Shown here: positions 1 to 64,000 of the stretch, in pieces | Position numbering within the stretch: position 1 is the stretch's first letter | How the letters are laid out: each line of letters begins with the position of its first letter | Source of the DNA: Deltaproteobacteria bacterium | Lineage (GTDB): Bacteria; Desulfobacterota; Desulfobaccia; Desulfobaccales; 0-14-0-80-60-11 | Assembly: GCA_016875015.1 (NCBI GenBank) | Contig: VGSJ01000005.1 | Span: 848 to 64,847 of the forward strand | Reading direction: 5' to 3' | Length of the DNA: 64,000 nucleotides | Notes under the pieces: generated by a model | What the model was told of the DNA's origin: nothing | Databases searched by the model: none | Seen by the model: the letters and a program-made list of their open reading frames with translations, nothing else | Made by a program: the position numbers and the translations under genes

Positions 1-409
1 CGCGTGGTGTGGCTAACCGGCCCCGCGGAAGGGGAAATGTTGCCGTACCTGGAGGCCTTGGCTAAGGCCCAGGGCCAGGTTCTCCTGGCGGCACCGCCCC
101 CTGGCCCGGGTGGCCCGAGTTTTGTCCCGCTGCCGGTTGTATATCGGGAACGACAGCGGCCTGACGCATCTGGCCGCGGCGGTGGGGAGGCCCGACGTTC
201 TGGCCCTGTTCGGCCCCACTGACCCTCGGGTGTGGGCGCCCCTGGGGCCGCGGGTGAGCATCCTGAGAGCGCCAGGTCCACAGACCCCGGGGGCGGAGGG
301 CCGCTCTATCACCGGTCCGGAGACTCGCGGCCTGAAAGCGCTGCTCCTGGAGACGGTCCTGGCGGCGGCGCAGGCGCTTTTGGGGCCAGGGAAACATGGG
401 GGAGGCTAG
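1..409 (+). pseudogene. Glycosyltransferase family 9 (LPS heptosyltransferase-like), 3' part entering from upstream of the window; reading frame broken at a C5 run
   Basis: Frame 1 (4 to ~99) reads VVWLTGPAEGEMLPYLEALAKAQGQVLLAAPP. Frame 2 (from ~98 to stop 407-409) reads LARVARVLSRCRLYIGNDSGLTHLAAAVGRPDVLALFGPTDPRVWAPLG. Together they form the conserved GT9 C-terminal block (IGNDSG..H.AAA.G.P....FGPT.P). The halves join only with a 1-nt shift inside ccccc at 97-101. A sequencing indel is equally possible. Confidence 0.5.
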
Positions 410-642
410 GCTGAGGATTTGGACCCCTGCCGCGGTTTTGGTTATCCCGCCCCCGGTCGGTTAAAATTTTTGGTCAGGCGGTTTTTACAGGCTCCCATTG
501 AGGATGCCGCCAGGGGCCCGGAAGATCACCCGGACTTTACCCAGGGCATCCGTACAATAATTTGAACCGATATGGTTGACGCCATTTCAGCCGATCTTCG
601 CAGAAGCTTACTATGCTTGACTCAGGGGCCATCTTGGGTACT

Positions 643-658
643 TGGCACTATTAATGCA
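643..658 (+). promoter_or_regulatory. Candidate sigma-54 (-24/-12) promoter
   Basis: TGGCAC (643-648), 5 nt, ATGCA (654-658). The GG and GC dinucleotides have exactly the spacing of the TGGCAC-N5-TTGCW consensus. Confidence 0.4.
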
Positions 659-668
659 GGGGTATAAA

Positions 669-749
669 GCAGGTTACCCCCGAAAATACCCTAAACCAAT
701 ATCTCCTTTCTCCAAATGGCCGGGTCCCCCTCCCGGCCATTATTTTTTT
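669..749 (+). ncRNA. Candidate ~80-nt small RNA running from the sigma-54 promoter to an intrinsic terminator
   Basis: The interval runs from the predicted start (~11-12 nt after GC 656-657) to the terminator T-run. It has no RBS-preceded ORF. It contains the CU-rich CTCCTTTCTCC (703-713), complementary to Shine-Dalgarno-like sequence. Both ends are predicted, not observed. Confidence 0.3.
716..749 (+). terminator. Rho-independent terminator oriented for the + strand
   Basis: Perfect 9-bp stem ATGGCCGGG/CCCGGCCAT (716-724/732-740) with a 7-nt loop, followed by TATTTTTTT (741-749). On the minus strand only TTT follows the hairpin. Confidence 0.6.
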
Positions 750-756
750 GTAGGGT

Positions 757-1797
757 TCAGCTCCGCCTTGCGAAATATTCTTGCAATACCTTTAGCTCCG
801 ATCCCTGGCGCGGCAGGTTCTCCCGCAGCGAGTTGAGGCGGGCTGCCGACTCCCGGCCCCGTTCGGCCAGGGAGGCGTCCGCCGCCAGGAGGCGGGCGGT
901 TTCCCAGGCGGCCTGCCAGTTGTTGCAGATGAGGAGCAGGTCGGCCCCCGCCGCCAGGGCTTCTTGAGCCCCCTGGGGCGCCGGCAGCTTGGTGGCAATG
1001 GCCCCCATCTCCAGGTCATCGGTGATGATCACCCCGTCAAACCCCAGGCGCCGCCGCAGCCATTCCTTTAGGGCCACTGGGGACAGGGTGGCCGGGCGCT
1101 CCTCCCACTCCGGCACGGCCAGGTGCGCGGTCATGACCATGGGCGCCCCCGCGGCCACCGCGCCCCGGAAAGGTAAGAGGTCCGCCTCCCGTTGTGGGTC
1201 CCCGGATTGGGCCAGGGGCAGGATCTCGTGGGAATCCACCACGGTGTCCCCCAGACCCGGAAAATGTTTGGCCACGGGGATGATGCCGCCGGACAGATAG
1301 CCCCGGATGGCGGCCACGGCGTAGTTGGCCGCGGTCTCTGGGTCCGAGCCGTAAGACCGGTCCCACTGGGGGCAGGCCGGCGACCGGGCCACGTCCAGGA
1401 CCGGCGCCAGGTTGACGTTGAGGCCCACCAGGGCCAGTTCCCGGGCCACCTGCCGGGCCAGACGCTCCACCTCATCCGGCGTGCTGGTGGCGCCCAGGTC
1501 CCGGGCCGCGGGGATGAGGGTGAAGGGCGCCTTCAAGCGCTGGACCCGGCCCCCCTCCTGGTCCACCGCCAGGAGCAGGGGCCGCCCGGTGGCCGCCAGG
1601 GCCTCCTGCTGCAGGTCCCGGGTCAACTCCCAGACTTGCTCCGGGCTCTCGATATTGCGGGCAAAGAGAATGACACCCCCCACTTTCAGGTCCCGCACCA
1701 GCTCCCGGGCCACCGCCTCCATCCGGGGGCCGGGAATTCCCACCATGAGGAGTTGGCCCCAAAAGGCGGGGTGATCAATCTTCGCCTGATTCTCCAT
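757..1797 (-). CDS. nagZ: Beta-N-acetylhexosaminidase, glycoside hydrolase family 3 (NagZ-like)
   Basis: ORF track 757..1887. GH3 motifs KHFPGLGDTVVDSHEILP and ITDDLEMGA are present. The start was moved to ATG 1797 (MENQAKIDHPAFWGQLLMVGIPG, GGAGG 12 nt upstream) because the 30 upstream codons are encoded by a dispersed repeat. Confidence 0.8.
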   Translation of the reverse strand: MENQAKIDHPAFWGQLLMVGIPGPRMEAVARELVRDLKVGGVILFARNIESPEQVWELTRDLQQEALAATGRPLLLAVDQEGGRVQRLKAPFTLIPAARDLGATSTPDEVERLARQVARELALVGLNVNLAPVLDVARSPACPQWDRSYGSDPETAANYAVAAIRGYLSGGIIPVAKHFPGLGDTVVDSHEILPLAQSGDPQREADLLPFRGAVAAGAPMVMTAHLAVPEWEERPATLSPVALKEWLRRRLGFDGVIITDDLEMGAIATKLPAPQGAQEALAAGADLLLICNNWQAAWETARLLAADASLAERGRESAARLNSLRENLPRQGSELKVLQEYFARRS

Positions 1798-1833
1798 GCA
1801 CAAGGTTAACCTCCGGTCGCGTTCTTTTGCCTT

Positions 1834-1944
1834 GAAAAGCTCTTTAATTTGGTGGCACAGACTTTCCAGCCTGTGCCAAGGAAGCAAGTTAGTCGTGCAC
1901 AGCCTGGAAAGGCTGTGCCACCAGCCAACACCAGACTTTTCATG
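1834..1944. repeat. Dispersed ~95-110 bp double-hairpin repeat, copy A (family R3)
   Basis: Contains GTGGCACAGACTTTCCAGCCTGTGCCA and GTGCACAGCCTGGAAAGGCTGTGCCAC hairpins. Its reverse complement matches 21415-21505 at roughly 85-90% by eye. A partial copy lies at 21612-21637. Confidence 0.7.
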
Positions 1945-2020
1945 AGTTACGGGTGAGCCAAAGGCCCAGGCATGACTGCCGGAGAGTGACGTCCATCCGG
2001 CCTCAATCCCTTGGGGGCGA

Positions 2021-2734
2021 TCACCCGCTCATGGTCAGGATCTCCGCTAAATGATAAAACGACAAATTCCGGGCCGGGGCGAAGCCTAAGCCCTGCAAGT
2101 GGAGGAGGCAGCTGTAATCCAGGGACACCAGGCCCACGGCCCCGGCGGCGGTTACCGCGGCCAGGTAGGCCTCGCCGATATCCCGGGAGAGCCCGGGGTG
2201 CTGCAGGCTGAAGGTCCCCCCAAAGCCGCAGCAGGTATAATAGGGGGAAATCGTGAGCAACTTGAGGCCCTGCACCCGGGACAAGACCTCCCGGGCACAG
2301 GCAAGGCCCCCCAGCTGCCGGGCCTTGCACGACTGGTGGAGGACCAGGGACCCCTCGAATCTGGGGGTCCAGGGGAGCGGCCCCCAGCCGGCCAGCCACT
2401 CCCCCAACTCCATGACCCGGGAGGCAAGGGCTTCGACGGCGCGCCGCTCCTTAAGGCCTTCGGCCAGTTGGGGGTAGCACTGCCGCACCAGGTAAGTGCA
2501 GGAGGCGCTGGGGCAGAGGATGGTCTCGGCTCCGTCAAAGACCCGGAGAAAATGGCGCATGAGACGCCGGGCCGTGGCCGGGTCTCCCGCCGTCCAGGCG
2601 AACTGGCCGCAGCAGGTCTGATCTTCCGGGTAGACCCAGGGAACGTTCAGGCGCGTCAGCAGCCCGGCCGCCGCACTGGCCACCTGGGGGGCGCACTGGT
2701 CGAGGAAGCAGGGGATGAAGAGCTTGAGACCCAC
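2021..2734 (-). CDS. LutA/YkgE/GlcF-like (Fe-S) oxidoreductase with two cysteine-rich CCG domains
   Basis: The N-terminus MGLKLFIPCFLDQCAPQV...YPEDQTCCGQ and the second repeat LHQSCKAR...YYTCCGFGG match the CCG-domain pattern. No lutB/lutC-like partner is adjacent. Confidence 0.7.
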   Translation of the reverse strand: MGLKLFIPCFLDQCAPQVASAAAGLLTRLNVPWVYPEDQTCCGQFAWTAGDPATARRLMRHFLRVFDGAETILCPSASCTYLVRQCYPQLAEGLKERRAVEALASRVMELGEWLAGWGPLPWTPRFEGSLVLHQSCKARQLGGLACAREVLSRVQGLKLLTISPYYTCCGFGGTFSLQHPGLSRDIGEAYLAAVTAAGAVGLVSLDYSCLLHLQGLGFAPARNLSFYHLAEILTMSG

Positions 2735-2994
2735 GCCATCTCCTCCTGCCGCTTTTTTATCACAAATACCGGGGGTGGGGGAAGGGGCAGGCGCTCGGAC
2801 CCCGGATCATAAGTTGACGGGGACATGAGACGCGGCTTTTTAGCCAGGGGGGAACCGGTTCGGTTTCAGGCAGTACCGGCCGCTCTCGGGTGGCGCCCAT
2901 AAGCAGAGGGCGGTCAAAGAATCCTGAAATCCGCGCCCGTTCAGAGGCAGTTCCTTCCCAGCCGGCGCGGGCAAAAGGAGGGTGATCGTTTCGC

Positions 2995-3022
2995 TTGACA
3001 CGCATGGGGTGGTTTTTATAGA
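2995..3022 (+). promoter_or_regulatory. Candidate sigma-70 promoter for the response-regulator gene
   Basis: TTGACA (2995-3000), 16 nt, TATAGA (3017-3022), about 60 nt upstream of ATG 3081. Confidence 0.35.
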
Positions 3023-3080
3023 ATAAAATCAAAAATTTATGAAATAATAACTAGTTGACTCGTAAAAGGAAATCCCCCCC

Positions 3081-4430
3081 ATGCCCGAGGCCCCGGCGCA
3101 CATTCTGGTGATCGATGATGACAAAGCCATGCGGGACGCCTGTTTTCAGATCCTCTCCCGGCAGGGGTACCGGGTGGAACTGGCTGCCGGCGCCAAACAG
3201 GGCCTCACTCTGCTGGAGCGCCTGTCGTTTAACGCCATTCTCCTGGACCTGGTCATGCCCGACATGGACGGTTTGGAGACCCTGAAAAAAATCCGGGTCC
3301 TGGACCCGGACGTCGAAGTCATCATTATCACCGGCTACGGCACCATCCAGTCCGCGGTGGAATCCATCAAAGCCGGGGCTTTCCATTTCCTCTCCAAGCC
3401 TTTTGTCCCGGACGACCTGAGGAACCTGGTGAACCGGGCCCTGGGAAAGCGGCGGCTGGATCTGGAGAACCTGTATCTGCGCCAGGAACTGAAGACCAAA
3501 GACGAGCGCAATCAACTGATCTATGAGAGCGAATCCATGATCCGGATCATGGACATGGTTGCCCGGGTGGCCCCCACGGACTCGACCGTGCTCATTACCG
3601 GCGAATCCGGCACCGGCAAGGGCCTGGTGGCCCGCAAGCTTCACCAGTTGAGTCAGCGGTCCCGGCGGCCTTTCATTACCGTGGATTGCGGCACCCTGGT
3701 GGAGACCCTGTTCGAGAGCGAGCTCTTCGGGCACGTTAAGGGATCGTTCACCGGGGCCGACGCCAACAAAATCGGCAAATTCGAACTGGCCCAGAACGGC
3801 ACCCTGTTTTTTGACGAAATCAGCAATATCGGCCTGGAGGTCCAGGCCAAGTTGCTCCGGGCGGTGGAAGAGCGCAAGATCTCCAAGGTGGGCAGCCACC
3901 GGGTGATCACGGTGGACGTGCGCATCATCGCCGCCACCAACGAAGATCTTACCAAAGCCATCAAGGACGGCGCGTTCCGGGAAGACCTGTTTTACCGCCT
4001 CAATGTCGTCCTGATCCGCATGCCGACGTTAAGAGAGCGGAAAAGCGACATTCCCCTGCTGGTCCAGCACTTTTTGGAGAAGTACAATGCCCGGCTGCGA
4101 AAAGATATCCGCGGCATCTCTCCGGACGCCCTGGAGCTGATGGTGCGCCATGACTGGCCCGGCAACGTGCGGGAGTTGGAAAATACTATGGAGCGCCTGG
4201 TGGTCTTGAGTCCAGGCCCGTATCTGGAGCCCGCGGACCTGATTTTTACCGGCACCATCCTGACCACGGCCACCGAATCCGTGGTTGGCACTTCTCTCAA
4301 GGACCTGGAGCGGGATCACATCATCCAGACCTTGCAGCGCTACGACGGCCACAAGAACGAAACCGCCCGGGCCTTAGGGATCGACCGCAAAACCCTCCGG
4401 GAAAAGCTGAAGCGGTACGATCTGGAATGA
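3081..4430 (+). CDS. Sigma-54-dependent response regulator (NtrC/Fis family)
   Basis: Three domains are recognisable: a receiver domain (ILVIDDD...[11 protein letters not shown]), an AAA+ sigma-54 interaction domain ([28 protein letters not shown]) and a C-terminal Fis-type HTH ([20 protein letters not shown]). No cognate kinase is adjacent. Confidence 0.9.
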
Positions 4431-4457
4431 AATGGATTTGAACCCCTAGCTGAAGCC

Positions 4458-4530
4458 CTCGTTCCCAAGTACAACTTGGGAACGAGGGGATGCGCCATGC
4501 GTGCGCGCCTAAGTGCAACTTGGGCACGAG
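4458..4530. repeat. Two adjacent REP-like hairpins (family R1, GTTCCCAAGT-nnn-ACTTGGGAAC)
   Basis: CTCGTTCCCAAGTACAACTTGGGAACGAG (4458-4486) is followed by a degenerate copy CCTAAGTGCAACTTGGGCACGAG (4508-4530). The same hairpin recurs at 14296-14324, 14370-14398 and 22243-22271. Confidence 0.7.
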
Positions 4531-4550
4531 AGTAAACTGATCTGAATTAC

Positions 4551-6794
4551 TTGCGGCTCACGCGACTCCAAGGCGTCGTCCTGATCTTCGGGGCCGGGGC
4601 TATGATCTCCCAGGTGCTGATCCTCCGGGAGCTGATGGTTCTGGCCCAGGGGCAGGAGCTGAAGCTGGCCCTGGGGTTGTGGGGCTGGCTCCTGTGGGCC
4701 GGGTTGGGCAGCCTGGCGGGAGGCCGCCGGCATCCGCCCGGGGCCCCCGGGGTGGCCCCGGGCCGGCTGGGCGGGTTGTTGGCCCTGCTGGGGCTGCTTT
4801 TGCCCGCCACCATCCTGGCGGCCCGCGCCCTTCCCAGTCTGGCGCACCTGCCCCTGGGCCAATCCCTGCCGCTCACCACCACCTTTCTGCTCTTTTTGCT
4901 CCTGCTGGCCCCTACCGGATTGGTTTCCGGCTACTTTTTCCCCGGCGCGGTCCAGGTCCTGTCCGATGCGGCTCCCCAAGGGGCCGTGGGGCGGGCCTAC
5001 TATCTGGAGACCCTGGGCGCGGCCCTGGGGGTCGTGCTGCTGCAGCTCTTCTTAGTGGGCCGCTATGCCAACCTGAGCCTGGGGCTGGCCGTCGGCTTCG
5101 GTCTGGCCCTGGCGCCCTGGCTCCTGGCCCGCCCCCGGTCCCGGACGGCTCGGGTCTTCTTGACCCTTAATCTCCTGGCGCTGACCGCGGCGGTGGTCTT
5201 GGCACCCCGGTTGGAGTTGGCCAGCCGCAGCTGGGAGTGGCCCGGGCGGCAGGTTCTCGCCACCGTGGACAGTCCTTATGCCCTGTTGTCGGCGCACCGG
5301 GAGGCAGAGCAAATCAGCTTTTTTGCCAATAACCTCTGGCAGTTCACCTATCCTGATCCCCTGACCGCCGAGCACCAGGTCCAGTTGGGCCTGCTGGAAC
5401 ACCCCGAGCCCCGGCGGGTGCTGCTGTTGGGAGGCGGCGTGGCCGGCCTGGGGGCGGAGATTCTCAAGACCCGCACCGTCAGTGAGCTCACTTACGTGGA
5501 ACTGGACCCCTATCTGGTGAGACTGGCCCAGGGTCTCATCCCAGCCGTGGCTGATCTTTCCCGGGACCCCCGGGTCCACCTCATCTACCAGGATGCCCGC
5601 CGGTTTCTCGAGACCACCGGCGACCGCTACGACGTCATTCTCATGGCCCTGCCGGAACCCAAGAACGCCCAGTTGAACCGCTTCTATACCCGGGAATTTT
5701 ACCAATTCGTGTCCCTGAAGCTCACGCCCGGGGGGGTGTTCAGCTTTGCCCTCACCGGAGCGGAGACCAGTCTCTCGCCCCTTAGGGCCGCGTATCTGGC
5801 CATGGCTTATAACACCCTGGGCCAGATTTTTCCGGAGGTGGTGGCTTTTCCGGGGGGCCAGGTGCGGTTCTTCGCCTCCACCGGTCGCGGCGTTTTGGTC
5901 TCCGACCCGGAGGTCCTGGTGCAAAGGCTGAAGATTCGTCAGCTCCCGTTGCAGTATGTTCGGGAATATTATCTCCTCCAGGACCTTTCCCCCTGGCGCC
6001 GGCAGTACCTCAACCAGGTCCTGGGCCAACTGGAGCCTTCCGTCAACACCGACCTGAACCCCAGGTGCTACTTCTTTGACCTGGCGCTGAGCACCGTCCA
6101 GGAAGGGCTGGGTGTAAAGGACGCGCTCCTGGCGGCGCAGAAACTGCCGCCGGCGGTCCCCTGGGCGGCCCTGGCTCTGGCCACCGTGCTGGCCGGGGCC
6201 GCGCTCCGCCACCGCCCCGGCCCCCGCTTTCTGTACCAGGTGGTGGTGATGGGCCTGGGCGCCATGGCCCTGGAAATCCTGGTGCTCGTCCTGTACCAGA
6301 TCAGACTGGGTTCCCTCTACCAGCAGTTGGGGATGCTCATCGCGGCCTTCATGGCCGGGATGGCGGCCGGCAGCGCGGCGGTCTCGCGTTGGACCAATCG
6401 GCTTCGGGGCGGGCCGCGCCTCCTGGCGGGGCTGCAGGGGGGCCTGGCAGTCCTGGCCGCGGCCCTGGCCCTTTGGTTGCAAGGGGGTGTGTCAGTTTCG
6501 GCGTCCGGGTCGGAGTTCTGGACCCGGGCGGGATACGTCCTGCTCTTGGTGGCCGCGGGCTTCGGCGGCGGGGGGATCTTTGCCCTCTGCGCCGCCCTCT
6601 GGCATGAACTCCAGCCGGAGGCCCGGGGCCAGGGCGCCAGGCTCTACGCCGCGGACCTTTTAGGCGCTACCCTGGGAACCCTGGGGGTCAGCCTGCTGGT
6701 GCTGCCGGTGTGGGGCATCGTCGCGGCCCTCTGGTTGGTGGCGTTTCTCCATGCCGGGGCCGGGGTGATAGCCCTCCTGGCCCCAAGGTCTTAG
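4551..6794 (+). CDS. Polytopic membrane protein with a central spermidine-synthase-like (aminopropyltransferase fold) domain
   Basis: TTG start. Many hydrophobic helices occur at both ends. The central block LLLGGGVAGLGAEILK..ELDP..YQDARRFL..YDVILMALPEP..FYTREFY..LTPGGVF matches the spermidine synthase family. Confidence 0.75.
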   Translation: MRLTRLQGVVLIFGAGAMISQVLILRELMVLAQGQELKLALGLWGWLLWAGLGSLAGGRRHPPGAPGVAPGRLGGLLALLGLLLPATILAARALPSLAHLPLGQSLPLTTTFLLFLLLLAPTGLVSGYFFPGAVQVLSDAAPQGAVGRAYYLETLGAALGVVLLQLFLVGRYANLSLGLAVGFGLALAPWLLARPRSRTARVFLTLNLLALTAAVVLAPRLELASRSWEWPGRQVLATVDSPYALLSAHREAEQISFFANNLWQFTYPDPLTAEHQVQLGLLEHPEPRRVLLLGGGVAGLGAEILKTRTVSELTYVELDPYLVRLAQGLIPAVADLSRDPRVHLIYQDARRFLETTGDRYDVILMALPEPKNAQLNRFYTREFYQFVSLKLTPGGVFSFALTGAETSLSPLRAAYLAMAYNTLGQIFPEVVAFPGGQVRFFASTGRGVLVSDPEVLVQRLKIRQLPLQYVREYYLLQDLSPWRRQYLNQVLGQLEPSVNTDLNPRCYFFDLALSTVQEGLGVKDALLAAQKLPPAVPWAALALATVLAGAALRHRPGPRFLYQVVVMGLGAMALEILVLVLYQIRLGSLYQQLGMLIAAFMAGMAAGSAAVSRWTNRLRGGPRLLAGLQGGLAVLAAALALWLQGGVSVSASGSEFWTRAGYVLLLVAAGFGGGGIFALCAALWHELQPEARGQGARLYAADLLGATLGTLGVSLLVLPVWGIVAALWLVAFLHAGAGVIALLAPRS

Positions 6795-7108
6795 AAGACC
6801 AAGGGCCGCTTGCGAAAAAAGTAACCGGTGATTTTGCCGGCATGCCCCCCCGTTCCTGCCCCGGCTTGCAAAGAGGGGCGCCATACCGTAAAATATTTTA
6901 CAGTAGATTATCTTTATAGGTACTTTTACCGATTGTGCTTACCGGAAAGAATGATATAATCTGAGCAACGTTAAACGGATCAGGTTTTGTCCGCGCAACT
7001 CGTCTGGCTTTTCCCCGGAGAAGAATCCCACCAAGGCCCGGGACGTTAACTTTTCATGCACTGACGGCCATCTGGAGGCTCCCCAGCCGGTTTTCGGAGG
7101 AGGGCAAG

Positions 7109-7264
7109 ATGGGCATGATCGCCTTTTACGCCGGATTATTCATTGGCATTCTGTTTGGTTTCTTATTGTCATCACTGTTGGCCTTTTCCCTGGGGAAGCG
7201 TAAGAACGGGGCGCTGCCCGACCAGGCCGAGGGATATTCCCCAGTAGATCTCCTAAAGCCTTGA
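7109..7264 (+). CDS. Small (51 aa) single-pass membrane protein, hypothetical
   Basis: ATG 7109 is preceded by GGAGGAGGG. It encodes MGMIAFYAGLFIGILFGFLLSSLLAFSLGKRKNG..., stop TGA 7262-7264. It falls below the ORF-track size cutoff. Confidence 0.3.
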   Translation: MGMIAFYAGLFIGILFGFLLSSLLAFSLGKRKNGALPDQAEGYSPVDLLKP

Positions 7265-7370
7265 CCCGGGGTTTCCGCCTCCCCAGGTCTTAACGCCGTT
7301 CAGGTTGGGGCCCGGGGATGGCGAAGGAATCACGCCGGAATTTCCCTAAGCCGAGCCTTCCGGGGGGCCT

Positions 7371-7628
7371 TCAGGAGACCGTCTGGGGCAAATAGGCTTG
7401 CCCCGCCTGCCTCCCGGCCAGATAGACGGCGGCAAAGATCTCATCCGGCCCGGTCTGTTGGGAATCAAAAAGGACGGTAAAAAGGTCCTCCTGGGCGTCA
7501 TAGGCTACTTCCAGGATACCCCGGAGAGCGGCGATGGCGGCGCGCACGGCGTCAGGGCAACCGCTTCACACAAACCCGCCGCGCTGCACCATGCCCGTCA
7601 CCCGGAAATTGATGCGGTTGCTGTTCAT
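7371..7628 (-). CDS. Small HMA-like (ferredoxin-fold metal-binding type) protein with an in-frame TGA; candidate selenoprotein with a U-S-G-C motif
   Basis: ATG 7628-7626 lies 7 nt after GGAGGA. It reads MNSNRINFRVTGMVQRGGFV, then TGA (7568-7566), then continues in frame as SGCPDAVRAAIAALRGILEVAYDAQEDLFTVLFDSQQTGPDEIFAAVYLAGRQAGQAYLPQTVS to TGA 7373-7371. The TGA sits where the first Cys of a GM.C.GC metal-binding motif would be. Confidence 0.45.
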
Positions 7629-8090
7629 GGGGAATCCTCCGTCTAGCCTGTCCACCCGACGTTCCGCCTTCACCCCGCCCGGCTGGCTTTTTTTAATGGG
7701 GAAATTTTTTTCATGTTACCAAATTTCATCTCAGTGCACATCACTGCCTCGCCGCTCCCCGTGATGGCCCCGCCGCCGACTCGTCTGAGGACCGGACTAT
7801 CCTTGCCAAATGGAAAAATAATGAATAACCTTTAAACCGACAACCGGGGCGGGGCCTCAGGGTGCCCCGGCGAGCAACCAGCAAGGCTTTCCCGGAAAAC
7901 ATGTTCCGGGTAGACTATGGCCCTGGGAAGGGTAGCCGATTGGTTCGGTGGCGCCCCTGAATCCAGCCTGCATTTTTTTCTTTACCTCAGGCGGGATTTT
8001 CTTTATTATTTTAGCTAAATTAGCTTATAGGCGATTGAGCTGCCAGCCCCGGTAAGGGCTCCGGCGCGCGCCACCAAGGAGTAGAGCGGG

Positions 8091-8366
8091 ATGAACAAGT
8101 CGCAACTCATCGAAGCTCTGGCCAAAGCTGAGAATATCACCTTGAAGAAGGCGGAAATGGTGGTCAACGCCGTTTTTGAGAACATGGCGGATGCCCTGGT
8201 GCAAAAGGAACGCATCGAAATTCGCGGCTTCGGCAGTTTCAAGGTGAAATTTTACAATGGCTATAAAGGCCGCAACCCCAAGACCGGCGATCTCATCAAA
8301 GTTGACGGCAAGAAATTGCCCTTTTTCAAGGTCGGCAAGGAACTGCGGGAACGCGTCGATCGCTGA
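8091..8366 (+). CDS. ihfB: Integration host factor beta subunit / HU-family DNA-bending protein
   Basis: 91 aa. RIEIRGFGSFKV...GRNPKTGDLIKVDGKKLPFFKVGKELRERV is the IHF-beta/HU signature. Confidence 0.85.
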   Translation: MNKSQLIEALAKAENITLKKAEMVVNAVFENMADALVQKERIEIRGFGSFKVKFYNGYKGRNPKTGDLIKVDGKKLPFFKVGKELRERVDR

Positions 8367-8489
8367 GCCGTTTTTACAACCTGGTCGTGCTAGATGGGGA
8401 GCTAGCGGTGCCCTGTAACCCGAAAACCGCTTATGCGGGATTGAAGTCCCTTTTTGAGGATTGCAGCGCGGTCGTTGACTGCTGACCAG

Positions 8490-8598
8490 GGCGGCGGATT
8501 GGACCCTGCGCAACAGACGCTTGTGAACCCCGTCAGGTCCGGAAGGAAGCAGCGGTAAACAAGGCGGTCTGTGTCGCGGCGGTTTCTAATCCATCAAC
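8490..8598 (+). ncRNA. ffs: Signal recognition particle RNA (small, 4.5S type)
   Basis: Conserved domain IV sequence GTCAGGTCCGGAAGGAAGCAGC (8532-8553) with a GGAA tetraloop. Flanks pair (CTTGT 8520-8524 with ACAAG 8559-8563; GGATT 8496-8500 with AATCC 8588-8592). Ends are approximate. Confidence 0.8.
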
Positions 8599-8846
8599 CC
8601 TCTGGACACTGTCCTCGGTTGCGGCGGATTCAAAGGAGGGTGCACGGCCAGGCTGTTTTTCCGCGGTATTCCCGGGCATTCTTTTCAAAAACCCCTCAAT
8701 TTTCTGATTTCTCTCAGCCGGCCCGGCGTCGCCCTCCCCAAGGGGCCGATAGCTTGGCTTGCGGCTGGAAAACCATACCCTGGCAGGCATAAGGGAGTTG
8801 CACCTTCTGGGAGATGACTCTACCTCGCCTGCCTTCCGGAGGCAAG

Positions 8847-9443
8847 ATGGCCCACCTTTCAGTAATTCTGGCTCATCCCCGGCACGGCAGCTTCAACCAC
8901 GGCATCGCCGTCACCGTAGTGCATACCTTAGAGACCCAGGGGCATGAGGTCCGGTTCCATGACCTCTACCAGGAAAACTTCGACCCCATCCTGCAGGCGC
9001 CGGAACTCAATGGGGAGGCCTACCTGCACCCGGGCCTGGCGCGGCACTGCCGGGAGATCGCCCAGGCCCAAGGCATCGTCATTGTCCATCCCAACTGGTG
9101 GGGCCAGCCGCCGGCCATCCTGAAGGGCTGGGTGGACCGGGTGCTCCGGCCGGGGGTGGCCTACCGGTTTAGGGAAGGGGACTCCGGCGACGGCGTCCCG
9201 GTGGGGCTGCTTCAGGCTAAGGCCGCAGTGGTGTTCACCACCTCCAACACCCCCCGGGAGCGGGAACTGGCAGTCTTCGGCGACCCCCTGGAAACTCTTT
9301 GGAAAAACTGTATCTTTGGGTTGTGCGGCGTCCCGCGCTTTTTCCGCAAAAATTTCGCCGTGGTTGTGACCAGCACCCCCGCCCAGCGGCAGGCCTGGCT
9401 TGAGGAAGTGCGGGAGATGGTGGGCATCTTTACCCCGGCCTGA
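8847..9443 (+). CDS. Flavodoxin-like-fold NAD(P)H dehydrogenase (quinone) family protein
   Basis: MAHLSVILAHPRHGSFNH... and HPNWWGQPPAILKGWVDRV match the Flavodoxin_2/NQO-type pattern. The start was chosen at ATG 8847 inside track ORF 8814..9443. Confidence 0.7.
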   Translation: MAHLSVILAHPRHGSFNHGIAVTVVHTLETQGHEVRFHDLYQENFDPILQAPELNGEAYLHPGLARHCREIAQAQGIVIVHPNWWGQPPAILKGWVDRVLRPGVAYRFREGDSGDGVPVGLLQAKAAVVFTTSNTPRERELAVFGDPLETLWKNCIFGLCGVPRFFRKNFAVVVTSTPAQRQAWLEEVREMVGIFTPA

Positions 9444-9541
9444 TCTTAGGGCCTGTCATCAATTAACTCTGATATGGTGGATCATCAGCACGAATCCTTG
9501 ATCTTGGCTGAAAGCTGACTGCGGATCGCTAGTTTCATGAG

Positions 9542-9576
9542 AAAAGCCCTGGGGAGGCTCACTCACCAGGGCTTTT
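9542..9576. terminator. Bidirectional hairpin terminator between convergent genes
   Basis: AAAAGCCCTGG (9542-9552) pairs with CCAGGGCTTTT (9566-9576). An A-run and a T-run flank the stem. Confidence 0.5.
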
Positions 9577-9625
9577 CCCTGCAATCGCTTAGAAGGCTAA
9601 ATCCGGTTTTCCTCTGGCCGGCTGG

Positions 9626-10006
9626 TTAGCCGGGCGGAGGCCCGTAATAGGGGGCCGGCTGATAATTACCCTGCTGAGGCGGCTGGTAATACCCCTGCGG
9701 TTGCGGCTGGTAATACCCCTGCGCCTGTGGCTGATAAGGGGTTTGGGATTGCCCGTAGACTGCTCCGGCCACGCCGCCCCCGGCACCCCCGAGCAGGGCG
9801 CCGATAGCCGCCCCCCTCCAGGGATTCGAGTGATTGATGGCGGCTCCCAGGCCGGCCCCCAGGGCTGCACCCAGACCCGCGCCCGTGTACAGGCTGGGAT
9901 TTTGACTCGGCGTGGCGCATCCTGTGAGAAAACTCAAGCCCAGCAGAGCCAAAAATATCATCTGCTTTCCCAGGCGCAGGCCCCAAAAGCGTTGTTTTCC
10001 GTTCAT
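9626..10006 (-). CDS. Glycine-zipper lipoprotein with a Q/Y/P-rich repetitive C-terminus
   Basis: Start ATG 10006 (GGGAGGGAAGATTC upstream). Signal peptide plus lipobox LTGC, a GxxxG-rich segment, then the tail QPQAQGYYQPQPQGYYQPPQQGNYQP. The longer track ORF (to 10327) is an unsupported extension. Confidence 0.7.
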   Translation of the reverse strand: MNGKQRFWGLRLGKQMIFLALLGLSFLTGCATPSQNPSLYTGAGLGAALGAGLGAAINHSNPWRGAAIGALLGGAGGGVAGAVYGQSQTPYQPQAQGYYQPQPQGYYQPPQQGNYQPAPYYGPPPG

Positions 10007-10137
10007 GAATCTTCCCTCCCAAGGGATTGGTTGGTGCATTTGAATAGTTAGAACCGCGCCAGGGGAAAACGTTAAGGCGTTACCGTTGGGGGGAGAAAAA
10101 ATCGCGGGCGATTGAAAAAAAAGTATAAAGCGGACCG

Positions 10138-10755
10138 TTAGAGTTTGAGAACCGGCAGCAGGTCCAGATGGGACTGCAGGTGGTAACGGGCTTTTAGCCC
10201 CGGGTTTTTGTAGGCCGCGAAGGGGACTCCTGCGGCCGCGGCCACCTCCTGGTCCAGGGCGGCGTCGCCGATGTACAGAGCCGCCTCCGGCTCCAGCCGG
10301 AATAGGGTGAGAATTTTTTCGAGGCACTCCGGATGCGGCTTGGGCCGGGTGACATCGTAGGCCGAGACGGTCTGATCGAAGAGGTCATCCAGCCCCAGAG
10401 TCCGGAGCACCAGGGGCAGGCTTTTGCCCCGGTTGGTGGCGATGGCGGTCAGGTAGCGGGACCGAAGCCGGATAAGCACCTCCCGGATATTCGGCTCCAG
10501 ACGGATGAGGGGCAGGAACGGGTCGTTGTTGATGGTCTTCTGATAAGCCTGCGCCGCTTCCCGGCTCGGATGGCCCTGGAAGAGATAATCGATGGCTCCC
10601 TGGGCGGTGCTGACGTGTACCACCTCCATCTGCGCCTCGGTCAGGGGATTGAGCCCGAAGCGGTCCAGGATGTGGTTGTAGAAAGCCCGGTTGGATTCAC
10701 GGGAATCGATCAGGACCCCGTCGCAGTCGTAGATGATTACCTGGCGCAAGCTCAT
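10138..10755 (-). CDS. HAD-superfamily hydrolase (phosphoglycolate-phosphatase-like)
   Basis: Motif I IIYDCDGVLIDS; later motifs ATNR and YIGDAALD. Confidence 0.8.
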   Translation of the reverse strand: MSLRQVIIYDCDGVLIDSRESNRAFYNHILDRFGLNPLTEAQMEVVHVSTAQGAIDYLFQGHPSREAAQAYQKTINNDPFLPLIRLEPNIREVLIRLRSRYLTAIATNRGKSLPLVLRTLGLDDLFDQTVSAYDVTRPKPHPECLEKILTLFRLEPEAALYIGDAALDQEVAAAAGVPFAAYKNPGLKARYHLQSHLDLLPVLKL

Positions 10756-10865
10756 TTTCTATCCGTCATTTTCTTAGCGAAGGAGGATTGTCCCTCATTT
10801 TGGGCAGTGGGTCATTTTGAAATTTTATAAGAGCGCTAATCGGGATAAAGGGGGCTGGGAGGGGA

Positions 10866-10924
10866 GGTTGAGGAGAGGGCAGGGGAATTGGCTTACGAAA
10901 AATCCCCCGGCCCTCCCCGCAACC
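10866..10924. repeat. Long GC hairpin with a conserved CTTACGAAAAA loop (family R4), just downstream of apgM
   Basis: GGTTGAGGAGAGGGCAGGGGA ... TCCCCCGGCCCTCCCCGCAACC, with the loop containing CTTACGAAAAA (10892-10902). Related copies lie at 12774-12838 and 22315-22363. Confidence 0.6.
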
Positions 10925-10932
10925 ATCTTGAC

Positions 10933-12132
10933 TCATTTTCCCTTTTCCAGCAGCCGCGCCAGCAAATCGGCGCCCTGGTCCAGGAGCAGGCCGGTATTTT
11001 TAGCCGCGGCCTCGCTGTAGGGCCGGGGACGGTCAGCCGGGGTGCGGGAATCATAGAGGATGAACGGCACCGGCTCCGGGGTGTGAGTGCGCCGCGAGAG
11101 CGGCGTGAAGTGGTCGCAGAGCACCAGGAGGCGGTAATCCCCCTGCTGATCCAATCCCGCCACCATCGGCCCCACCACCTTGGCGTCGAAGTCCTCGATG
11201 GCCTGAAGCTTGAGTTGCAGTTCGCCGCTGTGGCCAGCTTCATCCGGGGCCTCCACATGGACAAAGACCAGGTCCATTTCCTTGAGCGCGGCAAGCGCCG
11301 CGGCCACCTTGCCGGCGTAATTGGTGTCCAGGAAACCCGTGGCCCCGGGGACTATGATGGGCGTTAGCCCGGCATACTTGCCGATGCCCCGGATGAGGTC
11401 AACCGCCGAGATCACCGCGCCGGTGAGGTCGAAGCGTTCTTTAAGGGTGGGCATGTGGGGGGGCCGCCCCTGCCCCCAGAGCCAGATGGAGGTGGCCGGC
11501 TTTTTGCCGGCCGCGAGGCGCCGGCGGTTGATTTCGTAATCCTTCAAGATGGGCCAGGAGGCCCGGACCAGGTCCCACAAGGGTGCGGCGGCGCCCGTGT
11601 CCATCAGGCGCCCCACCTCCTTGCCGGTCCAGTCGTGGGGCGGGTAGGTGCGCCAGGCGGCGTCCCCTTCGTCCCACACCAGGAGGTGCCGGTAACTAAC
11701 CCCAGGGTAGAAGCGGCGTCCCGCCTGGCCCAGGGCTGAATCCAGTACCTGGATGATCTCCCGGGCTTCCTCACTGGTGATGTGCCCGGCGGCATAGTCC
11801 TCCATGATGAGCTTCGAGTCCTCGTGGCGCAGGGTCACCAGGTTGCAGCGAAAGGCCACCTCCGCCGGCCCCAGGTCCACTCCCAGGGCCGCAGCCTCAA
11901 GCGGCGCCCGGCCGGTGTGGTAGCGCTCCGGATCATACCCCATGATGGCCAGATTGGCGATGTCGCTGCTCGGCTCCTTGCCCGGGGGGATGGTGCGGGC
12001 GCAACCCAGTTCGCCCCGCCGGGCCAGTTCATCCATAGAGGGCGTTTTTGCCGCCTCCAGCGGGGTTTTGCCACCCAACTCGGGGATAGGATAGTCCCCC
12101 ATGCCGTCGCCGACGAGAATAACGTATTTCAT
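10933..12132 (-). CDS. apgM: Cofactor-independent phosphoglycerate mutase, archaeal type
   Basis: MKYVILVGDGMGDYPIPELGGKTPLEAAKTP..., VHVEAPDEAGHSG; 399 aa. Confidence 0.85.
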   Translation of the reverse strand: MKYVILVGDGMGDYPIPELGGKTPLEAAKTPSMDELARRGELGCARTIPPGKEPSSDIANLAIMGYDPERYHTGRAPLEAAALGVDLGPAEVAFRCNLVTLRHEDSKLIMEDYAAGHITSEEAREIIQVLDSALGQAGRRFYPGVSYRHLLVWDEGDAAWRTYPPHDWTGKEVGRLMDTGAAAPLWDLVRASWPILKDYEINRRRLAAGKKPATSIWLWGQGRPPHMPTLKERFDLTGAVISAVDLIRGIGKYAGLTPIIVPGATGFLDTNYAGKVAAALAALKEMDLVFVHVEAPDEAGHSGELQLKLQAIEDFDAKVVGPMVAGLDQQGDYRLLVLCDHFTPLSRRTHTPEPVPFILYDSRTPADRPRPYSEAAAKNTGLLLDQGADLLARLLEKGK

Positions 12133-12335
12133 AGGTAAACCTGACCTTTACGCGACAGAGTGAATAGAGACCCGCCTCCGGGAAACCCAGGGCTGAGGGC
12201 GTATCGTTTATAATAACTGGAAGGGCCCCGGTGAGGCAAGGTGTCAGGAGGAAACCGGGGTAATTTGTGCGGCGAGGACGCACCTAACCCTCAGGCCTCT
12301 TGGCGCCGCCGGTCATCCTGATCCGGACGAACGGC

Positions 12336-12611
12336 TCACGCCTCGGGCGGGCGTTGCCCCACAGCGTGCTTGATTTCCGTCAGGGTCTCGTTGATGCGGA
12401 AGATGACGATTAAGATTTCGCAGTAGATTCTCACGACGATCGGCCCCAAAATTATTATCATGATGCCCTTAAAAACATGGCGGGTCATCAGGTGATCACC
12501 GCTAAAAATCGAAACCAAGCCGACGATAAGGCAAGTGATGGCGCCGATCCAGAACAGAATCTGGATGATGACCGGGGTGACCATGGTGCGGAAGGCCCAG
12601 AAGTCGCTCAT
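12336..12611 (-). CDS. DUF4282-like small membrane protein
   Basis: MSDFWAFRTMVTPVIIQILFWIGAITCLIVGLVSIF... has two TM helices. The start was chosen at the internal ATG 12611 of track ORF 12336..12647. Confidence 0.55.
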   Translation of the reverse strand: MSDFWAFRTMVTPVIIQILFWIGAITCLIVGLVSIFSGDHLMTRHVFKGIMIIILGPIVVRIYCEILIVIFRINETLTEIKHAVGQRPPEA

Positions 12612-12773
12612 AAGAATCTCCTTGTGCGGCAGGAATGGGTGCCCCAATTATTATCCATAATTAGTGCCGCGTGCTCTGCTTGTCGACCGGCATCGCAATT
12701 TTCTTTAATGTTTAAGGCCGCGAGAGAGCTGCCGGCGAGACGCCGGGGCCTGTCACAGGGGGTTGGGAGGGGC

Positions 12774-12838
12774 GTTTGAGGGGAGGGCGGGGGACCCTTA
12801 CGAAAAACGAAAAACGTCCCCCGGCCTTCCCCTCAAAC
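12774..12838. repeat. Family R4 hairpin (22-bp stem, CTTACGAAAAA-containing loop) downstream of hom
   Basis: GTTTGAGGGGAGGGCGGGGGAC (12774-12795) pairs with GTCCCCCGGCCTTCCCCTCAAAC (12816-12838). The loop is CCTTACGAAAAACGAAAAAC. Confidence 0.6.
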
Positions 12839-12849
12839 TATCCGTTCCC

Positions 12850-14175
12850 CTAAATCTGGGCCGCGTGGAGGTGGGGGTCCTCAATGCGGTAAAACACCGT
12901 GGGCGGGGACACGACGGGCAACTGGTCGATCTCGGCCATGGCCTGGCGGGCGTCGGCCTCCCGGGCTTCGTAGGTGATCATGACGATGGGCACCGTACCC
13001 GCCACTTCCCGGCCCTTCTGGATCACCGCGGCGATGCTGATGTTGTGTTTGCCCAGGATGCCCGAGACCTGGGACAGGACCCCGGGCCGGTCCAGGGCCG
13101 AAAACCTGAGGTAGTAGTTGGTCACCAGGTCGTTGATGGGTTTGATGAGCCGCCGGGTGCTGAGCGCCGATTCCCACCCCAGGGCCGGCACCCGGCCGGG
13201 GACCCCGTGCCGGAGATTGCGGGCCAGGTCGATGAGGTCGCTCACCACGGCGCTGGCCGTGGGCATCATCCCGGCGCCCTGCCCGTACAGGAGGACGGGT
13301 CCCACCGCGTCCCCGGTGAGGTACACCGCGTTCATGGCGCCGCCCACGTTGGCCAGCATGTGGGTCCGGGGGACCAGGGTGGGATGGACCCGGGCCTCCA
13401 CCCGGTGGCCGTCATCCCGGGTAATGGCGAGAAGTTTCAGGCAGTAGCCGAATTCCCCGGCGAACTGCAGGTCCAGGGGGTTAAGCCGGCTGATCCCCTC
13501 CACCGCGATGGATTCCAGGTCCAGTTGGGACCCGTAGGCCAGGCTCATGAGGATGGCCAGCTTGTGGGCGGTGTCGATCCCTTCCACGTCCAGGGTGGGA
13601 TCGGCTTCGGCGAACCCCTGGGCCTGGGCCTCGGCCAGGGCCTGGGCATAGGAGGCGCCGCTTTGGGTCATCTGGGTGAGGATGTAATTGGCGGTGCCGT
13701 TCAAGATGCCGAACAGCTCCCGGACCCGGTTGGCGGTCAGCCCCTGGCGCAGGGCCAAGATGATGGGGATGCCGCCGCACACCGCGGCCTCAAACGCTAC
13801 CTCCACGCCGGCGGCCGCCGCCGCGGCGAGGAGATCGTTGCCGTGGTGGGCCAGCAGGGCCTTGTTGGCGGTGACCACGTGTTTGCCCCGGGCGATGGCC
13901 GTAAGGACATAGTCCCGGGCGGCGTCGGTGCCGCCGATGAGTTCCACCACGACATCGATTTCCGGGTCATCCAGGATATCTTCGGCCCGGGTGGTGAGGC
14001 AGTTCCCCGGCAGCGCCACGGGCCGCGGCCGGTCCAGGTCCAGGTCCGCCACCTTCTTCAGGATCAGCGGAGACCCCAGACGCCGGGCCAGCAACTCCCG
14101 CTGCTCGGTAAGCAGGCGCGCCACGCCGCACCCGACGGTGCCCAAGCCGATCAGGCCGATGTTAATGGGTTTCAT
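12850..14175 (-). CDS. hom: Homoserine dehydrogenase
   Basis: Start ATG 14175 (MKPINIGLIGLGTVGCGV, NAD-binding GxGxxG), with a C-terminal ACT-like region. The 88 upstream codons of track ORF 12850..14439 are translated repeat DNA (GGMRCAFPPYGA occurs twice). Confidence 0.9.
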   Translation of the reverse strand: MKPINIGLIGLGTVGCGVARLLTEQRELLARRLGSPLILKKVADLDLDRPRPVALPGNCLTTRAEDILDDPEIDVVVELIGGTDAARDYVLTAIARGKHVVTANKALLAHHGNDLLAAAAAAGVEVAFEAAVCGGIPIILALRQGLTANRVRELFGILNGTANYILTQMTQSGASYAQALAEAQAQGFAEADPTLDVEGIDTAHKLAILMSLAYGSQLDLESIAVEGISRLNPLDLQFAGEFGYCLKLLAITRDDGHRVEARVHPTLVPRTHMLANVGGAMNAVYLTGDAVGPVLLYGQGAGMMPTASAVVSDLIDLARNLRHGVPGRVPALGWESALSTRRLIKPINDLVTNYYLRFSALDRPGVLSQVSGILGKHNISIAAVIQKGREVAGTVPIVMITYEAREADARQAMAEIDQLPVVSPPTVFYRIEDPHLHAAQI

Positions 14176-14246
14176 ATACCTCTCAAAATACTTCCCCCGA
14201 ACCCCGGCGCCAAGGTCTTCACGTCTGTATTCCGGGCGCATTTCTT

Positions 14247-14398
14247 CAGCCCCGTAGGGCGGGAAAGCGCAGCGCATCCCGCCATGAGCATTTCCCTGGT
14301 TCCCAAGTGCAACTTGGGAACCAGCCCCGTAGGGCGGGAAAGCGCAGCGCATCCCGCCATTAGCATTCACTGGTTCCCAAGTACAACTTGGGAACCAG
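14247..14398. repeat. Tandem duplication (about 75 + 74 bp) of a composite two-hairpin REP unit
   Basis: Each unit is CAGCCCCGTAGGGCGGGAAAGCGCAGCGCATCCCGCCAT.AGCATT...GGTTCCCAAGT.CAACTTGGGAAC. The copies start at 14247 and 14322 and differ at a few positions. Confidence 0.8.
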
Positions 14399-14407
14399 AG
14401 GTGATTT

Positions 14408-15622
14408 TCATTTCTCCGGGGCGGGCAGGCCCAGTTCATCCAGGCTTTTTTTCAGGACCTGGCGGAAGCCCCGGATGGCCTGGTTGGTGCGATGCACGTT
14501 CTCCACCAGGGCGAAGCGCACGTATTCGTCGCCGAACTCCCCGAAGCCCAGCCCCGGGGCCACCGCCACCTTGGCCTCCCGGATGAGCATCATGGCGAAT
14601 TCCACCGAGCCCAGGTGCCGGAATTTTTTGGGGATGCGGGCCCAGACGAACATGGTCCCCTTGGGCGGGTCCACCCGCCAGCCGATGTTATGCAGTCCCC
14701 GGCACAGGGCGTCCCGGCGCTCCTTATAGACCGCCACGGTCTGCTCCACGCAGTCGTAGGGGCCGTTCAGGGCGATGATGGAGGCGATCTGGATGGGCTG
14801 GAACACCCCGTAGTCCAGGTAGCTCTTGATGCGGGTCAGGGCGTGGACCAGGCGCTGGTTGCCCACCACGAACCCCATGCGCCAGCCGGGCATGTTGTAG
14901 CTCTTGGAGAGCGAGAACAGCTCCACCCCCACCTCTTTGGCCCCGGGCACCTGGAGGAAGCTGGGGGCCTTGTAATCGTCGAAGACCAAGTCGGCGTAGG
15001 CGAAGTCGTGGATGATGTACACGCGGTATTTCTGGGCATACTCCACGATGCGCTTGAAAAAATCCAGGTCCACGCACCGGGTGGTGGGGTTGTGGGGGAA
15101 CGAAATGATGAGCATCGTGGGCCGGGGCCGGATAAGTTCGGTGATGTTGGCCAGGTCCGCAAAAAAGTCCCGGTCGGGGCTCAGGGGGATGCTCACCAGT
15201 TGCCCGCCGGAAAGGACCACGGAGGCGGAGTGGATCGGATAGGTGGGGTTGGGCACCAGCACCACGTCCCCGGGCTCCACCGTGGCCAGAATCAGGTGGG
15301 ACAGCCCCTCCTTGGCCCCGATGGTGGCGATGGCCTCCGTCTCCGGGTCGATGTCGACGTCGAACCGGCGTTTATACCAGTCGGAAATGGCCACCCGCAG
15401 CTTGGTAATCCCCCGGGAGGCCGAGTAGCGATGGTTGGCGGCCTTGCCCGCGGCTTCGGTGAGTTTGTCCACGATGTGCTGCGGCGTGGGCAGATCGGGG
15501 TTGCCCATCCCCAGATCGATGATATCCTCTCCCCGGCGTCGGGCCATCATCTTCAGGGCGTTGACCGTGGCAAAGACATAGGGAGGCAGACGTTTCATCC
15601 GGGGGAATTCTTCAATGACCAT
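14408..15622 (-). CDS. Class I/II PLP-dependent aminotransferase (alanine/aspartate aminotransferase-like)
   Basis: [43 protein letters not shown] (PLP lysine motif). It sits directly upstream of hom on the same strand. Confidence 0.85.
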
Positions 15623-15832
15623 GCGGATCTCCTTAGGGCTAACGGGGCGGTATCTCCAAAGAATTATTATCCCAAAGCCCCCGAGTTGTCAAATGGGGAA
15701 TTGGCCGGTGGCCGGGAAAGAATGGCCCGGACGGGGGAGAGCCCTGCCGCGCCCCCTGACGGGCGCGAGCCGTCATCCCGGCTTTGCTTCCACCCGGCCG
15801 CCCCGGAGCGCCCGGGCCGCTCCGGGGCCCTT

Positions 15833-15934
15833 ATACCGTGTTCCCTTTGAAATGAAACAAACCATCCAGATAACCTATTGATATCTCTCGTAGGGGCGGG
15901 TTTCAAACCCGCCCCTACAAAACGAACACGGTAT
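15833..15934. repeat. MITE-like unit: 11-bp perfect terminal inverted repeats enclosing a palindromic GTAGGGGCGGGTTTCAAACCCGCCCCTAC hairpin
   Basis: ATACCGTGTTC (15833-15843) and GAACACGGTAT (15924-15934) flank the hairpin at 15890-15918. Confidence 0.45.
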
Positions 15935-16165
15935 TATGTGCGTCCTCCCCAGGCTCCCCCGTCGGGGAGCAAACCCCGAACCCCTAATTCATGGATTCGG
16001 AACCCCTAAATCAGCTTTTCCCTTATTGCTCTTAACCTTATTTGGGATTATTTATCTTTATAGTTCAGAAGCCGGATGGCAACCTGATTCATTCCCCATT
16101 GAGACCCGAGCAACCCGCGATACAGCATTCGGCTCAGCAATATCCGGCGTGGACAAGGGGTATGC

Positions 16166-17197
16166 ATGGATATCCTGGAGCCAATTCTCACCCTGATCCC
16201 CAAAAACCTCCTGGACATCATCACTATCCTCTGGATCATCTGGTTCGCCGGGTTGGCGCTGGGGCTTGTCGTCTCCACCGTATACAGCTGCCGGAACCGG
16301 CGGACCTTAGCCCGGCTCAGCCAGAGATATGAGCAGGCCAAGCGGCGCCGAGACGAAGGCGCGATTCAATTTGAACTTGATCCGGAGCGAATTAAAAACA
16401 CCCTGCTCTGCCGGGAAGCCGAACTGAGCGGGGATGCCGAGAGAATGGGGCTGGACTTTGGGATACTGGGGGTGCTGGAGGATTTCCGGGGCAGAATTCA
16501 GCAAAGGCTGGCGGATCTCCCCGCCACGCACCATGAACTCTTGGACCGGCTCCAGAATATTTATGTGGCGCTGGACGTCTTTAAAGATTTGTGCGGCCCG
16601 GACCAACTCTCCCTGGCCCGGATGGCCCTGCAGCGGGGGTCAACGGGAAAGGCGGCGGCTCTGTTGAAACGCGCCCAGTCTCTGGGCAATCAGCACGCAG
16701 CCGAAGCCTCGGGTTCGCAGTTGGCCGTGGCCAGGAACAAAAGGCTGACCGCCGGGGCCGCTTTTTTCCTCGGACAGTTGGCAGAAATTGATTTCGACTA
16801 CTTCACGGCGACGCAATATTATCAACTGGCCGCTGACTTGCAGCCCTCCAACCTCACGTATTTGAAGGCCGCGGCGGAACTTTCTTACGCCTTTGAGGAA
16901 TTCCATGAAACCGGACAGTTGCTTGAGCAGGTGTTAAAAATCCAGGAAAGATTGCTGGGACCGGAACACCTGGACCTGGCTCAAACTCTGAACAACCTCG
17001 GCGTCCTGCGTCATACCCAGGGCCGGCATGCTGAGGCTGAGGCATTTTACCTGTGGGCTCTGGAGATCTGCGAAGCCCAGCGGTATCCCCAGGACCAGGA
17101 TGCCGTCAACCTGATGCAAAATTATGCCGCGTTCCTGCAGGAGGTCGGCCGCCACCACGAGGCTGACGAGGTCAAGGCCCGCACCGCGATGGCCTGA
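16166..17197 (+). CDS. Membrane-anchored tetratricopeptide-repeat protein
   Basis: N-terminal TM helix (IITILWIIWFAGLALGLVVSTVY). C-terminal kinesin-light-chain-type TPRs (LAQTLNNLGVLRHTQGRHAEAEAFYLWALEI). Confidence 0.75.
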   Translation: MDILEPILTLIPKNLLDIITILWIIWFAGLALGLVVSTVYSCRNRRTLARLSQRYEQAKRRRDEGAIQFELDPERIKNTLLCREAELSGDAERMGLDFGILGVLEDFRGRIQQRLADLPATHHELLDRLQNIYVALDVFKDLCGPDQLSLARMALQRGSTGKAAALLKRAQSLGNQHAAEASGSQLAVARNKRLTAGAAFFLGQLAEIDFDYFTATQYYQLAADLQPSNLTYLKAAAELSYAFEEFHETGQLLEQVLKIQERLLGPEHLDLAQTLNNLGVLRHTQGRHAEAEAFYLWALEICEAQRYPQDQDAVNLMQNYAAFLQEVGRHHEADEVKARTAMA

Positions 17198-17323
17198 ACC
17201 CGGGGTCAACCGGCCTCCCAATTTCCCCCCGCCGGTCAAGCTTCAAATTGATCTGGAGGCCGCCGGCCGGTGGTGCGTAAGACGCACCCTTCTATCTTAA
17301 AGGCGGCGTAGGCGAAATATGCT

Positions 17324-18850
17324 CTAGGAGGCAGCAGAGCAAATTTTTCCAATGGCAGCCTTGATCTGGCAGGCTCTCCAGCCGAAATCGGTCAGGCAGG
17401 CAACGCCTGCCTTAATAGAGGCCGCGTCATAAGGGTCGCGCAAAAGGTCCACCACCAGCTCTTTGGCGGAATCTTGGATCGAATCCAGAAGTTTTTGGTT
17501 GGAGGGATAGAGATGCGCGTCAAAGCAGAAGAGGATGGTCAGGTCTGAGTTTTTTGAAAGGTTCACCGCCTGTTGAATTTCTTCATCCGCCGGCTCGATT
17601 GAGACAATTTGAATATCGGGATTAATGCCGAATTTCTTAAACTCATTCCGGATGAACTCCTTTTCATGCAACACTTCATTTTCAACCATGATTTTAGAAT
17701 CGAAATATGAAAATTGAGGAAAAATAACGCCAATTCTTTTTTCTCCGCTCTGCATCGGGATTAATTTTCTCTCATCTGTGATAACTTGGACGGATTCACG
17801 GCAGATTATTTCAGCCAAGATGGCCCCTTCTTTTTCGGCGAAGGGTTCTCCCCCCTCAAATCTTTTTTCTCTCTTTAATTTCAATCTGTTGATCCTTGCG
17901 ACGCTCTCCTCCAGTTCTTTCAGGGGTAGTTGCTTGCTTTTATAGGCATCGAGCAGTCTATAGTAAACCTCTTTCTGGGCCTTGAGGTCATGACAAACCA
18001 GAAGAAGATCATGTCCCGCCCGCGCCGCTAAAATCCCCGCTTCTCCGATGGGGCAGATCGCGGCAATCGCGCCCATTTCAAGATCGTCGCTGGCAATGAT
18101 CCCAGTGAAGTTGAGCTCACATCTGAGGTAATCGTAAATAATCCTTCTTGAAAATGTGGCGATCTTTTGGGGATCAGAATCAAGTTTGGGATAGTAGGGA
18201 TGAGAAGACATCACCAGATCAACTCCGGTTTGAATCGCTTGCACGAAAGGCTGCAAATGCACCTCTTCCATCTCTTGCCAGGTTGATTGGATGACCGGCA
18301 GTCCAAGATGGGCATCTACGGGTGCATGACCCTTGCCGGGAAAATGCTTGGCGCAGGCTGAGAGTCCGCCCTGTTGCATCCCTGCAATCCGCGCCGCGCC
18401 CATCTTCGCAACCAATCTCCAGTCGCATCCGTAAGAACGTATCCCGATATTCGGGCTGTAAGCATCGGTCAAAACATCGAGCACCGGCGCCAGATTCACA
18501 TCTATCCCCAGTCTTCTCAGTTCCTTGGCCTCTATTTCGCCCTGCTTCCTGGCATAGTCGATTTTTCCGGCGCCTCCCACCGCCAGATTGTCCGGAAAAA
18601 CGGTAATGCCGTCCCTGAACATGATGACCCGCCCGCCTTCATGGTCTGCCGTGACCAGCAGTTTTCGGCCGAGCGCTTCTTCCAGATCGGCAATCAGTCG
18701 CTTAAGCTGCGGCGGAGAGTCAAAATTGATCCGGTAGAGAATCAGCCCGCCCGCATTCAGCTCCTTAAAATGACTGACAATCTTAGGCGTGATCTTGGTT
18801 CCGGGAATACCGATGACCAAACGTTCGCCCACCAATTCTGCTAATTTCAT
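17324..18850 (-). CDS. Glycoside hydrolase family 3 protein (second NagZ-like paralogue with an extra C-terminal domain)
   Basis: KHFPGKGHAPVDAHLGLPVI, ASDDLEMGAI; 508 aa. GC is visibly lower than in flanking genes. Confidence 0.8.
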   Translation of the reverse strand: MKLAELVGERLVIGIPGTKITPKIVSHFKELNAGGLILYRINFDSPPQLKRLIADLEEALGRKLLVTADHEGGRVIMFRDGITVFPDNLAVGGAGKIDYARKQGEIEAKELRRLGIDVNLAPVLDVLTDAYSPNIGIRSYGCDWRLVAKMGAARIAGMQQGGLSACAKHFPGKGHAPVDAHLGLPVIQSTWQEMEEVHLQPFVQAIQTGVDLVMSSHPYYPKLDSDPQKIATFSRRIIYDYLRCELNFTGIIASDDLEMGAIAAICPIGEAGILAARAGHDLLLVCHDLKAQKEVYYRLLDAYKSKQLPLKELEESVARINRLKLKREKRFEGGEPFAEKEGAILAEIICRESVQVITDERKLIPMQSGEKRIGVIFPQFSYFDSKIMVENEVLHEKEFIRNEFKKFGINPDIQIVSIEPADEEIQQAVNLSKNSDLTILFCFDAHLYPSNQKLLDSIQDSAKELVVDLLRDPYDAASIKAGVACLTDFGWRACQIKAAIGKICSAAS

Positions 18851-18902
18851 GGTATCATTTTAACCAGGTAAATGGTTTTTTGATACGATAGTTTGGTTCT
18901 GT

Positions 18903-20432
18903 ATGGAAATCCAAACCTTTTTTTCCAGCGGCAGCAGTCTAACCTGGCAGGATTACTCTGTCCTGTTATCGCTTCTCGCTCTTTTGATTTTTGTCGGCAT
19001 TTACTTCGGCAGAGAAGAAAAATCGACGGCTGACTTTTTCCTGGGGGGGAGAAAAATCCCGTGGTGGGCGGCCTGTCTTTCGTTTGTTGCCACTGAAATC
19101 AGCGCGGTGACCCTGATCGCGGTTCCCGCGGTCGCTTATCTGGAAAACTGGGAATATGCCCAGTTTTTTATCGGCTCTTTTCTGGCGCGAATCGTCATCG
19201 CCTTTCTTTTTATCCCGGCTTTTTACCGGTATAACTGCACCTCGATTTATGAATTTTTAAAATATCGGTTCGGGCAGGAAACCCAAATCGCCGGCTCGAT
19301 CCTTTTTTTTATCACGCGTCTTTTGGCTTCCGGCGTCCGGCTTATGGTAGCTTGTTTGGCGGTGAGTCTCTTAATCGGCTGGCCTATCAGTCCGACTATC
19401 CTGCTTTTTTCGGTTATCTGCATCCTCTACATCGCCTGGGGCGGGATCAAGGCGGTAGTGTGGACCAATGTGGTTCAAGCTCTGACCTTCATGATTGCGG
19501 GAGTGGTCGCGATCGCTTTCCTTCTGACTCGCATTGACGGAGGAGCTGGCGCCGTGGTCGCGCTTGCCGGCAGCGCCGGAAAACTAAAAATCTTCAACTG
19601 GGGACCGGCTCTGGCGGAATCCGGACTGGCAGAATTTCTGAAGAGCCTGTTCTCGGATCCCAATATCGTGGTTCTGGCGACTTTGAACGGGTTTTTTGGA
19701 TCTATGGCGGCATTTGGGACTGATCAGGAGACCATGCAGAGGCTTCTGACCGTGGAAACGAGAAAAGAAAGCCAGAAAACCATACTGCTGACCCCCATCG
19801 GCAGCTTTCTGGTGATGACCGTCTTCCTCTTTATCGGCGCTTGCCTTTATGCCTTTTATGCCCAGCATCCCGGGATGCCGTTGCCTGAAAAATTGGACAA
19901 TATTTTTCCGCATTTTATCGGGCAGACGATGCCCCCATTGATGAGAGGGCTTATGCTCGCCGCGATTGTGATGGCGAGCATTGACTCGCCTTTAGGCTCC
20001 CTGGCTACTTCATTTGTAACGGACATCTATCGTCCGGTGATTTTTAAGTCGGGAAATGAACGCCACTATCTTTTCATTTCAAGAGTTAGTGTGGTTATTT
20101 TTGGCATTATCTTAGCGTTCATCGCCTACTTTTTTAGCCATTTCGAAAAATTCCTCTGGCTCGCTTTTAAAATTGGCGGGGTCACCTACGGATCTTTACT
20201 GGGAGTTTTTCTCCTCGGTCTTCTGACCAAAAGGCGATGCAACCGAGTCAATGTCGTCGCCATGACTCTTGCCGCACTTGGAATGCTGGTTCTTTTGATT
20301 CTTTCCGAGAAGAAAATATTACCGTTGGGATGGACCTGGCTTTTGTTGATCGGCACATTTTTGACTTTTGCGACAGGTTGGATTTTTGGAAAAAAACCCG
20401 AGAGCGCCGCTGACCTGCCCCCCACAAACTAA
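18903..20432 (+). CDS. Sodium:solute symporter family transporter
   Basis: About 13 TM segments. GGRKIPWWAACLSFVATEISAVTLIAVP is typical of SSF proteins. It is divergent from the GH3 gene across a 52-bp gap. Confidence 0.85.
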   Translation: MEIQTFFSSGSSLTWQDYSVLLSLLALLIFVGIYFGREEKSTADFFLGGRKIPWWAACLSFVATEISAVTLIAVPAVAYLENWEYAQFFIGSFLARIVIAFLFIPAFYRYNCTSIYEFLKYRFGQETQIAGSILFFITRLLASGVRLMVACLAVSLLIGWPISPTILLFSVICILYIAWGGIKAVVWTNVVQALTFMIAGVVAIAFLLTRIDGGAGAVVALAGSAGKLKIFNWGPALAESGLAEFLKSLFSDPNIVVLATLNGFFGSMAAFGTDQETMQRLLTVETRKESQKTILLTPIGSFLVMTVFLFIGACLYAFYAQHPGMPLPEKLDNIFPHFIGQTMPPLMRGLMLAAIVMASIDSPLGSLATSFVTDIYRPVIFKSGNERHYLFISRVSVVIFGIILAFIAYFFSHFEKFLWLAFKIGGVTYGSLLGVFLLGLLTKRRCNRVNVVAMTLAALGMLVLLILSEKKILPLGWTWLLLIGTFLTFATGWIFGKKPESAADLPPTN

Positions 20433-20435
20433 AAA

Positions 20436-20462
20436 GGGGTCACGGTCAAAAACCGTAACCCC
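20436..20462. terminator. Hairpin between the symporter gene and tRNA-Val
   Basis: GGGGTcACGGT caaaa ACCGTaACCCC with a weak T tract (TTGG) after it. Confidence 0.35.
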
Positions 20463-20472
20463 TTGGATTGGC

Positions 20473-20547
20473 TGGTAGGCGGTACTGGATTTGAACCAGT
20501 GGCTTCCACCGTGTGAGGATGGCACTCTACCGCTGAGTTAACCGCCC
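20473..20547 (-). tRNA. tRNA-Val (anticodon CAC)
   Basis: 75 nt. Cloverleaf drawn by hand: acceptor GGGCGGT/ACCGCCT, D arm ACTC..GAGT, anticodon stem CCATC/GGTGG with loop CTCACAC, T arm ACTGG TTCAAAT CCAGT, encoded CCA. Confidence 0.9.
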
Positions 20548-20670
20548 GTGATTGCTCGCTGGGAATGATATAATCCAAAAAGGTTTTTTTGACAAGTCCC
20601 TGAGAGCCTCCTTTTACCAACTTTTTGCCGGCCGGGGAAAGCGCCCCCGGAAAAGCCGGCGTCCCTGTCT

Positions 20671-21354
20671 CTATTCTGCCAACCCGGGCCCCGGTTCCCC
20701 AATGGGGATGAGCCGCCAGGCCGGATGCCGCCGGATGATCTCCCCGGCCAGGTCCACCACGGTCGCGTGGGCGTCGATCAACGCGGTGTCGCTGGTGGCG
20801 ATGGCCCCGGGAAAGCCCGAGAGCAGCCGCTCCGGCACCGGCACCGCGGCGGCCTGAACCGCCAGGCCCCGGGACGCGAAGATCTCCCGGGTGCGCCCGG
20901 CCAGTTCGCCGCTCAGGCTCAGGGGGGCGTCGTAGAAGACCTCAACGGGGCCGGCCGCCTGGTCCGCCAGATAGTCGGCCATGAGCGCCAGGACCCGGTC
21001 GGTGGCCGCGGATACCCGGAAGGCCCGGGAAACCTCGCCCACGTCCCGGATAAAGCCGTCGTCCGCCGCCACCAGGGGGAGGTGGCGGGCGGCGCACGAA
21101 AGGGTGATGAGGACGTTGTGGCCGTCCAGGGCCAGGGGTTGCCCCGGCAATTCCCGAAGCCGCCGCAGTTTGGCCCGGCGGGCTGCCGCGACCTCCGGGG
21201 CGAAGACCCCCCGGTGCAGGAGCCGACGGGCGGTTTCATCCAGGCCATAGCGGTTCCCCACCAGGCCCAGGGCCGCCTTCCGGGGATAGCCCCGGGCCAG
21301 GAGAAAGCGGAAGTCCGCGGCGGCTTCCGGGAGGTTGGGCCACGATTCAGTCAT
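20671..21354 (-). CDS. Hypothetical protein, DUF434-like N-terminus with a possible NYN/PIN-like C-terminal half
   Basis: DFRFLLARGYPRKAALGLVGNRYGLDETARRLLHRG resembles DUF434. LALDGHNVLITL resembles the DG(Y/H)N motif of NYN-type domains. Recognition is from memory only. Confidence 0.4.
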   Translation of the reverse strand: MTESWPNLPEAAADFRFLLARGYPRKAALGLVGNRYGLDETARRLLHRGVFAPEVAAARRAKLRRLRELPGQPLALDGHNVLITLSCAARHLPLVAADDGFIRDVGEVSRAFRVSAATDRVLALMADYLADQAAGPVEVFYDAPLSLSGELAGRTREIFASRGLAVQAAAVPVPERLLSGFPGAIATSDTALIDAHATVVDLAGEIIRRHPAWRLIPIGEPGPGLAE

Positions 21355-21414
21355 GCGCGGCTTCGTTTTTCTGGTCCTAAGAAGTCACTCATGGGCCTTT
21401 GGCCCACCCGCAAA

Positions 21415-21505
21415 ACATGAAAAGCTGGTATTGGCTGGTGGCACAGCCTTTCCAGACTGTGCACGACTAACCTGCTTCCTTGATACAGGCTGGAAGCCTG
21501 TGCTA
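21415..21505. repeat. Family R3 double-hairpin repeat, copy B (inverted relative to copy A)
   Basis: CATGAAAAGCTGGTATTGGCTGGTGGCACAGCCTTTCCAGACTGTGCACGACTAACCTGCTTCCTTGATACAGGCTGGAAGCCTGTGCTAC aligns with the reverse complement of 1851-1944. Confidence 0.7.
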
Positions 21506-21713
21506 CTGAACTTGAGTTTCTGGTTTTTTCAACAAGATTTAGCCTGTATCATGATGATTTTACAAAGTAATTAGGTCATTTTTTCAGTTTGGTTGCGGCC
21601 ATAGGCCGCGATGTGCCACCAATTTAAAGAACTTTTCAGGAGCTTGAAAACCGGAAGAAAACGGTCTTATGAGAACCACTGATTGGCCTGGCCAACGGTC
21701 ATCCCTGAAATAC

Positions 21714-21974
21714 TTACCGGTAAACATCCTTCCGATGGCCAACCTTGACGACCTGCACGAGCAGGTCCTGATCTTCGATGGTATAAAGGATTCGGTAACG
21801 TCCCTGCCTCACCCGGTACTTATCCTGCCCTGATATTTTTTCGCTTCCCGATGGACGAGGGTCCTCAGCCAGTTTGCTGATGCGCTCGACCACCCGCTGG
21901 CGGTCCCTCTTCAACGGGATGGCTTCGATGTCTTTGACCGCCGAAGGCTTGATCAGCAGCCTATATCTTGCCAC
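21714..21974 (-). CDS. RelE/ParE-family type II toxin
   Basis: 86 aa. The C-terminus GRYRILYTIEDQDLLVQVVKVGHRKDVY fits the family. It overlaps the upstream antitoxin gene by 14 nt. Confidence 0.85.
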   Translation of the reverse strand: MARYRLLIKPSAVKDIEAIPLKRDRQRVVERISKLAEDPRPSGSEKISGQDKYRVRQGRYRILYTIEDQDLLVQVVKVGHRKDVYR

Positions 21975-22194
21975 GCTGCCTCAGGTCTTGCAGGACTTCC
22001 TCAAAAGGCAGGTTGGGTTCGTGGGTCCGCGCTTCGAACGCAGCCAGATCCTCCACATCCTCGGATAGACTGAGCTTTACCGCCCAATTGACCAGATCGG
22101 AAACCGACTGGTCCGTCTCCGCGGCCTTGAGCCGCAAAGCCCGGTGCAGGTCCGGATCGAAGTAAATCGTGGCTCTTTTCGGTGAGGTTTTCAT
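21961..22194 (-). CDS. Ribbon-helix-helix antitoxin
   Basis: MKTSPKRATIYFDPDLHRALRLKAAETDQSVSDLVNWAV is a CopG/Arc-like RHH. The start was chosen at ATG 22194 within track ORF 21961..22242. Confidence 0.75.
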   Translation of the reverse strand: MKTSPKRATIYFDPDLHRALRLKAAETDQSVSDLVNWAVKLSLSEDVEDLAAFEARTHEPNLPFEEVLQDLRQRGKI

Positions 22195-22242
22195 GTCGGC
22201 ATTGTAACCTCTCAACGCTAAGACGTCAAGACGTCTTTTCAA

Positions 22243-22271
22243 CTCGTTCCCAAGTTAAACTTGGGAACGAG
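22243..22271. repeat. Family R1 hairpin
   Basis: CTCGTTCCCAAGTTAAACTTGGGAACGAG, followed by the small hairpin GGCGCGTAGGACGCGCC. Confidence 0.7.
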
Positions 22272-22314
22272 AACAATGGCGCGTAGGACGCGCCCTACAT
22301 AATCACCTTAAGGG

Positions 22315-22363
22315 ATTGGGGGAGGGGGTAAGGGCCACTTACGAAAAAGCCCTTAGCCCCAAT
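22315..22363. repeat. Family R4 hairpin with a CTTACGAAAAA loop and a different stem sequence
   Basis: ATTGGGG..GGGTAAGGGCCA CTTACGAAAAA GCCCTTAGCCCCAAT; the loop motif lies at 22338-22348. Confidence 0.55.
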
Positions 22364-22417
22364 GCGGTTCACTTAAGGTTTGGCTATTTCGATGGGTTGC
22401 TGGGGCGAGGATGCCCC

Positions 22418-22521
22418 CCCTCACCCCAGCCCTCTCCCCCCGCCGGGGGGAGAGGGAGAATTACCGGATATCCTTCTTTATTCCCTCTCCCCCAATGGGG
22501 GAGAGGGTTAGGGTGAGGGGG
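22418..22521. repeat. Nested inverted repeat of the CCCTCACCC/CCCTCTCCCC...GGGGAGAGGG/GGGTGAGGG type
   Basis: CCCTCACCCCAGCCCTCTCCCCCCGCCGGGGGGAGAGGGAG ... CCCTCTCCCCCAATGGGGGAGAGGGTTAGGGTGAGGGGG. Confidence 0.65.
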
Positions 22522-22625
22522 AATTAATCACTTTCTCCCTGTCGTTGATAAATGCGTTCCCGGATTTTTTGAAAGCTCGGGTGCTAAGTGAACAGCATTG
22601 CCCTTAGCCCCCTTACCCAAAATCG

Positions 22626-23816
22626 TTACCCCCCCAAATGTTCCCTGGCCAGCTTTTCCCCTAACGCCCGGGCGGCGGCCAGTTCCCCGGCATCGGGAAT
22701 ATACTTCACCTTGAAGCCCTCGTGCACCACCTTGAGTTTCATGGCCTCCAGTTCTTTTGTGATCAGGCCCACGGCCTGGCCGCTCCAGCCGAAGGACCCG
22801 AACGCCGCGGCCGCCTTGTTTTTAGGCGCCAGGCCCTTCAGATAGGTCAAAAACTCCCCCATGGTGGGAAACATCTGGTTGTTGAGGGTGGGGGAGCCGA
22901 ACAGCAGCAGCCCGGCCTCCAGGACCTCGGTGACGATGTCGCTGGGGTGGGTGCGGCGCAGGTGGTGCATCTGGGCCTCCACCCCCGCGTCCGTCAGGCC
23001 CTGGGTAAACGCCTCGGCCAGCAGTTCGGTGCTGCGCCACATGGTGTCGTAAATGACCAGGCCCTTAGGCTCCACCGCGCCCGCGGCCCATTTTTGATAC
23101 ACCTCCAGCACCCAGTCAATGTTCCGACGATAGATCAGGCCGTGGTCCGGGGCGATGATCTTGAAGGTGAGCCCAAGCTGGGCAATCTTGGCGAAAAGCT
23201 GGGTGATCAGGGCGCCGAAGGGCATCAGGATGTTGGCATAGTACTTTTTCAGTTGCCGGGGATAGTTCATGGGGAACGCGGGCAGTCCGTCGTCAAAATG
23301 CTCGCTGGACGCCAGATGGGCCCCGAACGCGTCACTGGAAAAGAGGATCTGTTCCTCTTTGAGGTAGGTCATCATGGAGTCCGGCCAGTGGAGCATGGGG
23401 GTCTCCAGAAAGGCCAGGTTGTATCTCCCGGTGGACAACTCGCTGCCGGTCTTGACCTCGATGAATGGCCAATCTTCTTGGTAATGGCGGAGCAGCCCGG
23501 CTTTGCCCATGGGCGAGCAGAAGAGTTTTTCCGGCTTCACCCGCTTGATGACCTCGGGCAGGCCCCCGGAATGATCCATTTCCACGTGGTTTGAAACGAT
23601 GTAATCAATCTTGGCCGGGTCCACGATCTCGGCCACCCGGGCCAACATCTCGGGCACGAATTCCTTTTTGACCGTGTCAATGAGCGTGATGTGATCATCG
23701 ACAATCAAATAGGCGTTATAGGTGGAGCCATCTTCGGTGAGATATCCGTGAAAATCCCGGATAGTCCAATCAATGGCGCCCACCCAGTAAACCTTAGGGG
23801 CCAGTTCTAAAGGCAT
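22626..23816 (-). CDS. Flavodiiron protein (FprA/ROO-type A-type flavoprotein)
   Basis: Metallo-beta-lactamase-like N-domain with the diiron motif SNHVEMDHSGG. The C-terminal flavodoxin-like domain shows LLLFGSPTLNN. Confidence 0.9.
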   Translation of the reverse strand: MPLELAPKVYWVGAIDWTIRDFHGYLTEDGSTYNAYLIVDDHITLIDTVKKEFVPEMLARVAEIVDPAKIDYIVSNHVEMDHSGGLPEVIKRVKPEKLFCSPMGKAGLLRHYQEDWPFIEVKTGSELSTGRYNLAFLETPMLHWPDSMMTYLKEEQILFSSDAFGAHLASSEHFDDGLPAFPMNYPRQLKKYYANILMPFGALITQLFAKIAQLGLTFKIIAPDHGLIYRRNIDWVLEVYQKWAAGAVEPKGLVIYDTMWRSTELLAEAFTQGLTDAGVEAQMHHLRRTHPSDIVTEVLEAGLLLFGSPTLNNQMFPTMGEFLTYLKGLAPKNKAAAAFGSFGWSGQAVGLITKELEAMKLKVVHEGFKVKYIPDAGELAAARALGEKLAREHLGG

Positions 23817-23876
23817 ATCAACCTCCGGGGGTATGCGTTTAATCTCTTTAATTTTTGGCGAAAACCAAAAACGGCA

Positions 23877-24803
23877 TTAAAGCCCTTCTTTGGCCAGTTC
23901 TTCCAGGAGGGCTTTCTGCTTCTTGGTAAGATTGGCGGGGGTTTCCACAATGATGCGGACCAGCTGGTCTCCCCGGCTCTTGCCGTTGGCCGTGGGGAGG
24001 CCGTAGTTTTTGAGTCGCATCTTGGTGTGGCTTTGGGTGCCCGGCGGCACCTTGAGGCTCATGGTTTTGCCGTCCAGGGTGGGGACCGTCACCTTGGTGC
24101 CCAGGGTAGCTTCGCTCAGTTTGACCTTCCGGTCCACCAACAGATCATTGCCCTCCCGTTTGAAGACCGGGTGTTCCAGTTCTTTCAGCTTAACATAAAG
24201 ATCGCCGGGAGGGCCGCCCATGTGACCGGGGCTGCCCTTGCCGGTAAGGCGCAGTTTTTTCCCCGGCAGCGACCCGGGGGGGATTTTTACCGAGATCTTT
24301 TCCACCTGGCCGTGGTGGCTGAAGCTCACCAGTTTATCGGTGCCGAAGGCGATTTCGTGGAGGGTTATGGGCACCTCCACCTGGAGGTCCTGGCCCTTGG
24401 GCGGCTGGACCGGTTCGTAGTGGACCTCGGGCCCGCCATGACGGAAGGTCCGGGTCCGGCCCCGGCCGCCCCCCCCTCCGCCAAAGATTCGGCTGAAGAA
24501 ATTGTCGGAGACGCCGCCATTAAAGATATCGCTGAAATCGAAACCCCGGAAGATGTCTTCCTGGGAGAATTTTTGTCTAAAGACCTGTGAACCGAACTCA
24601 TCGTATTCCTTCTTCTTTTCGGGATTACTCAGGACGGCGTAGGCTTCGCTGATCTGCTTAAATTTCTCTTCAGCCGGTTTTTTGTCCCCCTTGGCTTTAT
24701 CGGGATGGTGCTTCATGGCCAGTTTCCGGTAAGCCTTCTTGATCTCGTCGGCAGTGGCATTCCGGCTCACTCCCAGGATTTGGTAATAATCGTTCTCCGC
24801 CAT
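23877..24803 (-). CDS. cbpA: DnaJ-class co-chaperone without a zinc finger (CbpA-like)
   Basis: J domain [32 protein letters not shown], a G-rich linker and DnaJ C-terminal domains. No CxxCxGxG repeats. Confidence 0.8.
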
Positions 24804-25050
24804 GATAGTTCTCGCTCTGCCGTTGGGGATATTTTGACTTCATTATAATTCCGGGCTAATTTTTGTCAAGGCGCTTTGCCGTATAACCTTCCTATTTCAT
24901 TGAATAAATCTTATAAACCGCCCCATCTCCCCTGAATTCCTCCTTGATTAATTTTTTCCTTTCTGGTAATAATATATCTCTATAGTTAGGTATCGTAGTG
25001 TTAACCCAGCGATGAGCTGGAAATCTTATCTGAGGCAAGGAGGTTTGGGC

Positions 25051-25335
25051 ATGACGGCATTGGTAGGCGGACTGGTCGCAGTGGCGCTGGGATTGATCGG
25101 CCTCGGCATGTGGTGGAAGCATTTCCTGGGCCTGCTGGCCGGGGGCCTTCCCTTAATACTTCTCCTGGGCGGCGCTCTGGCCGTATATTTAGGTTTTGAA
25201 GAAACCAAAGATAAATTCTTTAAAAAGCCCGAGACCCCGGCTTACGAACCTCCCAAGATGGCTGACGCCGAAGTGGAAAAATATAAGTCGGAAGTTGAGC
25301 GCCTGAAATCCGAAATCGAAGAACTGAAAAAATAG
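25051..25335 (+). CDS. Small membrane protein with a C-terminal coiled coil, hypothetical
   Basis: ATG 25051 follows AAGGAGG. Two TM helices, then EVEKYKSEVERLKSEIEELKK. Confidence 0.5.
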   Translation: MTALVGGLVAVALGLIGLGMWWKHFLGLLAGGLPLILLLGGALAVYLGFEETKDKFFKKPETPAYEPPKMADAEVEKYKSEVERLKSEIEELKK

Positions 25336-25355
25336 TCCCTACGCCCAACTAGGCT

Positions 25356-26363
25356 TCAGACCCCCGGTTCCGCACCGGAGCCGGGGGTTATCTCCCCGGA
25401 AGTCACCCGGACCATTTCCCCACTGGCGGTGCGAAGGAGCAGGGCTCCGTCTGGAGCTACGTCCAGGGCTTGGCCGGAAATTTCCCGGGGTCCCTGACGC
25501 ACCGTGACCGCCCTCCCCAACGTCACGGTGGCGCACTTCCATTCTTCCAGGATTTCCGGAAACCCCTGGTTTAAAAACCGGACGTACAACTCCTCGAATT
25601 CCTCCAGCCAGGCCCTCAGGAGATGCACCCGGGAAAACGTCCCCCCAGCCGCCAGGGCCAGAGAAGTTGCGGTTGCGGCCAGTTCGGGGGGAAATCCAGA
25701 GTTGTTGACATTCAATCCCAAACCCACCACGACGTAGCGGATGCGGTCGCTCTCCGTCTCCATCTCGGTGAGGATGCCCCCCAGCTTTTTACCGTTCAAG
25801 AGCAGGTCGTTAGGCCATTTGATCCCCGGCGCCAGCCCCGCCACCCGGCGGACCGCCCGCACCACGGCCACGGCCGTCGTCAGGGTGATCTGGGGCAGTT
25901 CCATGGGCGGCAGCATCGGGCGCAGCACCAGGGAGACGTAGAGCCCGACTCCCGGGGGTGAATTCCACTCCCGGCCCAGCCGGCCCCGGCCTCCGGTCTG
26001 GGCTTCCGCCACCACCACGGCGCCTTCCGGGGCTCCCTGGGCCGCCAGTTCCTTGGCCAGATCATTGGTGGAGTTCAGGGTCTCGAAGTGGTGCACCGGC
26101 CCCCTAAAAACGCGGGTCTTGAGCCCCTCTAAAACTTCTTCCGGCAGGAGCTTGTCCGGGACGGCCAGGAGGCGATAACCCTTCCGGGGTGAGCCCTCGA
26201 TGACATAACCCTGGGCCTTGAGGCGGTGGACCCGCTTCCACACCGCGGCCCGGCTCAGACCCAGTTCGCCCGCCAGGTACTCCCCCGAGATGGCGGCCGC
26301 GGCGCCCCGCAGGACCTGCAACACCGCGGCCAATCCCTGGTCTGGACTCTTACTGGCCGCCAC
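25356..26363 (-). CDS. birA: Bifunctional biotin-[acetyl-CoA-carboxylase] ligase / repressor BirA
   Basis: N-terminal HTH (ISGEYLAGELGLSRAAVWKRVHRLKAQGY) and the catalytic GRGRLGREW motif. The start was assigned to GTG 26363; upstream codons of track ORF 25356..26546 overlap another gene. The start is uncertain. Confidence 0.8.
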   Translation of the reverse strand: MAASKSPDQGLAAVLQVLRGAAAAISGEYLAGELGLSRAAVWKRVHRLKAQGYVIEGSPRKGYRLLAVPDKLLPEEVLEGLKTRVFRGPVHHFETLNSTNDLAKELAAQGAPEGAVVVAEAQTGGRGRLGREWNSPPGVGLYVSLVLRPMLPPMELPQITLTTAVAVVRAVRRVAGLAPGIKWPNDLLLNGKKLGGILTEMETESDRIRYVVVGLGLNVNNSGFPPELAATATSLALAAGGTFSRVHLLRAWLEEFEELYVRFLNQGFPEILEEWKCATVTLGRAVTVRQGPREISGQALDVAPDGALLLRTASGEMVRVTSGEITPGSGAEPGV

Positions 26364-26592
26364 TGGGAGGTCCGTTACCCGGGCGCGCCGAGATCTGGTG
26401 TTTGAGGGAGTTATTGTAGACTGCGGCCCCGAGCAGCACCCCCGCGATGAACCCCACCACTGCGGCCAGCGGCGTCGGGGACATGAGCAAGGCAATGCAC
26501 AGGCCGGTGAGTCCGTAGCCCAGGGGGATGTAAATCTGGGCCGCACTGCCCTGGCAGCCCGGCGCCAGCGCCAGGATGAGGCACCAGGCCAT
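26350..26592 (-). CDS. Small lipoprotein/membrane protein, hypothetical
   Basis: MAWCLILALAPGC (lipobox) followed by two hydrophobic glycine-rich segments. It overlaps the birA start by 14 nt. Confidence 0.4.
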   Translation of the reverse strand: MAWCLILALAPGCQGSAAQIYIPLGYGLTGLCIALLMSPTPLAAVVGFIAGVLLGAAVYNNSLKHQISARPGNGPPSGGQ

Positions 26593-26846
26593 TACTTGCG
26601 CTCGCCACCCGAAGCCCTTTGCCCCTTGCCGCCCATGCATGACTAAGGTTCCTTGCGCGCCGCCGATTCAGAAAACCCGGTGCGGGCCGGCTGAAATCCT
26701 GGCTGGCCGCTTTTTGTCGCTAACTCCCCGGACCGCGTTGGCGGGCAGTTGGCCTCCCCCGGTAATACCGGGTTTCCCTTCACATGCTCCAAAGCAAATA
26801 TTGAACTTGTACTATCATATTTTTTAACCGAAAACCGAAAACGGGA

Positions 26847-27722
26847 TTACAGCCTCTGCCACAGCATTAACACAAACACCAGGCCCATACCCAGGTGCAG
26901 CGTTAACGTCAGCCTGGCCAGCAGCATCAGGCGCCTCTCATCCCGGTAGGCTTTCCGTTTAACCAGTTCCTGGTTGATCACCGCCAGGAGCAAGAGGGGC
27001 CAGAGCCCGAACCGCCAGGGCAGGCTCGCGGCCGGGAAGATCAAAATCAGCGCCAGCCCGATGATGGTAAAAATATTACAGAGGGTAAAAATCAGGGCCC
27101 CGGTCGCCGGTTCCACCCGGGCCGCCAGGGTGCGGGAACCTGGCGCGGCGCCGGGGCCGGGAAAGCCGTAGATCAGGAACAGGTTAAAGCCCGCAAAGGT
27201 CAGGGGCAGGCCGTAGAGCAGGACCTCGGTCAGCAGCTGGCCGCATTGCAGGTACAGCCCGGTAGCCACCGGCAGCAGCCCGAAGCAGAAGCCTCCCACC
27301 GCCTCTCCCAGACCCCGGCGATGCCACGCCAGAGGCGGGGCAAAGGAGAAATACCCTCCCAGGATACCCAGGCCGCCCAGGGGGATGGTGAAATCGCCGG
27401 TGCGCCAGCCGAACTGCAGGGCAAACCCCAGAACCGCCGCCACCGCCAGGGCTGCATAGGCGGGGATTTCCGGCCGCCGGGCGAACATCAACTTCCAGGC
27501 CGGGCACCGGCCCGCTCCGGGGCAAAAGACTTCCCGGCCGGCAAAGGCCGCCAGGATCAGGGCCGCCACCGCCAGGGTGCCTGCCATAAGGACCCCCGGT
27601 CGCACCGGCAATCCCGACACCCCCGCCAACAGCGCCCCCACCCACAGCGGCAGACAGCCGGCCAGCAGAAACGGGAGCGGCGGGATCAGGCTGGTCACAA
27701 ACGTCGCGGCTGTGGCGCCCAT
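26847..27722 (-). CDS. Polytopic integral membrane protein, function unknown
   Basis: 291 aa with about 8-9 hydrophobic helices. I saw no NDxxD prenyltransferase motif. Confidence 0.6.
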   Translation of the reverse strand: MGATAATFVTSLIPPLPFLLAGCLPLWVGALLAGVSGLPVRPGVLMAGTLAVAALILAAFAGREVFCPGAGRCPAWKLMFARRPEIPAYAALAVAAVLGFALQFGWRTGDFTIPLGGLGILGGYFSFAPPLAWHRRGLGEAVGGFCFGLLPVATGLYLQCGQLLTEVLLYGLPLTFAGFNLFLIYGFPGPGAAPGSRTLAARVEPATGALIFTLCNIFTIIGLALILIFPAASLPWRFGLWPLLLLAVINQELVKRKAYRDERRLMLLARLTLTLHLGMGLVFVLMLWQRL

Positions 27723-27753
27723 GCGTATCGTTATCCAGGAAACGTTTCCTTAT

Positions 27754-28030
27754 TTATGTCATAACCCGGCAACACGTCAAGGAATTTCCCGGACTCACCG
27801 CTTTCCGGCGGCCGGCGCAAATCAGGGTCTCAAAGATGTTGAACCTGGTGGCCGCCAGTTGTCCGCTCCAGAGGGCGCCGGAGCCATAGAAGAGGTTGCG
27901 GCCGACGACCGGGTTGCGCACCAGTCGTTCTGACTCATTGTTGCCCATGGGGACTTCGGGATGGTCAAGGAAGACGGTCAGCCCGGGCCAGTGGTTCGGG
28001 GAGGCCGTTAAAACTGGCGGGCCGGGGAGT
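27754..28030 (-). pseudogene. IS66-family-like transposase C-terminal fragment
   Basis: The minus strand reads ..PNHWPGLTVFLDHPEVPMGNNESERLVRNPVVGRNLFYGSGALWSGQLAATRFNIFETL.., matching the L..FLdd..vp.dNN..ER..R....GRKNwlF.GS pattern. No N-terminal part or terminal repeats are present. The upstream limit is approximate. Confidence 0.5.
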
Positions 28031-28418
28031 GGAGTTGGGTTCTCGGGTCCGGCTCCACCCCCCTGAACCGCGAGGCCGCGCTGAGGGGATCTGCCGGACT
28101 TGAGACGGCTACCTGGTTGTCCTCAAAGGCATTCCCCGGGTAGCATATTTTTCAGCCAGTGCTCAGGGTAAAGCGGGGTTTTTCATTCCTGACCTTATGG
28201 ATCAAGACTCAAAACCATTGCCCCTGAGACTTTAAAATGATAACGGGTTAACCGAATCTTTACTTAACTTATCAACATTGACTAATTATTTCAATATGCT
28301 AAGCTAATTATAGTTATTTCAAACGCTTATTGCTAACCTTGACACAACATAGCTCTATTTGTAGTGTTTTCTGCCAAGATTACACTACCTTAAACAGAGT
28401 TTTTTATCAACCTAATTT

Positions 28419-28629
28419 ATGAGAGAATTCAAACTTAGAATGTGGAACAAAGATCATAAGAAGATGTTCTATTCCATCAATGAGCATCACGAAGATAGGC
28501 AAGGACAATGGGTAGCGTTATGAAATAGAAACTTGGTATAATCATAAATGGAATGAATTGGAGATAATCGGTAATATCTACGAAACCCCAGAACTCCTTA
28601 GCAGAGACCATGCCATAGAATCCTCTTGA
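28419..28629 (+). pseudogene. YopX-family phage protein remnant (frameshifted and shortened)
   Basis: MREFKLRMWNKDHKKMFYSINEH... stops at 28521. The +1 frame then continues ..WNELEIIGNIYETPELL.. to TGA 28627. Both are hallmark YopX N- and C-terminal motifs. The segment is AT-rich. Confidence 0.6.
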
Positions 28630-28743
28630 ACGACAATTGGTTTTTAGATATATACACTCAGGAGAACCAGATCGTAGCCAAATCACAGCCGTCAGAGAAA
28701 ATATTCCAACATATATCGGAAACACATTGAAATACCTACAAAA

Positions 28744-28831
28744 GCCTGGGTGGCGGAACGGGTAGACGCAAGGGACTTAAAATCCCTCGGGGTGTGACCC
28801 CGTGCCGGTTCGAGTCCGGCCCCAGGCACCA
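28744..28831 (+). tRNA. tRNA-Leu (anticodon TAA), integration target of the island
   Basis: 88 nt. Acceptor GCCTGGG/CCCAGGC, long variable arm, anticodon loop CTTAAAA (TAA at 28778-28780), T arm CCGGTTCGAGTCCGG, encoded CCA. Confidence 0.9.
28773..28831 (+). repeat. attL: 3' part of tRNA-Leu, direct repeat partner of 63371-63428
   Basis: GGACTTAAAATCCCTCGGGG(tgtga)CCCCGTGCCGGTTCGAGTCCGGCCCCAGGCACCA is identical to the right copy except for the variable-arm loop (tgtga versus ttcg). Confidence 0.85.
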
Positions 28832-28865
28832 ATAATATCAAGTAGTTATAATTATGGGATGATGA

Positions 28866-30074
28866 TTATTCCGGGGTTTGGTCAACGTTTTGGTCAACAC
28901 TTTGCAGATTTAGCTGGTTATCAAGCCACTCGGTATAGCGGGCCATGGCGCGATGGAGATCGTCTTCTGAAGGCGCCATGTAATGGACATCCATCCCGTG
29001 CAGGCTATGGCCTAAGATGATGTCCCGGTGAACCTGGTCAACACCGGCGTTGACCATGTTGGTCTTCACGGTACGGCGCAGGTCATGAAAGATCAGCCCA
29101 CCGGGCACATCCCGTCCATGGTCGATCCCAGCCCGCTGACAGGCCTTCTTGAAGGAATCCTTAACTCCTCCCACATTGATGATGGGCTTGCCCCGATAGG
29201 TCAGCACAAAATCATGGTGCAGAGCTTGGGGAAGTTCAGCCAACACCCGCCGCACATGGTGGTTAATGGGAATCACCTTGGGTCTGTTCTCCTTGGTGAA
29301 ATCGGCCGATAAACGGATGCACCATTTTTCCCGGTCAATATGACTCCACTTGAGGGAGCGCAACTCTCCCAGTCTCATGCCAGTATTGACGGCCAAGGTC
29401 AGGAAAGCCCGAAGGTGCGGCGGGGATATGTTTAAGAGACTCACATACTCTGCTATGCTCAACGTCCGCCGCCTGGCATTGGCTGCCCTCCTCAGTTTCC
29501 TCTTTAACGTTCTGAAAGCCTTGACTGTCCGACCATCCACCAGATCATTGTCGAAGGCCTTGGTAACCATGGTCTTGGCGAGGCTGATTTCCATGTCGAT
29601 GGAAGCCGGAGCCAGCCCTTCCTCTTCTCGCTTGTCTTGGTAAGTTTCCAGGTCCAGGGGTTTAAGGCTGCTGACAATACGATTGCCGAAGAACTTGTTG
29701 AAGCTCCCCAAAGCACATTTTACCCGTTTGAAGGAGGCTAATTTCTGTACCGATTTCAGGTTGAGATACCAGTCGATGAGTTCTGAGAAGGTCATGCGTT
29801 CCGCTGGTATTTTTTCCAAGATTCCAGGATTCTCATACTTTTGGGCTTTGCGCTTGCCTTCCGCGGCCTTGGCCTCTTCAATCCCGAGCGGCTGGCCATC
29901 CGGGTCATTCCCCACGTACTCCCGGCGCTGCTTTCCCCCAGGCAGGCGATAGGTCACCCAATACCTGACCTTCTTGGCCCTCTTGGCTGCCGTCAGATCA
30001 CTGCCGCAGGCGCATCTCCGGTTTTTAGTCGATTGCTTTTTATGACACCAGGGGCATTCTGCTAAAATCGCCAT
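28866..30074 (-). CDS. int: Tyrosine-type site-specific integrase
   Basis: 402 aa. Catalytic region RLGELRSLKWSHID ... LIFHDLRRTVKTNMVNAGV ... ILGHSLHGMDVHYMAP (R..HxxR..H..Y). It ends 35 nt from the tRNA. Confidence 0.9.
   Translation of the reverse strand: MAILAECPWCHKKQSTKNRRCACGSDLTAAKRAKKVRYWVTYRLPGGKQRREYVGNDPDGQPLGIEEAKAAEGKRKAQKYENPGILEKIPAERMTFSELIDWYLNLKSVQKLASFKRVKCALGSFNKFFGNRIVSSLKPLDLETYQDKREEEGLAPASIDMEISLAKTMVTKAFDNDLVDGRTVKAFRTLKRKLRRAANARRRTLSIAEYVSLLNISPPHLRAFLTLAVNTGMRLGELRSLKWSHIDREKWCIRLSADFTKENRPKVIPINHHVRRVLAELPQALHHDFVLTYRGKPIINVGGVKDSFKKACQRAGIDHGRDVPGGLIFHDLRRTVKTNMVNAGVDQVHRDIILGHSLHGMDVHYMAPSEDDLHRAMARYTEWLDNQLNLQSVDQNVDQTPE
28878..28898 (+). promoter_or_regulatory. 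Two TTGGTCAAC direct repeats (candidate integrase arm-type sites, left arm)
   Basis: Copies lie at 28878-28886 and 28890-28898, inside the integrase 3' end (encoding VDQNVDQ). The same 9-mer occurs three times at 63212-63240, and TTGGTCAACACT(T/A)TGCAGA is shared by both ends. Confidence 0.5.
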
Positions 30075-30222
30075 GCCGTACCTCCCATTAACATTTTACC
30101 CAAAAGGGGGCGAAAAGAGCCAAAAAAGTTAGGTCGCCACAAGAGGTTTAAATTCCTTTTTAACCTGCAGAAGTTGCTGCCCTTTCACCGCAAACCAGGT
30201 ATCGCTATCCATATAGTAAGCC

Positions 30223-30254
30223 TGTCGCAAGTTGTGTCGCAAGATTGTCGTAAG
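30223..30254 (+). promoter_or_regulatory. Three helically phased direct repeats TGTCG(C/T)AAG (candidate operator)
   Basis: Copies at 30223-30231, 30235-30243 and 30246-30254 (spacing 12 and 11 bp), in the int / 3-gene-cassette intergenic region. Confidence 0.4.
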
Positions 30255-30435
30255 TTGGCTAATCCCTGGAGCCGGTAAATCAACTGATTGGTGGCGCCTT
30301 CAATGATCAGCATCCCTGAGGGCGCAGGGGCTGGAGCGGCTAATGGCCCGGAGCGCGACCTCCTAATCTTTACCAACCGTTAACCGCCACCCCCTTTTAA
30401 CTGAATTCTTGACAGGCTCTCTTTTTCACTAATTT

Positions 30436-30464
30436 TTGACAACATATACTCAAATGAATATAAT
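30436..30464 (+). promoter_or_regulatory. Perfect consensus sigma-70 promoter for the 3-gene cassette
   Basis: TTGACA (30436-30441), 17 nt, TATAAT (30459-30464), about 50 nt upstream of the first start codon. Confidence 0.6.
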
Positions 30465-30516
30465 AAACACTCTCTGTAAGCAGGCTTACTGAATCAGTCT
30501 ACCTTTGGGCAAGTAC

Positions 30517-31200
30517 ATGGCGAAAGAGATAATAACTGAGGAATTATCGATAGTTGTGGTAGCTCGCAATCACAACCCCACCATTCTAAACCCTGATTTC
30601 CTCAAATATAATAAAATTGTTCCCACAGATTGGGAACTGGCTGGTAAGCCTATCTGTGCTGACCCGGTGGCCCAAGTAACCTTCAGCAACGGGGTCAACA
30701 TAGTCTCCCAATTTGATAAAGTTATTTTCTCTGAGGTTTTACGAGATAAGAAACCTGGAGACGTTGCCATTCCGGGGATCGCCCAAAAATATGTCGAGAC
30801 GCTCCCTCATGTAGATTACCGTGCCGTCGGTATAAATCCCAAAGGACATGTGGTTTTTACAGATGAGGCCGAGGTACAAAGATATATTGTTGATAATCTG
30901 CTAGCTCCCGGCCCTTGGCGGCAATTTGATGAGATATCCGTAAAGGCGGCCATTAAGTTTATTTATGCGCTCAAAGATTGCCAGCTTTCTCTCACCATCG
31001 AGGAAGGAAAACTCCAGGTTCAAGACAGTCTTTTACCGGTGGCGTTATTTGCCGCGAATTTTCACCATGACTTGGCTGGGGAATCCAAGGAAGAGAAATT
31101 AAAAAATCTGTCCAAGATACTCGATGAGTGGGAAAAAGACCTTAACTTATTCAGAGAAATGGTGAACGAGAGATTTCTTGGAATTTCGGGAAAACCATGA
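30517..31200 (+). CDS. Hypothetical protein A of the 3-gene cassette (beta-rich, apparent internal two-fold repeat)
   Basis: Track ORF 30505..31200 (TTG); ATG 30517 is the alternative used here. No motif recognised. The stop overlaps the next start (ATGA at 31197-31200). Confidence 0.6.
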   Translation: MAKEIITEELSIVVVARNHNPTILNPDFLKYNKIVPTDWELAGKPICADPVAQVTFSNGVNIVSQFDKVIFSEVLRDKKPGDVAIPGIAQKYVETLPHVDYRAVGINPKGHVVFTDEAEVQRYIVDNLLAPGPWRQFDEISVKAAIKFIYALKDCQLSLTIEEGKLQVQDSLLPVALFAANFHHDLAGESKEEKLKNLSKILDEWEKDLNLFREMVNERFLGISGKP

Positions 31201-31652
31201 ACAGCTCTAATCTTGCGGTAGACACCGGAACCCACGGCAACTATCTCGAACCCCTTGCCAGGGCCAAGGGCCAGGACGTCAGGAAGAACCCGGCCTACAG
31301 GAGTTCAAGGTATATCAGGTCCTCCTCTGCAAGTGGAGAGAGGCAGTGGCACATTTCCATCACCCATACTGACTCTTTATATGATGAAGCTTGCGGTCAA
31401 CCATACGTTCCGGAGACCCCGGAAAATATGTCGGCAAATGGGGAGACCACTGCGGAACTCACTACCGAAGATGCCTTCGCTCTCAGTTTGCAGCAATTCA
31501 TGCAGGGAAGTCACCTGGATGTGGAAGAAGATATTTGGGATATCGAGGTAAGGTTAATCCCGCCGCCTATGCCACAACGGCGTATCAAGGTCAAGTTCCG
31601 GTTCATCGGCAAGGAAACCCCGCGTATTTCATTCAACCCTGAACGAGACTGA
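31197..31652 (+). CDS. Hypothetical protein B of the 3-gene cassette
   Basis: 151 aa. S/R-rich N-terminal third, acidic middle, basic beta-like C-terminus (RRIKVKFRFIGKETPRISF). Translationally coupled to gene A. Confidence 0.55.
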   Translation: MNSSNLAVDTGTHGNYLEPLARAKGQDVRKNPAYRSSRYIRSSSASGERQWHISITHTDSLYDEACGQPYVPETPENMSANGETTAELTTEDAFALSLQQFMQGSHLDVEEDIWDIEVRLIPPPMPQRRIKVKFRFIGKETPRISFNPERD

Positions 31653-31659
31653 TGCTTTC

Positions 31660-32310
31660 ATGAGCCCGGGTGAATCTCCATTAATCTTGTCCGAATGGTA
31701 TGAACTGGTGTCTAGCGACCAGTTAATGCAGGGGGATATCTTTGAAGGCTGTCCGGTCTTCAGACCGCCGTCTGATCTGAAATGGCCCATTCAGGAGGAA
31801 AGTGAAGAGTTTGAATTTGCCTTGGGCACTCAAGATGTCATGGTCATGACCCAATCTTGCGATCTCCTGCCTGACCAGAAATCCGGTATGTGGCTGGTGA
31901 TCCTCTGTCCTATCTGGAAATTATCCGAAGCCTCCCGGGAAAACCAGATCTTAGCTTCAAGCTATGGCAAGGAAGAATGTCGCCGGGGGCATATGACCGG
32001 CTACCATATGATTGCCGGCTGCGAGCATGGTGATTGGAACCGAGAAATTTCCATCGTCAGTTTCCGTGAGGTTTGGAGCTTACCTTTGGATTTTGTCCGC
32101 CGTATGGCGGCCGCGTATGGACCGCGGCCCCGCCTGCGGCCCCCATATCGGGAGCATCTGGCTCAGGCCTTTGCGCGTTATTTCATGAGAGTCGGCCTAC
32201 CGGTGGATATCCCTGCCTTCAAGAGCAACAAAGCGGAGAGTGAGCTGCTAAAGAAACTCAACGCTCTGGATGCCGAGGCACGTCAGCGTCTTCTGTCGCA
32301 TTTCGCCTAA
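31660..32310 (+). CDS. Hypothetical protein C of the 3-gene cassette
   Basis: 216 aa, starting 7 nt after gene B. Notable motifs are LMQGDIFEGCPVF and DVMVMTQSCDLLPD. No family recognised. Confidence 0.6.
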   Translation: MSPGESPLILSEWYELVSSDQLMQGDIFEGCPVFRPPSDLKWPIQEESEEFEFALGTQDVMVMTQSCDLLPDQKSGMWLVILCPIWKLSEASRENQILASSYGKEECRRGHMTGYHMIAGCEHGDWNREISIVSFREVWSLPLDFVRRMAAAYGPRPRLRPPYREHLAQAFARYFMRVGLPVDIPAFKSNKAESELLKKLNALDAEARQRLLSHFA

Positions 32311-32599
32311 CTTTTTGCACTCTTTCCTTTCCCGGATATTTCCCTCATCCTCTGAGCCAATGGCCGATGACGGGGGCCAGCCTTGGCTGGTGGGAGTTCT
32401 GCGCTTCTATCCAGGGCGAGCGCCAGCCCCAGGTATAAAGTTGGTGCCAGGGGGCGGCGCTCGCTGGCGCCGGCCGTCGGCTACCTGGTCGGCAGCTGTC
32501 GCCCTCGGTCTTCAAGCACCGAGGGGACCAGGGGTGAATTTTTTTTAATCAGGTGGGTCCTTTTTACTTGGCCACAAGTGGTTCCTATTGCGTGGCCAT

Positions 32600-33160
32600 T
32601 CACACATCTTCATCGACCTCCACCTCATCAAGCAAGAGATTGTCTTCATCTACCACCTCCAAAGAAAAACCGGGCTTGCTAAGGTCCAGGCTGGCAATTT
32701 CTTCCGGAAACGGTTGAGCGTCGTCCACCATCCACAATTTGTCGAGGTAGTCCAAACAGGTGGCTTGCTTCCCAGGCCAGGCGCTCCAAATAAGGCTTGT
32801 GAATGAGTCCCCGCCCGTGGACTTCCGATAGAAATGACCCTTGCCCCCGATTTGGATGAATTGCTTGTCGATCTCGACGGTCCACCAGTGCCAGATCTCA
32901 TGCTCACCGAACCAACGCCTCGGGCCGTTGAGGCTGATATGAACCGTGACCTCCGCCTGAGTCACCTGCGGGATCTTGCTCAAGACATAAAGGGCTTTGG
33001 CCACAGAGACTAATTGGGCCGGGCGGGTGAATGGCGCATGCGTAATCTTACCCAGTAGTTGAATGGCCGCATCCACTATGTCCCGGTCGCTAGCAGAGAG
33101 GTAATAAGTATTCGAGAATTCGGAATCATTCCCTGACTCAGCGCCATTTTTGTCATTCAT
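32600..33160 (-). CDS. Hypothetical protein with a strongly acidic C-terminal tail
   Basis: Start ATG 33160 follows AGGAGG (MNDKNGAESGND...). The C-terminus is LEVVDEDNLLLDEVEVDEDV. It is the last gene downstream of the DISARM-like operon on the same strand. Confidence 0.6.
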   Translation of the reverse strand: MNDKNGAESGNDSEFSNTYYLSASDRDIVDAAIQLLGKITHAPFTRPAQLVSVAKALYVLSKIPQVTQAEVTVHISLNGPRRWFGEHEIWHWWTVEIDKQFIQIGGKGHFYRKSTGGDSFTSLIWSAWPGKQATCLDYLDKLWMVDDAQPFPEEIASLDLSKPGFSLEVVDEDNLLLDEVEVDEDV

Positions 33161-33318
33161 GAGACCTCCTGACCGGATGACAGCAGCGCGGGTCGGCCGG
33201 GGAAATAGAGGTGGGGATAAGCGATGCCCTGAAAACAAGTATAACGACCACCGGACCAGCCGCATTTCTGAGCGAAGGTTCCGGGTCCCACTCTATGCAA
33301 TTCGAATCTCTCCCCGCT

Positions 33319-34305
33319 TTAAATTTTCTGGTTCTTCGATGGCACATCGAACTCAGCAAACGGTAATAACCACGTGGGACCTGCGGCTATTCTGATTCCA
33401 TCCGATTGGTAGCCAGCTTTATGGAAAGCGTCCGCCTCTTTGAGGCACAACTTCCTGGCATCGCCCCACTGTTCATGAGTTAGGGGCTCGAGAATGAGAG
33501 GATGAATGCCAACTTCAAGGTCAAGCTCCTTGATCGGCAGCAGAACCGCTTCATGGACCATCTTCTCAAAATATGGTGATTGGGAACGGAGGAGCTCGAG
33601 CACCGGCTGATAGTAGTGGCGCCACATGCCTTCATCGAGAGTCACTTCGATGGGGTGTTTTGGTTTATCTTTCGGCGGGTCTGGGTCTCTCCAGAAAAAT
33701 TGCAGGACGTCATTGCGAAAATAGGTGATGCAGCCAATATAAAAGCGGGGCGCCACTCCATTGACACTGACAACCCGTTGTGCCTGCTGCTTCGCTTTGG
33801 CTTTTGGGTCGTTACCCGGGATGCTTATGCGTCCTTTGGCTTCAAGCGCCACCCATTCCTGAGAGCTGGTTTCTGCAATTAGATCAGGACGAGAACGGCC
33901 TGTGAGGACCGGGTTAAGCTGAGGGCGAAATACGTCCAGGTGCATTGCCCACGGGGCATCGAGACATTTCCAGGAAAACAGTTTGCAGAGTACCATGCCG
34001 AGGAAGTAGTTTACGGCACCTTTCTCAGATGGATCGAGGGTTTTTGCCGCATCGGTCCGGCGCAGCCGGCGAGCAGTTTGACCACGTTGCTCCAGGGCCA
34101 TCCGCACCAGGGACCAGCGGAATAATGCTTCGTACATTGAAGCCGTACCATGCCTGAAAACATACTGGCGGTTAGGGCGTCCAACAGTCACGGCGGCCCA
34201 GAGCAACTCGTCCCAGCTTGTTGAGAGCACAGCATTGCCATTGGATACTGGACTGGCCGGAGGCGGATCGAACCCTTCAGACCGGTAATCAATTTCAATC
34301 GGCAT
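33319..34305 (-). CDS. Predicted PD-(D/E)xK nuclease-fold protein
   Basis: SRPDLIAETSSQEWVALEAKGR supplies a D...E-x-K arrangement, preceded by an acidic helix (DPSEKG). It overlaps the methylase gene end by 11 nt. Confidence 0.5.
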   Translation of the reverse strand: MPIEIDYRSEGFDPPPASPVSNGNAVLSTSWDELLWAAVTVGRPNRQYVFRHGTASMYEALFRWSLVRMALEQRGQTARRLRRTDAAKTLDPSEKGAVNYFLGMVLCKLFSWKCLDAPWAMHLDVFRPQLNPVLTGRSRPDLIAETSSQEWVALEAKGRISIPGNDPKAKAKQQAQRVVSVNGVAPRFYIGCITYFRNDVLQFFWRDPDPPKDKPKHPIEVTLDEGMWRHYYQPVLELLRSQSPYFEKMVHEAVLLPIKELDLEVGIHPLILEPLTHEQWGDARKLCLKEADAFHKAGYQSDGIRIAAGPTWLLPFAEFDVPSKNQKI

Positions 34306-37300
34306 CGCTTACCCCCTTTGGTGGGTGGATGTGGGGCGGCCAATCCGGCGGTTGGGGCTGACCGGGTTGCCATTCGGGAAGACCGCCTTCCGGTGGGCCG
34401 GGGGGCGGGTCGAGGCGGGTTTGGTAAGGCTGGCCGGTGCGGATGGCTGCGGCCATGGCGTCGTAGATTTCGAGGATGATGCGCTTGGTGCGGTAGTCGC
34501 CGTCGTACTTCTCCTCGTCCTTGCGGCGGACGATGGGGAAGGTGTCCATGATATAGGCCACTGCGTCCCGGGGGGTGGGGAAGTGGCCGGTGAGTTCGGC
34601 CATTTCCTCCGGGGTTTCGTCCCGCACCGCGCCTTCGGCCACTCGGGCGAGTTTCCATTGGCCGTCGGCGGTGGCCGGCAGGTAGAGGTGGAAAAAGGCG
34701 GCATCCAGCTCGCAGCGCAGCAGAAAGCGGCGTTCCTCTTCCCAGCGGAACGGCGGGCCCGACCAGCCGCAGTCCTGCGCGAAGGGCTCCAGGTCCCACG
34801 CAGTGTAAGTCAGTTCAATTGTTCTAAGCGTGAGCCATTCTATCAGTGAGATTCCGGATCCATTCCAGGGAATCTTGCTTTTGAGTAACGGAAACGCAGG
34901 AACCGGGATCTGTTTGATGATATAGAAATTGAGATTAATGCCTGACATCTTACTACGGAGCACATAGTCAAATGCGAATGAGTTTAGTACACCGCACAAG
35001 CCAAGGGATCTTTCTGCGAGGGGTAAAGAAATCATAAAGAGGCTATCACCAATTCCCACTTGTGGAACAATAGATGCCATCATGGTTCGGATATTGGCAA
35101 CCGTACCTCCGACTCGGCGATATGCCAAAACACCTCTGCATGCTGTCACAAGTTGTGGAATATTCGTACGGAGTACGCTATATCGACTCTCAGGCACGTA
35201 ACCTGCATCGGCATGTTGGGAAGCCGTGGTTTCCTCGGAGCCTCCTCTTAGCTTTTGTCCACCTCTTGCCTCAGTAGAAGACGCAAATCTATGATCGAAG
35301 TGATAGATCATTTTGCCCTCATAGAGCGGAACAAGGGCTGTTAAATAATGTTGGCCAGTTTCGAGTTCGCTGGCCCGCAATGCAGCGTTGTCGATGAACA
35401 GGTCAGAATCATTGGCCATATGAAACATGGTCATAAATGTCGGATTCCATCCCGATGAAATGTCGTCTACGTCTGACAGAAGAATGGGCAGACGCCGGTA
35501 TATGCCGATCACGAGTTCTGCATCTTTGAAGCTCCTAAAAAGTGGACATGTTCTTGTGTTTGGGTTCAAGAGTAATATGTCTTTTGTGCGAAGTTCAAAT
35601 GTGCGTCCCACAACTGAAACTTCGGCAACGTCCTGCAATCCACACGCAACCGTCGTACTCGAGGATTCGGATCCGCACGGTCGACCAATCGTCAGAAGAC
35701 AAAACTTCGTATTTCGGTCTACTGTTGGGAATAATCCCTTTGTGTTCTCAAAATCGAGAACTCGGCGAATCATCGTTTCTCTAACTAAGGACTGGAAAAA
35801 CGCTTTCGTCGTATCATCAGTTGCTATCCCGCTGGGCATTAAGCAACCAAGCCGCCCTGACAAAGAAATGCGCTTCCGCATCTGCTCAGCAAAAACCGCA
35901 AAAAGATTGATATCACCACGAGCACATAAAGGGAAGTCACCGCTATTTCTCAGGAAATGACTCTCCCCCTCGGCCTGTCTTTGGGCTAAGACAAATTCAC
36001 GGATGAGATGTGTATCTCGGCTTTTTAGTTCGCGAATCATCCGTTTCCGTTCGGCCGCGGTCTTGGCCGTAGCGATCTCCGGTTCTCGCTCGGCAAACCA
36101 CTCCTTCTCCTGGAGTTTTACGCGCTCCCACGGTGGATTACCCATCACACAGTCAAAGCCGCCTTTGGCGAACACCTCAGGAAAGGCCAGATGCCAATGG
36201 AAGAACTGATACTGGTGAATGAGGCGCTCGACTTCGGAAGTGAGTTCGGCTGGCAGCGGCCGTCCGGCAGCCAAGTCGTTCAGATAGCCCTGAGTGATAC
36301 CGCTGGTGCTGCTCTCCCGGCCCGGCTCACTGAAATGCTTTTTAATGACAAAGGCGGCGCACCAGGTGTCGTAGAGTTGCTTCTTGTGGCGGTACTCCTC
36401 AGTCTGTTCATGGCGCCGAAAGGCCAGCTCCCTGGCGCGGATGTTCTCGGGCCGATCATCGGGCATTTCCTCCAGGGCGGCTGCAGCATTTATTAAACGG
36501 TCTTGGGTTTCGGCGTCCTGCCGGGCAAAGAGCGGTCCCCACCCCTTGCGTTCGGCCTTATTGCGCTTCTTCAGCACCGCACAGGCCTTCTTGTCGTCGC
36601 CCTCGATGGGCTTGAAGGCATCATCGGGGAGGCCGGCGGCGATGATGTCGGGAGTGGCGCCCAGCAGGCTATTGCCGACGCGGATGTGATGGTCCAGAAA
36701 GGAAAGGGGCTTGCCGGGTTCCAAGGCTTCGAGCCATAAGTTCACCCGGCAGAGCTCGGCGGACATGGGGTTCAGATCCACGCCATAGAGGCATCGGCCG
36801 ATGACGTCCCGCAGGGCCTGCTGGTAGAGGAGCGGCGAGGGCTCGCTCTCGCCCTGGGCCAGGGCACGCACCCTGGCCAGATGCCGGGCTAACCGGTGCG
36901 CCGAGCCCACGAGGAAGTGGCCGGAGCCGACGGCGGGGTCGCAGACCTTGAGGGAACGGATAGCCTTCTCGGCTTCAGGTCCGGTCTTGCCCTTGATGGC
37001 TTCCTCCACCACGGGGTCCAGGGCAGAGTCCAGCAGACACTGCACCAGGGAGTCGGGGGTGTAATAGGAGCCGGAGGTTTTGCGCTCGCTGCCAGCGAAC
37101 TCTGCGAAGGTGAACCGGGCCCCGTCGGCACTGATTTGGGGGGTGAGGGCCAGCAGACTCTCATAGACACCCCCCAACTCCTCAGCGCCAAGGTTCTTGT
37201 AGTCCACCGGGCGCAGCACTTTTCCTTGTCGGGTGAAGGCCAGGTGGCGGAGAGCTTCCAGAAAATCGAAGTTGGTGAGCTCGGCATCGTTGAGAACGGC

Positions 37301-38479
37301 AGTAGAGTTCGGGTCCCAGAGAAAGCTGCCCAGAATCGGCAAGGCCAGATGCTCTCTGACAGCAGCGAAGTTGGCATCGCCAGACAGCGCCCCCACCAGG
37401 AGCTGGAACTGCCGCCAGAGGTCGCTGTGGCGGCTCCCCTTGATGTGGGAGGCCAGGTCACGGAGGCGCCCGGTGCTGTAATGGGCGGCATAGCGTTCCC
37501 GAGCGAGTCGGGCAGCCTCCGACCCATCCCGCGGGTGAAGCAAAGCCAGCCCCTCGATGGTGCGATCCTCGGCCACAAATAGGAAGATCAAGCGGTAGAC
37601 GACACGCAAGAGCTGGCCATGAAAATCCGTGAGCGAGGTTTCCCCGCTTCGCAACCTCTCGCGCAAGGCCAGGTTTTTCGAGTGGCTGGTGAAGCCTTCC
37701 CCCAAAATGCGCAAAGCCTGTTCCACCCCTTGGCGCAGATCGCCCAGGGCGCGAGTACCTTGTTCCTCGGCGAGCTTGGTCCACTGCTCCAGCCAGCAGG
37801 TCTCCGGGCGGTCGCCCTCCCGTGGAGCAAAGCGCGTGGCGTGGGCCATGAGCCAGAACAAAACGAAATCGGAATAGACCTCCCCACTGAACATGGCGGC
37901 CAGGTCGAACTCCAGGAAGGACTGACGGGAAAGAGCCTGATTATCGCGCAGGATGCGAAAGGTCAGGCCATTGGAGACGATGGCCCAGAGATGTCTGGGG
38001 CTGCGGTTCAAAAACTCCTGAACCAGACCGTGGGGATTGACCGCGGCGGCCCCGCGCACTCCTGCGGCCTTGCGGTCGAGGCTCAGACCACAGCCGAGTA
38101 GGTGCACCGGTACGGGACCAAAGAAGCGGCTGATGGCATAGGTGCGACCGCCGATTTCGGGGCCGGCAGTGGTGGGGAGCATACCGAAGGCCAACTCGCG
38201 CAGCAGGGGGAGATTCCACTTGTCATTGGTGAGGCCGGTCCCCACTTCACCCTCGGAAAGGCTGGCAGATGTGGCCTGGAACTCTGCCCAGTGTTTACGA
38301 AGACGATTCCATGACTGGGTGATGACCTCGTTCAGGCGCTCACCTGGCGGCAAGCCGTAATCTTCGGGCCCCGTGCCGGGTAGCTTTTCTTTGGGGTCAA
38401 GCACATGCCGGAGCAGATCGGGCGGCAGGAGTCCCCCTTCGGAGCGGATGGTCTGGAACTCATTGCTTCGACGGGCCAT
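34295..38479 (-). CDS. drmMI: Very large N6-adenine DNA methyltransferase (Eco57I/PglX/DrmMI-like)
   Basis: 1394 aa. SAM-binding motif [14 protein letters not shown] and catalytic motif [11 protein letters not shown] (NPPW). It starts 2 nt after the SNF2 gene stop. Confidence 0.75.
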
Positions 38480-38481
38480 GG

Positions 38482-41310
38482 TTACGTCAACCTCGGCAAC
38501 AGAACGTAAGCCCCCAAGATGTCTACGGGGAGCACGGGCTGGATGGTGACACGGCCCTTGAGGCGAGCTGACTCGCGGACGCGCTCATGGGCTGCGAGCT
38601 GAACGGTGGAACGTTCGGTGGCGACGACTTCGAGAGCCTGTTGCATTTTCGGCAGGGCTGGGAGCAAGAGGCTGAGTTGCTGGTCGACGGCGGTTCGAAC
38701 GAGGTTGCGCTCGGGCCTGGCCTGAAGAAGACGCTCACCTTCTTCCGGCGTGAGCCATTGTGGTGCGTCAGCAGGACCGGAGCAGGCGAGGGGAATGATC
38801 TCCTCGCAAAGGATGGGTTCGCCGGCGGTCTGCAGATGGTAGCGTAAGCGTACCACCAACAGCATGGTACGGGTGCTCACGGCGGAGGTGGAAATGACCC
38901 CACAGCGAGCAGCCACAGCCAGAGTGTCCCGGGCCACCGGATCAAGGGCTTGGTCGAGGGTCCAACTGGCAAGGCCCTCGACCACTGGGCCGGTGCGGCC
39001 AAGATAGATCTCACCCTTTCCCAGCGGCAAATCAAAACGGCCCGTGAAGGAGTCATCGAGGCCAATGGCCTGTCGTAAGGAGCGGGGCACTTCGTTACTG
39101 AGGTGAACGGCGATGGCTTTCCCCTTGGCTTGCACCGGGATGTTGGCCGCTTGAATTACGGTGTGGAAGAACCTGGCCACGTCTTCATTGCGGCCGATGG
39201 CGGCGCGAACGCTTTGGAGTTCTGCGGCTACGGCTTCGGGACTCAAGGTGTGCTGGGCGAACCGGGAGCGACTGGCTTTTTCACGGTCGCGGGCATTATC
39301 CCACTCGGCGTGAAGGGTCTGTTTCTTGGTCTCGAAGAGGTCGTCGAGGAAGGAAAGCTGTTGGAAGCGCTTGCCGGTCTTTTCCCGAAAGAGTGCCCCC
39401 TCGAACAACGCCTCGGCGATCTGCTCGCTGGACCCCGGTACCGCCACGGTTACACCAAGGTCGCTCTTGATAGTTTTGTGCTTGCGGATAAGGACATCGA
39501 GGATCACACCGTCGATGGGATTATCTATGCCATAGTATGTGATGACGCGGACCTCGGGCTTTTCCTGCCCAAAGCGATCAATCCGGCCTTCCCGCTGCTC
39601 GTGGCGTGTGGGGTTCCAGGCCAAATCATAATGCAGCACGGCATTGAAGTGCGTCTGGAGGTTTACCCCCTCCGCCAGACAGTCGGTACAGACGAGCACA
39701 TATTGACCCGGATCGGCAACCAGGGCCTCGATTCTTGCTTCGCGCTCAGCATGAGGCAGCAACCCAGTCACCGATTCGACTCTGACTTTGGCAGGCAAGG
39801 CCTCGCGGAAGTGCCGGGCTACATAATCGGCGGTATCCACGAACCGGCAAAAAACGATGGGTGAAAAGCCATCCTTCAGCAGCCCCTTGATCTCATGAAT
39901 GGCTCCCTGCAGCTTGTGATCCGCTTCGGGAGAGAGGGCTTCGGCTCTCCGGGCAAACTCCAACATTTTCCGACGCGTGCCATCAGCTCCGGCTTCTGAG
40001 TCCGAGCCAGGGCTGAAATCAAGGGCAACCACATCATCGGTGTCGTCCTGGTCAAGCACCGTGCGCCTACCCACTTCGTCCACTTCATTGTCAGGGGCCT
40101 CATCCACGGCAGCCCGGCTCCGAAGTGTTGCAGCGGCCGCTGCCGGGCTGGAGGAAACACAGCGCATCAATGCCAACGCCGACCAGTAACGCACCCGGCG
40201 CCGACGTTGGCTGGTATCGCTTTCCGAAACGAACTCCCGAGCGAAGGCGAGAATGTCATCGAAGAGGGAGCGATATTCGTTGCTAAAGCTGTAAGTTGGC
40301 TCAGGGATCTTGTCGTACCGCTTGGGGAAAGACGTATCCGTCTGAAGGTAGTGTTTAATGTCACCACGACGACGCTGCACTAAATGTTTTGCCAGCTTGC
40401 GGCGAATTTCTTCCCTTCCGGCCCGGTCAAGGTCCATGGGCAGGCTTGCAAACTCTTCATCAAGTAAGCTGAGAAGAGAACGAAATGCCTCTTCGTTGCC
40501 GCTGTGGGGCGTGGCGGTGACCAGGACCAGATGCCGTGATTTGTTCTTGGCGACACGCCGCAGCAAATCAAAACGCTGCTGGCGTCCTCGTCCAACACCA
40601 CCGGCCAAGGTACAGCCATGGGCCTCATCCACAATAACAAACTCGGGACATTTCAGGATGAAGTCCTCAGCCCGGCGTGGGGTCTTGATAAAGTCGGTGG
40701 AGACGATGGTAAAGCGGTGGCGGTCAAAGACCGAAACGCCGATCGGCAGGTCGCGCTCCAGTCGTTGGATGGTACTGCTCAGAACCAACTCGGCCTCGAC
40801 ATGGAACTTCTCGGTCAGCTCACGTTGCCATTGCTCGGCCAAATGAGGTGGGCAAAGTACTGTCATCCGCTTGATTTCGCCACGGTCAAGGAGCTCGCGG
40901 GCCAACATTGCGGCCTCAATGGTTTTGCCTATGCCTACATCGTCGGCGATCAAAAGGCGCACGGGGTCGAGTTTAAGCCCCATCATGAGCGGCACGAGCT
41001 GATAGGGCCGGGGCTCAGCAGCTATGCGGCCGAAGCTCCGGAAAGGACCAGCGGCTGCACGAGTAGATAAACGCGCTGCCTCGCGCAAGAGCTGGCCTGA
41101 GGTAAAGTCCCCGAGGTCAGCCTGAGTGGGCATTTTGAAAGTCGCTGACGCGACAGGCTCAACAGCAGGTAGGATGCCAGTGGTCTCTTCGTCGAGTCCC
41201 CCTAAGGGTCGCACAATGAGGAGGTCATCCGAAGAGTCGGGTAGCACTAACCATTCGCGGCCACGCGCATGTATGAGGGTGCCGGGTTTAGAAAGGGGGG
41301 CAGTGCTCAT
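38482..41310 (-). CDS. drmD: SNF2-family helicase (DrmD-like)
   Basis: 942 aa. DDVGIGKTIEAAML (motif I), VIVDEAHGC (DEAH), AWNPTRHEQREGRIDRFGQ (motif VI). Its start overlaps the upstream helicase gene by 4 nt. Confidence 0.8.
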   Translation of the reverse strand: MSTAPLSKPGTLIHARGREWLVLPDSSDDLLIVRPLGGLDEETTGILPAVEPVASATFKMPTQADLGDFTSGQLLREAARLSTRAAAGPFRSFGRIAAEPRPYQLVPLMMGLKLDPVRLLIADDVGIGKTIEAAMLARELLDRGEIKRMTVLCPPHLAEQWQRELTEKFHVEAELVLSSTIQRLERDLPIGVSVFDRHRFTIVSTDFIKTPRRAEDFILKCPEFVIVDEAHGCTLAGGVGRGRQQRFDLLRRVAKNKSRHLVLVTATPHSGNEEAFRSLLSLLDEEFASLPMDLDRAGREEIRRKLAKHLVQRRRGDIKHYLQTDTSFPKRYDKIPEPTYSFSNEYRSLFDDILAFAREFVSESDTSQRRRRVRYWSALALMRCVSSSPAAAAATLRSRAAVDEAPDNEVDEVGRRTVLDQDDTDDVVALDFSPGSDSEAGADGTRRKMLEFARRAEALSPEADHKLQGAIHEIKGLLKDGFSPIVFCRFVDTADYVARHFREALPAKVRVESVTGLLPHAEREARIEALVADPGQYVLVCTDCLAEGVNLQTHFNAVLHYDLAWNPTRHEQREGRIDRFGQEKPEVRVITYYGIDNPIDGVILDVLIRKHKTIKSDLGVTVAVPGSSEQIAEALFEGALFREKTGKRFQQLSFLDDLFETKKQTLHAEWDNARDREKASRSRFAQHTLSPEAVAAELQSVRAAIGRNEDVARFFHTVIQAANIPVQAKGKAIAVHLSNEVPRSLRQAIGLDDSFTGRFDLPLGKGEIYLGRTGPVVEGLASWTLDQALDPVARDTLAVAARCGVISTSAVSTRTMLLVVRLRYHLQTAGEPILCEEIIPLACSGPADAPQWLTPEEGERLLQARPERNLVRTAVDQQLSLLLPALPKMQQALEVVATERSTVQLAAHERVRESARLKGRVTIQPVLPVDILGAYVLLPRLT

Positions 41311-44300
41311 TTAACTGGCCTCCCGAAGATGTCAGGATGGCGGAGGAAGATCTCGATCCAGTTTGCCATGTGGTGGAAGCGGATAACGATGTACCCCATC
41401 TCCATCAACCTCTGTGTAATGGTCTCGTCCTCGCGGAGTTGGGCCGGCTCATCATGCGGCGGTCCGTCGATATAGATGGCGGCAGCATGTTCACGATAGA
41501 AGAAGTCGGGACGGGTGGCGCAGGATTCGATCAGATACTGAGCCTCACTCGGAGGTCGGAGCACGAGGTCGTCCAAGAGGTCAAGCCAGCGCTTCTCTAA
41601 CTGACTGTCGCACCGCTTGCGTAGCGCGGCCATTCTTTCGGTACGGGAGCCAGCACCGCCCGCAGGGCGGCATACAGAGGAAGCCAGGTCGACTAACAAG
41701 TTGCGAATGAGATGGCGGTCGAGGTCTTTATGATCCGGCTGGTTGCCGTAATCGAGAAGGCACTCATAACACCCCTTGCCGCAGGTCTGTATGGCTTTGT
41801 CTTCCAGCGTATGGGGGTCAAAGTGACAGATATCCAAAGCAGCCCGGGCCAGCAGCGGCAACACGGTGGGGTCTTCAGCAATTTGGCGCAGTACGCCGGC
41901 GCCGCCTTCGGATGCCTCATAAAAGAGAATTTCCCGACGGTCTTGGGGTGAAGGCATCGGTTCGCACGAGAGTTCCCGAGGCTCAAGCTGGAAATGCTTT
42001 TGGATGGCCTCCTTGAACGCGGCCTGCAGGCTCGCCATCTCCGGACCCGAACGGGGTGGTTCGAATTGCATCACCAGAGCGTTCTTGGTGTCCCTTACAT
42101 AAGGCACCACGCGCTGGATCCGCCCTTGGGCGGTGGCATCGTCAGAGTCCTCTTCGTCTGCCTGGTTGCGCGACCAATAGCCCCTTTCCAGATCAAGATT
42201 GAACCCGGGAGGCTGATTGCCCCTCTGATTGGCCCAACCAAGGTTGATGCGGTAGAGGTCAGTGGCGTCGCCGTAGCTGAGGCGCAAAGCAAGGTCATCG
42301 CCGCAGTACACTTCCGCGTCTTTGCGGTCCAGCATACCACCGATTTCCGGGAATCGATAGGAAGTGACGAGTTTGTAGCCGAACCGCTGCCTTTCCTCTT
42401 CATCGCAGGTAATACGCTGGGCAAGTTTGAGGCTGACATTCTGCAAATGAACCAGATTATCGATTGTAGCAGATCCGTCCAGGGCATCGCCGCAGCGGTC
42501 GCAAATCTCGGTGAGGTTGGTTCCCTGCTCTAAATGGGCATAACCACATTTTAGGCAACGCTTCATCGTGGCGGTCACCAAATCGTGGGTCGCTTCGATG
42601 TCGTCAGTCCCGAAGTCGAGATTGACTTTGTAAACCCGGTAACGGGCTCCTTCGTGGTAGATCAAGGCGCGGGGGCCAAACTCGGAGATCGCCAGGAAAC
42701 GGGGGCGGGAGACGAACTCATCGCGGCTCTTACGTTGGCGGCGACCAGGTACATAAGCTGAAAGGGGCAGGCGCGGAAAATTATAACCTGGCAGAAACCC
42801 CTCAGCCGCGAAATAGCGGTAGGAATAGAAGTCGCCTTCATACATACCCTCGGCTTCGGTAAGCAAGCGGATCTGGCTCTCCGCCTGGGCGCGCAAGCGC
42901 CTGGACTGATTGCGCTCGCCCTCTGGTCGTGCATGGTCGCCGATGATCCTGTGATGCAACTCTCGCTGGCGGAGGGCAGCACGATAGAGGCTACGCCAGC
43001 GTTCGCAAGAATCATCAAAAGAACGCTCAATCTGGTCGAGGATTTCTTGGGTCCAGTTTTCGTGAAACCAAGCTGCTGATGACAGTTCGTTGAGGATACT
43101 GCTGACAAGTTGGTTGGCTTTGGAAAGCGCCCCAGCGCGGTGAGTCGGATTCCTTAGTTCCCGGGCAATTGTGTCTTTGACGGGGAGCGGAAGCCTTCCA
43201 TTGGAATGGGTGAGGTCAAGCACCGTGGCAAGTGTTTTACCCAGGTCCGGCTTGGCTACTTCCATCCAGACGGCGTGGACATGGGAGCGCACCAGATCCC
43301 GGTTGCGGATATCGATACGCGGCGGGGCCACCGAACCCGCAACCATATGGTTCGGCTGGCGAAAATAATACTGATCGTGAGGGCTGCGGCCAGCGCAATA
43401 GGTGTAGACCAGGGCCGGCTGGCCACCACGTCCGGCCCGCCCGCTCCTCTGGGCATAATTGGCCGGCGTCGGGGGGACGTTGCGCAGATTGACGAGGTTT
43501 AATTGGGCGATATCCACTCCCAATTCCATCGTCGGTGAGCAGAAAAGGAGGGGCAAATCGCCATTGCGAAAGCGTTCTTCGCGCTCTTCCCGGTCTTCAG
43601 ATGCCACCTGGGCAGTATGTTCACGGGCTTCGAGGACGCATTTCAAATCAACGAAACTGCGGTAACATTCCACGAAATAGTGGTTGACCTCTTGTGGAAT
43701 CTCTCCCGCATCCAGGAGCCGGGTCCGGTCTAACGGGCGGGCAGCACCCTCTCCAGGCAACCAGCGCAGGGCGTCAGGATTGATCTGGTAACCGGGCACT
43801 TCACCACTGCGTACCTGTTCGACAACCCCATAGCGTTTAAGAGCGAGAAATAGAAAACGGATGGCTCGATCAACATCATCGCGGCCCAAGCTCTGCCCCA
43901 GGGGTACGTGGGGGGCCAGTGATCGTTTTAGATAGCGCCCATATCCGCCGTAGGATGAAATAAAGAGCCCGATACGATCTTCTTGTCTCCGGGGCCTGGG
44001 ATAAGCGACAACGGACTTTACAAGCTCACGCGCATCCTCAAGATACCACACGGTATCTTCAAGGAGTCGCGGTTTAGTTTGCTCGACCAAGTCGAGCTGC
44101 CGCTGAGGGTCAAGGACATCGACCTTAACAGCCAGAGATCGGCGTAGAACATCTAGAAGGGTCCGGAGTAGTTCCTCACGTACTTCCGTAGGACAGGATC
44201 GCAACGTTGCGGGTACCTCAACGAACTCTTCGGTTTCTCGGTTGAATCGAACTGAGAATCCGGCTTCCCAAAGCTCGGTCTCGGCAAGTAGCCCATCCTC

Positions 44301-46562
44301 TCCTCTCAAACCATCATAGTCGAAGACAAGCAGACCGCAATCTTCAAGATTCGGCGCGGTCACGCGCCAACCACGCTGCAAGTCGCGATAGAGGTAGTAA
44401 TCGATGACGCGGCGAAGGGCATCATTAGTGGCGTGCTTCGCCGGGCCGCGCACCTCGGGATCGGCAGCGTATTCGTCGAACCGAAGCTCCATGGCTTCGA
44501 AGACACTGCGCGATAGATCGCCATGGACCAATCCCCGCGGACCTTTATTCCGGGCTGCTTTATAAAGTGCCGAACGCAAAAGGGACACTTGAGCAAAATC
44601 GTTGAAGTGGCCGGCCTGCAATGAAGCGTCCTGCCGGTTGTCAGTAAAACTTAGGAGCTTGCGAGCCTCAGGGGTGAGGTCACGGTCGCCTTGCAGCTCG
44701 ATGAGCGACCGGACTGCCATGATCGTAGTGGCGGTGCTGCGGTTGTCGACACCAAGGGTTGCCAATTTCGGGCGCTCGGAGCGCTGGGTCTTGGTGTAAG
44801 CGACCCCGCATGAGGGATGGAGACAAAACAGAAAGTTCCGGCGGATCAGCGCTGCTGGGATGCCATGCTCTTGGGACATTAAATGGCCCCGGGTGTCGAT
44901 AAAAACAGGCTCGGGGAGATCACGGCGGGCATCAGGTCGTATACGTTCCTCGCCTTGCGGTGTGGTCTCCTTCATAAACGCAGGCAAGCGCTCCAGCACT
45001 TCTGGACCATCAAGCAGTGGCCATGGTGCGGATTCGGACACATAGAGGTATGCATCGCCGCTGCCGTCATCACCTTCCTCACGGCGGTCCTCTCTGGGTA
45101 ACAGGGCTGTGCCGTGCTCATCGGTGACCGCCCTCACGCGGTAGTAGGCAGTACCGCATTGCCGGCAAAAAACTAGGGGGAATAGGGGCTTGTGGGGCTC
45201 ACCGGGTTTGGCGACCTTCTTAGACATCTCGAGGTGACGTTCAGCCTCGGGCTCAATGGTTGCCCACACCGTGTCGCCGCGGGTAAAGAATTGATGGAGG
45301 CGAAACGCAAAGATGGGGAAACGGCTGGACTCGCTTCGACGCAGTTCACACCCCTTGAGCAGAAAACGGCGCAGCACCGCGGCGCAACGTGCTTGGTCAG
45401 TTGAAGTAATCTGCTCAAGTTCCTCCGCGGCACTACCCTCACCCTGTAAGCGCCGGGGTTCCTGACGGACCAGTCCTCCGGTATCCGCTTCAGCCCGTAC
45501 GCCGAAGGTGGATTCAATCCAGGAAGCCAACGGATGGGTACGGAAAACATCATAGCTATCCGGTGGAGGTGCACCTGTGTCGACGGTGTCGAAAAGTTTT
45601 TGGATAACCAGTTTGTCACCAAAATCCATTTCTGGTGTAGCACGCTCGAGAGTTTCTTCGACAACTTGAGAGGTATCGAATGGGATGCCAAATAGTGTCT
45701 GGGCGACCTTCGCCACCTCGGCTTTTTGTTCTTCGGAGGATCCTCCGCTGACCATCGTGGCTGATGTGCCGATGCAAATGATGTTGTGGCCGCCGAAGGC
45801 TAGACGACAGCGCCGGATCAGAAGAGCGACATCCGCTCCCTGGCGTCCCCGGTAGGTGTGGAGTTCATCAAAAACAAGGAAACGCAATCCCTGGGCAGAC
45901 CGGACCAACTCCCGATCCTCTCTGCGGGTGAGCAGCAACTCTAGCATCATATAGTTGGTGAGTAGGATGTCAGGTGGATTACTGCGGATCGCCTCCCGCT
46001 CGGCACCCTTTTCTTGCCCGGTATAACGGGCAAAGCTGACGGGGGGCTTTCCTTCCGGGTACCCCTTCTCAAGAAACTTTTTGAGTTCTTCATCCTGGCT
46101 GTTGGCCAGGGCGTTCATCGGATAAACAACGATAGCCTGGATGCCCTGACCCGACCCATTCCGTAGAACGTGGTCAACGATAGGAACGATATAGGTCAGG
46201 CTCTTCCCCGACCCCGTGCCGCTGGTAAGCACATAGGACTTGCCTACTTTTGCCTTGAGGATCGCCTCCCGCTGATGGGTGTGGAGCAGGAGCTGCTTTC
46301 CGGTGTGGTCGGTATCGGATTTGTCGATCCTAAAAATCCTGGCGCACTCGGTATGAAGCGTACCTTCGGCCACCATTTCATCGATCGTGCCTCCAGGCAG
46401 GAAGGTAGGATTGAGTTGAAGGAGAGGCTCTGGCCAAAACGCTCCTGCATCCAGATTTAGGTTCACCATGTCCGAAATACGGGGGTCGGCGATTTTGATG
46501 AAGCTACGCGTGTAATTTGCGTAGTCGCCAACAAGACGATCCCGGAGATCGAAAACGTTCAT
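41307..46562 (-). CDS. 1751-aa DExH helicase with DUF1998/MrfA-type Cys clusters and a C-terminal DUF559/Vsr-like endonuclease-fold domain (fused DrmA+DrmB-like)
   Basis: LTSGTGSGKSL (Walker A), LVFDELHTYRG (DExH), YAQRSGRAGRGGQ (motif VI). Cys clusters CLKCGYAH..CDRCGD and CGKGCYECLLDYGNQ. C-terminus RPDFFYREHAAAIYIDGPPHDEPAQLREDETITQRLMEMGYIVIRFHH. Confidence 0.75.
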   Translation of the reverse strand: MNVFDLRDRLVGDYANYTRSFIKIADPRISDMVNLNLDAGAFWPEPLLQLNPTFLPGGTIDEMVAEGTLHTECARIFRIDKSDTDHTGKQLLLHTHQREAILKAKVGKSYVLTSGTGSGKSLTYIVPIVDHVLRNGSGQGIQAIVVYPMNALANSQDEELKKFLEKGYPEGKPPVSFARYTGQEKGAEREAIRSNPPDILLTNYMMLELLLTRREDRELVRSAQGLRFLVFDELHTYRGRQGADVALLIRRCRLAFGGHNIICIGTSATMVSGGSSEEQKAEVAKVAQTLFGIPFDTSQVVEETLERATPEMDFGDKLVIQKLFDTVDTGAPPPDSYDVFRTHPLASWIESTFGVRAEADTGGLVRQEPRRLQGEGSAAEELEQITSTDQARCAAVLRRFLLKGCELRRSESSRFPIFAFRLHQFFTRGDTVWATIEPEAERHLEMSKKVAKPGEPHKPLFPLVFCRQCGTAYYRVRAVTDEHGTALLPREDRREEGDDGSGDAYLYVSESAPWPLLDGPEVLERLPAFMKETTPQGEERIRPDARRDLPEPVFIDTRGHLMSQEHGIPAALIRRNFLFCLHPSCGVAYTKTQRSERPKLATLGVDNRSTATTIMAVRSLIELQGDRDLTPEARKLLSFTDNRQDASLQAGHFNDFAQVSLLRSALYKAARNKGPRGLVHGDLSRSVFEAMELRFDEYAADPEVRGPAKHATNDALRRVIDYYLYRDLQRGWRVTAPNLEDCGLLVFDYDGLRGEDGLLAETELWEAGFSVRFNRETEEFVEVPATLRSCPTEVREELLRTLLDVLRRSLAVKVDVLDPQRQLDLVEQTKPRLLEDTVWYLEDARELVKSVVAYPRPRRQEDRIGLFISSYGGYGRYLKRSLAPHVPLGQSLGRDDVDRAIRFLFLALKRYGVVEQVRSGEVPGYQINPDALRWLPGEGAARPLDRTRLLDAGEIPQEVNHYFVECYRSFVDLKCVLEAREHTAQVASEDREEREERFRNGDLPLLFCSPTMELGVDIAQLNLVNLRNVPPTPANYAQRSGRAGRGGQPALVYTYCAGRSPHDQYYFRQPNHMVAGSVAPPRIDIRNRDLVRSHVHAVWMEVAKPDLGKTLATVLDLTHSNGRLPLPVKDTIARELRNPTHRAGALSKANQLVSSILNELSSAAWFHENWTQEILDQIERSFDDSCERWRSLYRAALRQRELHHRIIGDHARPEGERNQSRRLRAQAESQIRLLTEAEGMYEGDFYSYRYFAAEGFLPGYNFPRLPLSAYVPGRRQRKSRDEFVSRPRFLAISEFGPRALIYHEGARYRVYKVNLDFGTDDIEATHDLVTATMKRCLKCGYAHLEQGTNLTEICDRCGDALDGSATIDNLVHLQNVSLKLAQRITCDEEERQRFGYKLVTSYRFPEIGGMLDRKDAEVYCGDDLALRLSYGDATDLYRINLGWANQRGNQPPGFNLDLERGYWSRNQADEEDSDDATAQGRIQRVVPYVRDTKNALVMQFEPPRSGPEMASLQAAFKEAIQKHFQLEPRELSCEPMPSPQDRREILFYEASEGGAGVLRQIAEDPTVLPLLARAALDICHFDPHTLEDKAIQTCGKGCYECLLDYGNQPDHKDLDRHLIRNLLVDLASSVCRPAGGAGSRTERMAALRKRCDSQLEKRWLDLLDDLVLRPPSEAQYLIESCATRPDFFYREHAAAIYIDGPPHDEPAQLREDETITQRLMEMGYIVIRFHHMANWIEIFLRHPDIFGRPVK

Positions 46563-46873
46563 AATTTTTCTCCAACGACCAATGCCAGGCTGACGCCCTT
46601 GGAGTCGGACTCTGCGAGGAACCGAAGTACCAGGATTTTCAATGAAAACTAACTTCTCACTTTAATTACAGCGCAGAATGTAAACCCGGCACTTATGCGG
46701 GGCAAGCACGCCGATCGCCTGCTATCACTAATGTGTCAGAACCAGGTCATCCTTCATGTCCTAATATTTCTCCATTTGGCATTATGCCATGGTTATGGAC
46801 ACATTGTCTAATCTGATTTGCCGTCAAACCAAAAGGACAAATAATCTCGTAAGTTTTTTGAGGGAAGCAAGGC

Positions 46874-46897
46874 AAAAAAGGGGGCCCGCAGGCCCCC
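46874..46897 (-). terminator. Rho-independent terminator after the zinc-ribbon genes, upstream of the DISARM-like operon
   Basis: On the minus strand GGGGGCC TGCG GGCCCCC is followed by TTTTTT (stems 46880-46886/46891-46897; A-run 46874-46879 on +). Confidence 0.65.
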
Positions 46898-46920
46898 TTC
46901 CGTCTGAGGTTTACCCTTGT

Positions 46921-47100
46921 CTAACAAGAGGTCTTGTTGATCAGGACCAAGCGGTAGTTGCCGCCCCTGTGGGGGTAGCAGTCCCTGCAATATGGGGTCT
47001 GCCCCGATGCGAAGGCCAGGCCCGTGTAGCTCTCCTTCGGCCAAGAGAGGCGCCGCCGGCATTGCGGGCACCGAAAACGATAAACCGGGATGCTTTTCAT
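46921..47100 (-). CDS. Small zinc-ribbon protein (59 aa), hypothetical
   Basis: MKSIPVYRFRCPQCRRRLSWPKESYTGLAFASGQTPYCRDCYPHRGG... (CPQC...CRDC). The ATG lies immediately after the stop of the upstream gene. Below the ORF-track cutoff. Confidence 0.5.
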   Translation of the reverse strand: MKSIPVYRFRCPQCRRRLSWPKESYTGLAFASGQTPYCRDCYPHRGGNYRLVLINKTSC

Positions 47101-47298
47101 TCACGCCTCCGGCCGCATCATGCCCCCGCACACCGGGCAGGTGATGGTCTCGCCCAGCCACTTGCCGGGGAAGTAGATATGATAATTCTCGCAGCGGTAC
47201 ATGATGGTGCAAACCATCAGTTTCTCCCGGGCTCTGGTGATGACGTCCGGGTTTTCCCTGGCAAACCTTTCGATGAGGTCTATATCATGCTGATACAC
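47101..47298 (-). CDS. Small zinc-ribbon protein (65 aa), hypothetical
   Basis: GTG start. The C-terminal half reads YRCENYHIYFPGKWLGETITCPVCGG. Confidence 0.5.
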   Translation of the reverse strand: MYQHDIDLIERFARENPDVITRAREKLMVCTIMYRCENYHIYFPGKWLGETITCPVCGGMMRPEA

Positions 47299-47370
47299 GG
47301 TCAGTATCTCCCTCTGGAGGTCTTAGTCTGGGTCACCCATGGTTTTCGGTTCCAGGTGGCCCTGCCCGAT

Positions 47371-48063
47371 TCATGCCGCCGCTAGGGCGCCCTGCCAATC
47401 ATTGCCTGCATTGTGCCGCCAGGTGTCCTCATAGCCGGGGCCTTCGCCGTTAACATGGGAAACGGTGAAACCGCGCAGACTGCTCTGGCTCTGGATGTAG
47501 GTAGCCATGAAACCGTAGGCTTTGAAGAACATGAACTTACGCTCCTGGTACTGGGGATGGCCGGAAAGCTCCAACAGCCGCATAACGCCCTGCTGGATCA
47601 GGTCCTCGGCCTCAATGTACCAGGGCATCCGATCCTTGAATTTGCGGTGATAGATGAAGCGCACCATCCGGTACGCCGCCTCGGCATCAAATTCGCTCAA
47701 TGAGGGACAGACCATCCGTTTATTGAAATCCACGATGAAATAGCCCCGGGCCAAGCTCGATTTGGCTACTTTCTGATTGCAGTTAAAGTGGACCATCACG
47801 CCTTCGATGGTGTTGATGTACTCGGGAATAGGGATGGTCTCCCGCTCCCTGCCCAGGTCCACTGGGCCGTCAACAAATCCCCGCTTCGGAGGGAGGCCCT
47901 TTTTCAGGTAATCAATGATGTAGTAGCCGCGCTTTTCGGCGGTAACGGCGGTCATGTAAGGGCAATTGGTGAGCCGCATAATGTCCTTGCGAGTCATCCC
48001 GGCCACCGGAATTACTTCGCATTCACGTTTGGGCCAGCCTACCATCCGGATTTCCGTTTTCAT
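47371..48063 (-). CDS. Hypothetical protein with a C-terminal sigma-70 region-2-like segment
   Basis: Start ATG 48063 follows GGAGGG. Internal repeat EKRGYYIIDY / LARGYFIVDF. AEDLIQQGVMRLLELSG...FFKAYGFMATYI resembles sigma-70 region 2 (weak, by eye). Confidence 0.4.
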   Translation of the reverse strand: MKTEIRMVGWPKRECEVIPVAGMTRKDIMRLTNCPYMTAVTAEKRGYYIIDYLKKGLPPKRGFVDGPVDLGRERETIPIPEYINTIEGVMVHFNCNQKVAKSSLARGYFIVDFNKRMVCPSLSEFDAEAAYRMVRFIYHRKFKDRMPWYIEAEDLIQQGVMRLLELSGHPQYQERKFMFFKAYGFMATYIQSQSSLRGFTVSHVNGEGPGYEDTWRHNAGNDWQGALAAA

Positions 48064-48105
48064 TGTTGCACCCTCCATAGTAAGGAATGTTTTTTACTAT
48101 GAAAG

Positions 48106-48337
48106 TTGCACGCAATATGCCTATCTACTCGATATTACATATAATTTAACACAAGCAAAACATAATACGGTTAATGAGTTACACACGTTTCATTATATTT
48201 ATACTGACCTTACACAACGCAACGTGCTGGTAATGCAGTATTTTATACTTGCCATATCGTTGTTGCTTTTTAATAACCTTTTGCGTAATACGTAGTTGAA
48301 GTTACGCAGTACAATTTGCTTGACCATTACAACGCAA
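48106..48337. promoter_or_regulatory. AT-rich divergent control region with at least 5 TTAC(n)CGCAA-type repeats (iteron/operator-like)
   Basis: TTGCACGCAA 48106-48115; TTACACAACGCAA 48210-48222; TTGCGTAA 48281-48288 (inverted); TTACGCAG 48302-48309; TTACAACGCAA 48327-48337. Confidence 0.35.
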
Positions 48338-48622
48338 AATACAAGTAATTGCACCAAGTTATAGAATATAATTAACCAATAATGTCTTAGGACTTGAACA
48401 ACGAGAATGGCACCACATCAAACTATTTGCATATAAGCCCCTGTTGGGTTGAGCTCATTCATAGCCTGTTGATCTTCGTAGGTTCCTGGAAATTATGCGC
48501 CTGATAGAGATGGCGTCTTCGAAGGGGCAGGCGGTAAAAGATTGAATCTGCCAATACCCGCATGGTAGGATGCGTTAGTCAAAGCTTATCAGGGTGTCGT
48601 CAATGATTTTGGGGGGATAAAG

Positions 48623-50233
48623 ATGAACATCAATTATGACAAGCTCAAGAAGGTTATCGAAGTCTACGCCGAGCCCTGGTGGGCAGGAGAAGTTGAGTCA
48701 AAATGGCCTTGGCGTAAAGGTGGGGGGGAAATTCACGTTCAGGAAAGAGTGCTAAAGAAGGCCGCTCCCTATCTTACAGAGGATTCCTTGCGGAAAGACC
48801 CCAAAGATAGCGTAATGAGTGCCTTGAAAACCCACTTTAACTTACTCTCCCAGTTTGAATTCATGTTTGCCAAGACCTTTATCGACCAGGTTTACGGCGA
48901 TGAATTACGGGACCGGGTCCTGGACCTTCTGTACGGTCCCGAAGACCTGGGAGCCAGATTAAGGAAGTTTCTTAAATGGGCCAAGCTTGAACCGGTACCT
49001 GATAAGAAGATAAAGAAGGGCATGAGCGCCACCGTAGCAAGTTACCTTTTAGCAATGTCGAACCCCCGGCAATATCCCTTTTGCAAGCCAGTCGCTTACG
49101 ACAGGGCAGTGACGGAACTCCTTGGCAAAGACGCAGTCCGGCGAGATTCTGTAGAGAGAATCCTTCACTGCCAAGAGGTCTATTCGGCAGTTCTCGATTT
49201 TCTTGAAAGAGAACACGGTCTTGTTGATGGCAACCTTCTGGATGTTCATTCAATGTTATTTTGTTGCCAAGAAAAGGATAAGGACGGAATTTCCGGTTGG
49301 GACAAAGTTGGCAAACCACCGGTTGGTCCAGAACCACCTATTCCTCCACAAACTTATAATCCCTTTTTCGACCTGCTCTTTGAAAGGCATAATCTGGTGT
49401 TTTACGGTCCCCCCGGCACCGGCAAGACCCGGGATGCCCTCCTTTTAGGTAGATGGTGGAAAAATACGTACGGGCCTGAAACTGTCAGTCAGATAACCTT
49501 TCATCCCTCTTACTCCTACGAAGATTTTATCGAAGGATTCCGCCCCACCGAAGATGGCTCCGGGTTTGAATTGAGAAGCGGCATTTTTAAAAAGCTTTGC
49601 CAGAAGGCCGCCGCTGCTCCGGACAAGAAATTTCTGATCATTATTGATGAGATAAACCGAGGTGATGTGGCCCGCATCTTGGGGGAACTCATAACTCTCC
49701 TGGAAGGGGACAAACGCGGCGAGCTTCACCAGGCAATGCTCCAACAGTCGGGAGAGGCTTTCTTCGTTCCTGAAAATTTATATGTTCTGGGAACCATGAA
49801 TACAGCCGACAAGAGCATCAGCCTCATGGACCTGGCCATCAGGAGACGCTTTCTCTTTCATTATTTTCCCCCCGACCCTGACGTGCTGGACGAAGGGAGA
49901 GACTTCTTGGATGAAGTTGAGAATATCAGGCTGTCCCGCCTGCTCATCGGTTTGAATCAAAGGCTGATGGATGTGGGAGTGGACCGCGATCGGGTTTTGG
50001 GGCATTCCTTCTTCATGATTTCCCGAAAAACCGCGGACCCGCTCCTTACCTTAAAGAATCGCTTCCGATACGAAATTGTGCCACTGGTAGAAGAGTACTG
50101 TTATGCCGATCGCTCCCTTATGGCCAGGGTTTTGGGCGATCTGGTGGAAGTCAATGGTGCGGTAAATGCGGACGTCCTCGAAGACAACGAAAGATTTCTA
50201 TCGGTCCTCCAGGTCTTGAGTGATATTGAATGA
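48623..50233 (+). CDS. mcrB: McrB-like AAA+ (GTPase-type) restriction subunit with an unrecognised ~250-aa N-terminal domain
   Basis: VFYGPPGTGKT, IIIDEINRGDVARILGELITLLE, LGTMNTADKSISLMDLAIRRRF. Confidence 0.85.
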   Translation: MNINYDKLKKVIEVYAEPWWAGEVESKWPWRKGGGEIHVQERVLKKAAPYLTEDSLRKDPKDSVMSALKTHFNLLSQFEFMFAKTFIDQVYGDELRDRVLDLLYGPEDLGARLRKFLKWAKLEPVPDKKIKKGMSATVASYLLAMSNPRQYPFCKPVAYDRAVTELLGKDAVRRDSVERILHCQEVYSAVLDFLEREHGLVDGNLLDVHSMLFCCQEKDKDGISGWDKVGKPPVGPEPPIPPQTYNPFFDLLFERHNLVFYGPPGTGKTRDALLLGRWWKNTYGPETVSQITFHPSYSYEDFIEGFRPTEDGSGFELRSGIFKKLCQKAAAAPDKKFLIIIDEINRGDVARILGELITLLEGDKRGELHQAMLQQSGEAFFVPENLYVLGTMNTADKSISLMDLAIRRRFLFHYFPPDPDVLDEGRDFLDEVENIRLSRLLIGLNQRLMDVGVDRDRVLGHSFFMISRKTADPLLTLKNRFRYEIVPLVEEYCYADRSLMARVLGDLVEVNGAVNADVLEDNERFLSVLQVLSDIE

Positions 50234-51606
50234 TCAACCCAAAGAACCAGGTTCGAAAAACGATTGACCTCGCCGAGTATGGTGAAATTACCATCCCTGC
50301 GGCTGATCTATCCTTTCTTTCGGAACAAAAATTTCAGACGGTTTGTGAAACTCTTAGTTCCCTGGTGAACATATCCTTTGGCTGGGGAGGGGGCCATCTC
50401 TCTATAAAAGCCGGATCGAATGTGGGGGTGATCCAAACACACGGCCTGCGGGTTCAAGTCCGTCCAGCCCTTTCGGTCAAAGAGATGGTGGTTCTCATTC
50501 GTTACGCCCTGTCCGGCAAGGTTCCACTTCAACATCTTAGGTCTTTTGCGGACGTTGATTGGGGAACCGGATTTGAAGATGTGCTCTGCATGATGCTGTG
50601 TGAAGAGTCCAGGGAGATCCTCAGGATAGGGCTTTCCTGCCGCTATGAGGAAAGACGTGAGCCTCTAACTTTTCTGAGGGGAAGGCCACTCTGGGAGAAG
50701 AACTTTCCCTGGCGCGGAGGCAAGACCAGGGAGTTGACTTGCCGCTATCACCGGCTCACCTATGACAATATAGATAACCGCTTGCTTCTCGTTGGCCTGA
50801 GGTCTGCCGGTCATCTCGCCACTTCTGAGGCCGTCAAAAGGAAAGTATTCCAGTTTGTAAAGACTATTGGCGATCTTGCTTCAGAGACCACTCCGGAGCC
50901 CGGGCAATTCGATCAGGCCGAACAAAGATACAACCGCTTAACCGAGCATTATCGCGCCGCCCATGGTCTGTGCAGAATGCTGATCTACAGCCTTCGTCCG
51001 GAATCACTTTATGAAAGTGGAAAACACCAAATATTTGGGATCGTTTTGGACATGGCCTGGCTTTTCGAGAAATTCATCGAACAGCTTATGGCAGAGACCT
51101 TGAAACCGGCCGGATTTAACATCGAATCCCAGGCGCCAGACCGGAAGGCCTTGCTCGATGCCGAAGGTTACCCCTATGTTTCGGTCCGCCCAGACCTGAT
51201 AATTTCTCAATCCCGGACAGTATGCGGAGTCATCGACGCCAAATATAAGCGATACTGGCCGACGGCCACAAACAGCTTTGCCCCTATGCGAAAAATAGCA
51301 AACGAAGACATCTACCAGCTCTTCTTCTATCAACAACGCCTACAAAGAAAGTTCAATTTACCAACCCCGCCCGTCGCTGTCATCGCCGCCCCCCTGCCCG
51401 AAGAAGATGAGCGGGGCGATCAGGCGGTTATTGCCGAAAGATTCAAACGAGTTGTTTGGCAGGCTGGAGCAGAGAAAGCTGGTGATGTGAGGCTCATATT
51501 AATCCCAATGACAAAATTCCTCAGGTTGATTATTCAAAGAGAAAAGCCAGGTGACATTGTGGAGAAAATCGGCCTTAATCGTATAAGGGATTTATTTCGT
51601 GATTAA
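50230..51606 (+). CDS. mcrC: McrC-like nuclease subunit
   Basis: ATGA overlap with mcrB. PD-(D/E)xK motif VRPDLIISQSRTVCGVIDAKYKRY near the C-terminus. Confidence 0.8.
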   Translation: MINPKNQVRKTIDLAEYGEITIPAADLSFLSEQKFQTVCETLSSLVNISFGWGGGHLSIKAGSNVGVIQTHGLRVQVRPALSVKEMVVLIRYALSGKVPLQHLRSFADVDWGTGFEDVLCMMLCEESREILRIGLSCRYEERREPLTFLRGRPLWEKNFPWRGGKTRELTCRYHRLTYDNIDNRLLLVGLRSAGHLATSEAVKRKVFQFVKTIGDLASETTPEPGQFDQAEQRYNRLTEHYRAAHGLCRMLIYSLRPESLYESGKHQIFGIVLDMAWLFEKFIEQLMAETLKPAGFNIESQAPDRKALLDAEGYPYVSVRPDLIISQSRTVCGVIDAKYKRYWPTATNSFAPMRKIANEDIYQLFFYQQRLQRKFNLPTPPVAVIAAPLPEEDERGDQAVIAERFKRVVWQAGAEKAGDVRLILIPMTKFLRLIIQREKPGDIVEKIGLNRIRDLFRD

Positions 51607-54043
51607 TCAGAGCAATAAGGATCAAATGACTCTTTTGCTAAAGGCCAGGCATGTGGCCTCATGGCAACTGCCAAAGCTTGCTGATAATAATACGTTGCCA
51701 TGTACCGCTACTTTGCCTGCTCTTCAAAGGGGAGCGGTATGGAAGCCTGCCCAAGTCGAGGCACTGTGGGATTCACTATTACGAGGTTTCCCAATAGGTG
51801 CCTTCCTGCTCGCCCCATACTATGAAGAACGCGGGAAACAAAGGTTTCGCTACCAGGAATCTATGGATTCACCACTCATTAATAATATCTCTGACTTTCA
51901 TCTCCTTGACGGCCAACAACGATGCAATGGAATCACGCTTGGATTCCTTAATTCATGGATAGCACTGGAGTACAATGTGCCAGCAGCCCTTTGGGTAGAT
52001 TTGATACCTCCTGACCCCCAGGATGAGCGTGGCTTTATTTTCCGTGTCGTGACAAGGTCTCATCCCTGGGGTTACCGACGCAACGACCCTACCCAGCGCT
52101 TGGAAGCGAAACATCGTCGAGCTGCTTTGTCTGCCTACCGGGATGCAAACAACAGTGCGAATTTGGGAAGCCAAGACTATCTCTGCATCGGTCAGGTGAA
52201 TCTTTCGCTGGTCTGGCCATGGGACGCCAAGGCTCCTGTGCCGTTCCCTTTGCTCATCGAAGCAGTCATTTCTGGGAACGACAAAGTTTGGGAACTATTG
52301 CAATCCAAGCTTGGAAACTTGTTGCCTTATTGGTCTGGTGCAGAAGACCTCCCATGCCTCAATGGAAATTGGAAGACTCGGGTTGAAAACCTTCTAAAGA
52401 ACCCAAGTCATCATATGGATCGTATTGTTGAAGGGATAAGGAGAATTGAGGGAACTGGCGAGGAGATCCCTTCAGTTCTTATTCCTGCACTAATCCTTCC
52501 TGAAGAAGTAGTCATAGAACCAATCGCTGTTCCAAGGGAAACAGACCAAGAGGCCATAGAAGATAACCCAGACGTCTCCCTGCAACATGATCCCATCGAG
52601 ACCTTATTTATTCGGGTAAACTCAGCTGGCACACCACTGGTCGGTGAAGAGCTGATCTACTCTATCTTAAAGTCCATATGGCCTGACGCCCAAGGTTTTG
52701 TGGAGTCATTAAGTACCCGTTTCATGACGCCCTCCCGGCTGGTTATGCTCCTCTCGAGACTTATCCTCGCCCGAACGGATACTGGACGTGAGAGGGTTCC
52801 TGCTCCTCCGGATGTGGGCCGGTTCCGGCGGCTGATCCACGGGCGTGATTCCCAATGTCCTGATTTTCGCCAGCGCCTAAAAGAATCCTTAGCAAGGGGG
52901 GAAGCGGAGACGCTATTCAACGTCGCACGGAACTTGCTGGTTGGGACCAAGGCGGATATCCAATATCTGCTTCCACCTGTATTGGCAGCAGATATGGCCC
53001 ACAGGACACCCCCGGAAGCTTTCTTTTTTCTTCTGTCATGGCTTGATCGAATGCAACAGGCAAGCCTCGATCCTCTGAGAATTAGTATAAGCGCACATAA
53101 AAGGATGATAGGAGCCTTAACCGCCCTTAGCTGGTTTGCGAATAAGGCGACCGATTGCCTCAACACATTATGGAGACGCTTAAATAGATTGGAACCGCAT
53201 AATCTTCCTAAATTTTTTTCTAAGGGCGTGCTTAAGTCCTGCATAAGATTGACTGATCGCCGAGAAATACAGCTCTTGCCTTTGGCTCCCCCGGATATTC
53301 TCCAAAGTGCTGTGGAGGAATCGATAACAGAAGCCAGAGGCTATCGGACTCCCAACAGCAATTTCTGGCGAGAATGGAGGTGGTGGGAGCGCTTCTCTGG
53401 GACTTTTAAGTATAAAGAGAGTATGAAAAGCTGGTACTTAGAAAATCTGGCATCCTGGAAGCGCGAAGAAGAAGGTCAAGAAATCATTCTCGATGCCTGG
53501 ACGAAATTGGCTGATGTTCTATGGGGAAAGCGAGAACTGGTCCTTTATGCCCAGCGCAAATATCTGGTGGACTGGTTTCCAAAGCATGATCCAGCAAGTC
53601 CAGATCAATTAGAAGACACAGATCGGCCATGGGACATGGACCACATACATCCCCAAAAATATATATATGGCAGATGGAATATACCGCTTATCATCAAGGA
53701 CTGGCATGGTTCGATTGGAAACTTACGCGCCTGGCCCCTGGAGGCAAATCGTGCTGATGGCGAAGAGCCCCCTTGTAAAAAGCTATCGCAACCAGCAGAG
53801 ATAAAAGAGCATTACGGCCTTACAACAAGCGAACAGGTTCATAAAGCAAGTTTCATTGGTAGTGAATGGCCTCAATGGAAAGAATCTACACCCGCCCAAG
53901 ACTGGTTCCATGCAAACTACCTCGCTAAAACCGAGGAGTATCCTTCATGTCGAGGGGCTTTGATTCAGGCTATCACAGCTAGATGGGTCGCACTCTACAG
54001 AGAGTGGTATGAAACGCTCTTGGTCGGAGATTTATTCGGCTAA
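51599..54043 (+). CDS. DUF262 + DUF1524 (GmrSD-like) type IV restriction-type nuclease
   Basis: GTG start overlapping mcrC by 8 nt. The N-terminus shows LPALQRGAVWKPAQVEALWDSLLRGFPIG and HLLDGQQR (DUF262/ParB-like). The C-terminus shows WDMDHIHPQKY..GNLRAWPLEANRADG (His-Me/DUF1524). Confidence 0.8.
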   Translation: MINQSNKDQMTLLLKARHVASWQLPKLADNNTLPCTATLPALQRGAVWKPAQVEALWDSLLRGFPIGAFLLAPYYEERGKQRFRYQESMDSPLINNISDFHLLDGQQRCNGITLGFLNSWIALEYNVPAALWVDLIPPDPQDERGFIFRVVTRSHPWGYRRNDPTQRLEAKHRRAALSAYRDANNSANLGSQDYLCIGQVNLSLVWPWDAKAPVPFPLLIEAVISGNDKVWELLQSKLGNLLPYWSGAEDLPCLNGNWKTRVENLLKNPSHHMDRIVEGIRRIEGTGEEIPSVLIPALILPEEVVIEPIAVPRETDQEAIEDNPDVSLQHDPIETLFIRVNSAGTPLVGEELIYSILKSIWPDAQGFVESLSTRFMTPSRLVMLLSRLILARTDTGRERVPAPPDVGRFRRLIHGRDSQCPDFRQRLKESLARGEAETLFNVARNLLVGTKADIQYLLPPVLAADMAHRTPPEAFFFLLSWLDRMQQASLDPLRISISAHKRMIGALTALSWFANKATDCLNTLWRRLNRLEPHNLPKFFSKGVLKSCIRLTDRREIQLLPLAPPDILQSAVEESITEARGYRTPNSNFWREWRWWERFSGTFKYKESMKSWYLENLASWKREEEGQEIILDAWTKLADVLWGKRELVLYAQRKYLVDWFPKHDPASPDQLEDTDRPWDMDHIHPQKYIYGRWNIPLIIKDWHGSIGNLRAWPLEANRADGEEPPCKKLSQPAEIKEHYGLTTSEQVHKASFIGSEWPQWKESTPAQDWFHANYLAKTEEYPSCRGALIQAITARWVALYREWYETLLVGDLFG

Positions 54044-54118
54044 GGATCGCGATCATTTTTCGGCAAAATCCAATATCCCGGTAATATGAATTAGAAGCCG
54101 ACTGGGAACCAACCAGGC

Positions 54119-55231
54119 ATGACAAATAATCGTGAGAGCTTCACGCACCTGATGGCTACCAGGCAGATTCGCCTCGAGCATGGCCACATCTTTGCCGTCG
54201 CCCCAGAGCCTCTGGGAACGGACTTTGACTTCGGCCGCATCGAGGGGATGATGTTGGGGCTGGCTATAGGGGATGCCTTGGGGAACACCACTGAATCATG
54301 GTTCCCCAGAGAACGCCGGGCCCGCTTCGGTGAAATCCGTGACTACCTCCCCAATCGTGAGACGGGCGAGAAAAAGGGCCTGCCCTCCGATGACACCCAA
54401 TTAGCCTTTTGGACGTTGGAGCAGATGCAGGAGGACCGCGGCTTTGTGCCGGAGCGGGTGGCGTCCAGGTTCTGCCGGGGCCGAATTTTTGGTATCGGCG
54501 GAACGGTCAGGGAGTTTATCCGCAATTACAAAAACGGTCTTCGCTGGTACCAATGCGGGCCTCAATCCGCAGGGAACGGCGCCTTGATGCGGATCGCTCC
54601 CATGTTAATCCCACACCTCAGGCCGACCACACCTGACCTTTGGATTGACACGGCTCTTTCTGCCATGATCACCCATAACGATTCCGGGTCGATTGCCGCC
54701 TGCCTGTCGTTCATCAACATCCTGTGGCATGTGCTCCGCATGGAGCAGCCACCAGATCCTGAATGGTGGCCCAGAACTTATATGGAGGTGGCCCGGGATT
54801 TGGAGCAGAGCACTTATAGGCCCAGAGGTGGAGCATACCCCAACTTCTGCGGCCATATTTGGCAATTTGTGGAAGAGACTGTAGAGGCCGGCTATGACCG
54901 CGGCCTCTCGGTCCTGGAAGCCGGTGAAATCTGGTACTCCGGCGCCTTCTTGTTGGAAACGGTGCCCTCGGTCCTGTTTATCCTTATGCGTCATGCCCAT
55001 GACCCCGAGGAGGCCATCATTCGGGCAGTGAATGACACCAAGGACAATGATACCATCGCCGCCATCGTGGGGGCTGCGGTGGGTGCCTTGCATGGCCGGC
55101 AGAAAATTCCTGAGCCCTGGCTTAAGAATCTGGCGGGGCGGACTGCGGAACAAGATGACGGCAGGATTTATGAACTGCTGAAGGCGGCCCAAAGCTTCTG
55201 GGGGCAGAGAGAGCACCTTTCGGGAATATAG
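54119..55231 (+). CDS. ADP-ribosylglycohydrolase family protein 1
   Basis: [54 protein letters not shown]. Confidence 0.8.
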
Positions 55232-56163
55232 TGATGGAAACAGTTGCCCGTTATCGGGGGAGCCTCCTGGGGTTGGCCGTAGGTGATGCCCTGGGTACCG
55301 CGTTGGAATTTCGAGTGCCCGGCACGTTCGCACCCATCGAAGACATGATCGGCGGGGGCCCGTTTCGGCTAAAGCCTGGTGAATGGACCGATGACACCTC
55401 CATGGCCCTCTGCCTGGCAGAGAGTTTAATCGATCGGCGGGGCTTTGACCCTGCCGACCAGATGGCCCGGTACCTTCAGTGGTATCGCCAGGGTTATCTG
55501 AGCAGCACTGGCGAATGTTTCGACATTGGCAATACAGTGAGATCCGCCCTGCTTTCCTATGAACGGACGGGTCAACCCTATGCCGGGTCCACCAACCCCA
55601 GGTCCGCGGGCAACGGCAGCACCATGCGTCTCGCGCCTGTGCCTCTGTTTTTCGCCCGACATCCCGAGCAAGCCATCCACCTATCCGGGGAAAGTTCCCG
55701 CACCACGCATGGCCTGCCGGTTTGCGTTGATGCTTGCAGGTATTTGGGAGCGTTGCTGGTGGGTGCGGTCAACGGGGCCGACAAAGAAGAACTCTTGAAG
55801 GAGCGCTTCAGCCCCGTCTCCGGCTACTGGGAGAGATATCCGCTGTCTCCCCCCATTGACGAGATTGCCCTGGGGTCCTTCAAGCGCCGCCAGCCGCCGG
55901 AAATCCATGGAAGCGGTTATGTGGTCCGTTCTCTGGAGGCGGCGCTTTGGGCTTTATACCACGGGACATCCTTTCGAGAGGGCTGCCTCATGGCGGTCAA
56001 TCTAGGTGATGACGCCGACACCACCGGAGCAGTCTATGGTCAGTTGGCGGGGGCTTTACTCGGGGAGGAAGGTATCCCGGTAAGATGGAGAATAAAACTC
56101 GCCAACCATGATCTTATTTGTTCCCTGGCTGAGGAAGTTTATGCTTTGAGCTTGAGTACTTGA
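55231..56163 (+). CDS. ADP-ribosylglycohydrolase family protein 2 (DraG-like)
   Basis: [59 protein letters not shown]. The start (GTG 55231 or ATG 55234) abuts the ARH1 stop. Confidence 0.85.
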
Positions 56164-56236
56164 CTGACACCGGTTTGCAGACCGCTCTCTTCTCTGCAAG
56201 AAGGTTCAACAGCGCTCCATAATCCCCGGACCAAAC

Positions 56237-57145
56237 CTAAATAACGTGGATCGATAAATCGAATTCCTTGTAGATCAGCCCCTCCTGGCTGGGCATGCGG
56301 CAGAGCATCTCCGACTCCCAGGTTTCCCGGGAGACCTTGCGTTTGGCGCTGGTGGCGTCCTCGACGGGATAAAAGCCGTCGGCTTCCTTGGCTCTTCCTT
56401 CACAGTCCTCCCACAGCTCGCAGGTCTTGCAGTCCCGGTCTTTGCATTTTTCCATGACGCAAAAAACGCACCATTTATAGACCCGGTAGCCGCTCTCCGC
56501 CGCTTCGGTGATCACCCGGTTCATCAGGCCGTAAGCCTTGTGCATGGTGGAGTAAATTTGCACTGAGGCCCTGATCCCCCTGGCCGACTTGGGTATCAGG
56601 AGGGCGGCCTCATATAGCTCGGGGGCCATTTCATCCACTTCGTCCAGCTTGAGCTTCTGGGGGTGCGGTCCCCGCACGCTTTTGCTGGAGGCGGTAAGAA
56701 TCTGGATATTGGAGCCGTTCACCAGGTGAGTGCGGGTGCGCAGGGCCTCCCCTTCCACCAGGTGCTGGAAGGGCGGAGTGAGGAAGCCTTTGATGTGCTC
56801 ATACATGCGGAGGCTCTGCTCGCCGGAGCCCCCCAGGATTTTGGTCTCGCAGCCCGCCTTGAACACCGAGTCCAACCAGGTCAGCAGGGCGCCGTTTAAG
56901 GTCTTCCCCCCGGAGCGGTTGGCCCAGCAGACGCAGTCCTGGACTTCTTCCAGGAAGGCGGCGGCCAGGTACTCGGCGGGTGGGGTATGGTGGGGGCAGA
57001 CCTTGGCCCGGGGAATCCTGAGCCCCCAGAAGGCCTCAATGAAGTCCAGGAGTTCCTCCGGGTCCTTAAAACCATGGGACCGGTAATGCTCCACCAACCT
57101 CAGGTTTTCCCGGCCATCCATCCTGCCGTGAGAAGAAGGCGACAT
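56237..57145 (-). CDS. Phage terminase large subunit, ATPase domain only (apparently truncated before the nuclease domain)
   Basis: Walker A-like WANRSGGKT and Walker B KLKLDEVDE. It ends ..SEMLCRMPSQEGLIYKEFDLSIHVI, where full-length TerL proteins continue into a nuclease domain. Confidence 0.6.
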   Translation of the reverse strand: MSPSSHGRMDGRENLRLVEHYRSHGFKDPEELLDFIEAFWGLRIPRAKVCPHHTPPAEYLAAAFLEEVQDCVCWANRSGGKTLNGALLTWLDSVFKAGCETKILGGSGEQSLRMYEHIKGFLTPPFQHLVEGEALRTRTHLVNGSNIQILTASSKSVRGPHPQKLKLDEVDEMAPELYEAALLIPKSARGIRASVQIYSTMHKAYGLMNRVITEAAESGYRVYKWCVFCVMEKCKDRDCKTCELWEDCEGRAKEADGFYPVEDATSAKRKVSRETWESEMLCRMPSQEGLIYKEFDLSIHVI

Positions 57146-57158
57146 CGCCGTTTTAAAA

Positions 57159-57626
57159 TCACAGTCCCAGATTTTTTTCTCCCTTGGCCCGGGCCTTCTT
57201 GAGCAGGGCCAGGTATTCTTTCCGGATTTCCGGGTCCTCGAAGGGCAGCCCTTCCTCCACCGCCAGGCGCTCCGGCACTTTGACCAGCACCCCCACCTCC
57301 TGGTAAAGCTGAACGAGCTTTTCGGTGGCCTTGAGCGCGGTATTCAGATACCCCACCTTGACGGCGGTGTTTTCTTCGCACAGGTGAAAATGCCGCATGG
57401 CCTTGGTGCGGATGCGTTCCAAGATTTTCACGGTTTCGCCGAGAATTTCATCGTGGTTCAGGTTCCGGGCGGTGCGGCTGAAGAGCTCCCGGGCCCGCCG
57501 CAGGTAATTCCAGATGCTGCGCTCGGTGACGCCATACATCTGGGCGATCTGGGGCACCTTCATGCCCAACACCTGGAGCTCCTTGACCTCCAGACAGCGC
57601 TCTTCCATCTCATCCCGCTTGGACAT
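57159..57626 (-). CDS. Terminase small-subunit-like HTH protein
   Basis: 155 aa. N-terminal HTH MKVPQIAQMYGVTERSIWNYLRRA. It lies immediately upstream of the terL-like gene. Confidence 0.5.
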   Translation of the reverse strand: MSKRDEMEERCLEVKELQVLGMKVPQIAQMYGVTERSIWNYLRRARELFSRTARNLNHDEILGETVKILERIRTKAMRHFHLCEENTAVKVGYLNTALKATEKLVQLYQEVGVLVKVPERLAVEEGLPFEDPEIRKEYLALLKKARAKGEKNLGL

Positions 57627-57692
57627 GCCTCCCCCCTTTTCCTGAAAAAATTCTTTCAGTGGTTGCCAAGTGTAACCGGAGCACCGAGGACC

Positions 57693-58076
57693 TCATCGTC
57701 TGAGGTCCCCGGGCTTGATGTTCATCTCGGCCATGAACTTGCCGGCGGCCTGCTTTTGCAGCAAAGTCTCGGCCACGTGGTTCAAGCTGCCATCGGGCAA
57801 AATGACCTGGGTCCCTTTCAAGACCTTGAACCCTTCCATCACCGCCACGGGGTGAAGCTGGGTCAGCTCAGCCCAGCCCGGAAAATCAATTTTCGTAGCC
57901 TTCCAGAGCTTTTCGAGGTCCACCTCTTCCCCAGGTCGAGGGGGATGGGGCAGGGTCCGCTTGACCATGGGCCAGGCCGCCGCCAGCCGCATGAGGTTCT
58001 GACTCTGGGCCAAGAGGGCGGCTCCATGAAAATTGTTCGCCGCCCGGGACGGTAAAAGAGCTTCCGACCAATTCAT
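57693..58076 (-). CDS. Hypothetical protein
   Basis: Track ORF 57693..58118. The start was chosen at ATG 58076 (MNWSEALLPS...). Confidence 0.45.
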   Translation of the reverse strand: MNWSEALLPSRAANNFHGAALLAQSQNLMRLAAAWPMVKRTLPHPPRPGEEVDLEKLWKATKIDFPGWAELTQLHPVAVMEGFKVLKGTQVILPDGSLNHVAETLLQKQAAGKFMAEMNIKPGDLRR

Positions 58077-58114
58077 GTTTTTCTCCTTGCTGTTTATCTG
58101 CCGAGAACTGCTGT

Positions 58115-58423
58115 TCACTGATCACCCCTCGGCCTCTCTTTCAAACCGGGATAAAGCTCGGTTAGCAGGTGCCAGTCGCAACTCGCGCACAAATCCCTCC
58201 CCTCTGGGTCAGGGATGAACATCGCCCCTCCGCATTTTTGGCAATAACACCGCAGGAAGAACAACACCTCGTCCCTGCACTCTTTCACCAATTGCAGGAG
58301 AGGCCGCACTTGGCCGGGATCGGGTTGGCCCTGGCCTTCAAAACGCCAGCGCAGCCGCTCCCCCGCAGCTTCAAAGCGATAGCCCAGAGCCGTCAGTTTC
58401 ATCGCCGCTTCCCCGGGTTTCAT
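58115..58423 (-). CDS. Hypothetical protein with a C-terminal zinc ribbon
   Basis: CYCQKCGG...CASCDWH. 4-nt overlaps with both neighbouring genes. Confidence 0.5.
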   Translation of the reverse strand: MKPGEAAMKLTALGYRFEAAGERLRWRFEGQGQPDPGQVRPLLQLVKECRDEVLFFLRCYCQKCGGAMFIPDPEGRDLCASCDWHLLTELYPGLKERPRGDQ

Positions 58424-60960
58424 ATCTCGCCCTCCAGGAGGTCGTCCTCCGCCGATATAGAATATGTAGGGAATTTAGCGTCCGAAGCGTCCTTAGCGTC
58501 CATCTCCCCGATTTTCCTATCTTTATCCCTGGGCGCTTCTTTTTGCGAAGCGTCCGGGTGGGTGGCGGAAGCGTCCAAGTTGGGGGAAGCGTCCACGGAA
58601 GCGTCCGGCGGATTTACAGATTCCTCCTGCCCTTGGGCGCTGTGGGCGCTCCGGACGCTTTTTTCACTGCCCTTTCTAATTGTTATCTTCCGGTCGCCTG
58701 ATTTGGAAAATTCTACCTCCAGCCCCACCTTCCGGAGAAAGGTGGAAGCCCGCTTCAACCGGTTGGAGAGGATGTGGGCCGCTTTGGGCCAAACCTTGCT
58801 TCGCTTAGTGGATTCCGGGATGAGTGCCTCCAGAGCCTCCAGCAATACTGAGGCATTTCCTACCCAGGAATCCCTTTCAGCCATGAGTAGCCGAACAGCC
58901 ACCGCCACCTGGTCAGCTTCCAGGCTCTGCTCCACCACTGCACTGCGGTTGCCGGTATAGGCCTCCAGAAAACTTCCTGACGGCCACCCCAGAACAGGCT
59001 CGGCGGCTGTGACCCAGATGGCAAAGTCGGCCATGCGTGGCAGGGCGTCAAGGCGCACCTGATCATGCTTCGCTAGGCATCCAACTACCGCGTCAAAAAG
59101 GGCTCCCAAAATGCGGGGTCTGGCTTTCTCAAATTCTCGCCAGAAGGTCTTCTCTGGGAGCCTGTCTTCATCCTCTATTTGAGGGAGGTCGATAATTACG
59201 GCCCGGTCGGCCAAGTCTTGCTTGGTAACCAGCGAAGTGATGCCGTTAAGAACTATAGGGCGCATGGACTCGAAGAGACATTCCTCGACGTCGGTGTAGA
59301 GCTCTCTCGTTCCGAATCCCCCGCCGGTGGATAACCGGCAGAAGGCATCCGTCACCCAGTCCGGCAGGGTGCTCAAGTTATCAAAAGTGAGGCACCATGA
59401 GTTATTGGCGGCGATCATTAAATCCCGAACCTCTTTGGGGACGCTCCGCAGAGGCGCCGTGCTGGGATCAAGAAGTAATTTCAACAACCTGGCGGCCGTA
59501 GTCTTCGCTGCTCCCTGCTCACCCTGAAGCGCCAGTATGGGAAAGGGGCCCGGGGAGAAAGCGGCGATCAGGATGGCCACGAACAGGCGCCAACACCTCT
59601 CCGACTTGACATTTAAAAACCGCCGCAGTTCTTTTAGGCTGCCACCCCGCTGGGGGAGAGGCAACGCTGCCATCCCCTTGGAGCGGCGGAATTTCACCGG
59701 TGGGTTGGCAACTACGTGCCATCCTTGCGCGGTGATTTTTACCGCTTCCCAGGTGGGGGTGCCCAGGTCAACAAAGACAGCCTCCGGGGTGTGAGCCACT
59801 CGGACGTGAACCGACAATTCGGGGCCATCGAACAGGGCACGGGATTCCAGGACTCCCAGGGCATCCTGCAGGGCCTGGGCGTTGGGAGCCTTGTTTTTAA
59901 AGGTCTTGTAGAATCGCCCCCTCAACCAAAGGCGAAATCCCTTCGACCGCACCGGCCAAGTCTCCCGGTGATCATCGACCGGCACCGTTACATAAGCGGT
60001 CTTGTCGGGGGTGTGAAAAAACTCTGCGTCTGCGGCCAAGCCGATAAGGAGCTCGGACTGGGTGGGCTTGGCATCTCCGGTGACAGGCTGCTCCTGGTCT
60101 GCCGGTGAATTACACTCAGATGTCGACTCTATGAGAGCCAGTAGCTGCTCTTTGGTTCCACCGCGCTTGAGCCATTCGGAGATATCGCCTTTCTCGGGGA
60201 GGTCCGGGAGTTCCACCACCTTCACGGTCGCCGCGATGCCGTGAAGGTGCCGGGCCACGTCCTGGGCGTGTTTACGACCCGGCTCGTCGTTGTCGGGGAT
60301 GATGACGACCTGTTTATCCTTGAAGTGTTTATTGTAATCGGCCCGCCACTTTCCGGCGCCCTGAGGGTTGCAGGTGCTCGTTAGGCCAAACTCAACCAAG
60401 GTGTCGCAATCTTTCTCTCCCTCAGGGATAAGGACCATCTCGGCCTTGAGCACCTCCAACAACCGGTAGGGTACCAGGACCACACCGTCCAGGTTGTTGA
60501 CCCATCCACCCTTAGCGTCTGGCCGGCGTTGGAAGAAGCCCTTGGGATGAGTCCGGCAAACCTGAAATACCAGGACGCCATCTTCATCGCAGTAATCGTA
60601 GGTCTTAACAATTTGGGGTGCCGCCTTACCTTCCTTCTTTCCCCGCCGCCGACCGTTCCCCCTGGCATTCTCTATGCCCGCCTCCTGGGCCAGGATGTCG
60701 AGTGCCCCTTTAAAATCTGTGTCGTATTTTTTCCTGATGAAGGTGAAGACATCCCCCTTGGCGCTGCAAGCCTTGCAATTCCACAGGCCGGTCTTCAGGT
60801 TGAGTGATAGCGAGGCCTTGGTGTCTTTATGGAAGGGACACAGCCCCAGGGCCTGGTCGCCCCTTCCATTCTTCAACTCACCCAGCTCCTTGTGGTAGAG
60901 GGCTCGGATGTCGAGGTGGGCGAGGATTTCAGCCTTTAAATCCATAGTAATCTCGGCCAA
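58420..60960 (-). CDS. Primase-helicase (CHC2 zinc finger + Toprim + P-loop NTPase), P4-alpha-like architecture
   Basis: CPFHKDTKASLSLNLKTGLWNCKACSAKGDVFTF (CHC2), VLIPEGEKDCDTL and VVIIPDNDEPGRKHA (Toprim), LQGEQGAAKTTAARLL (Walker A-like). Confidence 0.8.
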   Translation of the reverse strand: MAEITMDLKAEILAHLDIRALYHKELGELKNGRGDQALGLCPFHKDTKASLSLNLKTGLWNCKACSAKGDVFTFIRKKYDTDFKGALDILAQEAGIENARGNGRRRGKKEGKAAPQIVKTYDYCDEDGVLVFQVCRTHPKGFFQRRPDAKGGWVNNLDGVVLVPYRLLEVLKAEMVLIPEGEKDCDTLVEFGLTSTCNPQGAGKWRADYNKHFKDKQVVIIPDNDEPGRKHAQDVARHLHGIAATVKVVELPDLPEKGDISEWLKRGGTKEQLLALIESTSECNSPADQEQPVTGDAKPTQSELLIGLAADAEFFHTPDKTAYVTVPVDDHRETWPVRSKGFRLWLRGRFYKTFKNKAPNAQALQDALGVLESRALFDGPELSVHVRVAHTPEAVFVDLGTPTWEAVKITAQGWHVVANPPVKFRRSKGMAALPLPQRGGSLKELRRFLNVKSERCWRLFVAILIAAFSPGPFPILALQGEQGAAKTTAARLLKLLLDPSTAPLRSVPKEVRDLMIAANNSWCLTFDNLSTLPDWVTDAFCRLSTGGGFGTRELYTDVEECLFESMRPIVLNGITSLVTKQDLADRAVIIDLPQIEDEDRLPEKTFWREFEKARPRILGALFDAVVGCLAKHDQVRLDALPRMADFAIWVTAAEPVLGWPSGSFLEAYTGNRSAVVEQSLEADQVAVAVRLLMAERDSWVGNASVLLEALEALIPESTKRSKVWPKAAHILSNRLKRASTFLRKVGLEVEFSKSGDRKITIRKGSEKSVRSAHSAQGQEESVNPPDASVDASPNLDASATHPDASQKEAPRDKDRKIGEMDAKDASDAKFPTYSISAEDDLLEGEI

Positions 60961-60965
60961 ATCTC

Positions 60966-61229
60966 TTAGTTGTTGGTACCAAGGCTATCCACCAGGTTCT
61001 CCAGGTCACGCCTTTTAAATAACGGCCTGCCGGACAGCCGCACCGGACGGAGGGGGAAGCTACCGTCCGACAACCGATTGCGCAGGGTCTTCTCGGCCAT
61101 GCCCAGGAAAGCCGCGGCCTGTCGTATAGTAAGGAGGGCGCGGTCCCGGGCCTTCAGATCCTCCCGAAGCTGGCGAACCTCCTCTAAGATGGAAGAAAGA
61201 GTCGGTTCATGGTGCTGCCTATTCCGCAT
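60966..61229 (-). CDS. Excisionase/AlpA-family HTH DNA-binding protein
   Basis: Start ATG 61229. LLTIRQAAAFLGMAEKTLRNRLSDGSFPLRPVRLSGRPLFKRRDLENLV is the excisionase-family HTH pattern. Confidence 0.7.
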   Translation of the reverse strand: MRNRQHHEPTLSSILEEVRQLREDLKARDRALLTIRQAAAFLGMAEKTLRNRLSDGSFPLRPVRLSGRPLFKRRDLENLVDSLGTNN

Positions 61230-61413
61230 CGTGGAAGAGCTCCCCTTCTGAAACCCGAAGCTTTTGTGCCAAGGCCCGACGCAATTCCGGGGAAGGTTCG
61301 TGGCGCCCGCGGACGATCTTCGAGAGCAGTGACTCCGAGACCTTGAGGTCCCGGGCAAGATCGCACTGCGTCGGATACTGTTTGAGAATCTCGACCTTCA
61401 ACCTAAGGTTCAT
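61219..61413 (-). CDS. XRE/Cro-type HTH regulator
   Basis: MNLRLKVEILKQYPTQCDLARDLKVSESLLSKIVRGRHEP. The start is uncertain (61413, 61449 or 61497). Confidence 0.65.
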   Translation of the reverse strand: MNLRLKVEILKQYPTQCDLARDLKVSESLLSKIVRGRHEPSPELRRALAQKLRVSEGELFHDAE

Positions 61414-61496
61414 CGTATTCTCCCCAAGGACGATGTTGTTTTGAGCCATGTCGATATTTTTATAATCGACTAAGTGAAAAAAAAATTCCTCTCCCA

Positions 61497-62042
61497 CTAC
61501 AGAAGAGTCTTGAGGCCTTGGCGAAATCGCAAGATATAATACTTCAACTGCAGAATATAGACCTCGCCGGTAAGTTGTGGCGGATTTAATGGAAACTGCC
61601 GATAATCATATTCCTCTGTTCGGCGACCTGTTTCTACCTCACCCGGTGCCCTGGGGACGGTAATCCATTCGGGCTCAGCTTCTGTCCGCTCAATATATTT
61701 TCGGAGTTCGTACAAGCCTGGGTTGAAAATCCAGAGGTCGATATCAGGAACTTCGGCTGCATCCTTCTCCCAAATCTGGCTGGGAAGTATCCCTGCCTCT
61801 TCAAGTTCACGCCAAGTCTTGATGATATGCTGTTTGGCCACGTCTAATTTCATCCTGAAGTCTTTGACCATGACAGCCATCAAATAAACCATGAATGCCT
61901 CATTCCGACGATAATACCTCTGGACCCCACCCGCCTGGTCAGCCTCAGGGTTTCTCCCCAGAAGCAGCAAGGCATATCTCTTAATGGAGGGCAGAGGAAT
62001 CTCAAACGCTCTCTCCAGTACTCGATTGGTAATTGGCCGCAT
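61497..62042 (-). CDS. Hypothetical protein
   Basis: 181-aa ORF preceded by GGAGGGTAACGACT and a TTGACA-containing promoter-like sequence at 62071-62097. Confidence 0.55.
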   Translation of the reverse strand: MRPITNRVLERAFEIPLPSIKRYALLLLGRNPEADQAGGVQRYYRRNEAFMVYLMAVMVKDFRMKLDVAKQHIIKTWRELEEAGILPSQIWEKDAAEVPDIDLWIFNPGLYELRKYIERTEAEPEWITVPRAPGEVETGRRTEEYDYRQFPLNPPQLTGEVYILQLKYYILRFRQGLKTLL

Positions 62043-62190
62043 AGTCGTTACCCTCCATTTCTAAGTCGAGAATATAATGGGCGACTTATGATGTCAAGAT
62101 TTTTTTTCTGAAGACCATGAAGTGGGGTTCGAAGAAGGGATTATGAGCGCACTGTCCGGTGGGAACCAGGTCACAGCGCCCAAGGTCAGA

Positions 62191-62700
62191 CTACCGGCAC
62201 TCCGAGCTACAGGACAGGTGTCCCATCCGGTCGGCCATGACGTGGATGGGGATTGTGGGCTGCCCCGGCTTGATCTCGGGAAAGATGTTTTTAATCAATT
62301 CCTCCGCCTCCCGGTGCAGCTCCATGCGGATGGCATAGAACAGGCGGATAAACCGGTCGGCGGGGTCGGAGGGGGCCTCCTTCTCATTTTCCCACCGGGA
62401 TACCGTGGCGTTGTCCACGCCGGCGAGTTTGGCGAAGTCCTTCCCCTTCATGGCCATGCGCTTGCGCAGGAAGCGGATTTCCTTGCCGGTCAGGCGCCGC
62501 TTCTGCTGAAGCAGACACTTGGCGATGGTCTGGTGCAGCTCCAGGATGTTGGGAATGAGGGCGGAGCTCTCCCCACAGGGGCAATGGAAAATCTCTATGC
62601 CACAAATCCAGACGTTATCCAGGCCGGACTCCCGGTATTGATAGTCGCCCTGGACGGTTTCCCGCTCCTGACCGCAGGAGGGGCAGGCGATTTCACTCAT
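62191..62700 (-). CDS. MqsA/YgiT-type antitoxin (zinc finger + XRE HTH)
   Basis: N-terminal CPSCG...CPCG zinc finger. HTH LTGKEIRFLRKRMAMKGKDFAKLAGVDNATVSRWENEK. Confidence 0.75.
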   Translation of the reverse strand: MSEIACPSCGQERETVQGDYQYRESGLDNVWICGIEIFHCPCGESSALIPNILELHQTIAKCLLQQKRRLTGKEIRFLRKRMAMKGKDFAKLAGVDNATVSRWENEKEAPSDPADRFIRLFYAIRMELHREAEELIKNIFPEIKPGQPTIPIHVMADRMGHLSCSSECR

Positions 62701-62707
62701 AATTACC

Positions 62708-62995
62708 TCAAAAAACCGAAATGCAGTTTAGCCGGTTTTCTTCCAGAATGACTTCTATTACAGCAACCAGGGGTTCCCCCTCGATGTCGGCGCCGCTGAC
62801 CCGGAAGACATTGCGTTCGGCGTCTCCGGATTCTTGGCCAAGCTCTACGGTCCCCCAAAACAAGAGATGGAGGATGTCGTCCATCTGGACGTTGCGCTGT
62901 TCCATGCGCTCCTTGCAGTGCCGGGTGGGAAAGCGGGGGCTTTGCAGGATATCCCGGATGGCACTCTTGGCAGTGTCTAAATCCAATATCGGCAT
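62708..62995 (-). CDS. DUF4258-like toxin partner
   Basis: 95 aa, upstream of the MqsA-like gene with a 7-nt gap. FPTRHCKERMEQRNVQMDDILHLL resembles the DUF4258 H..R..eR.i motif (recognised from memory). Confidence 0.55.
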   Translation of the reverse strand: MPILDLDTAKSAIRDILQSPRFPTRHCKERMEQRNVQMDDILHLLFWGTVELGQESGDAERNVFRVSGADIEGEPLVAVIEVILEENRLNCISVF

Positions 62996-63211
62996 TTTTG
63001 AGGATTTGTCATTAAATTATTTGAGGTTTCCTCAATTTTTCATGAGCCACTTCCCCATTCCTGGGTCCAATGGGAGAACTGCAAAATAAGGGGACTGATC
63101 GGTCCTTTTATGCCACAAAGGCGCGTGTGCAGCAATTCGTAAAAGGGGAAAATCGGTCAACGGCTGTAAATTGCGGAGAGGCAAAAAAAGCAGGCCCAGC
63201 GGCTTTTTTCG

Positions 63212-63240
63212 TTGGTCAACTTGGTCAACATTTGGTCAAC
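63212..63240 (+). promoter_or_regulatory. Three TTGGTCAAC direct repeats (candidate integrase arm-type sites, right arm)
   Basis: Copies at 63212-63220, 63221-63229 and 63232-63240, about 130-160 bp inside attR, in the same orientation as the left-arm copies. Confidence 0.5.
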
Positions 63241-63370
63241 ACTATGCAGAAAATAACCCCCATTTTCCTGCATTTTCCCGCCTTGGCCCAAAATAGCGAT
63301 TGACAGGTTAACTGGTTGTATTTACAATATCTCTTGGCGTCCCGAATTGCCCCAAAAAATCCCGATTTAA

Positions 63371-63428
63371 GGACTTAAAATCCCTCGGGGTTCGCCCCGT
63401 GCCGGTTCGAGTCCGGCCCCAGGCACCA
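63371..63428 (+). repeat. attR: displaced 3' fragment of tRNA-Leu
   Basis: A 58-nt copy of the tRNA from the anticodon stem to CCA with no 5' half. The flanking AATATCAA is also shared with the left copy. Confidence 0.85.
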
Positions 63429-63773
63429 AATATCAAAAAGGTCTTCTTGCGCAGAAGAGAGGGCCTTTTCTCTTTGGTAGGCCAGGTTGGTAACTGCAAG
63501 TAAATCAAAGGGTTTTCGGTAAACAGGAGAGAGCCTGCCGTCCTTCCAGGAGGAGTTTGAGAACACAAAATTGAGCAAACGGCGCTTTTCGAGCATATCC
63601 TGTTTTTCATAAAGAATAACAGCATGTTGTGCCAGTTCGAGAATGCGCCCGCCCTCTTCCAGGTAAATATGGTTGGCATTTTCGTGTTTCTCAATTTTGA
63701 TGGTTCCGTAAAAAGTAAGAATTTTCAAAAAACCGGGTTGTAACTCATTGATTTTATTGAAAGCGAATTCCAT
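63375..63773 (-). pseudogene. C-terminal fragment of a recombinase-family (large serine recombinase-like) gene running into the tRNA fragment
   Basis: ILELAQHAVILYEKQDMLEKRRLLNFVFSNSSWKDGRLSPVYRKPFDLLA resembles the conserved C-terminal region of large serine recombinases (from memory). The last ~18 codons are translated tRNA DNA. A TGA lies in frame 36 nt upstream of ATG 63773, and the upstream open reading frame is a different one. Confidence 0.4.
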
Positions 63774-64000
63774 AAATAGAGCCTTTTCTGACTTTTTACG
63801 AATCCATCAATTTTTTGCAAAATGTCAGCTTGATCTCTCCGCCACTCTTCCCTGGGTTTCGGGTCTGTAGGCACGCGGTGAGGTAAAATGGTTATAATCA
63901 AGGATAGTTAGAGATTGTGAACAAGTGTGGCGTGTGCCTACGGCTTGGCAGGGGTCGGAGACACTTCTAAAACAAGTTTGGGCGAAGGAATCTCCAGGGT

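What the first reader, a model, noticed from the sequence alone, without database searches (positions are those of the whole stretch)
7371..7628. Candidate selenoprotein: HMA-like 85-aa ORF with in-frame TGA forming a U-S-G-C motif
A well-placed GGAGGA + ATG opens an ORF that hits TGA after 20 codons. The same frame then stays open for 64 more codons with protein-like sequence (beta-alpha-beta-beta-alpha-beta pattern like CopZ/MerP: INFRVTGM...[TGA]SGC..AV..AL..L.GV..V......L.V.F.......EI..AV..AG). The TGA aligns with the first Cys of the C-S-G-C metal-binding motif. Cys/Sec exchange in such redox or metal motifs is the hallmark of bacterial selenoproteins, which are frequent in anaerobic deltaproteobacteria. 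ORF callers (including the supplied track) miss the gene completely.
Basis: partly seen in the sequence, partly recalled or inferred. Interest (0 to 1): 0.6.

Follow-up and report, generated by a model that had tools for sequence, protein, structure and literature searches.

The report
Uncatalogued selenocysteine HMA-fold metal-binding protein gene
The in-frame TGA is very probably a selenocysteine codon in a real 85-residue gene for a small metal-binding-type (HMA-fold) protein that gene callers truncate, and the family appears in no current list of bacterial selenoproteins.

Summary
On the minus strand, GGAGGA (7640-7635) precedes ATG 7628. TGA is codon 21 (7568-7566), and the frame stays open to the TGA stop at 7373-7371.

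In 62 of 62 related loci where the codon could be read, TGA sits at the same column. These loci come from Thermodesulfobacteriota MAGs and metagenomes. Both sides of the TGA are under purifying selection in one frame: dN/dS is 0.25 upstream and 0.30 downstream, against about 1 and 2.5 in the other frames.

A Cys homologue carries TGT at that column. Other relatives carry TGA-x-x-TGA (UxxU). The AlphaFold model (pLDDT 84) matches only HMA domains such as CopZ and MerP.

Synonymous variation falls to almost zero exactly at +16..+33 after the UGA (p=3e-5). This stretch can form a 17-nt hairpin after an 11-nt spacer, with GU in its loop, the same geometry as the E. coli fdhF minimal SECIS. There is no compensatory covariation, and free folding prefers a different hairpin.

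No selA, selB, selD or tRNA-Sec gene lies in the window, so the genome's Sec machinery is untested.

The protein fails every NCBIfam cut-off, and none of the 119 families in a 2026 inventory matches it. In five divergent lineages the gene overlaps the stop codon of a mocA-like gene, which hints at a role in molybdenum-cofactor maturation.

Verdict: a new member of a known kind.

The parts
7371..7628 (-). Full coding sequence of the HMA-fold selenoprotein: 85 codons, with Sec at codon 21 and a TGA stop at 7373-7371.
   Evidence: Searches give the sequence. Conservation across 62 loci is and dN/dS. Pfam HMA scores 24.9 bits against a cut-off of 24.8. The AlphaFold2 and Foldseek results show an HMA fold.
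7635..7640 (-). Shine-Dalgarno sequence GGAGGA, 6 nt upstream of the ATG at 7628-7626.
   Evidence: GGAGGA(C/T)TCCCC-ATG is conserved in most homologous loci. Distant loci carry in-frame stops upstream of the ATG, which fixes the start (L008).
7566..7568 (-). In-frame UGA, read as selenocysteine (U21), the first ligand of the U-S-G-C motif.
   Evidence: TGA is present in 62/62 loci. A Cys (TGT) homologue is L066/P0035. UxxU relatives are L067-L069. phmmer aligns this column with the first Cys of GMTCxxC in ATP7B.
7557..7559 (-). TGC codon for Cys24, the second ligand of the UxxC motif. It sits one residue before the predicted start of helix alpha1.
   Evidence: Cys is invariant in the 51 closest sequences. 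Relatives L067-L069 have TGA at this column. Helix alpha1 starts at the following Pro in the model.
7538..7554 (-). Proposed SECIS apical hairpin at +15..+31 from the U of UGA. Sequence UGACGCCGUGCGCGCCG; pairs 15-31, 16-30, 18-28, 19-27 and 20-26; A17/C29 unpaired; loop CGUGC.
   Evidence: Synonymous diversity is 0.007 for codons 26-31 against 0.265 elsewhere, p=3e-5. The stem nucleotides and the loop GU are invariant in all 49 distinct sequences, and 98% of cells are paired. The element fits the published bSECIS constraints, and the constrained MFE is <= -7.5 kcal/mol in 50/57 sequences. It has the same 11-nt spacer and 17-nt hairpin as E. coli fdhF.
7537..7564 (-). Alternative, thermodynamically preferred hairpin at +5..+32 (GCGGY...GCCGC outer stem), which overlaps the proposed SECIS.
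   Evidence: This is the RNAalifold consensus. 97% of cells are paired, with wobble changes only. The base-pair probability is about 0.7. Its loop starts 10 nt after the UGA and lacks a leading G, so it does not fit the bSECIS consensus.
7371..7547 (-). Truncated 58-aa ORF (GTG start) that gene callers report in place of the real gene.
   Evidence: P0007-P0031 are 58-aa database entries. The six codons between the TGA and this GTG (SGCPDA) are 96-100% conserved as protein.

Best explanation
Window 7628-7371 (minus strand) is a genuine selenoprotein gene. It encodes an 85-residue cytoplasmic protein with a heavy-metal-associated (HMA, beta-alpha-beta-beta-alpha-beta) fold. Selenocysteine (UGA at 7568-7566) replaces the first ligand of the usual CxxC site, giving U21-S-G-C24.

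Proposed mechanism (inferred): when the ribosome reaches the UGA, SelB carrying Sec-tRNA(Sec) binds a small mRNA hairpin that starts 11 nt downstream (7554-7538, GU in the loop) and delivers Sec instead of terminating. The second UGA, at 7373-7371, has no such element and terminates translation.

Proposed function (inferred): the selenolate/thiolate pair sits at the end of a remodelled, 7-residue-longer beta1-alpha1 loop and binds a soft metal or chalcogen species for hand-over to a partner. The physiological ligand is unknown. In five divergent lineages the gene is translationally coupled to a mocA-like gene, and in three of them an xdhC-like gene lies just upstream. This points to molybdenum-cofactor maturation rather than classical Cu or Hg resistance.

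Shown: the gene, the conserved UGA, selection on both sides of it, the Sec/Cys/UxxU series, the HMA fold and the local RNA-level constraint. Inferred: SelB-dependent decoding in this organism, the exact SECIS pairing and the ligand.
For: - The sequence is as described.
- TGA is conserved in 62/62 loci together with the in-frame N-terminal peptide.
- dN/dS is 0.25 upstream and 0.30 downstream of the TGA, against 0.99 and 2.46 out of frame.
- JGI code-4-type translations show W at the column and run on through the TGA stop.
- The Cys homologue P0035 carries TGT.
- UxxU relatives carry two TGAs. One of them lies next to a bona fide NF041115 selenoprotein gene (118.7 bits against a cut-off of 95).
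- Pfam HMA scores just above threshold. The AlphaFold2 model has pLDDT 84, and all top PDB matches are HMA domains with target-normalised TM-score about 0.8. phmmer aligns U/C24 with the CxxC of ATP7B.
- Synonymous variation is lowest exactly at +16..+33.
- The hairpin fits the bSECIS consensus and the E. coli fdhF geometry.
- The mocA-like gene overlaps the start of this gene in L013, L014, L064/65, L070/71 and L073, with an xdhC-like gene upstream in L013, L014 and L065.
- All the homologous genome loci are MAGs labelled Syntrophobacterales, Desulfobaccales, Thermodesulfobacteriota, delta proteobacterium or (once) only Proteobacteria. Thermodesulfobacteriota is described as among the most selenoprotein-rich groups (PMC13188914).
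Against: - No selA, selB, selD or tRNA-Sec gene is in the 64-kb window or in 14 genome flanks, and no second selenoprotein candidate is in the window. Sec decoding in this organism therefore rests on its lineage and on the gene itself.
- Neither hairpin model has a compensatory double change, and the shuffle controls are not exceeded.
- Free folding prefers a different hairpin (+5..+32), with base-pair probability 0.7 against 0.11.
- The folding energy of the region is not better than shuffles (z=+1.1).
- One relative (L073) has TGG (Trp) at the column.
- In the window's own clade the neighbours (HU, SRP RNA, a 51-aa membrane protein, a spermidine-synthase-like protein) give no functional clue, and their shared order reflects close relatedness only.
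Confidence: 0.87

Rival explanations
1. The TGA is a real stop. The region would then encode a 20-codon upstream peptide and a separate 58-64-residue protein started internally, as the databases annotate it (GTG at 7547).
For: Gene callers report the 58-aa ORF in at least 25 clusters. No Sec machinery is seen in the window.
Against: The six codons between the TGA and the GTG (SGCPDA) are 96-100% conserved as amino acids while codons 23 and 25 vary synonymously, so they are translated. The upstream 20 codons are under purifying selection in the same frame. No Shine-Dalgarno sequence precedes the GTG. The HMA sheet needs the N-terminal strand. Cys and UxxU forms exist at the same column.
Confidence: 0.04
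2. The UGA is read through, but not as selenocysteine. It could be decoded as Trp, Cys or Arg by near-cognate suppression or by a reassigned genetic code.
For: JGI pipelines translated six homologues with TGA=W. One relative has a true TGG at the column. The Sec machinery is unverified.
Against: The gene's own terminator is TGA in 45 of the 51 close sequences (TAA in 3), and the W translations run on into unconserved tails after it. The column alternates TGA with TGT, and the second ligand alternates TGC with TGA, which is the Sec/Cys signature at a metal ligand. A Trp there would destroy the site. An RNA-level constraint sits at SECIS distance. A neighbouring gene in L067 belongs to a curated selenoprotein family.
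Confidence: 0.05
3. This is a decaying pseudogene of an HMA protein whose first Cys codon mutated to TGA.
For: TGC/TGT to TGA is a single substitution. L014 does look degraded downstream.
Against: The identical TGA is present in 62/62 loci spanning 29-84% protein identity, with dN/dS about 0.3 on both sides and a conserved ribosome-binding site.
Confidence: 0.01

Closest known systems
NF041115 'UxxU_metal_bind' metal-binding (seleno)protein, listed as 'putative mercuric reductase' of the Olavius symbiont in the 2026 inventory (PMC13188914)
   Same: It is a small stand-alone HMA-fold protein with Sec at the metal-ligand positions, and it is the best NCBIfam hit. A true member lies directly upstream of a UxxU relative of our family in L067.
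   Different: Our protein scores 26 bits against a cut-off of 95. It has UxxC rather than UxxU and no signal peptide. It carries GM-VQRGGFV-U instead of GMT-U, a 7-residue-longer loop predicted to form a beta-hairpin, and a conserved PDAV after the second ligand.
Sec-containing HMA domain of P-type cation-transporting ATPases (UxxC; ABB15669.1 in PMC13188914)
   Same: It has a UxxC motif on an HMA fold. The best sequence matches to solved structures are ATPase metal-binding domains.
   Different: Ours is a free-standing 85-residue protein, not a domain of a pump, and no ATPase gene is adjacent in any locus examined.
CopZ / Atx1 copper chaperones and MerP (PF00403)
   Same: It shares the fold, the size and the two-ligand site at the beta1-alpha1 junction.
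   Different: It has Sec in place of the first Cys and an extended loop. It falls far below the CopZ and MerP equivalog cut-offs (24.6 against 91-95; 19.8 against 92.55). No cop or mer genes were seen among the neighbours examined.
E. coli fdhF SECIS (minimal 17-nt upper stem-loop placed 11 nt after the UGA)
   Same: The spacer (11 nt) and the element length (17 nt, +15..+31) are identical. Both have two basal pairs, an unpaired nucleotide at +17, a short G/C upper stem and GU in the loop (the pairing of the E. coli element is from established knowledge).
   Different: Ours has a 3-bp rather than 4-bp upper stem, an A17/C29 1x1 internal loop instead of a bulged U17, and a 5-nt rather than 4-nt loop. 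It has not been tested experimentally.

Membership tests
Bacterial selenoprotein gene (UGA decoded as Sec) | The in-frame UGA is conserved among homologues, with coding conservation on both sides. | tested here: met
   TGA is present in 62/62 loci. dN/dS is 0.25 upstream and 0.30 downstream, against 0.99 and 2.46 out of frame.
Bacterial selenoprotein gene (UGA decoded as Sec) | A Cys-containing homologue aligns Cys with the UGA (a Sec/Cys pair). | tested here: met
   P0035/L066 reads GGFT-C(TGT)-VGC at 44% identity.
Bacterial selenoprotein gene (UGA decoded as Sec) | A bSECIS hairpin lies 3' of the UGA with a 3-9 nt loop, G in the first two loop positions, 16-37 nt spacing and energy <= -7.5 kcal/mol (criteria from PMC13188914). 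| tested here: met
   The +15..+31 hairpin has the 5-nt loop CGUGC and 17 nt from the UGA to the loop. The constrained MFE is -12.1 kcal/mol in the window and <= -7.5 in 50/57 sequences. It coincides with the synonymous-variation minimum. Caveat: the upper stem is 3 bp plus a mismatch plus 2 bp.
Bacterial selenoprotein gene (UGA decoded as Sec) | The SECIS structure is supported by compensatory covariation or by above-background stability. | tested here: inconclusive
   There are no double changes, and the shuffle controls are not exceeded. The z-score is +1.1. Free folding prefers another hairpin.
Bacterial selenoprotein gene (UGA decoded as Sec) | selA, selB, selC (tRNA-Sec) and selD are present in the same genome. 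| not testable with these tools
   None is in the window or in the 14 genome flanks.
Bacterial selenoprotein gene (UGA decoded as Sec) | Selenium is incorporated into the protein. | not testable with these tools
   This needs 75Se labelling or mass spectrometry.
HMA domain (PF00403) | The Pfam score is at or above the gathering threshold. | tested here: met
   The score is 24.9 bits against 24.8, with Cys substituted for Sec. This is a marginal pass.
HMA domain (PF00403) | A beta-alpha-beta-beta-alpha-beta fold with a two-ligand site at the beta1-alpha1 junction. | tested here: met
   The AlphaFold2 model has pLDDT 84 and the correct order of elements plus an extra beta-hairpin. All top Foldseek PDB hits are HMA domains. 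UxxC aligns with CxxC.
NF041115 UxxU metal-binding (seleno)protein | The NCBIfam equivalog score is at least 95 bits. | tested here: not met
   The window protein scores 26.0 bits, and relatives score 16.6-27.2 bits. A true member scores 118.7 bits.
CopZ (NF033794 / NF033795) | The NCBIfam score is at least 91-95 bits. | tested here: not met
   24.6 bits.
MerP (TIGR02052) | The score is at least 92.55 bits, and the protein has a periplasmic signal peptide and mer-operon context. | tested here: not met
   The score is 19.8 bits. No signal peptide is visible in the sequence. No mer genes were seen among the neighbours checked.

The most novel reading that the evidence does not exclude
The family is a selenocysteine-dependent accessory factor for maturation of molybdenum-hydroxylase cofactors. 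On this reading, an HMA-fold U-x-x-C/U carrier delivers a sulfur, selenium or metal atom (for example the terminal sulfido or selenido ligand, or Cu, Mo or W) to the MocA/XdhC machinery. This would explain why it is translationally coupled to mocA-like genes in five divergent lineages and why Sec is almost never replaced by Cys.
Probability: 0.12. Interest if true: 0.7.

Novelty: new member of a known kind. Interest (0 to 1): 0.5.

Why it matters
This gene adds a selenoprotein family that current annotation systematically truncates to 58 residues. None of the 119 families in the 2026 inventory matches it, and it passes no NCBIfam model, so selenoproteome counts for Desulfobaccales- and Syntrophobacterales-type anaerobes are underestimates.

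The family gives a natural UxxC / UxxU / CxxC (and one WxxC) series on a simple, well-understood HMA scaffold. That makes it a clean system for asking what selenium adds to a metal-binding site.

Its SECIS candidate is as small as the E. coli minimal element and has the same spacing. This is useful for models of SelB recognition outside the Enterobacteria.

The repeated coupling to mocA-like and xdhC-like genes suggests an untested link between Sec proteins and molybdenum-cofactor maturation.

Tried and rejected
- **Rfam.** An E-value scan of 7300-7700 gave only a chance IRES hit. No match to any Rfam family supports a SECIS here.
- **Plain MFE and shuffles.** The region 3' of the UGA folds no better than shuffled sequence (z=+1.1), so stability alone is no evidence.
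- **Covariation counts.** For two hairpin models there were no double compensatory changes and the shuffle controls were not exceeded. The models cannot be separated this way.
- **Sec machinery.** ARAGORN found only tRNA-Val and tRNA-Leu in the window and nothing in 14 flanks. Pfam on candidate-sized ORFs found an aminotransferase, a TPR protein, GH3 and others, with no SelA, SelB or SelD.
- **A second selenoprotein in the window.** A screen for TGA-joined ORF pairs gave only frame shadows and one pair of separate genes.
- **Synteny as a functional clue in the window's clade.** This was rejected, because the neighbours are 75-100% identical across loci and the shared order therefore reflects close relatedness only.
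- **Membership of NF041115, CopZ, MerP or the MerT/CopZ fusion.** All scores are far below the cut-offs.
- **Literature.** Searches for an HMA selenoprotein by name found nothing specific.

Full report
**1. The observation**

On the minus strand, GGAGGA (7640-7635) lies 6 nt before ATG 7628-7626. Twenty sense codons follow, then TGA at 7568-7566, then 64 sense codons and a TGA stop at 7373-7371.

The conceptual product is MNSNRINFRVTGMVQRGGFV-U-SGCPDAVRAAIAALRGILEVAYDAQEDLFTVLFDSQQTGPDEIFAAVYLAGRQAGQAYLPQTVS.

A mechanical ORF list shows only the 58-codon GTG-started ORF 7371-7547. So the gene is not missed completely, as the finding states; it is truncated.

**2. The TGA is a conserved sense codon**

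A protein search returned 33 relatives.

- About 25 are 58-residue truncated calls.
- Six JGI entries cover 99-100% of the query. They show W at the TGA column and run on past the normal end after a second W. These contigs were translated with TGA=Trp, which reveals TGA at both places.

I then fetched DNA for 14 loci from species-representative genomes and 51 metagenome contigs. The genome loci are all MAGs labelled Syntrophobacterales, Desulfobaccales, Thermodesulfobacteriota, delta proteobacterium or, in one case, only Proteobacteria. Desulfobaccales belongs to the phylum Thermodesulfobacteriota.

In all 62 loci where the codon before SGC could be read, it is TGA. The frame upstream encodes M..(I/L)NFRVAGM(V/L)(Q/K)(R/Q)GGF(V/T). 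This holds even for members only 29-48% identical (L012, L013, L014, L064).

Nei-Gojobori estimates over the 51 closest distinct sequences:

| Region | dN/dS |
|---|---|
| Codons 7-20 | 0.25 |
| Codons 22-85 | 0.30 |
| Upstream part, frame +1 | 0.99 |
| Upstream part, frame +2 | 2.46 |

The six codons between the TGA and the annotated GTG start (SGCPDA) are 96-100% conserved as protein, while codons 23 and 25 vary synonymously.

One polypeptide is therefore read through the TGA. The pseudogene reading and the leader-peptide-plus-58-aa-protein reading are excluded.

**3. Sec/Cys signature**

An exhaustive phmmer search of 1.84 billion cluster representatives found 52 hits. The sequences were read.

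- P0035 reads GGFT-C-VGC, and its DNA has TGT at the column (L066).
- Several relatives listed as W-x-x-W have TGA at both positions in the DNA. L067 reads GGFT-TGA-ATA-GGG-TGA-CCC, and L068 and L069 are similar. These are UxxU forms.
- In L067 the gene directly upstream is a signal-peptide HMA protein, GMT-U-AS-U. It passes the curated NF041115 selenoprotein model (118.7 bits against a cut-off of 95), so that organism decodes Sec.
- One relative (L073) has TGG, a true Trp, at the column.

A column that alternates TGA with TGT, next to a second ligand that alternates TGC with TGA, is the classical Sec/Cys pattern. The 2026 review describes the use of Sec/Cys pairs as a prediction criterion (PMC13188914).

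**4. Fold**

- With Cys in place of Sec, Pfam HMA scores 24.9 bits against a gathering threshold of 24.8.
- AlphaFold2 on the homologue P0001 with 32 aligned sequences gave mean pLDDT 84 and pTM 0.73. The order of elements is a long beta1, a short return strand ending at the Sec column, alpha1, beta2, beta3, alpha2 and beta4.
- The top 48 Foldseek PDB matches are all HMA domains: a Bacillus anthracis copper-binding protein (2l3m), MerP (1osd), metal-binding domains of ATP7B and plant HMA ATPases, and CopZ. Target-normalised TM-scores are about 0.8 for the best matches.
- phmmer aligns GGFV-C-SG-C with AGMT-C-AS-C of ATP7B domain 4.

The Sec is therefore the first metal ligand. Cys24 sits one residue before the predicted start of alpha1.

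The family differs from canonical HMA in having 20 rather than about 12 residues before the first ligand. The conserved stretch GM-x-(Q/K)-x-GGF(V/T) is predicted to form a beta-hairpin.

**5. SECIS**

*Thermodynamics alone is uninformative.* The region folds no better than shuffles (z=+1.1).

*The strong evidence is evolutionary.* dS is 0.24 for codons 22-35 against 0.54 for codons 36-85. Per codon, synonymous diversity is 0.00-0.04 for codons 26-31 (GAC GCC GTG YGC GCC GCC), against a mean of 0.27 elsewhere (Mann-Whitney p=3e-5). This is the minimum of any 6-codon window in the gene. It is sharply bounded by the variable Pro codon 25, at 0.53. The block is nt +16..+33 from the U of UGA, window 7553-7536.

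*Two hairpins can be drawn.*

- **Model 1** spans +5..+32 and has the outer stem GCGGY/GCCGC.
  - It is the RNAalifold consensus.
  - It has base-pair probability about 0.7 and 97% of cells paired.
  - Its loop begins only 10 nt after the UGA and lacks a leading G.
  - Its 5' arm would lie inside the ribosome when the UGA is in the A site (the last point rests on established knowledge of ribosome footprints).
- **Model 2** is a 17-nt hairpin at +15..+31.
  - Its pairs are N15-G31, G16-C30, C18-G28, G19-C27 and C20-G26.
  - A17 and C29 are unpaired, and the loop is N-G-U-N-Y.
  - 98% of cells are paired.

*Fit of model 2 to the published bSECIS constraints.* The constraints are a 3-9 nt loop, G in the first two loop positions, 16-37 nt between the UGA and the loop, and energy <= -7.5 kcal/mol (PMC13188914). 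The constrained MFE is -12.1 kcal/mol in the window and <= -7.5 in 50 of 57 sequences.

*Conservation pattern.* The stem nucleotides of model 2, including the third-codon positions C18, C27 and C30, and the loop GU are invariant in all 49 distinct sequences. The loop third positions 21 and 24 change in the distant members.

*Geometry.* Model 2 equals that of the E. coli fdhF element. I verified that sequence in 5,413 genomes: an 11-nt spacer CACGGCCCAUC followed by the 17-nt GGUUGCAGGUCUGCACC. Its pairing and the importance of the loop GU and the unpaired +17 nucleotide are from established knowledge.

*Caveat.* Neither model has compensatory double changes, and the shuffle controls are not exceeded.

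I take model 2 as the more likely SelB-binding element, with moderate confidence. That some RNA-level constraint sits at SECIS distance is well supported.

**6. Sec machinery**

- ARAGORN finds only tRNA-Val and tRNA-Leu in the window and nothing in 14 flanking loci.
- Pfam on ORFs of SelA, SelB or SelD size finds unrelated families.
- A screen for other TGA-joined ORF pairs found no second selenoprotein.

This refutation criterion therefore remains untested for this genome. The review states that Thermodesulfobacteriota are among the most selenoprotein-rich organisms.

**7. Gene context and function**

In the window's clade the order is HAD, Gly-rich protein, flavodoxin-like NAD(P)H dehydrogenase, HU, SRP RNA, this gene, a convergent 51-aa membrane protein, a spermidine-synthase-like membrane protein, NtrC and GH3. 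This order is shared by all close loci. The neighbours are 75-100% identical, however, so it reflects relatedness and not function.

The divergent members are informative. In L013 (a Desulfobacca sp. MAG), L014, L064/L065, L070/L071 and L073 the gene follows a mocA-like NTP-transferase gene.

- Where the junction was read (L064/L065 and L070/L071) the start codon overlaps the mocA-like stop by 11 nt (ATGGCGACTGA, ATGTCAACTGA). In L013 and L014 a start overlapping the end of the mocA-like gene is likely but was not pinned down, and in L073 the gene starts about 75 nt downstream.
- The mocA-like gene's best NCBIfam hits are the NF045665 DVU_1551 family and TIGR03310 MocA/YgfJ, both below their cut-offs. 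Pfam assigns NTP_transf_3.
- In L013, L014 and L065 an xdhC-like gene lies just upstream of the mocA-like gene. Its best hit is the NF045664 XdhC-family aldehyde-oxidoreductase maturation factor.
- The MocA-like proteins of L013 and L014 are only 54% identical, so the linkage has survived considerable divergence.

No cop, mer or P-type ATPase gene is adjacent in any locus examined.

I therefore infer a soft-ligand carrier that uses a selenolate/thiolate pair. I favour a role with the MocA/XdhC cofactor-maturation proteins over classical metal resistance, but the ligand is unknown.

**8. Comparison with what is known**

HMA-type selenoproteins are already known:

- the UxxC HMA domain of a P-type ATPase;
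- the NF041115 UxxU protein;
- a MerT/CopZ-fusion model (NF045683).

The window protein and its relatives score 13.5-27 bits against these models, whose cut-offs are 95-375 bits.

The 2026 inventory of 119 prokaryotic selenoprotein families has no entry that matches this family. NCBI annotates a member as a 58-residue hypothetical protein (P0016).

It is thus a new member (family) of a known kind, not a new kind.

**9. Verdict**

| Claim | Confidence |
|---|---|
| The gene is a real selenoprotein gene | about 0.85-0.9 |
| HMA fold, with Sec as the first ligand | high |
| Exact SECIS pairing | moderate |
| Function | low to moderate |

Interest is moderate. New bacterial selenoprotein families are still being found regularly. 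This one is cleanly supported and systematically mis-annotated, it offers a natural UxxC/UxxU/CxxC series, and it shows an unexplained link to mocA-like and xdhC-like genes.

Noticed in passing
window 8385-8647 (+), just after the HU gene at 8091-8366: A full-length 'bacterial large SRP RNA' (Rfam RF01854, 144 bits) lies immediately downstream of the HU gene. The HU, SRP RNA and selenoprotein gene arrangement is conserved in the close MAGs.
   Followed up: partly
window 28744-34300: tRNA-Leu(taa) at 28744-28831 is followed directly by a phage-type integrase gene (28866-30074, minus strand) and a stretch of lower G+C (0.48-0.54 against about 0.6). This looks like an integrated mobile element or genomic island.
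   Followed up: partly
window 34295-46562 (-): Three very large adjacent genes lie next to the putative island: an Eco57I/N6-type DNA methylase (1394 aa), an SNF2-type helicase (942 aa) and a DEAD-box helicase fused to an MZB (MrfA Zn-binding) domain (1751 aa). From memory, this composition resembles a DISARM-like anti-phage system. It was not tested against PADLOC.
   Followed up: partly
L067 33-664 (NCBI GCA_044344285.1, contig JAZHCH012192518.1): Two adjacent double-selenocysteine HMA genes. The first is a signal-peptide GMT-U-AS-U protein that passes NF041115. The second is a GGFT-U-IG-U member of the family studied here. That gives four Sec codons within 400 nt.
   Followed up: yes
L013 8565-10192; L014 8552-10190; L064 96-750; L065; L070 4337-5198; L073: The order xdhC-like, mocA-like, HMA-selenoprotein gene recurs in divergent lineages. 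Where the junction was read (L064/L065, L070/L071), the mocA-like stop and the selenoprotein start overlap by 11 nt.
   Followed up: yes
L073 593-853 (Logan SRR32459166): One relative has TGG (Trp) instead of TGA at the Sec column (GGFV-W-SGC). This is either a natural single-nucleotide Sec-to-Trp change or an assembly error. A mocA-like gene is still upstream.
   Followed up: partly
P0001-P0006 (JGI metagenome gene calls): Six homologues were translated with TGA=Trp. The resulting proteins have W at the Sec position and 38-57 residues of meaningless read-through tail after the real TGA stop. This is a database artefact that happens to expose hidden selenoproteins.
   Followed up: yes
L069 67-456 and P0050: Some UxxU members of the family carry an N-terminal membrane or lipoprotein-type signal (for example ...LLGAC-SS...). 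Part of the family is therefore probably exported, unlike the cytoplasmic window protein.
   Followed up: no
L066 2381-2632 (Cys form): In the Cys homologue the apical stem pair C18-G28 of the proposed SECIS is replaced by G18-C28 (GAC to GAG and GCC to CAG). This is a double change that keeps the pairing, while the basal pair 16-30 is lost. It may be a vestigial hairpin or chance.
   Followed up: no
window 9626-10022 (-): A small ORF ends in a Tyr/Gln/Pro-rich repeat (YQPQAQGYYQPQPQGYYQPPQQGNYQPAPYYGPPPG) after a Gly-rich segment and a lipoprotein-like N-terminus. It is conserved in the close MAGs.
   Followed up: no

Follow-up and report, generated by a model that had tools for sequence, protein, structure and literature searches.

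Type III toxin-antitoxin (TA) systems such as ToxIN and CptIN act in phage defense via an RNase with a MazF-like fold, and their antitoxin is a repetitive RNA. In the tripartite TAC systems, the TA pairs HigBA, MqsRA, and HicAB are accompanied by a SecB-like chaperone (PMC5105189, PMC6377645), and in Panacea (PanA/DUF4065) and NetFlax one conserved module is combined with many unrelated toxin families (PMC8832971, PMC10440598). For part of the PanA antitoxins, neutralization is performed by a segment distinct from the conserved domain, which has an accessory role (PMC10440598). NetFlax covers two-gene systems only, by design (PMC10440598), so that a three-gene class would not have been captured.

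Here we analyze three adjacent genes, termed A, B, and C, in a 64-kb window (the whole stretch of DNA that was analyzed). The three genes are real, and they belong to a large family of TA-like cassettes of three genes that occurs in bacteria and archaea and has remained unannotated. We consider it rather probable that the trio is a tripartite TA-like module, carried as cargo by a tRNA-Leu integrative defense island. A comparison with the closest described systems leads to the following picture. (i) As in MazEF, Kis-Kid, and CcdAB, a fast-evolving partner is encoded upstream of a protein of ~110 to 220 aa; the strand pattern of C is similar by eye to that of MazF and CcdB (GDI...; a hydrophobic strand, a loop, and a hydrophobic strand with Pro), and true MazF/PemK members end sister cassettes led by the A family. 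Several features set the locus apart from these systems: C is twice as large and possesses a conserved C-terminal extension of helical structure, as well as invariant QxCD, E..RRG, and GYH residues of its own; in B, DNA-binding domains (AbrB, RHH, or others) are absent; and there is a third gene. Furthermore, C resembles MazF neither in sequence nor in profile. (ii) The likeness to ToxIN and CptIN lies in CptN (4rmo), the second-best structural match to C, whereas the upstream element here is protein coding; upstream of C, no array of tandem repeats was noticed, and an Rfam search for RNA elements was without match. (iii) The locus shares with the TAC systems (PMC5105189, PMC6377645) a tripartite composition, an extra segment of the (here proposed) antitoxin outside its toxin-binding part, and a conserved third protein serving TA pairs of different families, since A is associated with pairs of different toxin families. 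In contrast to TAC, the accessory gene is the first of the operon, and the extra segment of B is N-terminal and not conserved between cassette types; SecB was neither matched in A by Pfam nor present among the top 50 fold matches of A. (iv) The division of labor in PanA parallels that proposed for A and the C-terminal motif of B, and A-B fusions exist. Unlike in Panacea, there is no DUF4065 match in A or B, and A is usually a separate polypeptide.

Anatomy of the operon and its island

The features of the locus are compiled in Table 1. The initial annotation had described three ORFs of 227 to 231, 151, and 216 aa, joined by an ATGA overlap and a 7-nt gap, behind a perfect sigma-70 consensus promoter that stands out in the window, and all of this was found. 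The start codon of A lies 52 nt downstream of this promoter, which is the only perfect TTGACA-17-TATAAT match in the 64 kb; a scan allowing ≤1 mismatch retrieved 2 sites, compared with 0.10 expected from shuffled sequences, and 2 sites were reached in 0 of 100 shuffles. The promoters of other cassettes show a modest excess, with a score of ≥10 in 9/78 cases versus 15/415 random windows. The imperfect inverted repeat that follows the -10 box is a candidate operator and might serve in autoregulation. The fold of the leader RNA is unremarkable (z = +0.3), which makes a role of the repeat at the DNA level likelier than an RNA hairpin. Downstream of C, the region at 32311 to 32560 is probably a bidirectional terminator, although it was absent from the output of a simple terminator scan. 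The GC content of A, B, and C (0.44, 0.52, and 0.53, respectively) is below that of the host genes on the left (0.66 to 0.67), as had been noted, and the neighboring defense genes have values of 0.57 to 0.59.

Table 1. Features of the three-gene cassette and of the island that carries it
Feature	Position	Strand	Description
tRNA-Leu(UAA), integration site of the island (attL)	28744..28831	+	3' ~60 nt repeated at 63371-63429
Tyrosine integrase of the island	28866..30074	-	Phage_integrase, E 4.6e-22; divergent from the cassette
Sigma-70-type promoter TTGACA-N17-TATAAT	30436..30464	+	-35 at 30436-30441, -10 at 30459-30464; 12/12 matches
Imperfect inverted repeat TCTGTAAGC-ag-GCTTACTGA	30473..30492	.	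Perfect core GTAAGC/GCTTAC, just 3' of the -10 box
Gene A, 227 aa	30517..31200	+	ATG start; 231 aa if the TTG at 30505 is used instead; proposed promiscuous accessory partner
Gene B, 151 aa	31197..31652	+	ATGA overlap with A; proposed antitoxin/adaptor; N-terminal region variable, partly low-complexity
Conserved C-terminal motif of B, residues 108-149, DVEEDIWDIEVRLIPPPMPQRRIKVKFRFIGKETPRISFNPE	31518..31643	+	Alignment and motif HMM
Gene C, 216 aa	31660..32310	+	Starts after 7-nt gap from B; proposed toxin/effector
Strongly structured, GC-rich intergenic region ending in a T-run	32311..32560	.	Fold z = -2.9; C gene and a 221-aa minus-strand gene converge on it
attR, partial copy of the tRNA-Leu 3' end	63371..63429	+	Exact repeats of 21 and 35 nt, one indel between

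The att repeats delimit an integrative defense island at about 28773 to 63429 (34.6 kb), and the cassette is part of its cargo. The location between the integrase gene and a defense operon, inside a defense island, agrees with what had been proposed initially: the adjacent operon contains matches to DrmMI/type IIG MTase, DpdE/DrmD SNF2, and DruE (Druantia/DISARM-like), and McrBC and GmrSD_N genes are also present on the island. The cassette and the integrase gene are immediate neighbors in divergent orientation, the spacer between int and A contains the direct repeat TGTCGCAAG three times, and a primase-like gene is found on the same island. These features would suit an element-specific maintenance or regulatory module, involved in excision control, replication, or partition, whose function would account for its position beside int. 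We nevertheless judge such a function to be quite improbable, since no partition, replication, excisionase, or repressor family was matched, no DNA-binding domain was found, and in the other loci with annotated neighbors the cassette is located among unrelated genes and not next to an integrase.

The absence of an assignable motif, which the initial annotation had reported from inspection of the proteins, was borne out by the databases: A, B, and C had no match at E ≤ 0.1 in Pfam, NCBIfam, PADLOC, and PHROGs, housekeeping, partition, and replication families included, and PADLOC-DB v2.0.0 models remained unmatched at E ≤ 1. When 15 representatives of A', B, and C from five other loci were compared with PADLOC, member 1 returned 0 families, and none of the models stood out as belonging to these proteins. 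The missing annotation is the only argument for considering the ORFs chance frames or decayed, functionless remnants, a notion that is refuted by conservation and retains practically no likelihood. Clustering at 50% identity yields at least 1,691 clusters for the A family, and clustering at 90% identity yields at least 2,950 for the homologues of C; the structure models of A and C are of high confidence, gene order and coupling are conserved, and the identical cassette was found in another four metagenome contigs.

The B-C pair

A profile HMM of C matched its target in all 86 loci compiled, and the HMM of the B motif matched the gene directly upstream in 79 of them. Divergent B genes were recognized by eye in another five loci (L008, L014, L052, L064, and L079), and the remaining two (L036 and L056) encode A'-B fusions with a divergent B-like tail, so that 0/86 loci lack a B-type sequence upstream of C. 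B and C are thus an obligate pair. The pair displays several hallmarks of type II TA systems. (i) Two coupled, codirectional genes always occur together, with B upstream, in 86/86 loci; the median gaps are -4 nt between A and B and 0 to 7 nt between B and C. (ii) The distribution is patchy and that of a horizontally mobile unit, with unrelated neighborhoods across phyla. (iii) B evolves faster than C, as indicated by identities to the relative in L183 of 48% and 67%, respectively. No DNA-binding domain was detected in A or B using Pfam and NCBIfam, and classical type II autoregulation is therefore unsupported.

The only part shared within the B family is a C-terminal motif of ~40 aa, and just 2 full-length homologues of B were found. 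This confinement of conservation to the last ~40 residues fits the earlier remark that B is in part of low complexity. The motif also terminates TPR, peptidase-C1/GNAT, and TIGR04255 fusion proteins, and B is longer where a first gene is present. With its variable region and short conserved C-terminal segment, B looks like an antitoxin, judging from its sequence.

In the family alignment of C, residues Q65, C67, D68, E105, R108, G110, L141, P142, and P162 are invariant, along with the motif PYREHLAQAFARYFMRVGLPVDIP, and H116 is near-invariant; the peptides LMQGDIFEGCPVF and VMVMTQSCDLLPD, which had been singled out initially, were both located in C. An AlphaFold model of C (pLDDT 88) was compared with the PDB using Foldseek, and MazF-mt3, CptN, and MazF-mt1 accounted for 9 of the 10 best matches, with CcdB lower in the list. 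The probabilities reached 0.99 and the TM-scores 0.64 when normalized to the target and about 0.36 when normalized to the query, at E values of 0.04 to 0.3. MazF, CptN, and CcdB toxins were the sole structural neighbors of C, and the resemblance is weak. The model hints at a MazF/CcdB/CptN-like barrel followed by a conserved basic C-terminal helix. We also considered C as a potential member of the MazF family itself. However, an hhalign comparison of the C family with MazF/Kid/EndoA was not significant (E 0.11), and C was consequently not filed there. C had no Pfam match at E ≤ 1, including MazF/PemK (PF02452), its family profile retrieved 0 matches at E ≤ 10 in the PDB, and Foldseek against viral structures returned nothing informative. 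The protein is acidic overall (pI 5.5), unlike many RNase toxins. In L014, the C gene contains an in-frame stop codon.

First genes and sister cassettes

The A family is characterized by the conserved motifs NHNPTILNPDFL and YRAVGINPKG. In its AlphaFold model (pLDDT 94), A adopts an alpha/beta sandwich of two lobes. The AdoMetDC fold, which is internally duplicated, was the best match in the PDB, at a low TM-score, and CYTH and START/Bet v1-like folds were also matched; the family profile had no meaningful match in the PDB. The initial description of A as a duplicated beta-rich module is thereby borne out in part.

Among the 86 loci, the first gene belongs to TIGR04255 in 45 and to the A class in 8; in the remaining 33, there is either no first gene or one of another class. 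The trio is a true operon-like unit, and the idea that it is syntenic elsewhere holds in part: the same three families are found in 7 other loci, and the A-B-C layout with TIGR04255 in first position in 45, but conservation as a unit applies to B-C and not to the trio. A is thus one of several interchangeable first genes. This position may also be fused to B, as seen for A-B in L095 and for TIGR04255-B in L036 and L056. Like A, TIGR04255 ("sporadTIGR04255") proteins stand first, show ATGA-type coupling, and are followed by B and C, and they have a length of 250 to 280 aa, compared with 227 aa for A. No function is assigned to this family. In the literature searched, TIGR04255 is not mentioned, and this class is not described either under that name or under tripartite HEPN/MazF systems. 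We evaluated whether A is itself a member of TIGR04255. A of the window had no match to the model at E ≤ 1, and hhalign at three settings resulted in E values of 0.15 to 0.17, whereas the positional equivalents in other loci match the model at 1e-22 to 1e-43. Since the hhalign result is not significant, A was taken as a positional analogue and not as a member.

The family of A mostly heads cassettes that end in HEPN or MazF toxins. In 22 loci the third gene encodes a HEPN protein (profile against PDB HEPN 9xbd, E 2.9e-8; Retron-Kva2 HEPN, 7e-4), and in 4 loci it encodes a canonical MazF/PemK protein (hhalign probability 94.8, E 5e-8). The last genes of A-led cassettes thereby include the C family, HEPN, MazF/PemK, DUF7689, and other families. 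Single second- or third-gene sequences resembling MazF, RES, HEPN, and DUF2384 had no phmmer match in the PDB. The assignments of RES, DUF2384, and PIN in sister cassettes are by-eye readings and were not counted as evidence. No conserved A-binding motif was detected in the middle proteins of the different cassette types.

These data are pertinent to the question of whether B-C is a TA pair at all. C could instead be a nontoxic, cysteine-dependent enzyme or binding protein, with B as its substrate, propeptide, or adaptor and A as a ligand-binding subunit. C has an invariant polar set of its own (Q65, C67, D68, E105, and R108) and the near-invariant H116, it is acidic and dissimilar to MazF family members in sequence and profile, and among the fold neighbors of A are enzymes as well as ligand-binding proteins (AdoMetDC, CYTH, and START/Bet v1), all of which speaks for this alternative. 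Against it speak the genuine HEPN and MazF toxins encoded behind A-family genes of the same position in sister cassettes, the sporadic distribution in unrelated contexts with shuffled partners, and the nonsense mutation in the C gene of L014; metabolic genes, moreover, are not consistently linked to the cassette. We regard this alternative as unlikely.

A more far-reaching proposal, which we advance tentatively, concerns the first genes as a group. The A class, and in parallel TIGR04255, may be an undescribed, hyper-promiscuous third component heading, in bacteria and archaea, a combinatorial network of accessory-antitoxin-toxin cassettes. Their toxin slot would be occupied by HEPN, MazF/PemK, several families of unknown nature, and the C superfamily with its QxCD motif. 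As a sensor of infection or stress, the accessory protein would license toxin release, and C would be a new toxin superfamily combining a MazF-like barrel with a different active site.

Proposed mechanism, distribution, and biological role

The initial annotation had considered this block the least explainable of the window; its architecture can now be read in terms of TA logic. In the tripartite module that we favor, C would be the effector or toxin and would represent a new family, in which a MazF/CcdB-like barrel is combined with an invariant Q-x-C-D loop and a conserved basic C-terminal helix. B would be the cognate, fast-evolving antitoxin, whose C-terminal ~40 residues bind and neutralize C and whose variable N-terminal part provides the link to the product of the first gene. 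A would be a promiscuous accessory partner, either a sensor, a stabilizer, or a regulator, and would determine whether B silences C. The strong promoter is predicted to cause constitutive coexpression, and the ATGA coupling and the 7-nt gap may fix the stoichiometry. Perturbation of A or B, by phage infection or by loss of the island, would then release C and arrest the cell, resulting in abortive infection and/or postsegregational stabilization of the island. As suggested at the outset, the trio is a candidate for a novel defense or exclusion system, and an addiction role that stabilizes the island fits the same data.

Relatives of C are present in at least 590 species genomes from many bacterial phyla and from archaea. 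In contrast, tblastn detected no relative in 72,556 plasmids or 50,697 phages, and only 7 of 2.9 million viral contigs (IMG/VR) carry one. Defense genes are often present near the cassette elsewhere, a point that the initial annotation had proposed to check. The numbers are raw counts without a matched genomic control: among 110 neighbors from 41 other loci, PADLOC identified pAgo (4), SIR2-type Argonaute partners (4), RM methylases (3 + 3), AriA (3), and mad2 (5), and Pfam identified Schlafen/AlbA_2 (7), AAA_21 (AbiEii-type, 3), and Fic (2). The five mad2 matches may stem from neighboring Schlafen/AlbA_2 proteins. A phmmer search of three candidate pAgo neighbors against the PDB returned no Argonaute match; two had no match, and one was DsbD-like. 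At individual loci, the cassette adjoins a type III RM system (L095), a gene with a Lon_C domain (L183), and HEPN_AbiV (L180), and there are also loci with housekeeping surroundings, such as citrate synthase (L001) and a ribosomal protein cluster (L093).

The same architecture might serve chiefly in anti-phage abortive infection, with A or TIGR04255 sensing a phage product and the binding of this product freeing C from B. We consider this a serious possibility, somewhat short of an even chance. The position inside a defense island, the defense genes among the neighbors, and the surroundings of L095, L183, and L180 all argue for it, as does the combination of one diversified partner with a conserved effector pair, which is typical of sensor-effector immunity. 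On the other hand, the neighbor counts are uncontrolled, several loci lie among housekeeping genes, and no PADLOC v2 model was matched; in addition, a third of the loci have no first gene of the A or TIGR04255 class and yet retain B and C.

With a size of about 2 kb and its own consensus promoter, the cassette is directly testable. The lineages with this family include Poribacteria, Planctomycetota, cyanobacteria, and methanogenic or Asgard archaea, in which, to our knowledge, few defense or TA systems have been tested. If the tripartite reading is correct, it would expose a blind spot of two-gene TA discovery pipelines, which leave out three-gene modules by design. Three sizeable families that are without a Pfam or defense-database model, namely, A, C, and the B motif family, would gain a working hypothesis, and the orphan NCBIfam family TIGR04255 would gain its first functional context.

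The three-gene cassette and its integrative island

The initial annotation had described three coupled ORFs behind a perfect consensus promoter, with a lower GC content than the host genes, and every checkable detail of this description was found to be correct. The three genes of this cassette (the trio) and their proteins are referred to as A, B, and C. The promoter sequence, TTGACA-N17-TATAAT, occurs only once in the window, and matches with at most 1 mismatch number 2, versus 0.10 expected from dinucleotide-preserving shuffles. The sole other near-consensus promoter, TTGACA-N17-TACAAT (1 mismatch), is directed out of the island and precedes the partial tRNA copy at attR by 43 nt. An inverted repeat abutting the -10 box of the trio promoter could be an operator. 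The ORF sizes, the ATGA overlap between A and B, and the 7-nt gap between B and C were all confirmed, and alignments of homologs favor the ATG start of A over an alternative TTG. A, B, and C have GC contents of 0.44, 0.52, and 0.53, respectively, versus 0.66-0.67 in the host genes to the left. The three proteins are each acidic overall, and no DNA-binding domain is evident in any of them.

Features of the window (coordinates count within the window)
Feature	Position	Strand	Details
MamI-matching gene, host flank	~25051-25335		94 aa
tRNA-Leu(UAA) gene	28744-28831		
attL	28773-28832		3' ~60 nt of tRNA-Leu(UAA)
Direct repeats	30223-30254		integrase-A spacer
Perfect consensus promoter	30436-30464		
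Alternative TTG start of A	30505		231 aa
ORF A	30517-31200	+	227 aa
ORF B	31197-31652	+	151 aa
ORF C	31660-32310	+	216 aa
Intergenic region	32311-32560		250 nt
Two genes between trio and methylase operon	32600-34305	minus	221 and 328 aa
Druantia/DISARM-like operon	34295-46562		DrmMI/type IIG methylase, DpdE/DrmD-like SNF2 helicase, DruE
GmrSD_N and ADP-ribosylglycohydrolase genes	51599-56163		814, 370, and 310 aa
Near-consensus promoter	63300-63328		
attR	63371-63429		repeat of the tRNA-Leu(UAA) 3' end

The repeat of the tRNA 3' end, 34.6 kb downstream, sets the bounds of an integrative island of ~34.6 kb, with the integrase at the left end and a primase-like gene at the other. In left-to-right order, it encodes a tyrosine integrase, the trio, two minus-strand genes, the Druantia/DISARM-like operon, McrBC, and then a GmrSD_N protein with two ADP-ribosylglycohydrolases and a primase-like CHC2/Toprim protein. 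The cassette is cargo of a defense island. The pairing of the GmrSD_N-domain gene with two tandem ADP-ribosylglycohydrolase genes, just downstream of McrBC, is unusual inside the island. The two minus-strand genes had no match in Pfam or PADLOC; because of an overlap between the 328-aa gene and the end of the DrmMI-like methylase gene, both may be unrecognized components of the Druantia/DISARM-like operon. Three further metagenome contigs have the same integrase-trio-methylase arrangement, and a fourth, short one has only the trio.

The spacer between the integrase and A contains three direct repeats (TGTCGCAAG/TGTCGTAAG, 11-12 nt spacing) that a recombinase or excisionase may bind as arm-type sites. 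Between the convergent C and 221-aa genes, the intergenic region is GC-rich; it has a T-run at its end and an RNA fold far stronger than that of shuffles (z = -2.9), and it had no match in Rfam. In the host flank, one gene matches the magnetosome protein family MamI (Pfam) according to the annotation precomputed for the identical contig L096 (2567-2851); on this match the host, an uncultured deltaproteobacterium represented by a MAG, may be magnetotactic.

The B-C pair

Searches with A, B, and C against Pfam, NCBIfam, PADLOC-DB v2, and PHROGs returned nothing at useful thresholds, and the family profiles of A and of C had no match among PDB sequences. HMMs built for this analysis were then applied to 86 loci (80 from a scan of GTDB species, 5 look-ups, and the window). 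C was present in all 86 loci, and in 79 the gene immediately upstream of C carried the C-terminal motif of B. The other seven loci contain either divergent B genes, recognized by inspection (L008, L014, L052, L064, and L079), or fusions of B to TIGR04255, an NCBIfam family without assigned function, with a divergent but B-like tail (L036 and L056). Across the 86 loci examined, B and C thus form an obligate pair. Median gaps are 0-7 nt between B and C and -4 nt (ATGA) between A and B.

Only two homologs of full-length B were detectable. Its positional orthologs have in common a C-terminal motif of ~40 residues (..DWD.....PPP....G.I.V.L.Y.GR.KP.P..DPW), and conservation is absent from the N-terminal part, some of which is low-complexity; in locus L183, identity to the window proteins is 48% for B versus 67% for C. 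Antitoxins usually consist of a short conserved binding segment and a fast-evolving remainder. The B motif also forms the C terminus of a 324-aa TPR protein (L031, 8991-9965) and of a 471-aa ORF that combines a papain-like peptidase C1 domain with a GNAT domain (L034, 8558-9973), both directly upstream of C, and it ends the TIGR04255 proteins of L036 and L056. Three Poribacteria loci (L022, 12335-13957; L032, 11059-12764; L075, 11155-12783) encode an additional small ORF, whose C-terminal motif is nearly identical to that of B, directly upstream of a Schlafen AlbA_2 + HATPase_c_4 + DIP2311-like_C protein, so the B motif may also partner a second downstream family.

Homologs of C form at least 2,950 clusters at 90% identity, every one annotated as hypothetical, and at least 590 C-family loci were confirmed in a pattern scan in which each GTDB species was represented by one genome. 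These are found in bacteria, including Poribacteria, Planctomycetota, Cyanobacteria, Acidobacteriota, Armatimonadota, and Verrucomicrobiota, and in archaea (Methanosarcinales, Methanoperedens, Aenigmatarchaeota, Syntrophoarchaeum, and one Asgard MAG). Relatives of C are rare in IMG/VR, and none was found in the plasmid and phage collections searched. In L014 (3439-3984), an in-frame TAA interrupts the C homolog downstream of an intact B-like gene, reflecting either a pseudogenized toxin or an assembly error.

The AlphaFold model of C is confident (pLDDT 88, pTM 0.76), with a beta barrel at residues ~14-160 and helices after it. In a Foldseek search of the PDB, MazF-mt3, CptN, and MazF-mt1 accounted for nine of the ten best matches, with CcdB lower in the list; the top match had an E value of 0.044, a probability of 0.99, and a TM score of 0.63 normalized to the target, and none reached an E value of 0.001 or better. 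C has its own conserved set, namely, the invariant residues Q65, C67, D68, E105, R108, G110, L141, P142, and P162, the near-invariant motifs QGD, GYH, and SLP, and a very conserved basic helix-loop, PYREHLAQAFARYFMRVGLPVDIP. A divergent branch of the C superfamily, cluster c9 (e.g., L113 and L124), keeps QGD, QxCDL, and ..F.R...P. These data moderately support a MazF/CcdB-like fold. Membership of C in the MazF family itself was rejected, as no sequence-level similarity to MazF was found.

The first gene and its downstream partners

The gene ahead of B-C belongs to TIGR04255 in 45 of the 86 loci (E values of 1e-22 to 1e-43), to the A class of the window in 8, and to neither in 33, some of which are plain two-gene B-C units with unrelated flanks such as topA or fabG. 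The first gene of the cassette is interchangeable. The median length of B is 139-158 aa with a first gene versus 111 aa without. Homology of A to TIGR04255 was not demonstrable by model scan or profile comparison, and the A of the window fails sequence-defined membership in that family, of which no mention was found in the literature searched. The model of A (pLDDT 94) is a two-lobed alpha/beta sandwich with weak structural matches to the ligand-binding or enzyme folds AdoMetDC/prozyme, CYTH, and START/Bet v1. In L095, a 365-aa A-B fusion precedes C and adjoins a type III RM system.

The A family comprises at least 1,691 clusters at 50% identity (E ≤ 1e-3). In a sample of 80 metagenome loci, A usually heads, where downstream sequence suffices, a tight run with two more same-strand genes, and this downstream pair varies between loci. 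(i) The third gene belongs to the C family, with B or another protein in the middle, in 8 of the 52 loci whose downstream sequence extends for at least 1,150 nt. (ii) HEPN proteins of ~135 aa follow middle genes of 177-297 aa in 22 loci, and their profile matched HEPN 9xbd (E value of 2.9e-8), Retron-Kva2 HEPN (7e-4), and AF0298 (1.7e-3) in the PDB. (iii) Canonical MazF/PemK proteins, aligned by hhalign to MazF/Kid/EndoA (probability 94.8, E value of 5e-8), follow a ~145-aa middle gene in 4 loci. (iv) An uncharacterized ~130-aa family follows middle genes of 186-248 aa in 7 loci. (v) DUF7689 follows a 230-aa gene in L093/L094, one region in two assemblies. The third slot thus holds established toxin/effector domains such as HEPN and MazF/PemK; the partner in the second slot is specific to each cassette. 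A, the lead component that these cassettes share, is promiscuous, and in the window, position and architecture suggest C as the toxin and B as the antitoxin. No motif common to the middle proteins of different cassettes, for communication with A, was found.

Third genes of ~121-139 aa in L136-L138, L143, L145, L160, and L162 have the motifs ..AAF.d..lSV.. and N(P/D)AHA in common and are a candidate new toxin family, to which L151/L156 (cluster c14) and L174 look related. Visual inspection likens the L149 pair (second and third genes, 296 and 170 aa) to a DUF2384/MbcA-type antitoxin C terminus and a RES-domain toxin, and the 210-aa third gene of L112/L180 appears PIN-domain-like (L112); phmmer against the PDB and precomputed Pfam annotation gave no match for L149 and L112.

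Genomic neighbors and likeness to toxin-antitoxin systems

The 110 genes that flank the cassette in 41 loci yielded PADLOC matches that included pAgo (4), SIR2-type Argonaute partners (4), mad2 (5), RM methylases (3+3), and AriA (3), and Pfam matches that included Schlafen/AlbA_2 (7), AAA_21 (3), and Fic (2). These uncontrolled counts suggest an association with defense islands; some cassette loci sit among housekeeping genes.

The cassette most resembles a type II toxin-antitoxin (TA) or abortive-infection module that has been extended by a third component. The closest analogies are the TAC systems, whose conserved SecB-like chaperone serves several TA families, and the Panacea-type antitoxins, which combine a promiscuous accessory domain with a separate neutralizing segment (PMC10440598). 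By sequence-defined membership, the cassette falls outside MazF/PemK, TAC (SecB), Panacea (DUF4065), and every PADLOC v2 system. By its own statement, the NetFlax survey covers two-gene systems only (PMC10440598), and a limited literature search found no description of this cassette class.

The cassette is real, conserved, and unannotated. The initial annotation had proposed it as a candidate novel defense or exclusion system next to the integrase; an anti-phage function is a tentative prediction. The cassette is probably a tripartite TA-like module, in which the predicted roles are those of toxin for C, antitoxin for B, and promiscuous accessory partner for A.

Follow-up and report, generated by a model that had tools for sequence, protein, structure and literature searches.

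Gene organization of the locus

Four minus-strand genes occupy positions 33319-46562 of the window, by which we mean the whole 64-kb stretch of DNA that was analyzed, and their ORF coordinates, lengths, junctions and tight packing were exactly as claimed in the first-pass annotation. These genes are armC (P1; 41307..46562; 1751 aa; MBM4300232.1), encoding a YprA-family DExH helicase-nuclease, armA (P2; 38482..41310; 942 aa; MBM4300231.1), encoding a SNF2/BrxHII/RapA-like helicase, armB (P3; 34295..38479; 1394 aa; MBM4300230.1), encoding a PglX/DrmMI-like N6-adenine DNA methyltransferase, and P4 (33319..34305; 328 aa; MBM4300229.1), encoding an accessory PD-(D/E)xK-like protein. The armC and armA genes overlap by 4 nt, armA and armB are separated by a 2-nt gap, and armB and P4 overlap by 11 nt. 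All four proteins have NCBI entries (MBM4300229-232, Deltaproteobacteria MAG) and ArmC has more than 8000 homologs; P1-P4 are therefore real genes. A fifth minus-strand gene, P5 (32600..33160; FJ121_01675), has its true start at M36 of a 221-aa ORF, giving a 186-aa product.

A candidate operon promoter was predicted on the minus strand at 46781..46810, approximately 220 nt upstream of the armC start. It consists of TAGACA, an 18-nt spacer, and TG-CATAAT, matching the consensus at 10 of 12 positions together with an extended -10 TG. A weak terminator-like hairpin was found between P4 and P5 (33263-33244), and P5 may be transcribed separately.

Domain architecture of ArmC

The ArmC protein is composed of RecA1, an insertion of about 700 aa with a Cys4 zinc module, RecA2, an OB-CON-DUF1998 region with one extra Cys4, and a C-terminal Vsr/DUF559 domain. 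The Pfam matches, all encoded on the minus strand, were DEAD in RecA1 (residues 96-270; 45753..46277; PF00270, E 2.3e-25), Helicase_C in RecA2 (residues 978-1047; 43422..43631; PF00271, E 1.6e-12), and the zinc-binding MZB domain, which is DUF1998 (residues 1512-1602; 41757..42029; PF09369, E 6.5e-11; 43.2 bits against a cutoff of 24.2). The earlier proposal that helicase and DUF1998 modules sit in a single polypeptide was thus confirmed. The Walker A (GSGKS) and DELH motifs are present, and K120 and D232/E233/H235 were 100% conserved in 65 homologs.

A Vsr/DUF559-type PD-(D/E)xK nuclease domain was located at the C-terminus (residues ~1644-1730; 41373..41633, minus strand), where PF04480 (DUF559) scored 21.2 bits with a cutoff of 20.6. 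Its signature, P1685-D1686, D1699-G1700, and H1703, was kept in at least 80% of 68 homologs, several of which carry the JGI name 'very-short-patch-repair endonuclease'. This domain and P4 correspond to the two restriction-endonuclease-fold modules that had been noted at the locus. As also noted, no PLD gene was detected: PLDc gave zero matches among the five proteins P1-P5, and the HxK(x)4D motif was absent from every reading-frame segment of at least 100 aa in the whole window.

Invariant cysteines were found at positions 466/469/580/585, 1336/1339/1354/1357, and 1594/1598/1601. Judged from sequence, these clusters fit the pattern of Type I of the 'disARM-related Antiviral Defense Array' (ARMADA; Bell et al. 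2025, bioRxiv 10.1101/2025.09.15.676423 / PMC12458937), whose ArmC ends in an active Vsr nuclease and carries one zinc module in its OB region. A second 2025 preprint portrays ArmC as a helicase resembling DrmA that is joined to a DrmB-like DUF1998 protein and has a nuclease other than PLD, the same terms as those used in the first-pass annotation.

Domain architecture of ArmA and ArmB

ArmA contains SNF2-related and Helicase_C domains with Walker A (GIGKT) and DEAH motifs. Its best PADLOC match was PDLC02853, named 'DpdE' (791 bits, full-length); the PADLOC models of DrmD and BrxHII scored 266 bits and 159 bits, the latter across residues 100-880. ArmB showed Eco57I/N6_Mtase domains and also matched PglX, and its best PADLOC match was DrmMI (201 bits). 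PADLOC v2 accordingly labels ArmC, ArmA, and ArmB as DruE3, 'DpdE', and DrmMI, respectively. The catalytic NPPW of ArmB was found by motif scan at residues 781-784 (36128..36139, minus strand); the equivalent asparagine is essential to defence in E. coli ARMADA II (PMC12458937). The assignments first made by eye (DExH plus DUF1998, SNF2, NPPW methylase, and PD-(D/E)xK-like protein) were therefore supported by Pfam matches for ArmC, ArmA, and ArmB and by the motif in P4.

Among close relatives, the identity of ArmB was 0.7-0.9 at residues 1-650 and 0.2-0.45 at residues 800-1300. The hypervariable C-terminal half is presumed to be the target-recognition domain, and its variability matches that of E. 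coli ARMADA II, in which armB is the variable gene.

Accessory genes P4 and P5

P4 showed zero matches to Pfam, NCBIfam, or PADLOC models, and its family, which comprises at least 928 proteins, is also without a Pfam match. The invariant residues are H122-L-D124, R137-S-R-P-D141, and E155-x-K157, of which PD141...E155-x-K157 is kept across 38 homologs. The AF2 model (pLDDT 88.7) gave weak fold matches, dominated by PD-(D/E)xK/Cas4/RecB nucleases.

P4 was present in 4 of 80 ARMADA-I genome loci and absent from the other 76, yet an ArmB-like methylase was found upstream of its homologs in 28 of 63 informative loci, about half; P4 therefore looks like a mobile accessory outside the published ARMADA core. 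It appears to be translationally coupled to armB. The two genes overlap at the armB stop codon not only in the window but also, by 10 nt, in two other loci, and some ten others belonging to divergent ARMADA lineages have P4 no more than about 75 nt from armB. ArmB is by far the commonest neighbor of P4 (24 loci, against at most 8 for any other family). These observations speak against P4 being outside the system altogether, as a stand-alone, one-gene defence or nuclease cassette inserted into the variable segment that follows armB. Such an origin nevertheless deserves real weight, if somewhat short of even odds, and the scarcity of P4 in ARMADA-I loci favors it. What follows armB varies greatly, with McrBC, SIR2-HerA, OLD-like, or NERD-UvrD genes taking this place in other genomes. 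Of the P4 homologs for which enough sequence precedes the gene, about half lack an ArmB-like neighbor and instead adjoin other methylases, DUF1998 pairs, large ATPases, or toxin-antitoxin genes. In addition, P4 was 49-69% identical where ArmC was only 31-44% identical, which implies independent mobility. Since P4 is missing from most core loci and about half of its homologs occur in other defence contexts, a functional link between P4 and ARMADA is at most putative.

The P5 family comprises 34 proteins, and the AF2 model of P5 (pLDDT 87.5) gave no fold match in the PDB. In one locus the order is ArmB, P5-like, and P4-like, and in another armC is preceded by a P5-like gene at a distance of 236 nt. 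Similarly to P4, P5 is thus another small gene found repeatedly in the vicinity of ARMADA.

Mobile island and neighboring defence genes

The operon is cargo of an integrative, satellite-like island of approximately 34.6 kb at tRNA-Leu. The left boundary, attL (28773..28832, plus strand), is the 3' half of tRNA-Leu(TAA), which spans 28744-28831, and the right boundary, attR (63371..63429, plus strand), is a direct repeat of this half. The repeat consists of 35 identical nt and 28 nt at 89%, for which no matches are expected by chance, and ARAGORN called no tRNA at attR. A tyrosine integrase gene (28866..30074, minus strand; Phage_integrase, E 4.6e-22) is located next to attL.

The island also carries a GmrSD-like gene and a Type IV restriction system, McrBC (48623..51606), transcribed divergently from armC and consisting of a McrB-like AAA+ gene (48623-50233, plus strand; AAA_5) and mcrC (50230-51606, plus strand; McrBC, E 1.3e-40). 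The association of McrBC with the ARMADA cassette was published earlier (PMC11090510, PMC12458937), and the association was also seen here in about 20 actinobacterial loci. Both the McrBC neighbor and the tRNA-Leu island match published ARMADA contexts.

Assignment to ARMADA Type I

The cluster is an anti-phage defence operon belonging to a family that was catalogued in 2025 and is related to DISARM and Druantia. ARMADA Type I is defined by a YprA homolog in first position, followed by a BrxHII-like helicase and then a PglX-like methylase (PMC12458937), and armC-armA-armB corresponds to this description gene for gene, so that the architecture is not uncatalogued as had been thought; such a match to a known subtype was among the outcomes that the first-pass annotation had itself named as refuting its reading. 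The three genes were collinear in 80 genome loci from many phyla wherever the contig was long enough. Full-length homologs of ArmC with 85% (MCL4502400.1) and 80% (MBU0966247.1) identity, and two further proteins with 78% identity (MBZ5554573.1 and MBL8199863.1), are each entered as 'ARMADA Type I helicase' in their rows of Table S1 of PMC12458937, indicating orthology to catalogued Type I helicases. The best explanation, to which we give a probability of about 0.85, is an ARMADA Type I system, armC-armA-armB, with P4 as an accessory, carried by a tRNA-Leu island and with a mechanism proposed by analogy.

The Vsr-type C-terminus of ArmC, the single extra Cys4 in the OB region, the McrBC neighbor, and carriage on a tRNA-integrated mobile element are likewise shared with Type I. 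The host here differs, being an uncultured Deltaproteobacteria MAG, and the only parts outside the published description are the two small genes at the operon end: P4, which overlaps the end of armB, and the 186-aa gene after it, neither of which is described as a component in the text of PMC12458937. ARMADA Type II (E. coli NCTC 12900 / EDL933 OI-172, armABCD) has homologous ArmA, ArmB, and ArmC, intact NPPW and helicase Walker motifs, an armB that is the most variable gene, and tRNA-Leu/Phe satellite-like islands with other defence systems alongside. However, its order is armA-armB-armC-armD, its RelE-GajB-like helicase ArmD is absent here, and the OB region of its ArmC holds two zinc modules, with inactivated EEP/Vsr domains frequently added to the protein. 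The experimental evidence on ARMADA, which shows direct, non-abortive protection, comes from Type II.

The first-pass annotation read the locus as a non-canonical class 1 DISARM system with DrmA and DrmB fused and the PLD nuclease DrmC replaced by PD-(D/E)xK nucleases. The overlap that it saw in gene content is genuine: class 1 DISARM (DrmD, DrmMI, DrmA, DrmB, DrmC; Ofir et al. 2018) also combines a SNF2 helicase, a large N6-adenine methylase, a DExH helicase, and DUF1998, and is presumed to tell self from foreign DNA in a methylation-linked manner. ArmA matches DrmD, the best PADLOC model of ArmB is DrmMI, and the ARMADA name itself was taken from the resemblance to DISARM. However, ArmC scored 385 bits with DruE3 and 51 bits with DrmA in PADLOC, and the curated NCBIfam cutoffs were not reached for DrmA (14 bits, cutoff 950) or DrmD (293 bits, cutoff 610). 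In the published YprA tree, ARMADA groups with Druantia outside the DISARM/Dpd clade, and it is in the DISARM branch that helicase and DUF1998 module are consistently encoded by two genes (PMC12458937). DrmA further differs in its EVE-like domain, trigger loop, and jelly-roll N-terminus, and the PLD nuclease of DISARM is missing throughout the window. The DISARM reading is thus improbable; the cluster belongs to ARMADA Type I and is therefore no new DISARM variant.

The same scores bore out the DruE-like relationship of the helicase that had been flagged as possible, and they raise the question of a DruE-centered Druantia type III variant that gained a SNF2 helicase and a methylase. The two DruE3 models (385 and 297 bits) were the best PADLOC matches of ArmC, and DruE is its closest relative in sequence according to PMC12458937, sharing the fused DUF1998 module and the architecture of BrxA-like, zinc-barrel, and MarR-like insertions. 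Nevertheless, these matches were limited to the N-terminal ~670 residues, and no Dru model matched the neighboring ORFs, so that DruH, DruA-D, DruF, DruG, and DruM are all missing. The C-terminus of ArmC is of the Vsr/DUF559 type in place of the tandem PLD of type III-A DruE, and the close homologs are explicitly classed in their Table S1 entries as ARMADA Type I, not Druantia. This origin is very improbable.

A Dpd-like (7-deazaguanine) modification-restriction cluster, suggested by the full-length 'DpdE' match of ArmA and weak DpdJ matches of ArmC (47-65 bits in PADLOC), is hardly credible, as the curated NCBIfam models remained far below their cutoffs (DpdE, 181 against 500 bits; DpdJ, 62 against 800 bits), the island ORFs that were scanned included no DpdA/TGT, DpdB, DpdC, or queuosine-precursor genes, the modification enzyme is an N6-adenine methylase, and ArmC keeps the DUF1998 Cys cluster that is lost in canonical DpdJ (PMC12458937).

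Proposed mechanism

E. coli ARMADA II requires all its genes, the helicase Walker motifs, and NPPW, and acts without abortive infection (PMC12458937), and DruE, a helicase of 3'-to-5' polarity, binds single-stranded DNA. By analogy with ARMADA II, Druantia III, and DISARM, we infer that the ARMADA Type I operon attacks foreign DNA directly through helicase and nuclease action, with methylation as the guide. The variable domain of ArmB would read a short sequence motif, and host adenines would be methylated as a self mark, or ArmB may serve as a discriminating subunit. ArmC would load onto unmodified invading DNA where this is single-stranded or has free ends and translocate 3' to 5'; ArmA would remodel the duplex or translocate on it. 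The foreign DNA would then be cut by the Vsr-type nuclease of ArmC, and perhaps also by the accessory nuclease P4. In this way, the phage would be cleared directly and the host cell would survive.

Gene organization of the operon

The operon consists of four minus-strand ORFs, armC (41307-46562), armA (38482-41310), armB (34295-38479), and the P4 gene (33319-34305), which encode a 1751-aa helicase (P1, or ArmC), a 942-aa SNF2 protein (P2, or ArmA), a 1394-aa methylase (P3, or ArmB), and a 328-aa PD-(D/E)xK-like protein (P4), respectively. Successive genes overlap by 4 nt, are separated by 2 nt, and overlap by 11 nt, in that order, and these positions reproduced exactly those of the first-pass annotation. 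The four proteins are deposited as MBM4300229-232 (Deltaproteobacteria MAG). Upstream of armC, at a distance of about 220 nt, is a candidate promoter-like site, and P4 is followed by a weak terminator-like hairpin.

Pfam analysis revealed DEAD (residues 96-270), Helicase_C (978-1047), and MZB (1512-1602; the current Pfam name for DUF1998) domains within P1, confirming that the helicase and DUF1998 occupy a single polypeptide as had been proposed by eye. P2 contained SNF2-related and Helicase_C domains, and P3 contained an Eco57I/N6_Mtase domain. The corresponding motifs were GSGKS and DELH in P1, GIGKT and DEAH in P2, NPPW at residue 781 of P3, and RPD141...E155-A-K157 in P4.

Assignment to ARMADA Type I

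The gene content was compared with that of the 'disARM-related Antiviral Defense Array' (ARMADA; Bell et al. 2025, PMC12458937). A Type I operon opens with the gene for a YprA-like helicase, and genes for a BrxHII/RapA-like helicase and a PglX-like methyltransferase come next; Type II has the order armA-armB-armC-armD, in which a RelE-GajB helicase is added (PMC12458937). The operon showed the Type I order, gene for gene. No UvrD-like gene that could represent ArmD, the RelE-GajB-like UvrD helicase marking Type II, was detected in or beside the operon, and neither P4 nor P5, a 186-aa protein encoded at the same end, carried helicase motifs. Table S1 of PMC12458937 gives the label 'ARMADA Type I helicase' to four full-length homologs of P1 with 78-85% identity (MCL4502400.1, MBU0966247.1, MBZ5554573.1, and MBL8199863.1); judged from this listing of close homologs, P1 would fall within the Type I clade of the YprA tree.

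The features of P1 agreed with this placement. Its OB-CON-DUF1998 module is fused to a YprA-family helicase, as in ARMADA Type I. Homologs of P1 number in the thousands, and in the 65 full-length homologs aligned, K120, D232/E233/H235, and the DUF1998 cysteines C1594/C1598/C1601 were invariant. The insertion between RecA1 and RecA2 contained one invariant Cys4 (C466/469/580/585), and the OB region, between RecA2 and DUF1998, contained exactly one (C1336/1339/1354/1357), across the same 65 homologs. In Type I, ArmC carries just one additional zinc module in the OB region, together with a predicted-active C-terminal Vsr-type nuclease, whereas Type II and Druantia have two OB-region modules (PMC12458937). 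The cysteine pattern of P1 thus appears to match that of Type I, namely one OB-region module and a zinc-binding beta-barrel in the insertion. The final ~135 residues of P1 matched DUF559, a Vsr-like family, at 21.2 bits (cutoff, 20.6), and PD1686, D1699-G1700, and H1703 were kept in at least 80% of 68 ArmC homologs, which is consistent with a predicted-active Vsr-type nuclease of the PD-(D/E)xK superfamily at the C-terminus. The insertion of about 700 aa gave no Pfam match; by orthology, BrxA-like and MarR-like domains may lie between RecA1 and RecA2.

In short, the cluster is a genuine defence system that belongs to a family described before, ARMADA Type I.

Comparison with DISARM, Druantia, and Dpd systems

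A class 1 DISARM operon, the reading of the first-pass annotation, is favoured by the resemblance of P2 to DrmD (266 bits) and of P3 to DrmMI (201 bits, in the catalytic region only, residues 462-785) in PADLOC. In class 1, separate adjacent drmA and drmB genes are expected, whereas a single polypeptide was found here, with a DrmA match of 51 bits at most by PADLOC. The absence of a PLD gene, which had been pointed out at the outset, was borne out over the whole window: there was no PLDc match, reading-frame segments of at least 100 aa were free of HxK(x)4D, and the DrmC nuclease of class 1 is accordingly missing. With the NCBIfam models, DrmD (293 bits vs a cutoff of 610) and DrmA (14 vs 950) fell below cutoff, and neither DrmD nor DrmMI was reached at its family cutoff. 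P2 and P3 are best described, on the basis of these alignments, as homologs and not equivalogs of DrmD and DrmMI. The proposal of a new, non-canonical DISARM architecture was set aside in favour of the gene-for-gene match to the catalogued ARMADA Type I.

Druantia type III was considered, and DruE gave the highest PADLOC score reported here for P1 (385 bits); the best DruE3 match spans only residues 38-674. No neighbouring ORF matched any Dru model, which indicates that a DruH partner is lacking, and P1 ends in DUF559 with no PLD motif, unlike the tandem PLD-like C-terminus of type III-A. A Dpd system, in which DpdA/B/C 7-deazaguanine insertion genes accompany a DpdD-K restriction module, was suggested by a full-length 791-bit match of P2 to the PADLOC model named 'DpdE' (PDLC02853). 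It was dismissed, as the island ORFs scanned included no DpdA/B/C or TGT/Que-type genes, and the NCBIfam models stayed below cutoff (DpdE, 181 vs 500; DpdJ, 62 vs 800).

PDLC02853 appears to represent ARMADA ArmA, and the 'DpdE' match reflects the naming of the model. The labels DruE3, 'DpdE', and DrmMI that PADLOC-DB v2 assigns to parts of this ARMADA Type I operon are therefore misleading, and automated annotation would mislabel the system.

Conservation of the core genes and variability of ArmB

A locus scan centred on the SNF2 gene, with one genome per species, yielded 80 loci from many phyla. Homologs of P1, P2, and P3 were collinear in all of these loci where the contig was long enough. 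ArmB was the most divergent of the three core proteins. Among close relatives, its identity to the window protein was 0.7-0.9 over residues 1-650 and 0.2-0.45 over residues ~800-1300, a pattern such as a swappable target-recognition domain would give. It echoes the report on E. coli ARMADA II, in which armB is the variable gene.

Across the ARMADA-I loci, the slot that follows armB was variable in content. Among the actinomycetotal loci L052-L085, a McrB-like GTPase gene (~700-750 aa) was found directly after armB on the same strand in about 20 loci, and a gene for a McrC-like nuclease (~390 aa) followed armB on the same strand in 11 loci, forming an apparent superoperon with the McrB-like gene. 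A UvrD-like helicase (~640-730 aa) was encoded downstream of armB in six loci, immediately after it in L045, L048, and L083, and about 3.4 kb further on, past the McrB/McrC-like pair, in L066, L068, and L072. Elsewhere the slot contained SIR2-HerA, OLD-like ATPases, and NERD-UvrD proteins.

Accessory genes P4 and P5

P4 is outside the published ARMADA core: only four of the 80 ARMADA-I genome loci have it, and these all belong to the closest subclade. Its family comprises at least 928 proteins, whose invariant residues include D124, R137-S-R-P-D141, and E155-x-K157. Neither this family nor P5 produced any match in Pfam, NCBIfam, or PADLOC, even at Pfam E up to 5. The AlphaFold model of P4 was confident (pLDDT 88.7). 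No significant PDB match was obtained by Foldseek (best E 0.15), the P4 profile found nothing among PDB sequences, and the viral library BFVD gave weak but consistent PD-(D/E)xK matches to the model (best E 0.02). Because the weak fold matches, PDB and viral, were mostly to PD-(D/E)xK nucleases (the AdnA nuclease domain, EcoO109I, the Cas4/RecB family, YqaJ, and VRR-NUC), P4 is probably an active nuclease of this superfamily that travels as an accessory. Among annotated records, P4 matched nothing from phages and gave two distant plasmid matches (27% identity), hypothetical proteins in defence or toxin-antitoxin contexts.

Upstream sequence of at least 1.5 kb was available for 63 P4 loci, and in 28 of these an ArmB-like methylase gene was located upstream on the same strand. 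The two genes overlapped by 10 nt in L087 and L100, and the gap was 75 nt or less in about 10 further loci. In some of these P4-ArmB loci, P4 was 49-69% identical and ArmC only 31-44%. Other P4 homologs adjoined different methylases, a DUF1998 pair, large ATPases, or toxin-antitoxin genes. P4 prefers the armB end of ARMADA operons and is not confined to it. A simple Type II restriction-modification pair of P4 and ArmB was rejected because half of the P4 homologs have no ArmB neighbour and 95% of the ARMADA-I loci have no P4.

P5 (FJ121_01675; 32600-33160, minus strand; true start M36) was found in none of the 80 ARMADA-I genome loci. Its family is uncharacterised and comprises 34 proteins that have an acidic tail and occur as short forms and as long forms with an extra zinc-ribbon-like CxxC...CxxC module. 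The P5-like gene lies between the ArmB and P4-like genes in L166, just upstream of armC in L168, and within an unrelated defence island in L170. The P5 model was confident (pLDDT 87.5) and gave no meaningful PDB fold match. That P5 is a truncated long form is not supported, because the short form exists elsewhere too; no remnant of the C-terminal zinc module was present in the window.

The remaining novelty of the locus is these two accessory genes. We tentatively propose, at a probability of about one in three, that P4 and possibly P5 are undescribed, horizontally exchangeable accessories of ARMADA Type I that dock at the ArmB end in very divergent lineages.

Genomic island and neighbourhood

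The operon is carried on an island of about 34.6 kb. A tRNA-Leu(TAA) gene (28744-28831) is followed by a tyrosine integrase gene, at the left end of the island. The boundaries are given by a 59-nt direct repeat of the 3' half of this tRNA, which lies at 28773-28832 and 63371-63429. A second repeat of 20 nt (95% identical; 28889-28908 and 63231-63250) is situated just inside each end and could represent integrase arm-type sites. In addition to the ARMADA operon, the cargo comprises a divergent McrB-like/McrC pair, a GmrSD_N protein, two ADP-ribosylglycohydrolases, an HTH protein, and a CHC2-Toprim primase. This context agrees with the published carriage of ARMADA on satellite-like elements at tRNA-Leu/Phe (PMC12458937) and with the frequent association of McrBC with the ARMADA cassette.

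The region 48623-54043, adjacent to the methylase-bearing ARMADA operon and transcribed divergently from it, encodes a McrB-like AAA+ protein, McrC, and an 814-aa GmrSD_N protein, all of the Type IV, modification-dependent restriction kind. Tandem ADP-ribosylglycohydrolase genes (370 and 310 aa; 54119-56163) directly follow the GmrSD-like gene, and their products might reverse ADP-ribosylation. The genes at the island's right end (57159-60960) specify an HTH protein and a CHC2-zinc-finger/Toprim primase of 846 aa, which suggest a replicating element, satellite-like or resembling the P4 element type (not the protein P4), rather than a passive island. Five ORFs of 150-235 aa with no Pfam or PADLOC match flank the operon within the island (30505-32310 and 46789-48078). 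GC content falls from ~0.63 to ~0.51-0.57 in a stretch left of the island (16000-25000), which includes a tRNA-Val gene (20473-20547); this may be another horizontally acquired segment.

Proposed mechanism

In E. coli ARMADA II, defence depends on all genes, on the Walker motifs of the helicases, and on the NPPW motif of the methylase, and it acts directly, without abortive infection (PMC12458937). Among characterised proteins, the nearest relative of ArmC is DruE, which binds to ssDNA and unwinds in the 3'-to-5' direction; the substrate recognised by the DISARM helicase DrmAB is dsDNA bearing a 5' ssDNA overhang. What the present analysis observed directly is the set of parts, their intact catalytic motifs, and their conservation; the rest of the mechanism we infer. 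In the most likely model, ArmB would carry out sequence-specific adenine methylation or recognition via its variable domain, ArmA and ArmC would then engage unmodified foreign DNA, and the Vsr-type nuclease of ArmC would degrade it, perhaps together with P4.

In summary, the architecture read at first as non-canonical DISARM corresponds to ARMADA Type I as catalogued in 2025, and the kind of system at this locus is therefore not new. Experimental tests of ARMADA have addressed only Type II, and the operon provides a compact, apparently intact Type I example that could be used for testing, on a tRNA-Leu island that has clear boundaries and carries McrBC and GmrSD-like genes nearby. If the accessory reading of P4 and P5 is true, P4 could be a second effector nuclease or a methylation-sensing nuclease, or P5 could be a regulator, and the locus would represent a four- or five-gene subtype of ARMADA Type I, comparable to the way in which ArmD sets Type II apart. 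The modest new element is two small families that recur beside ArmB-like methylases across divergent lineages and could be effectors or regulators.
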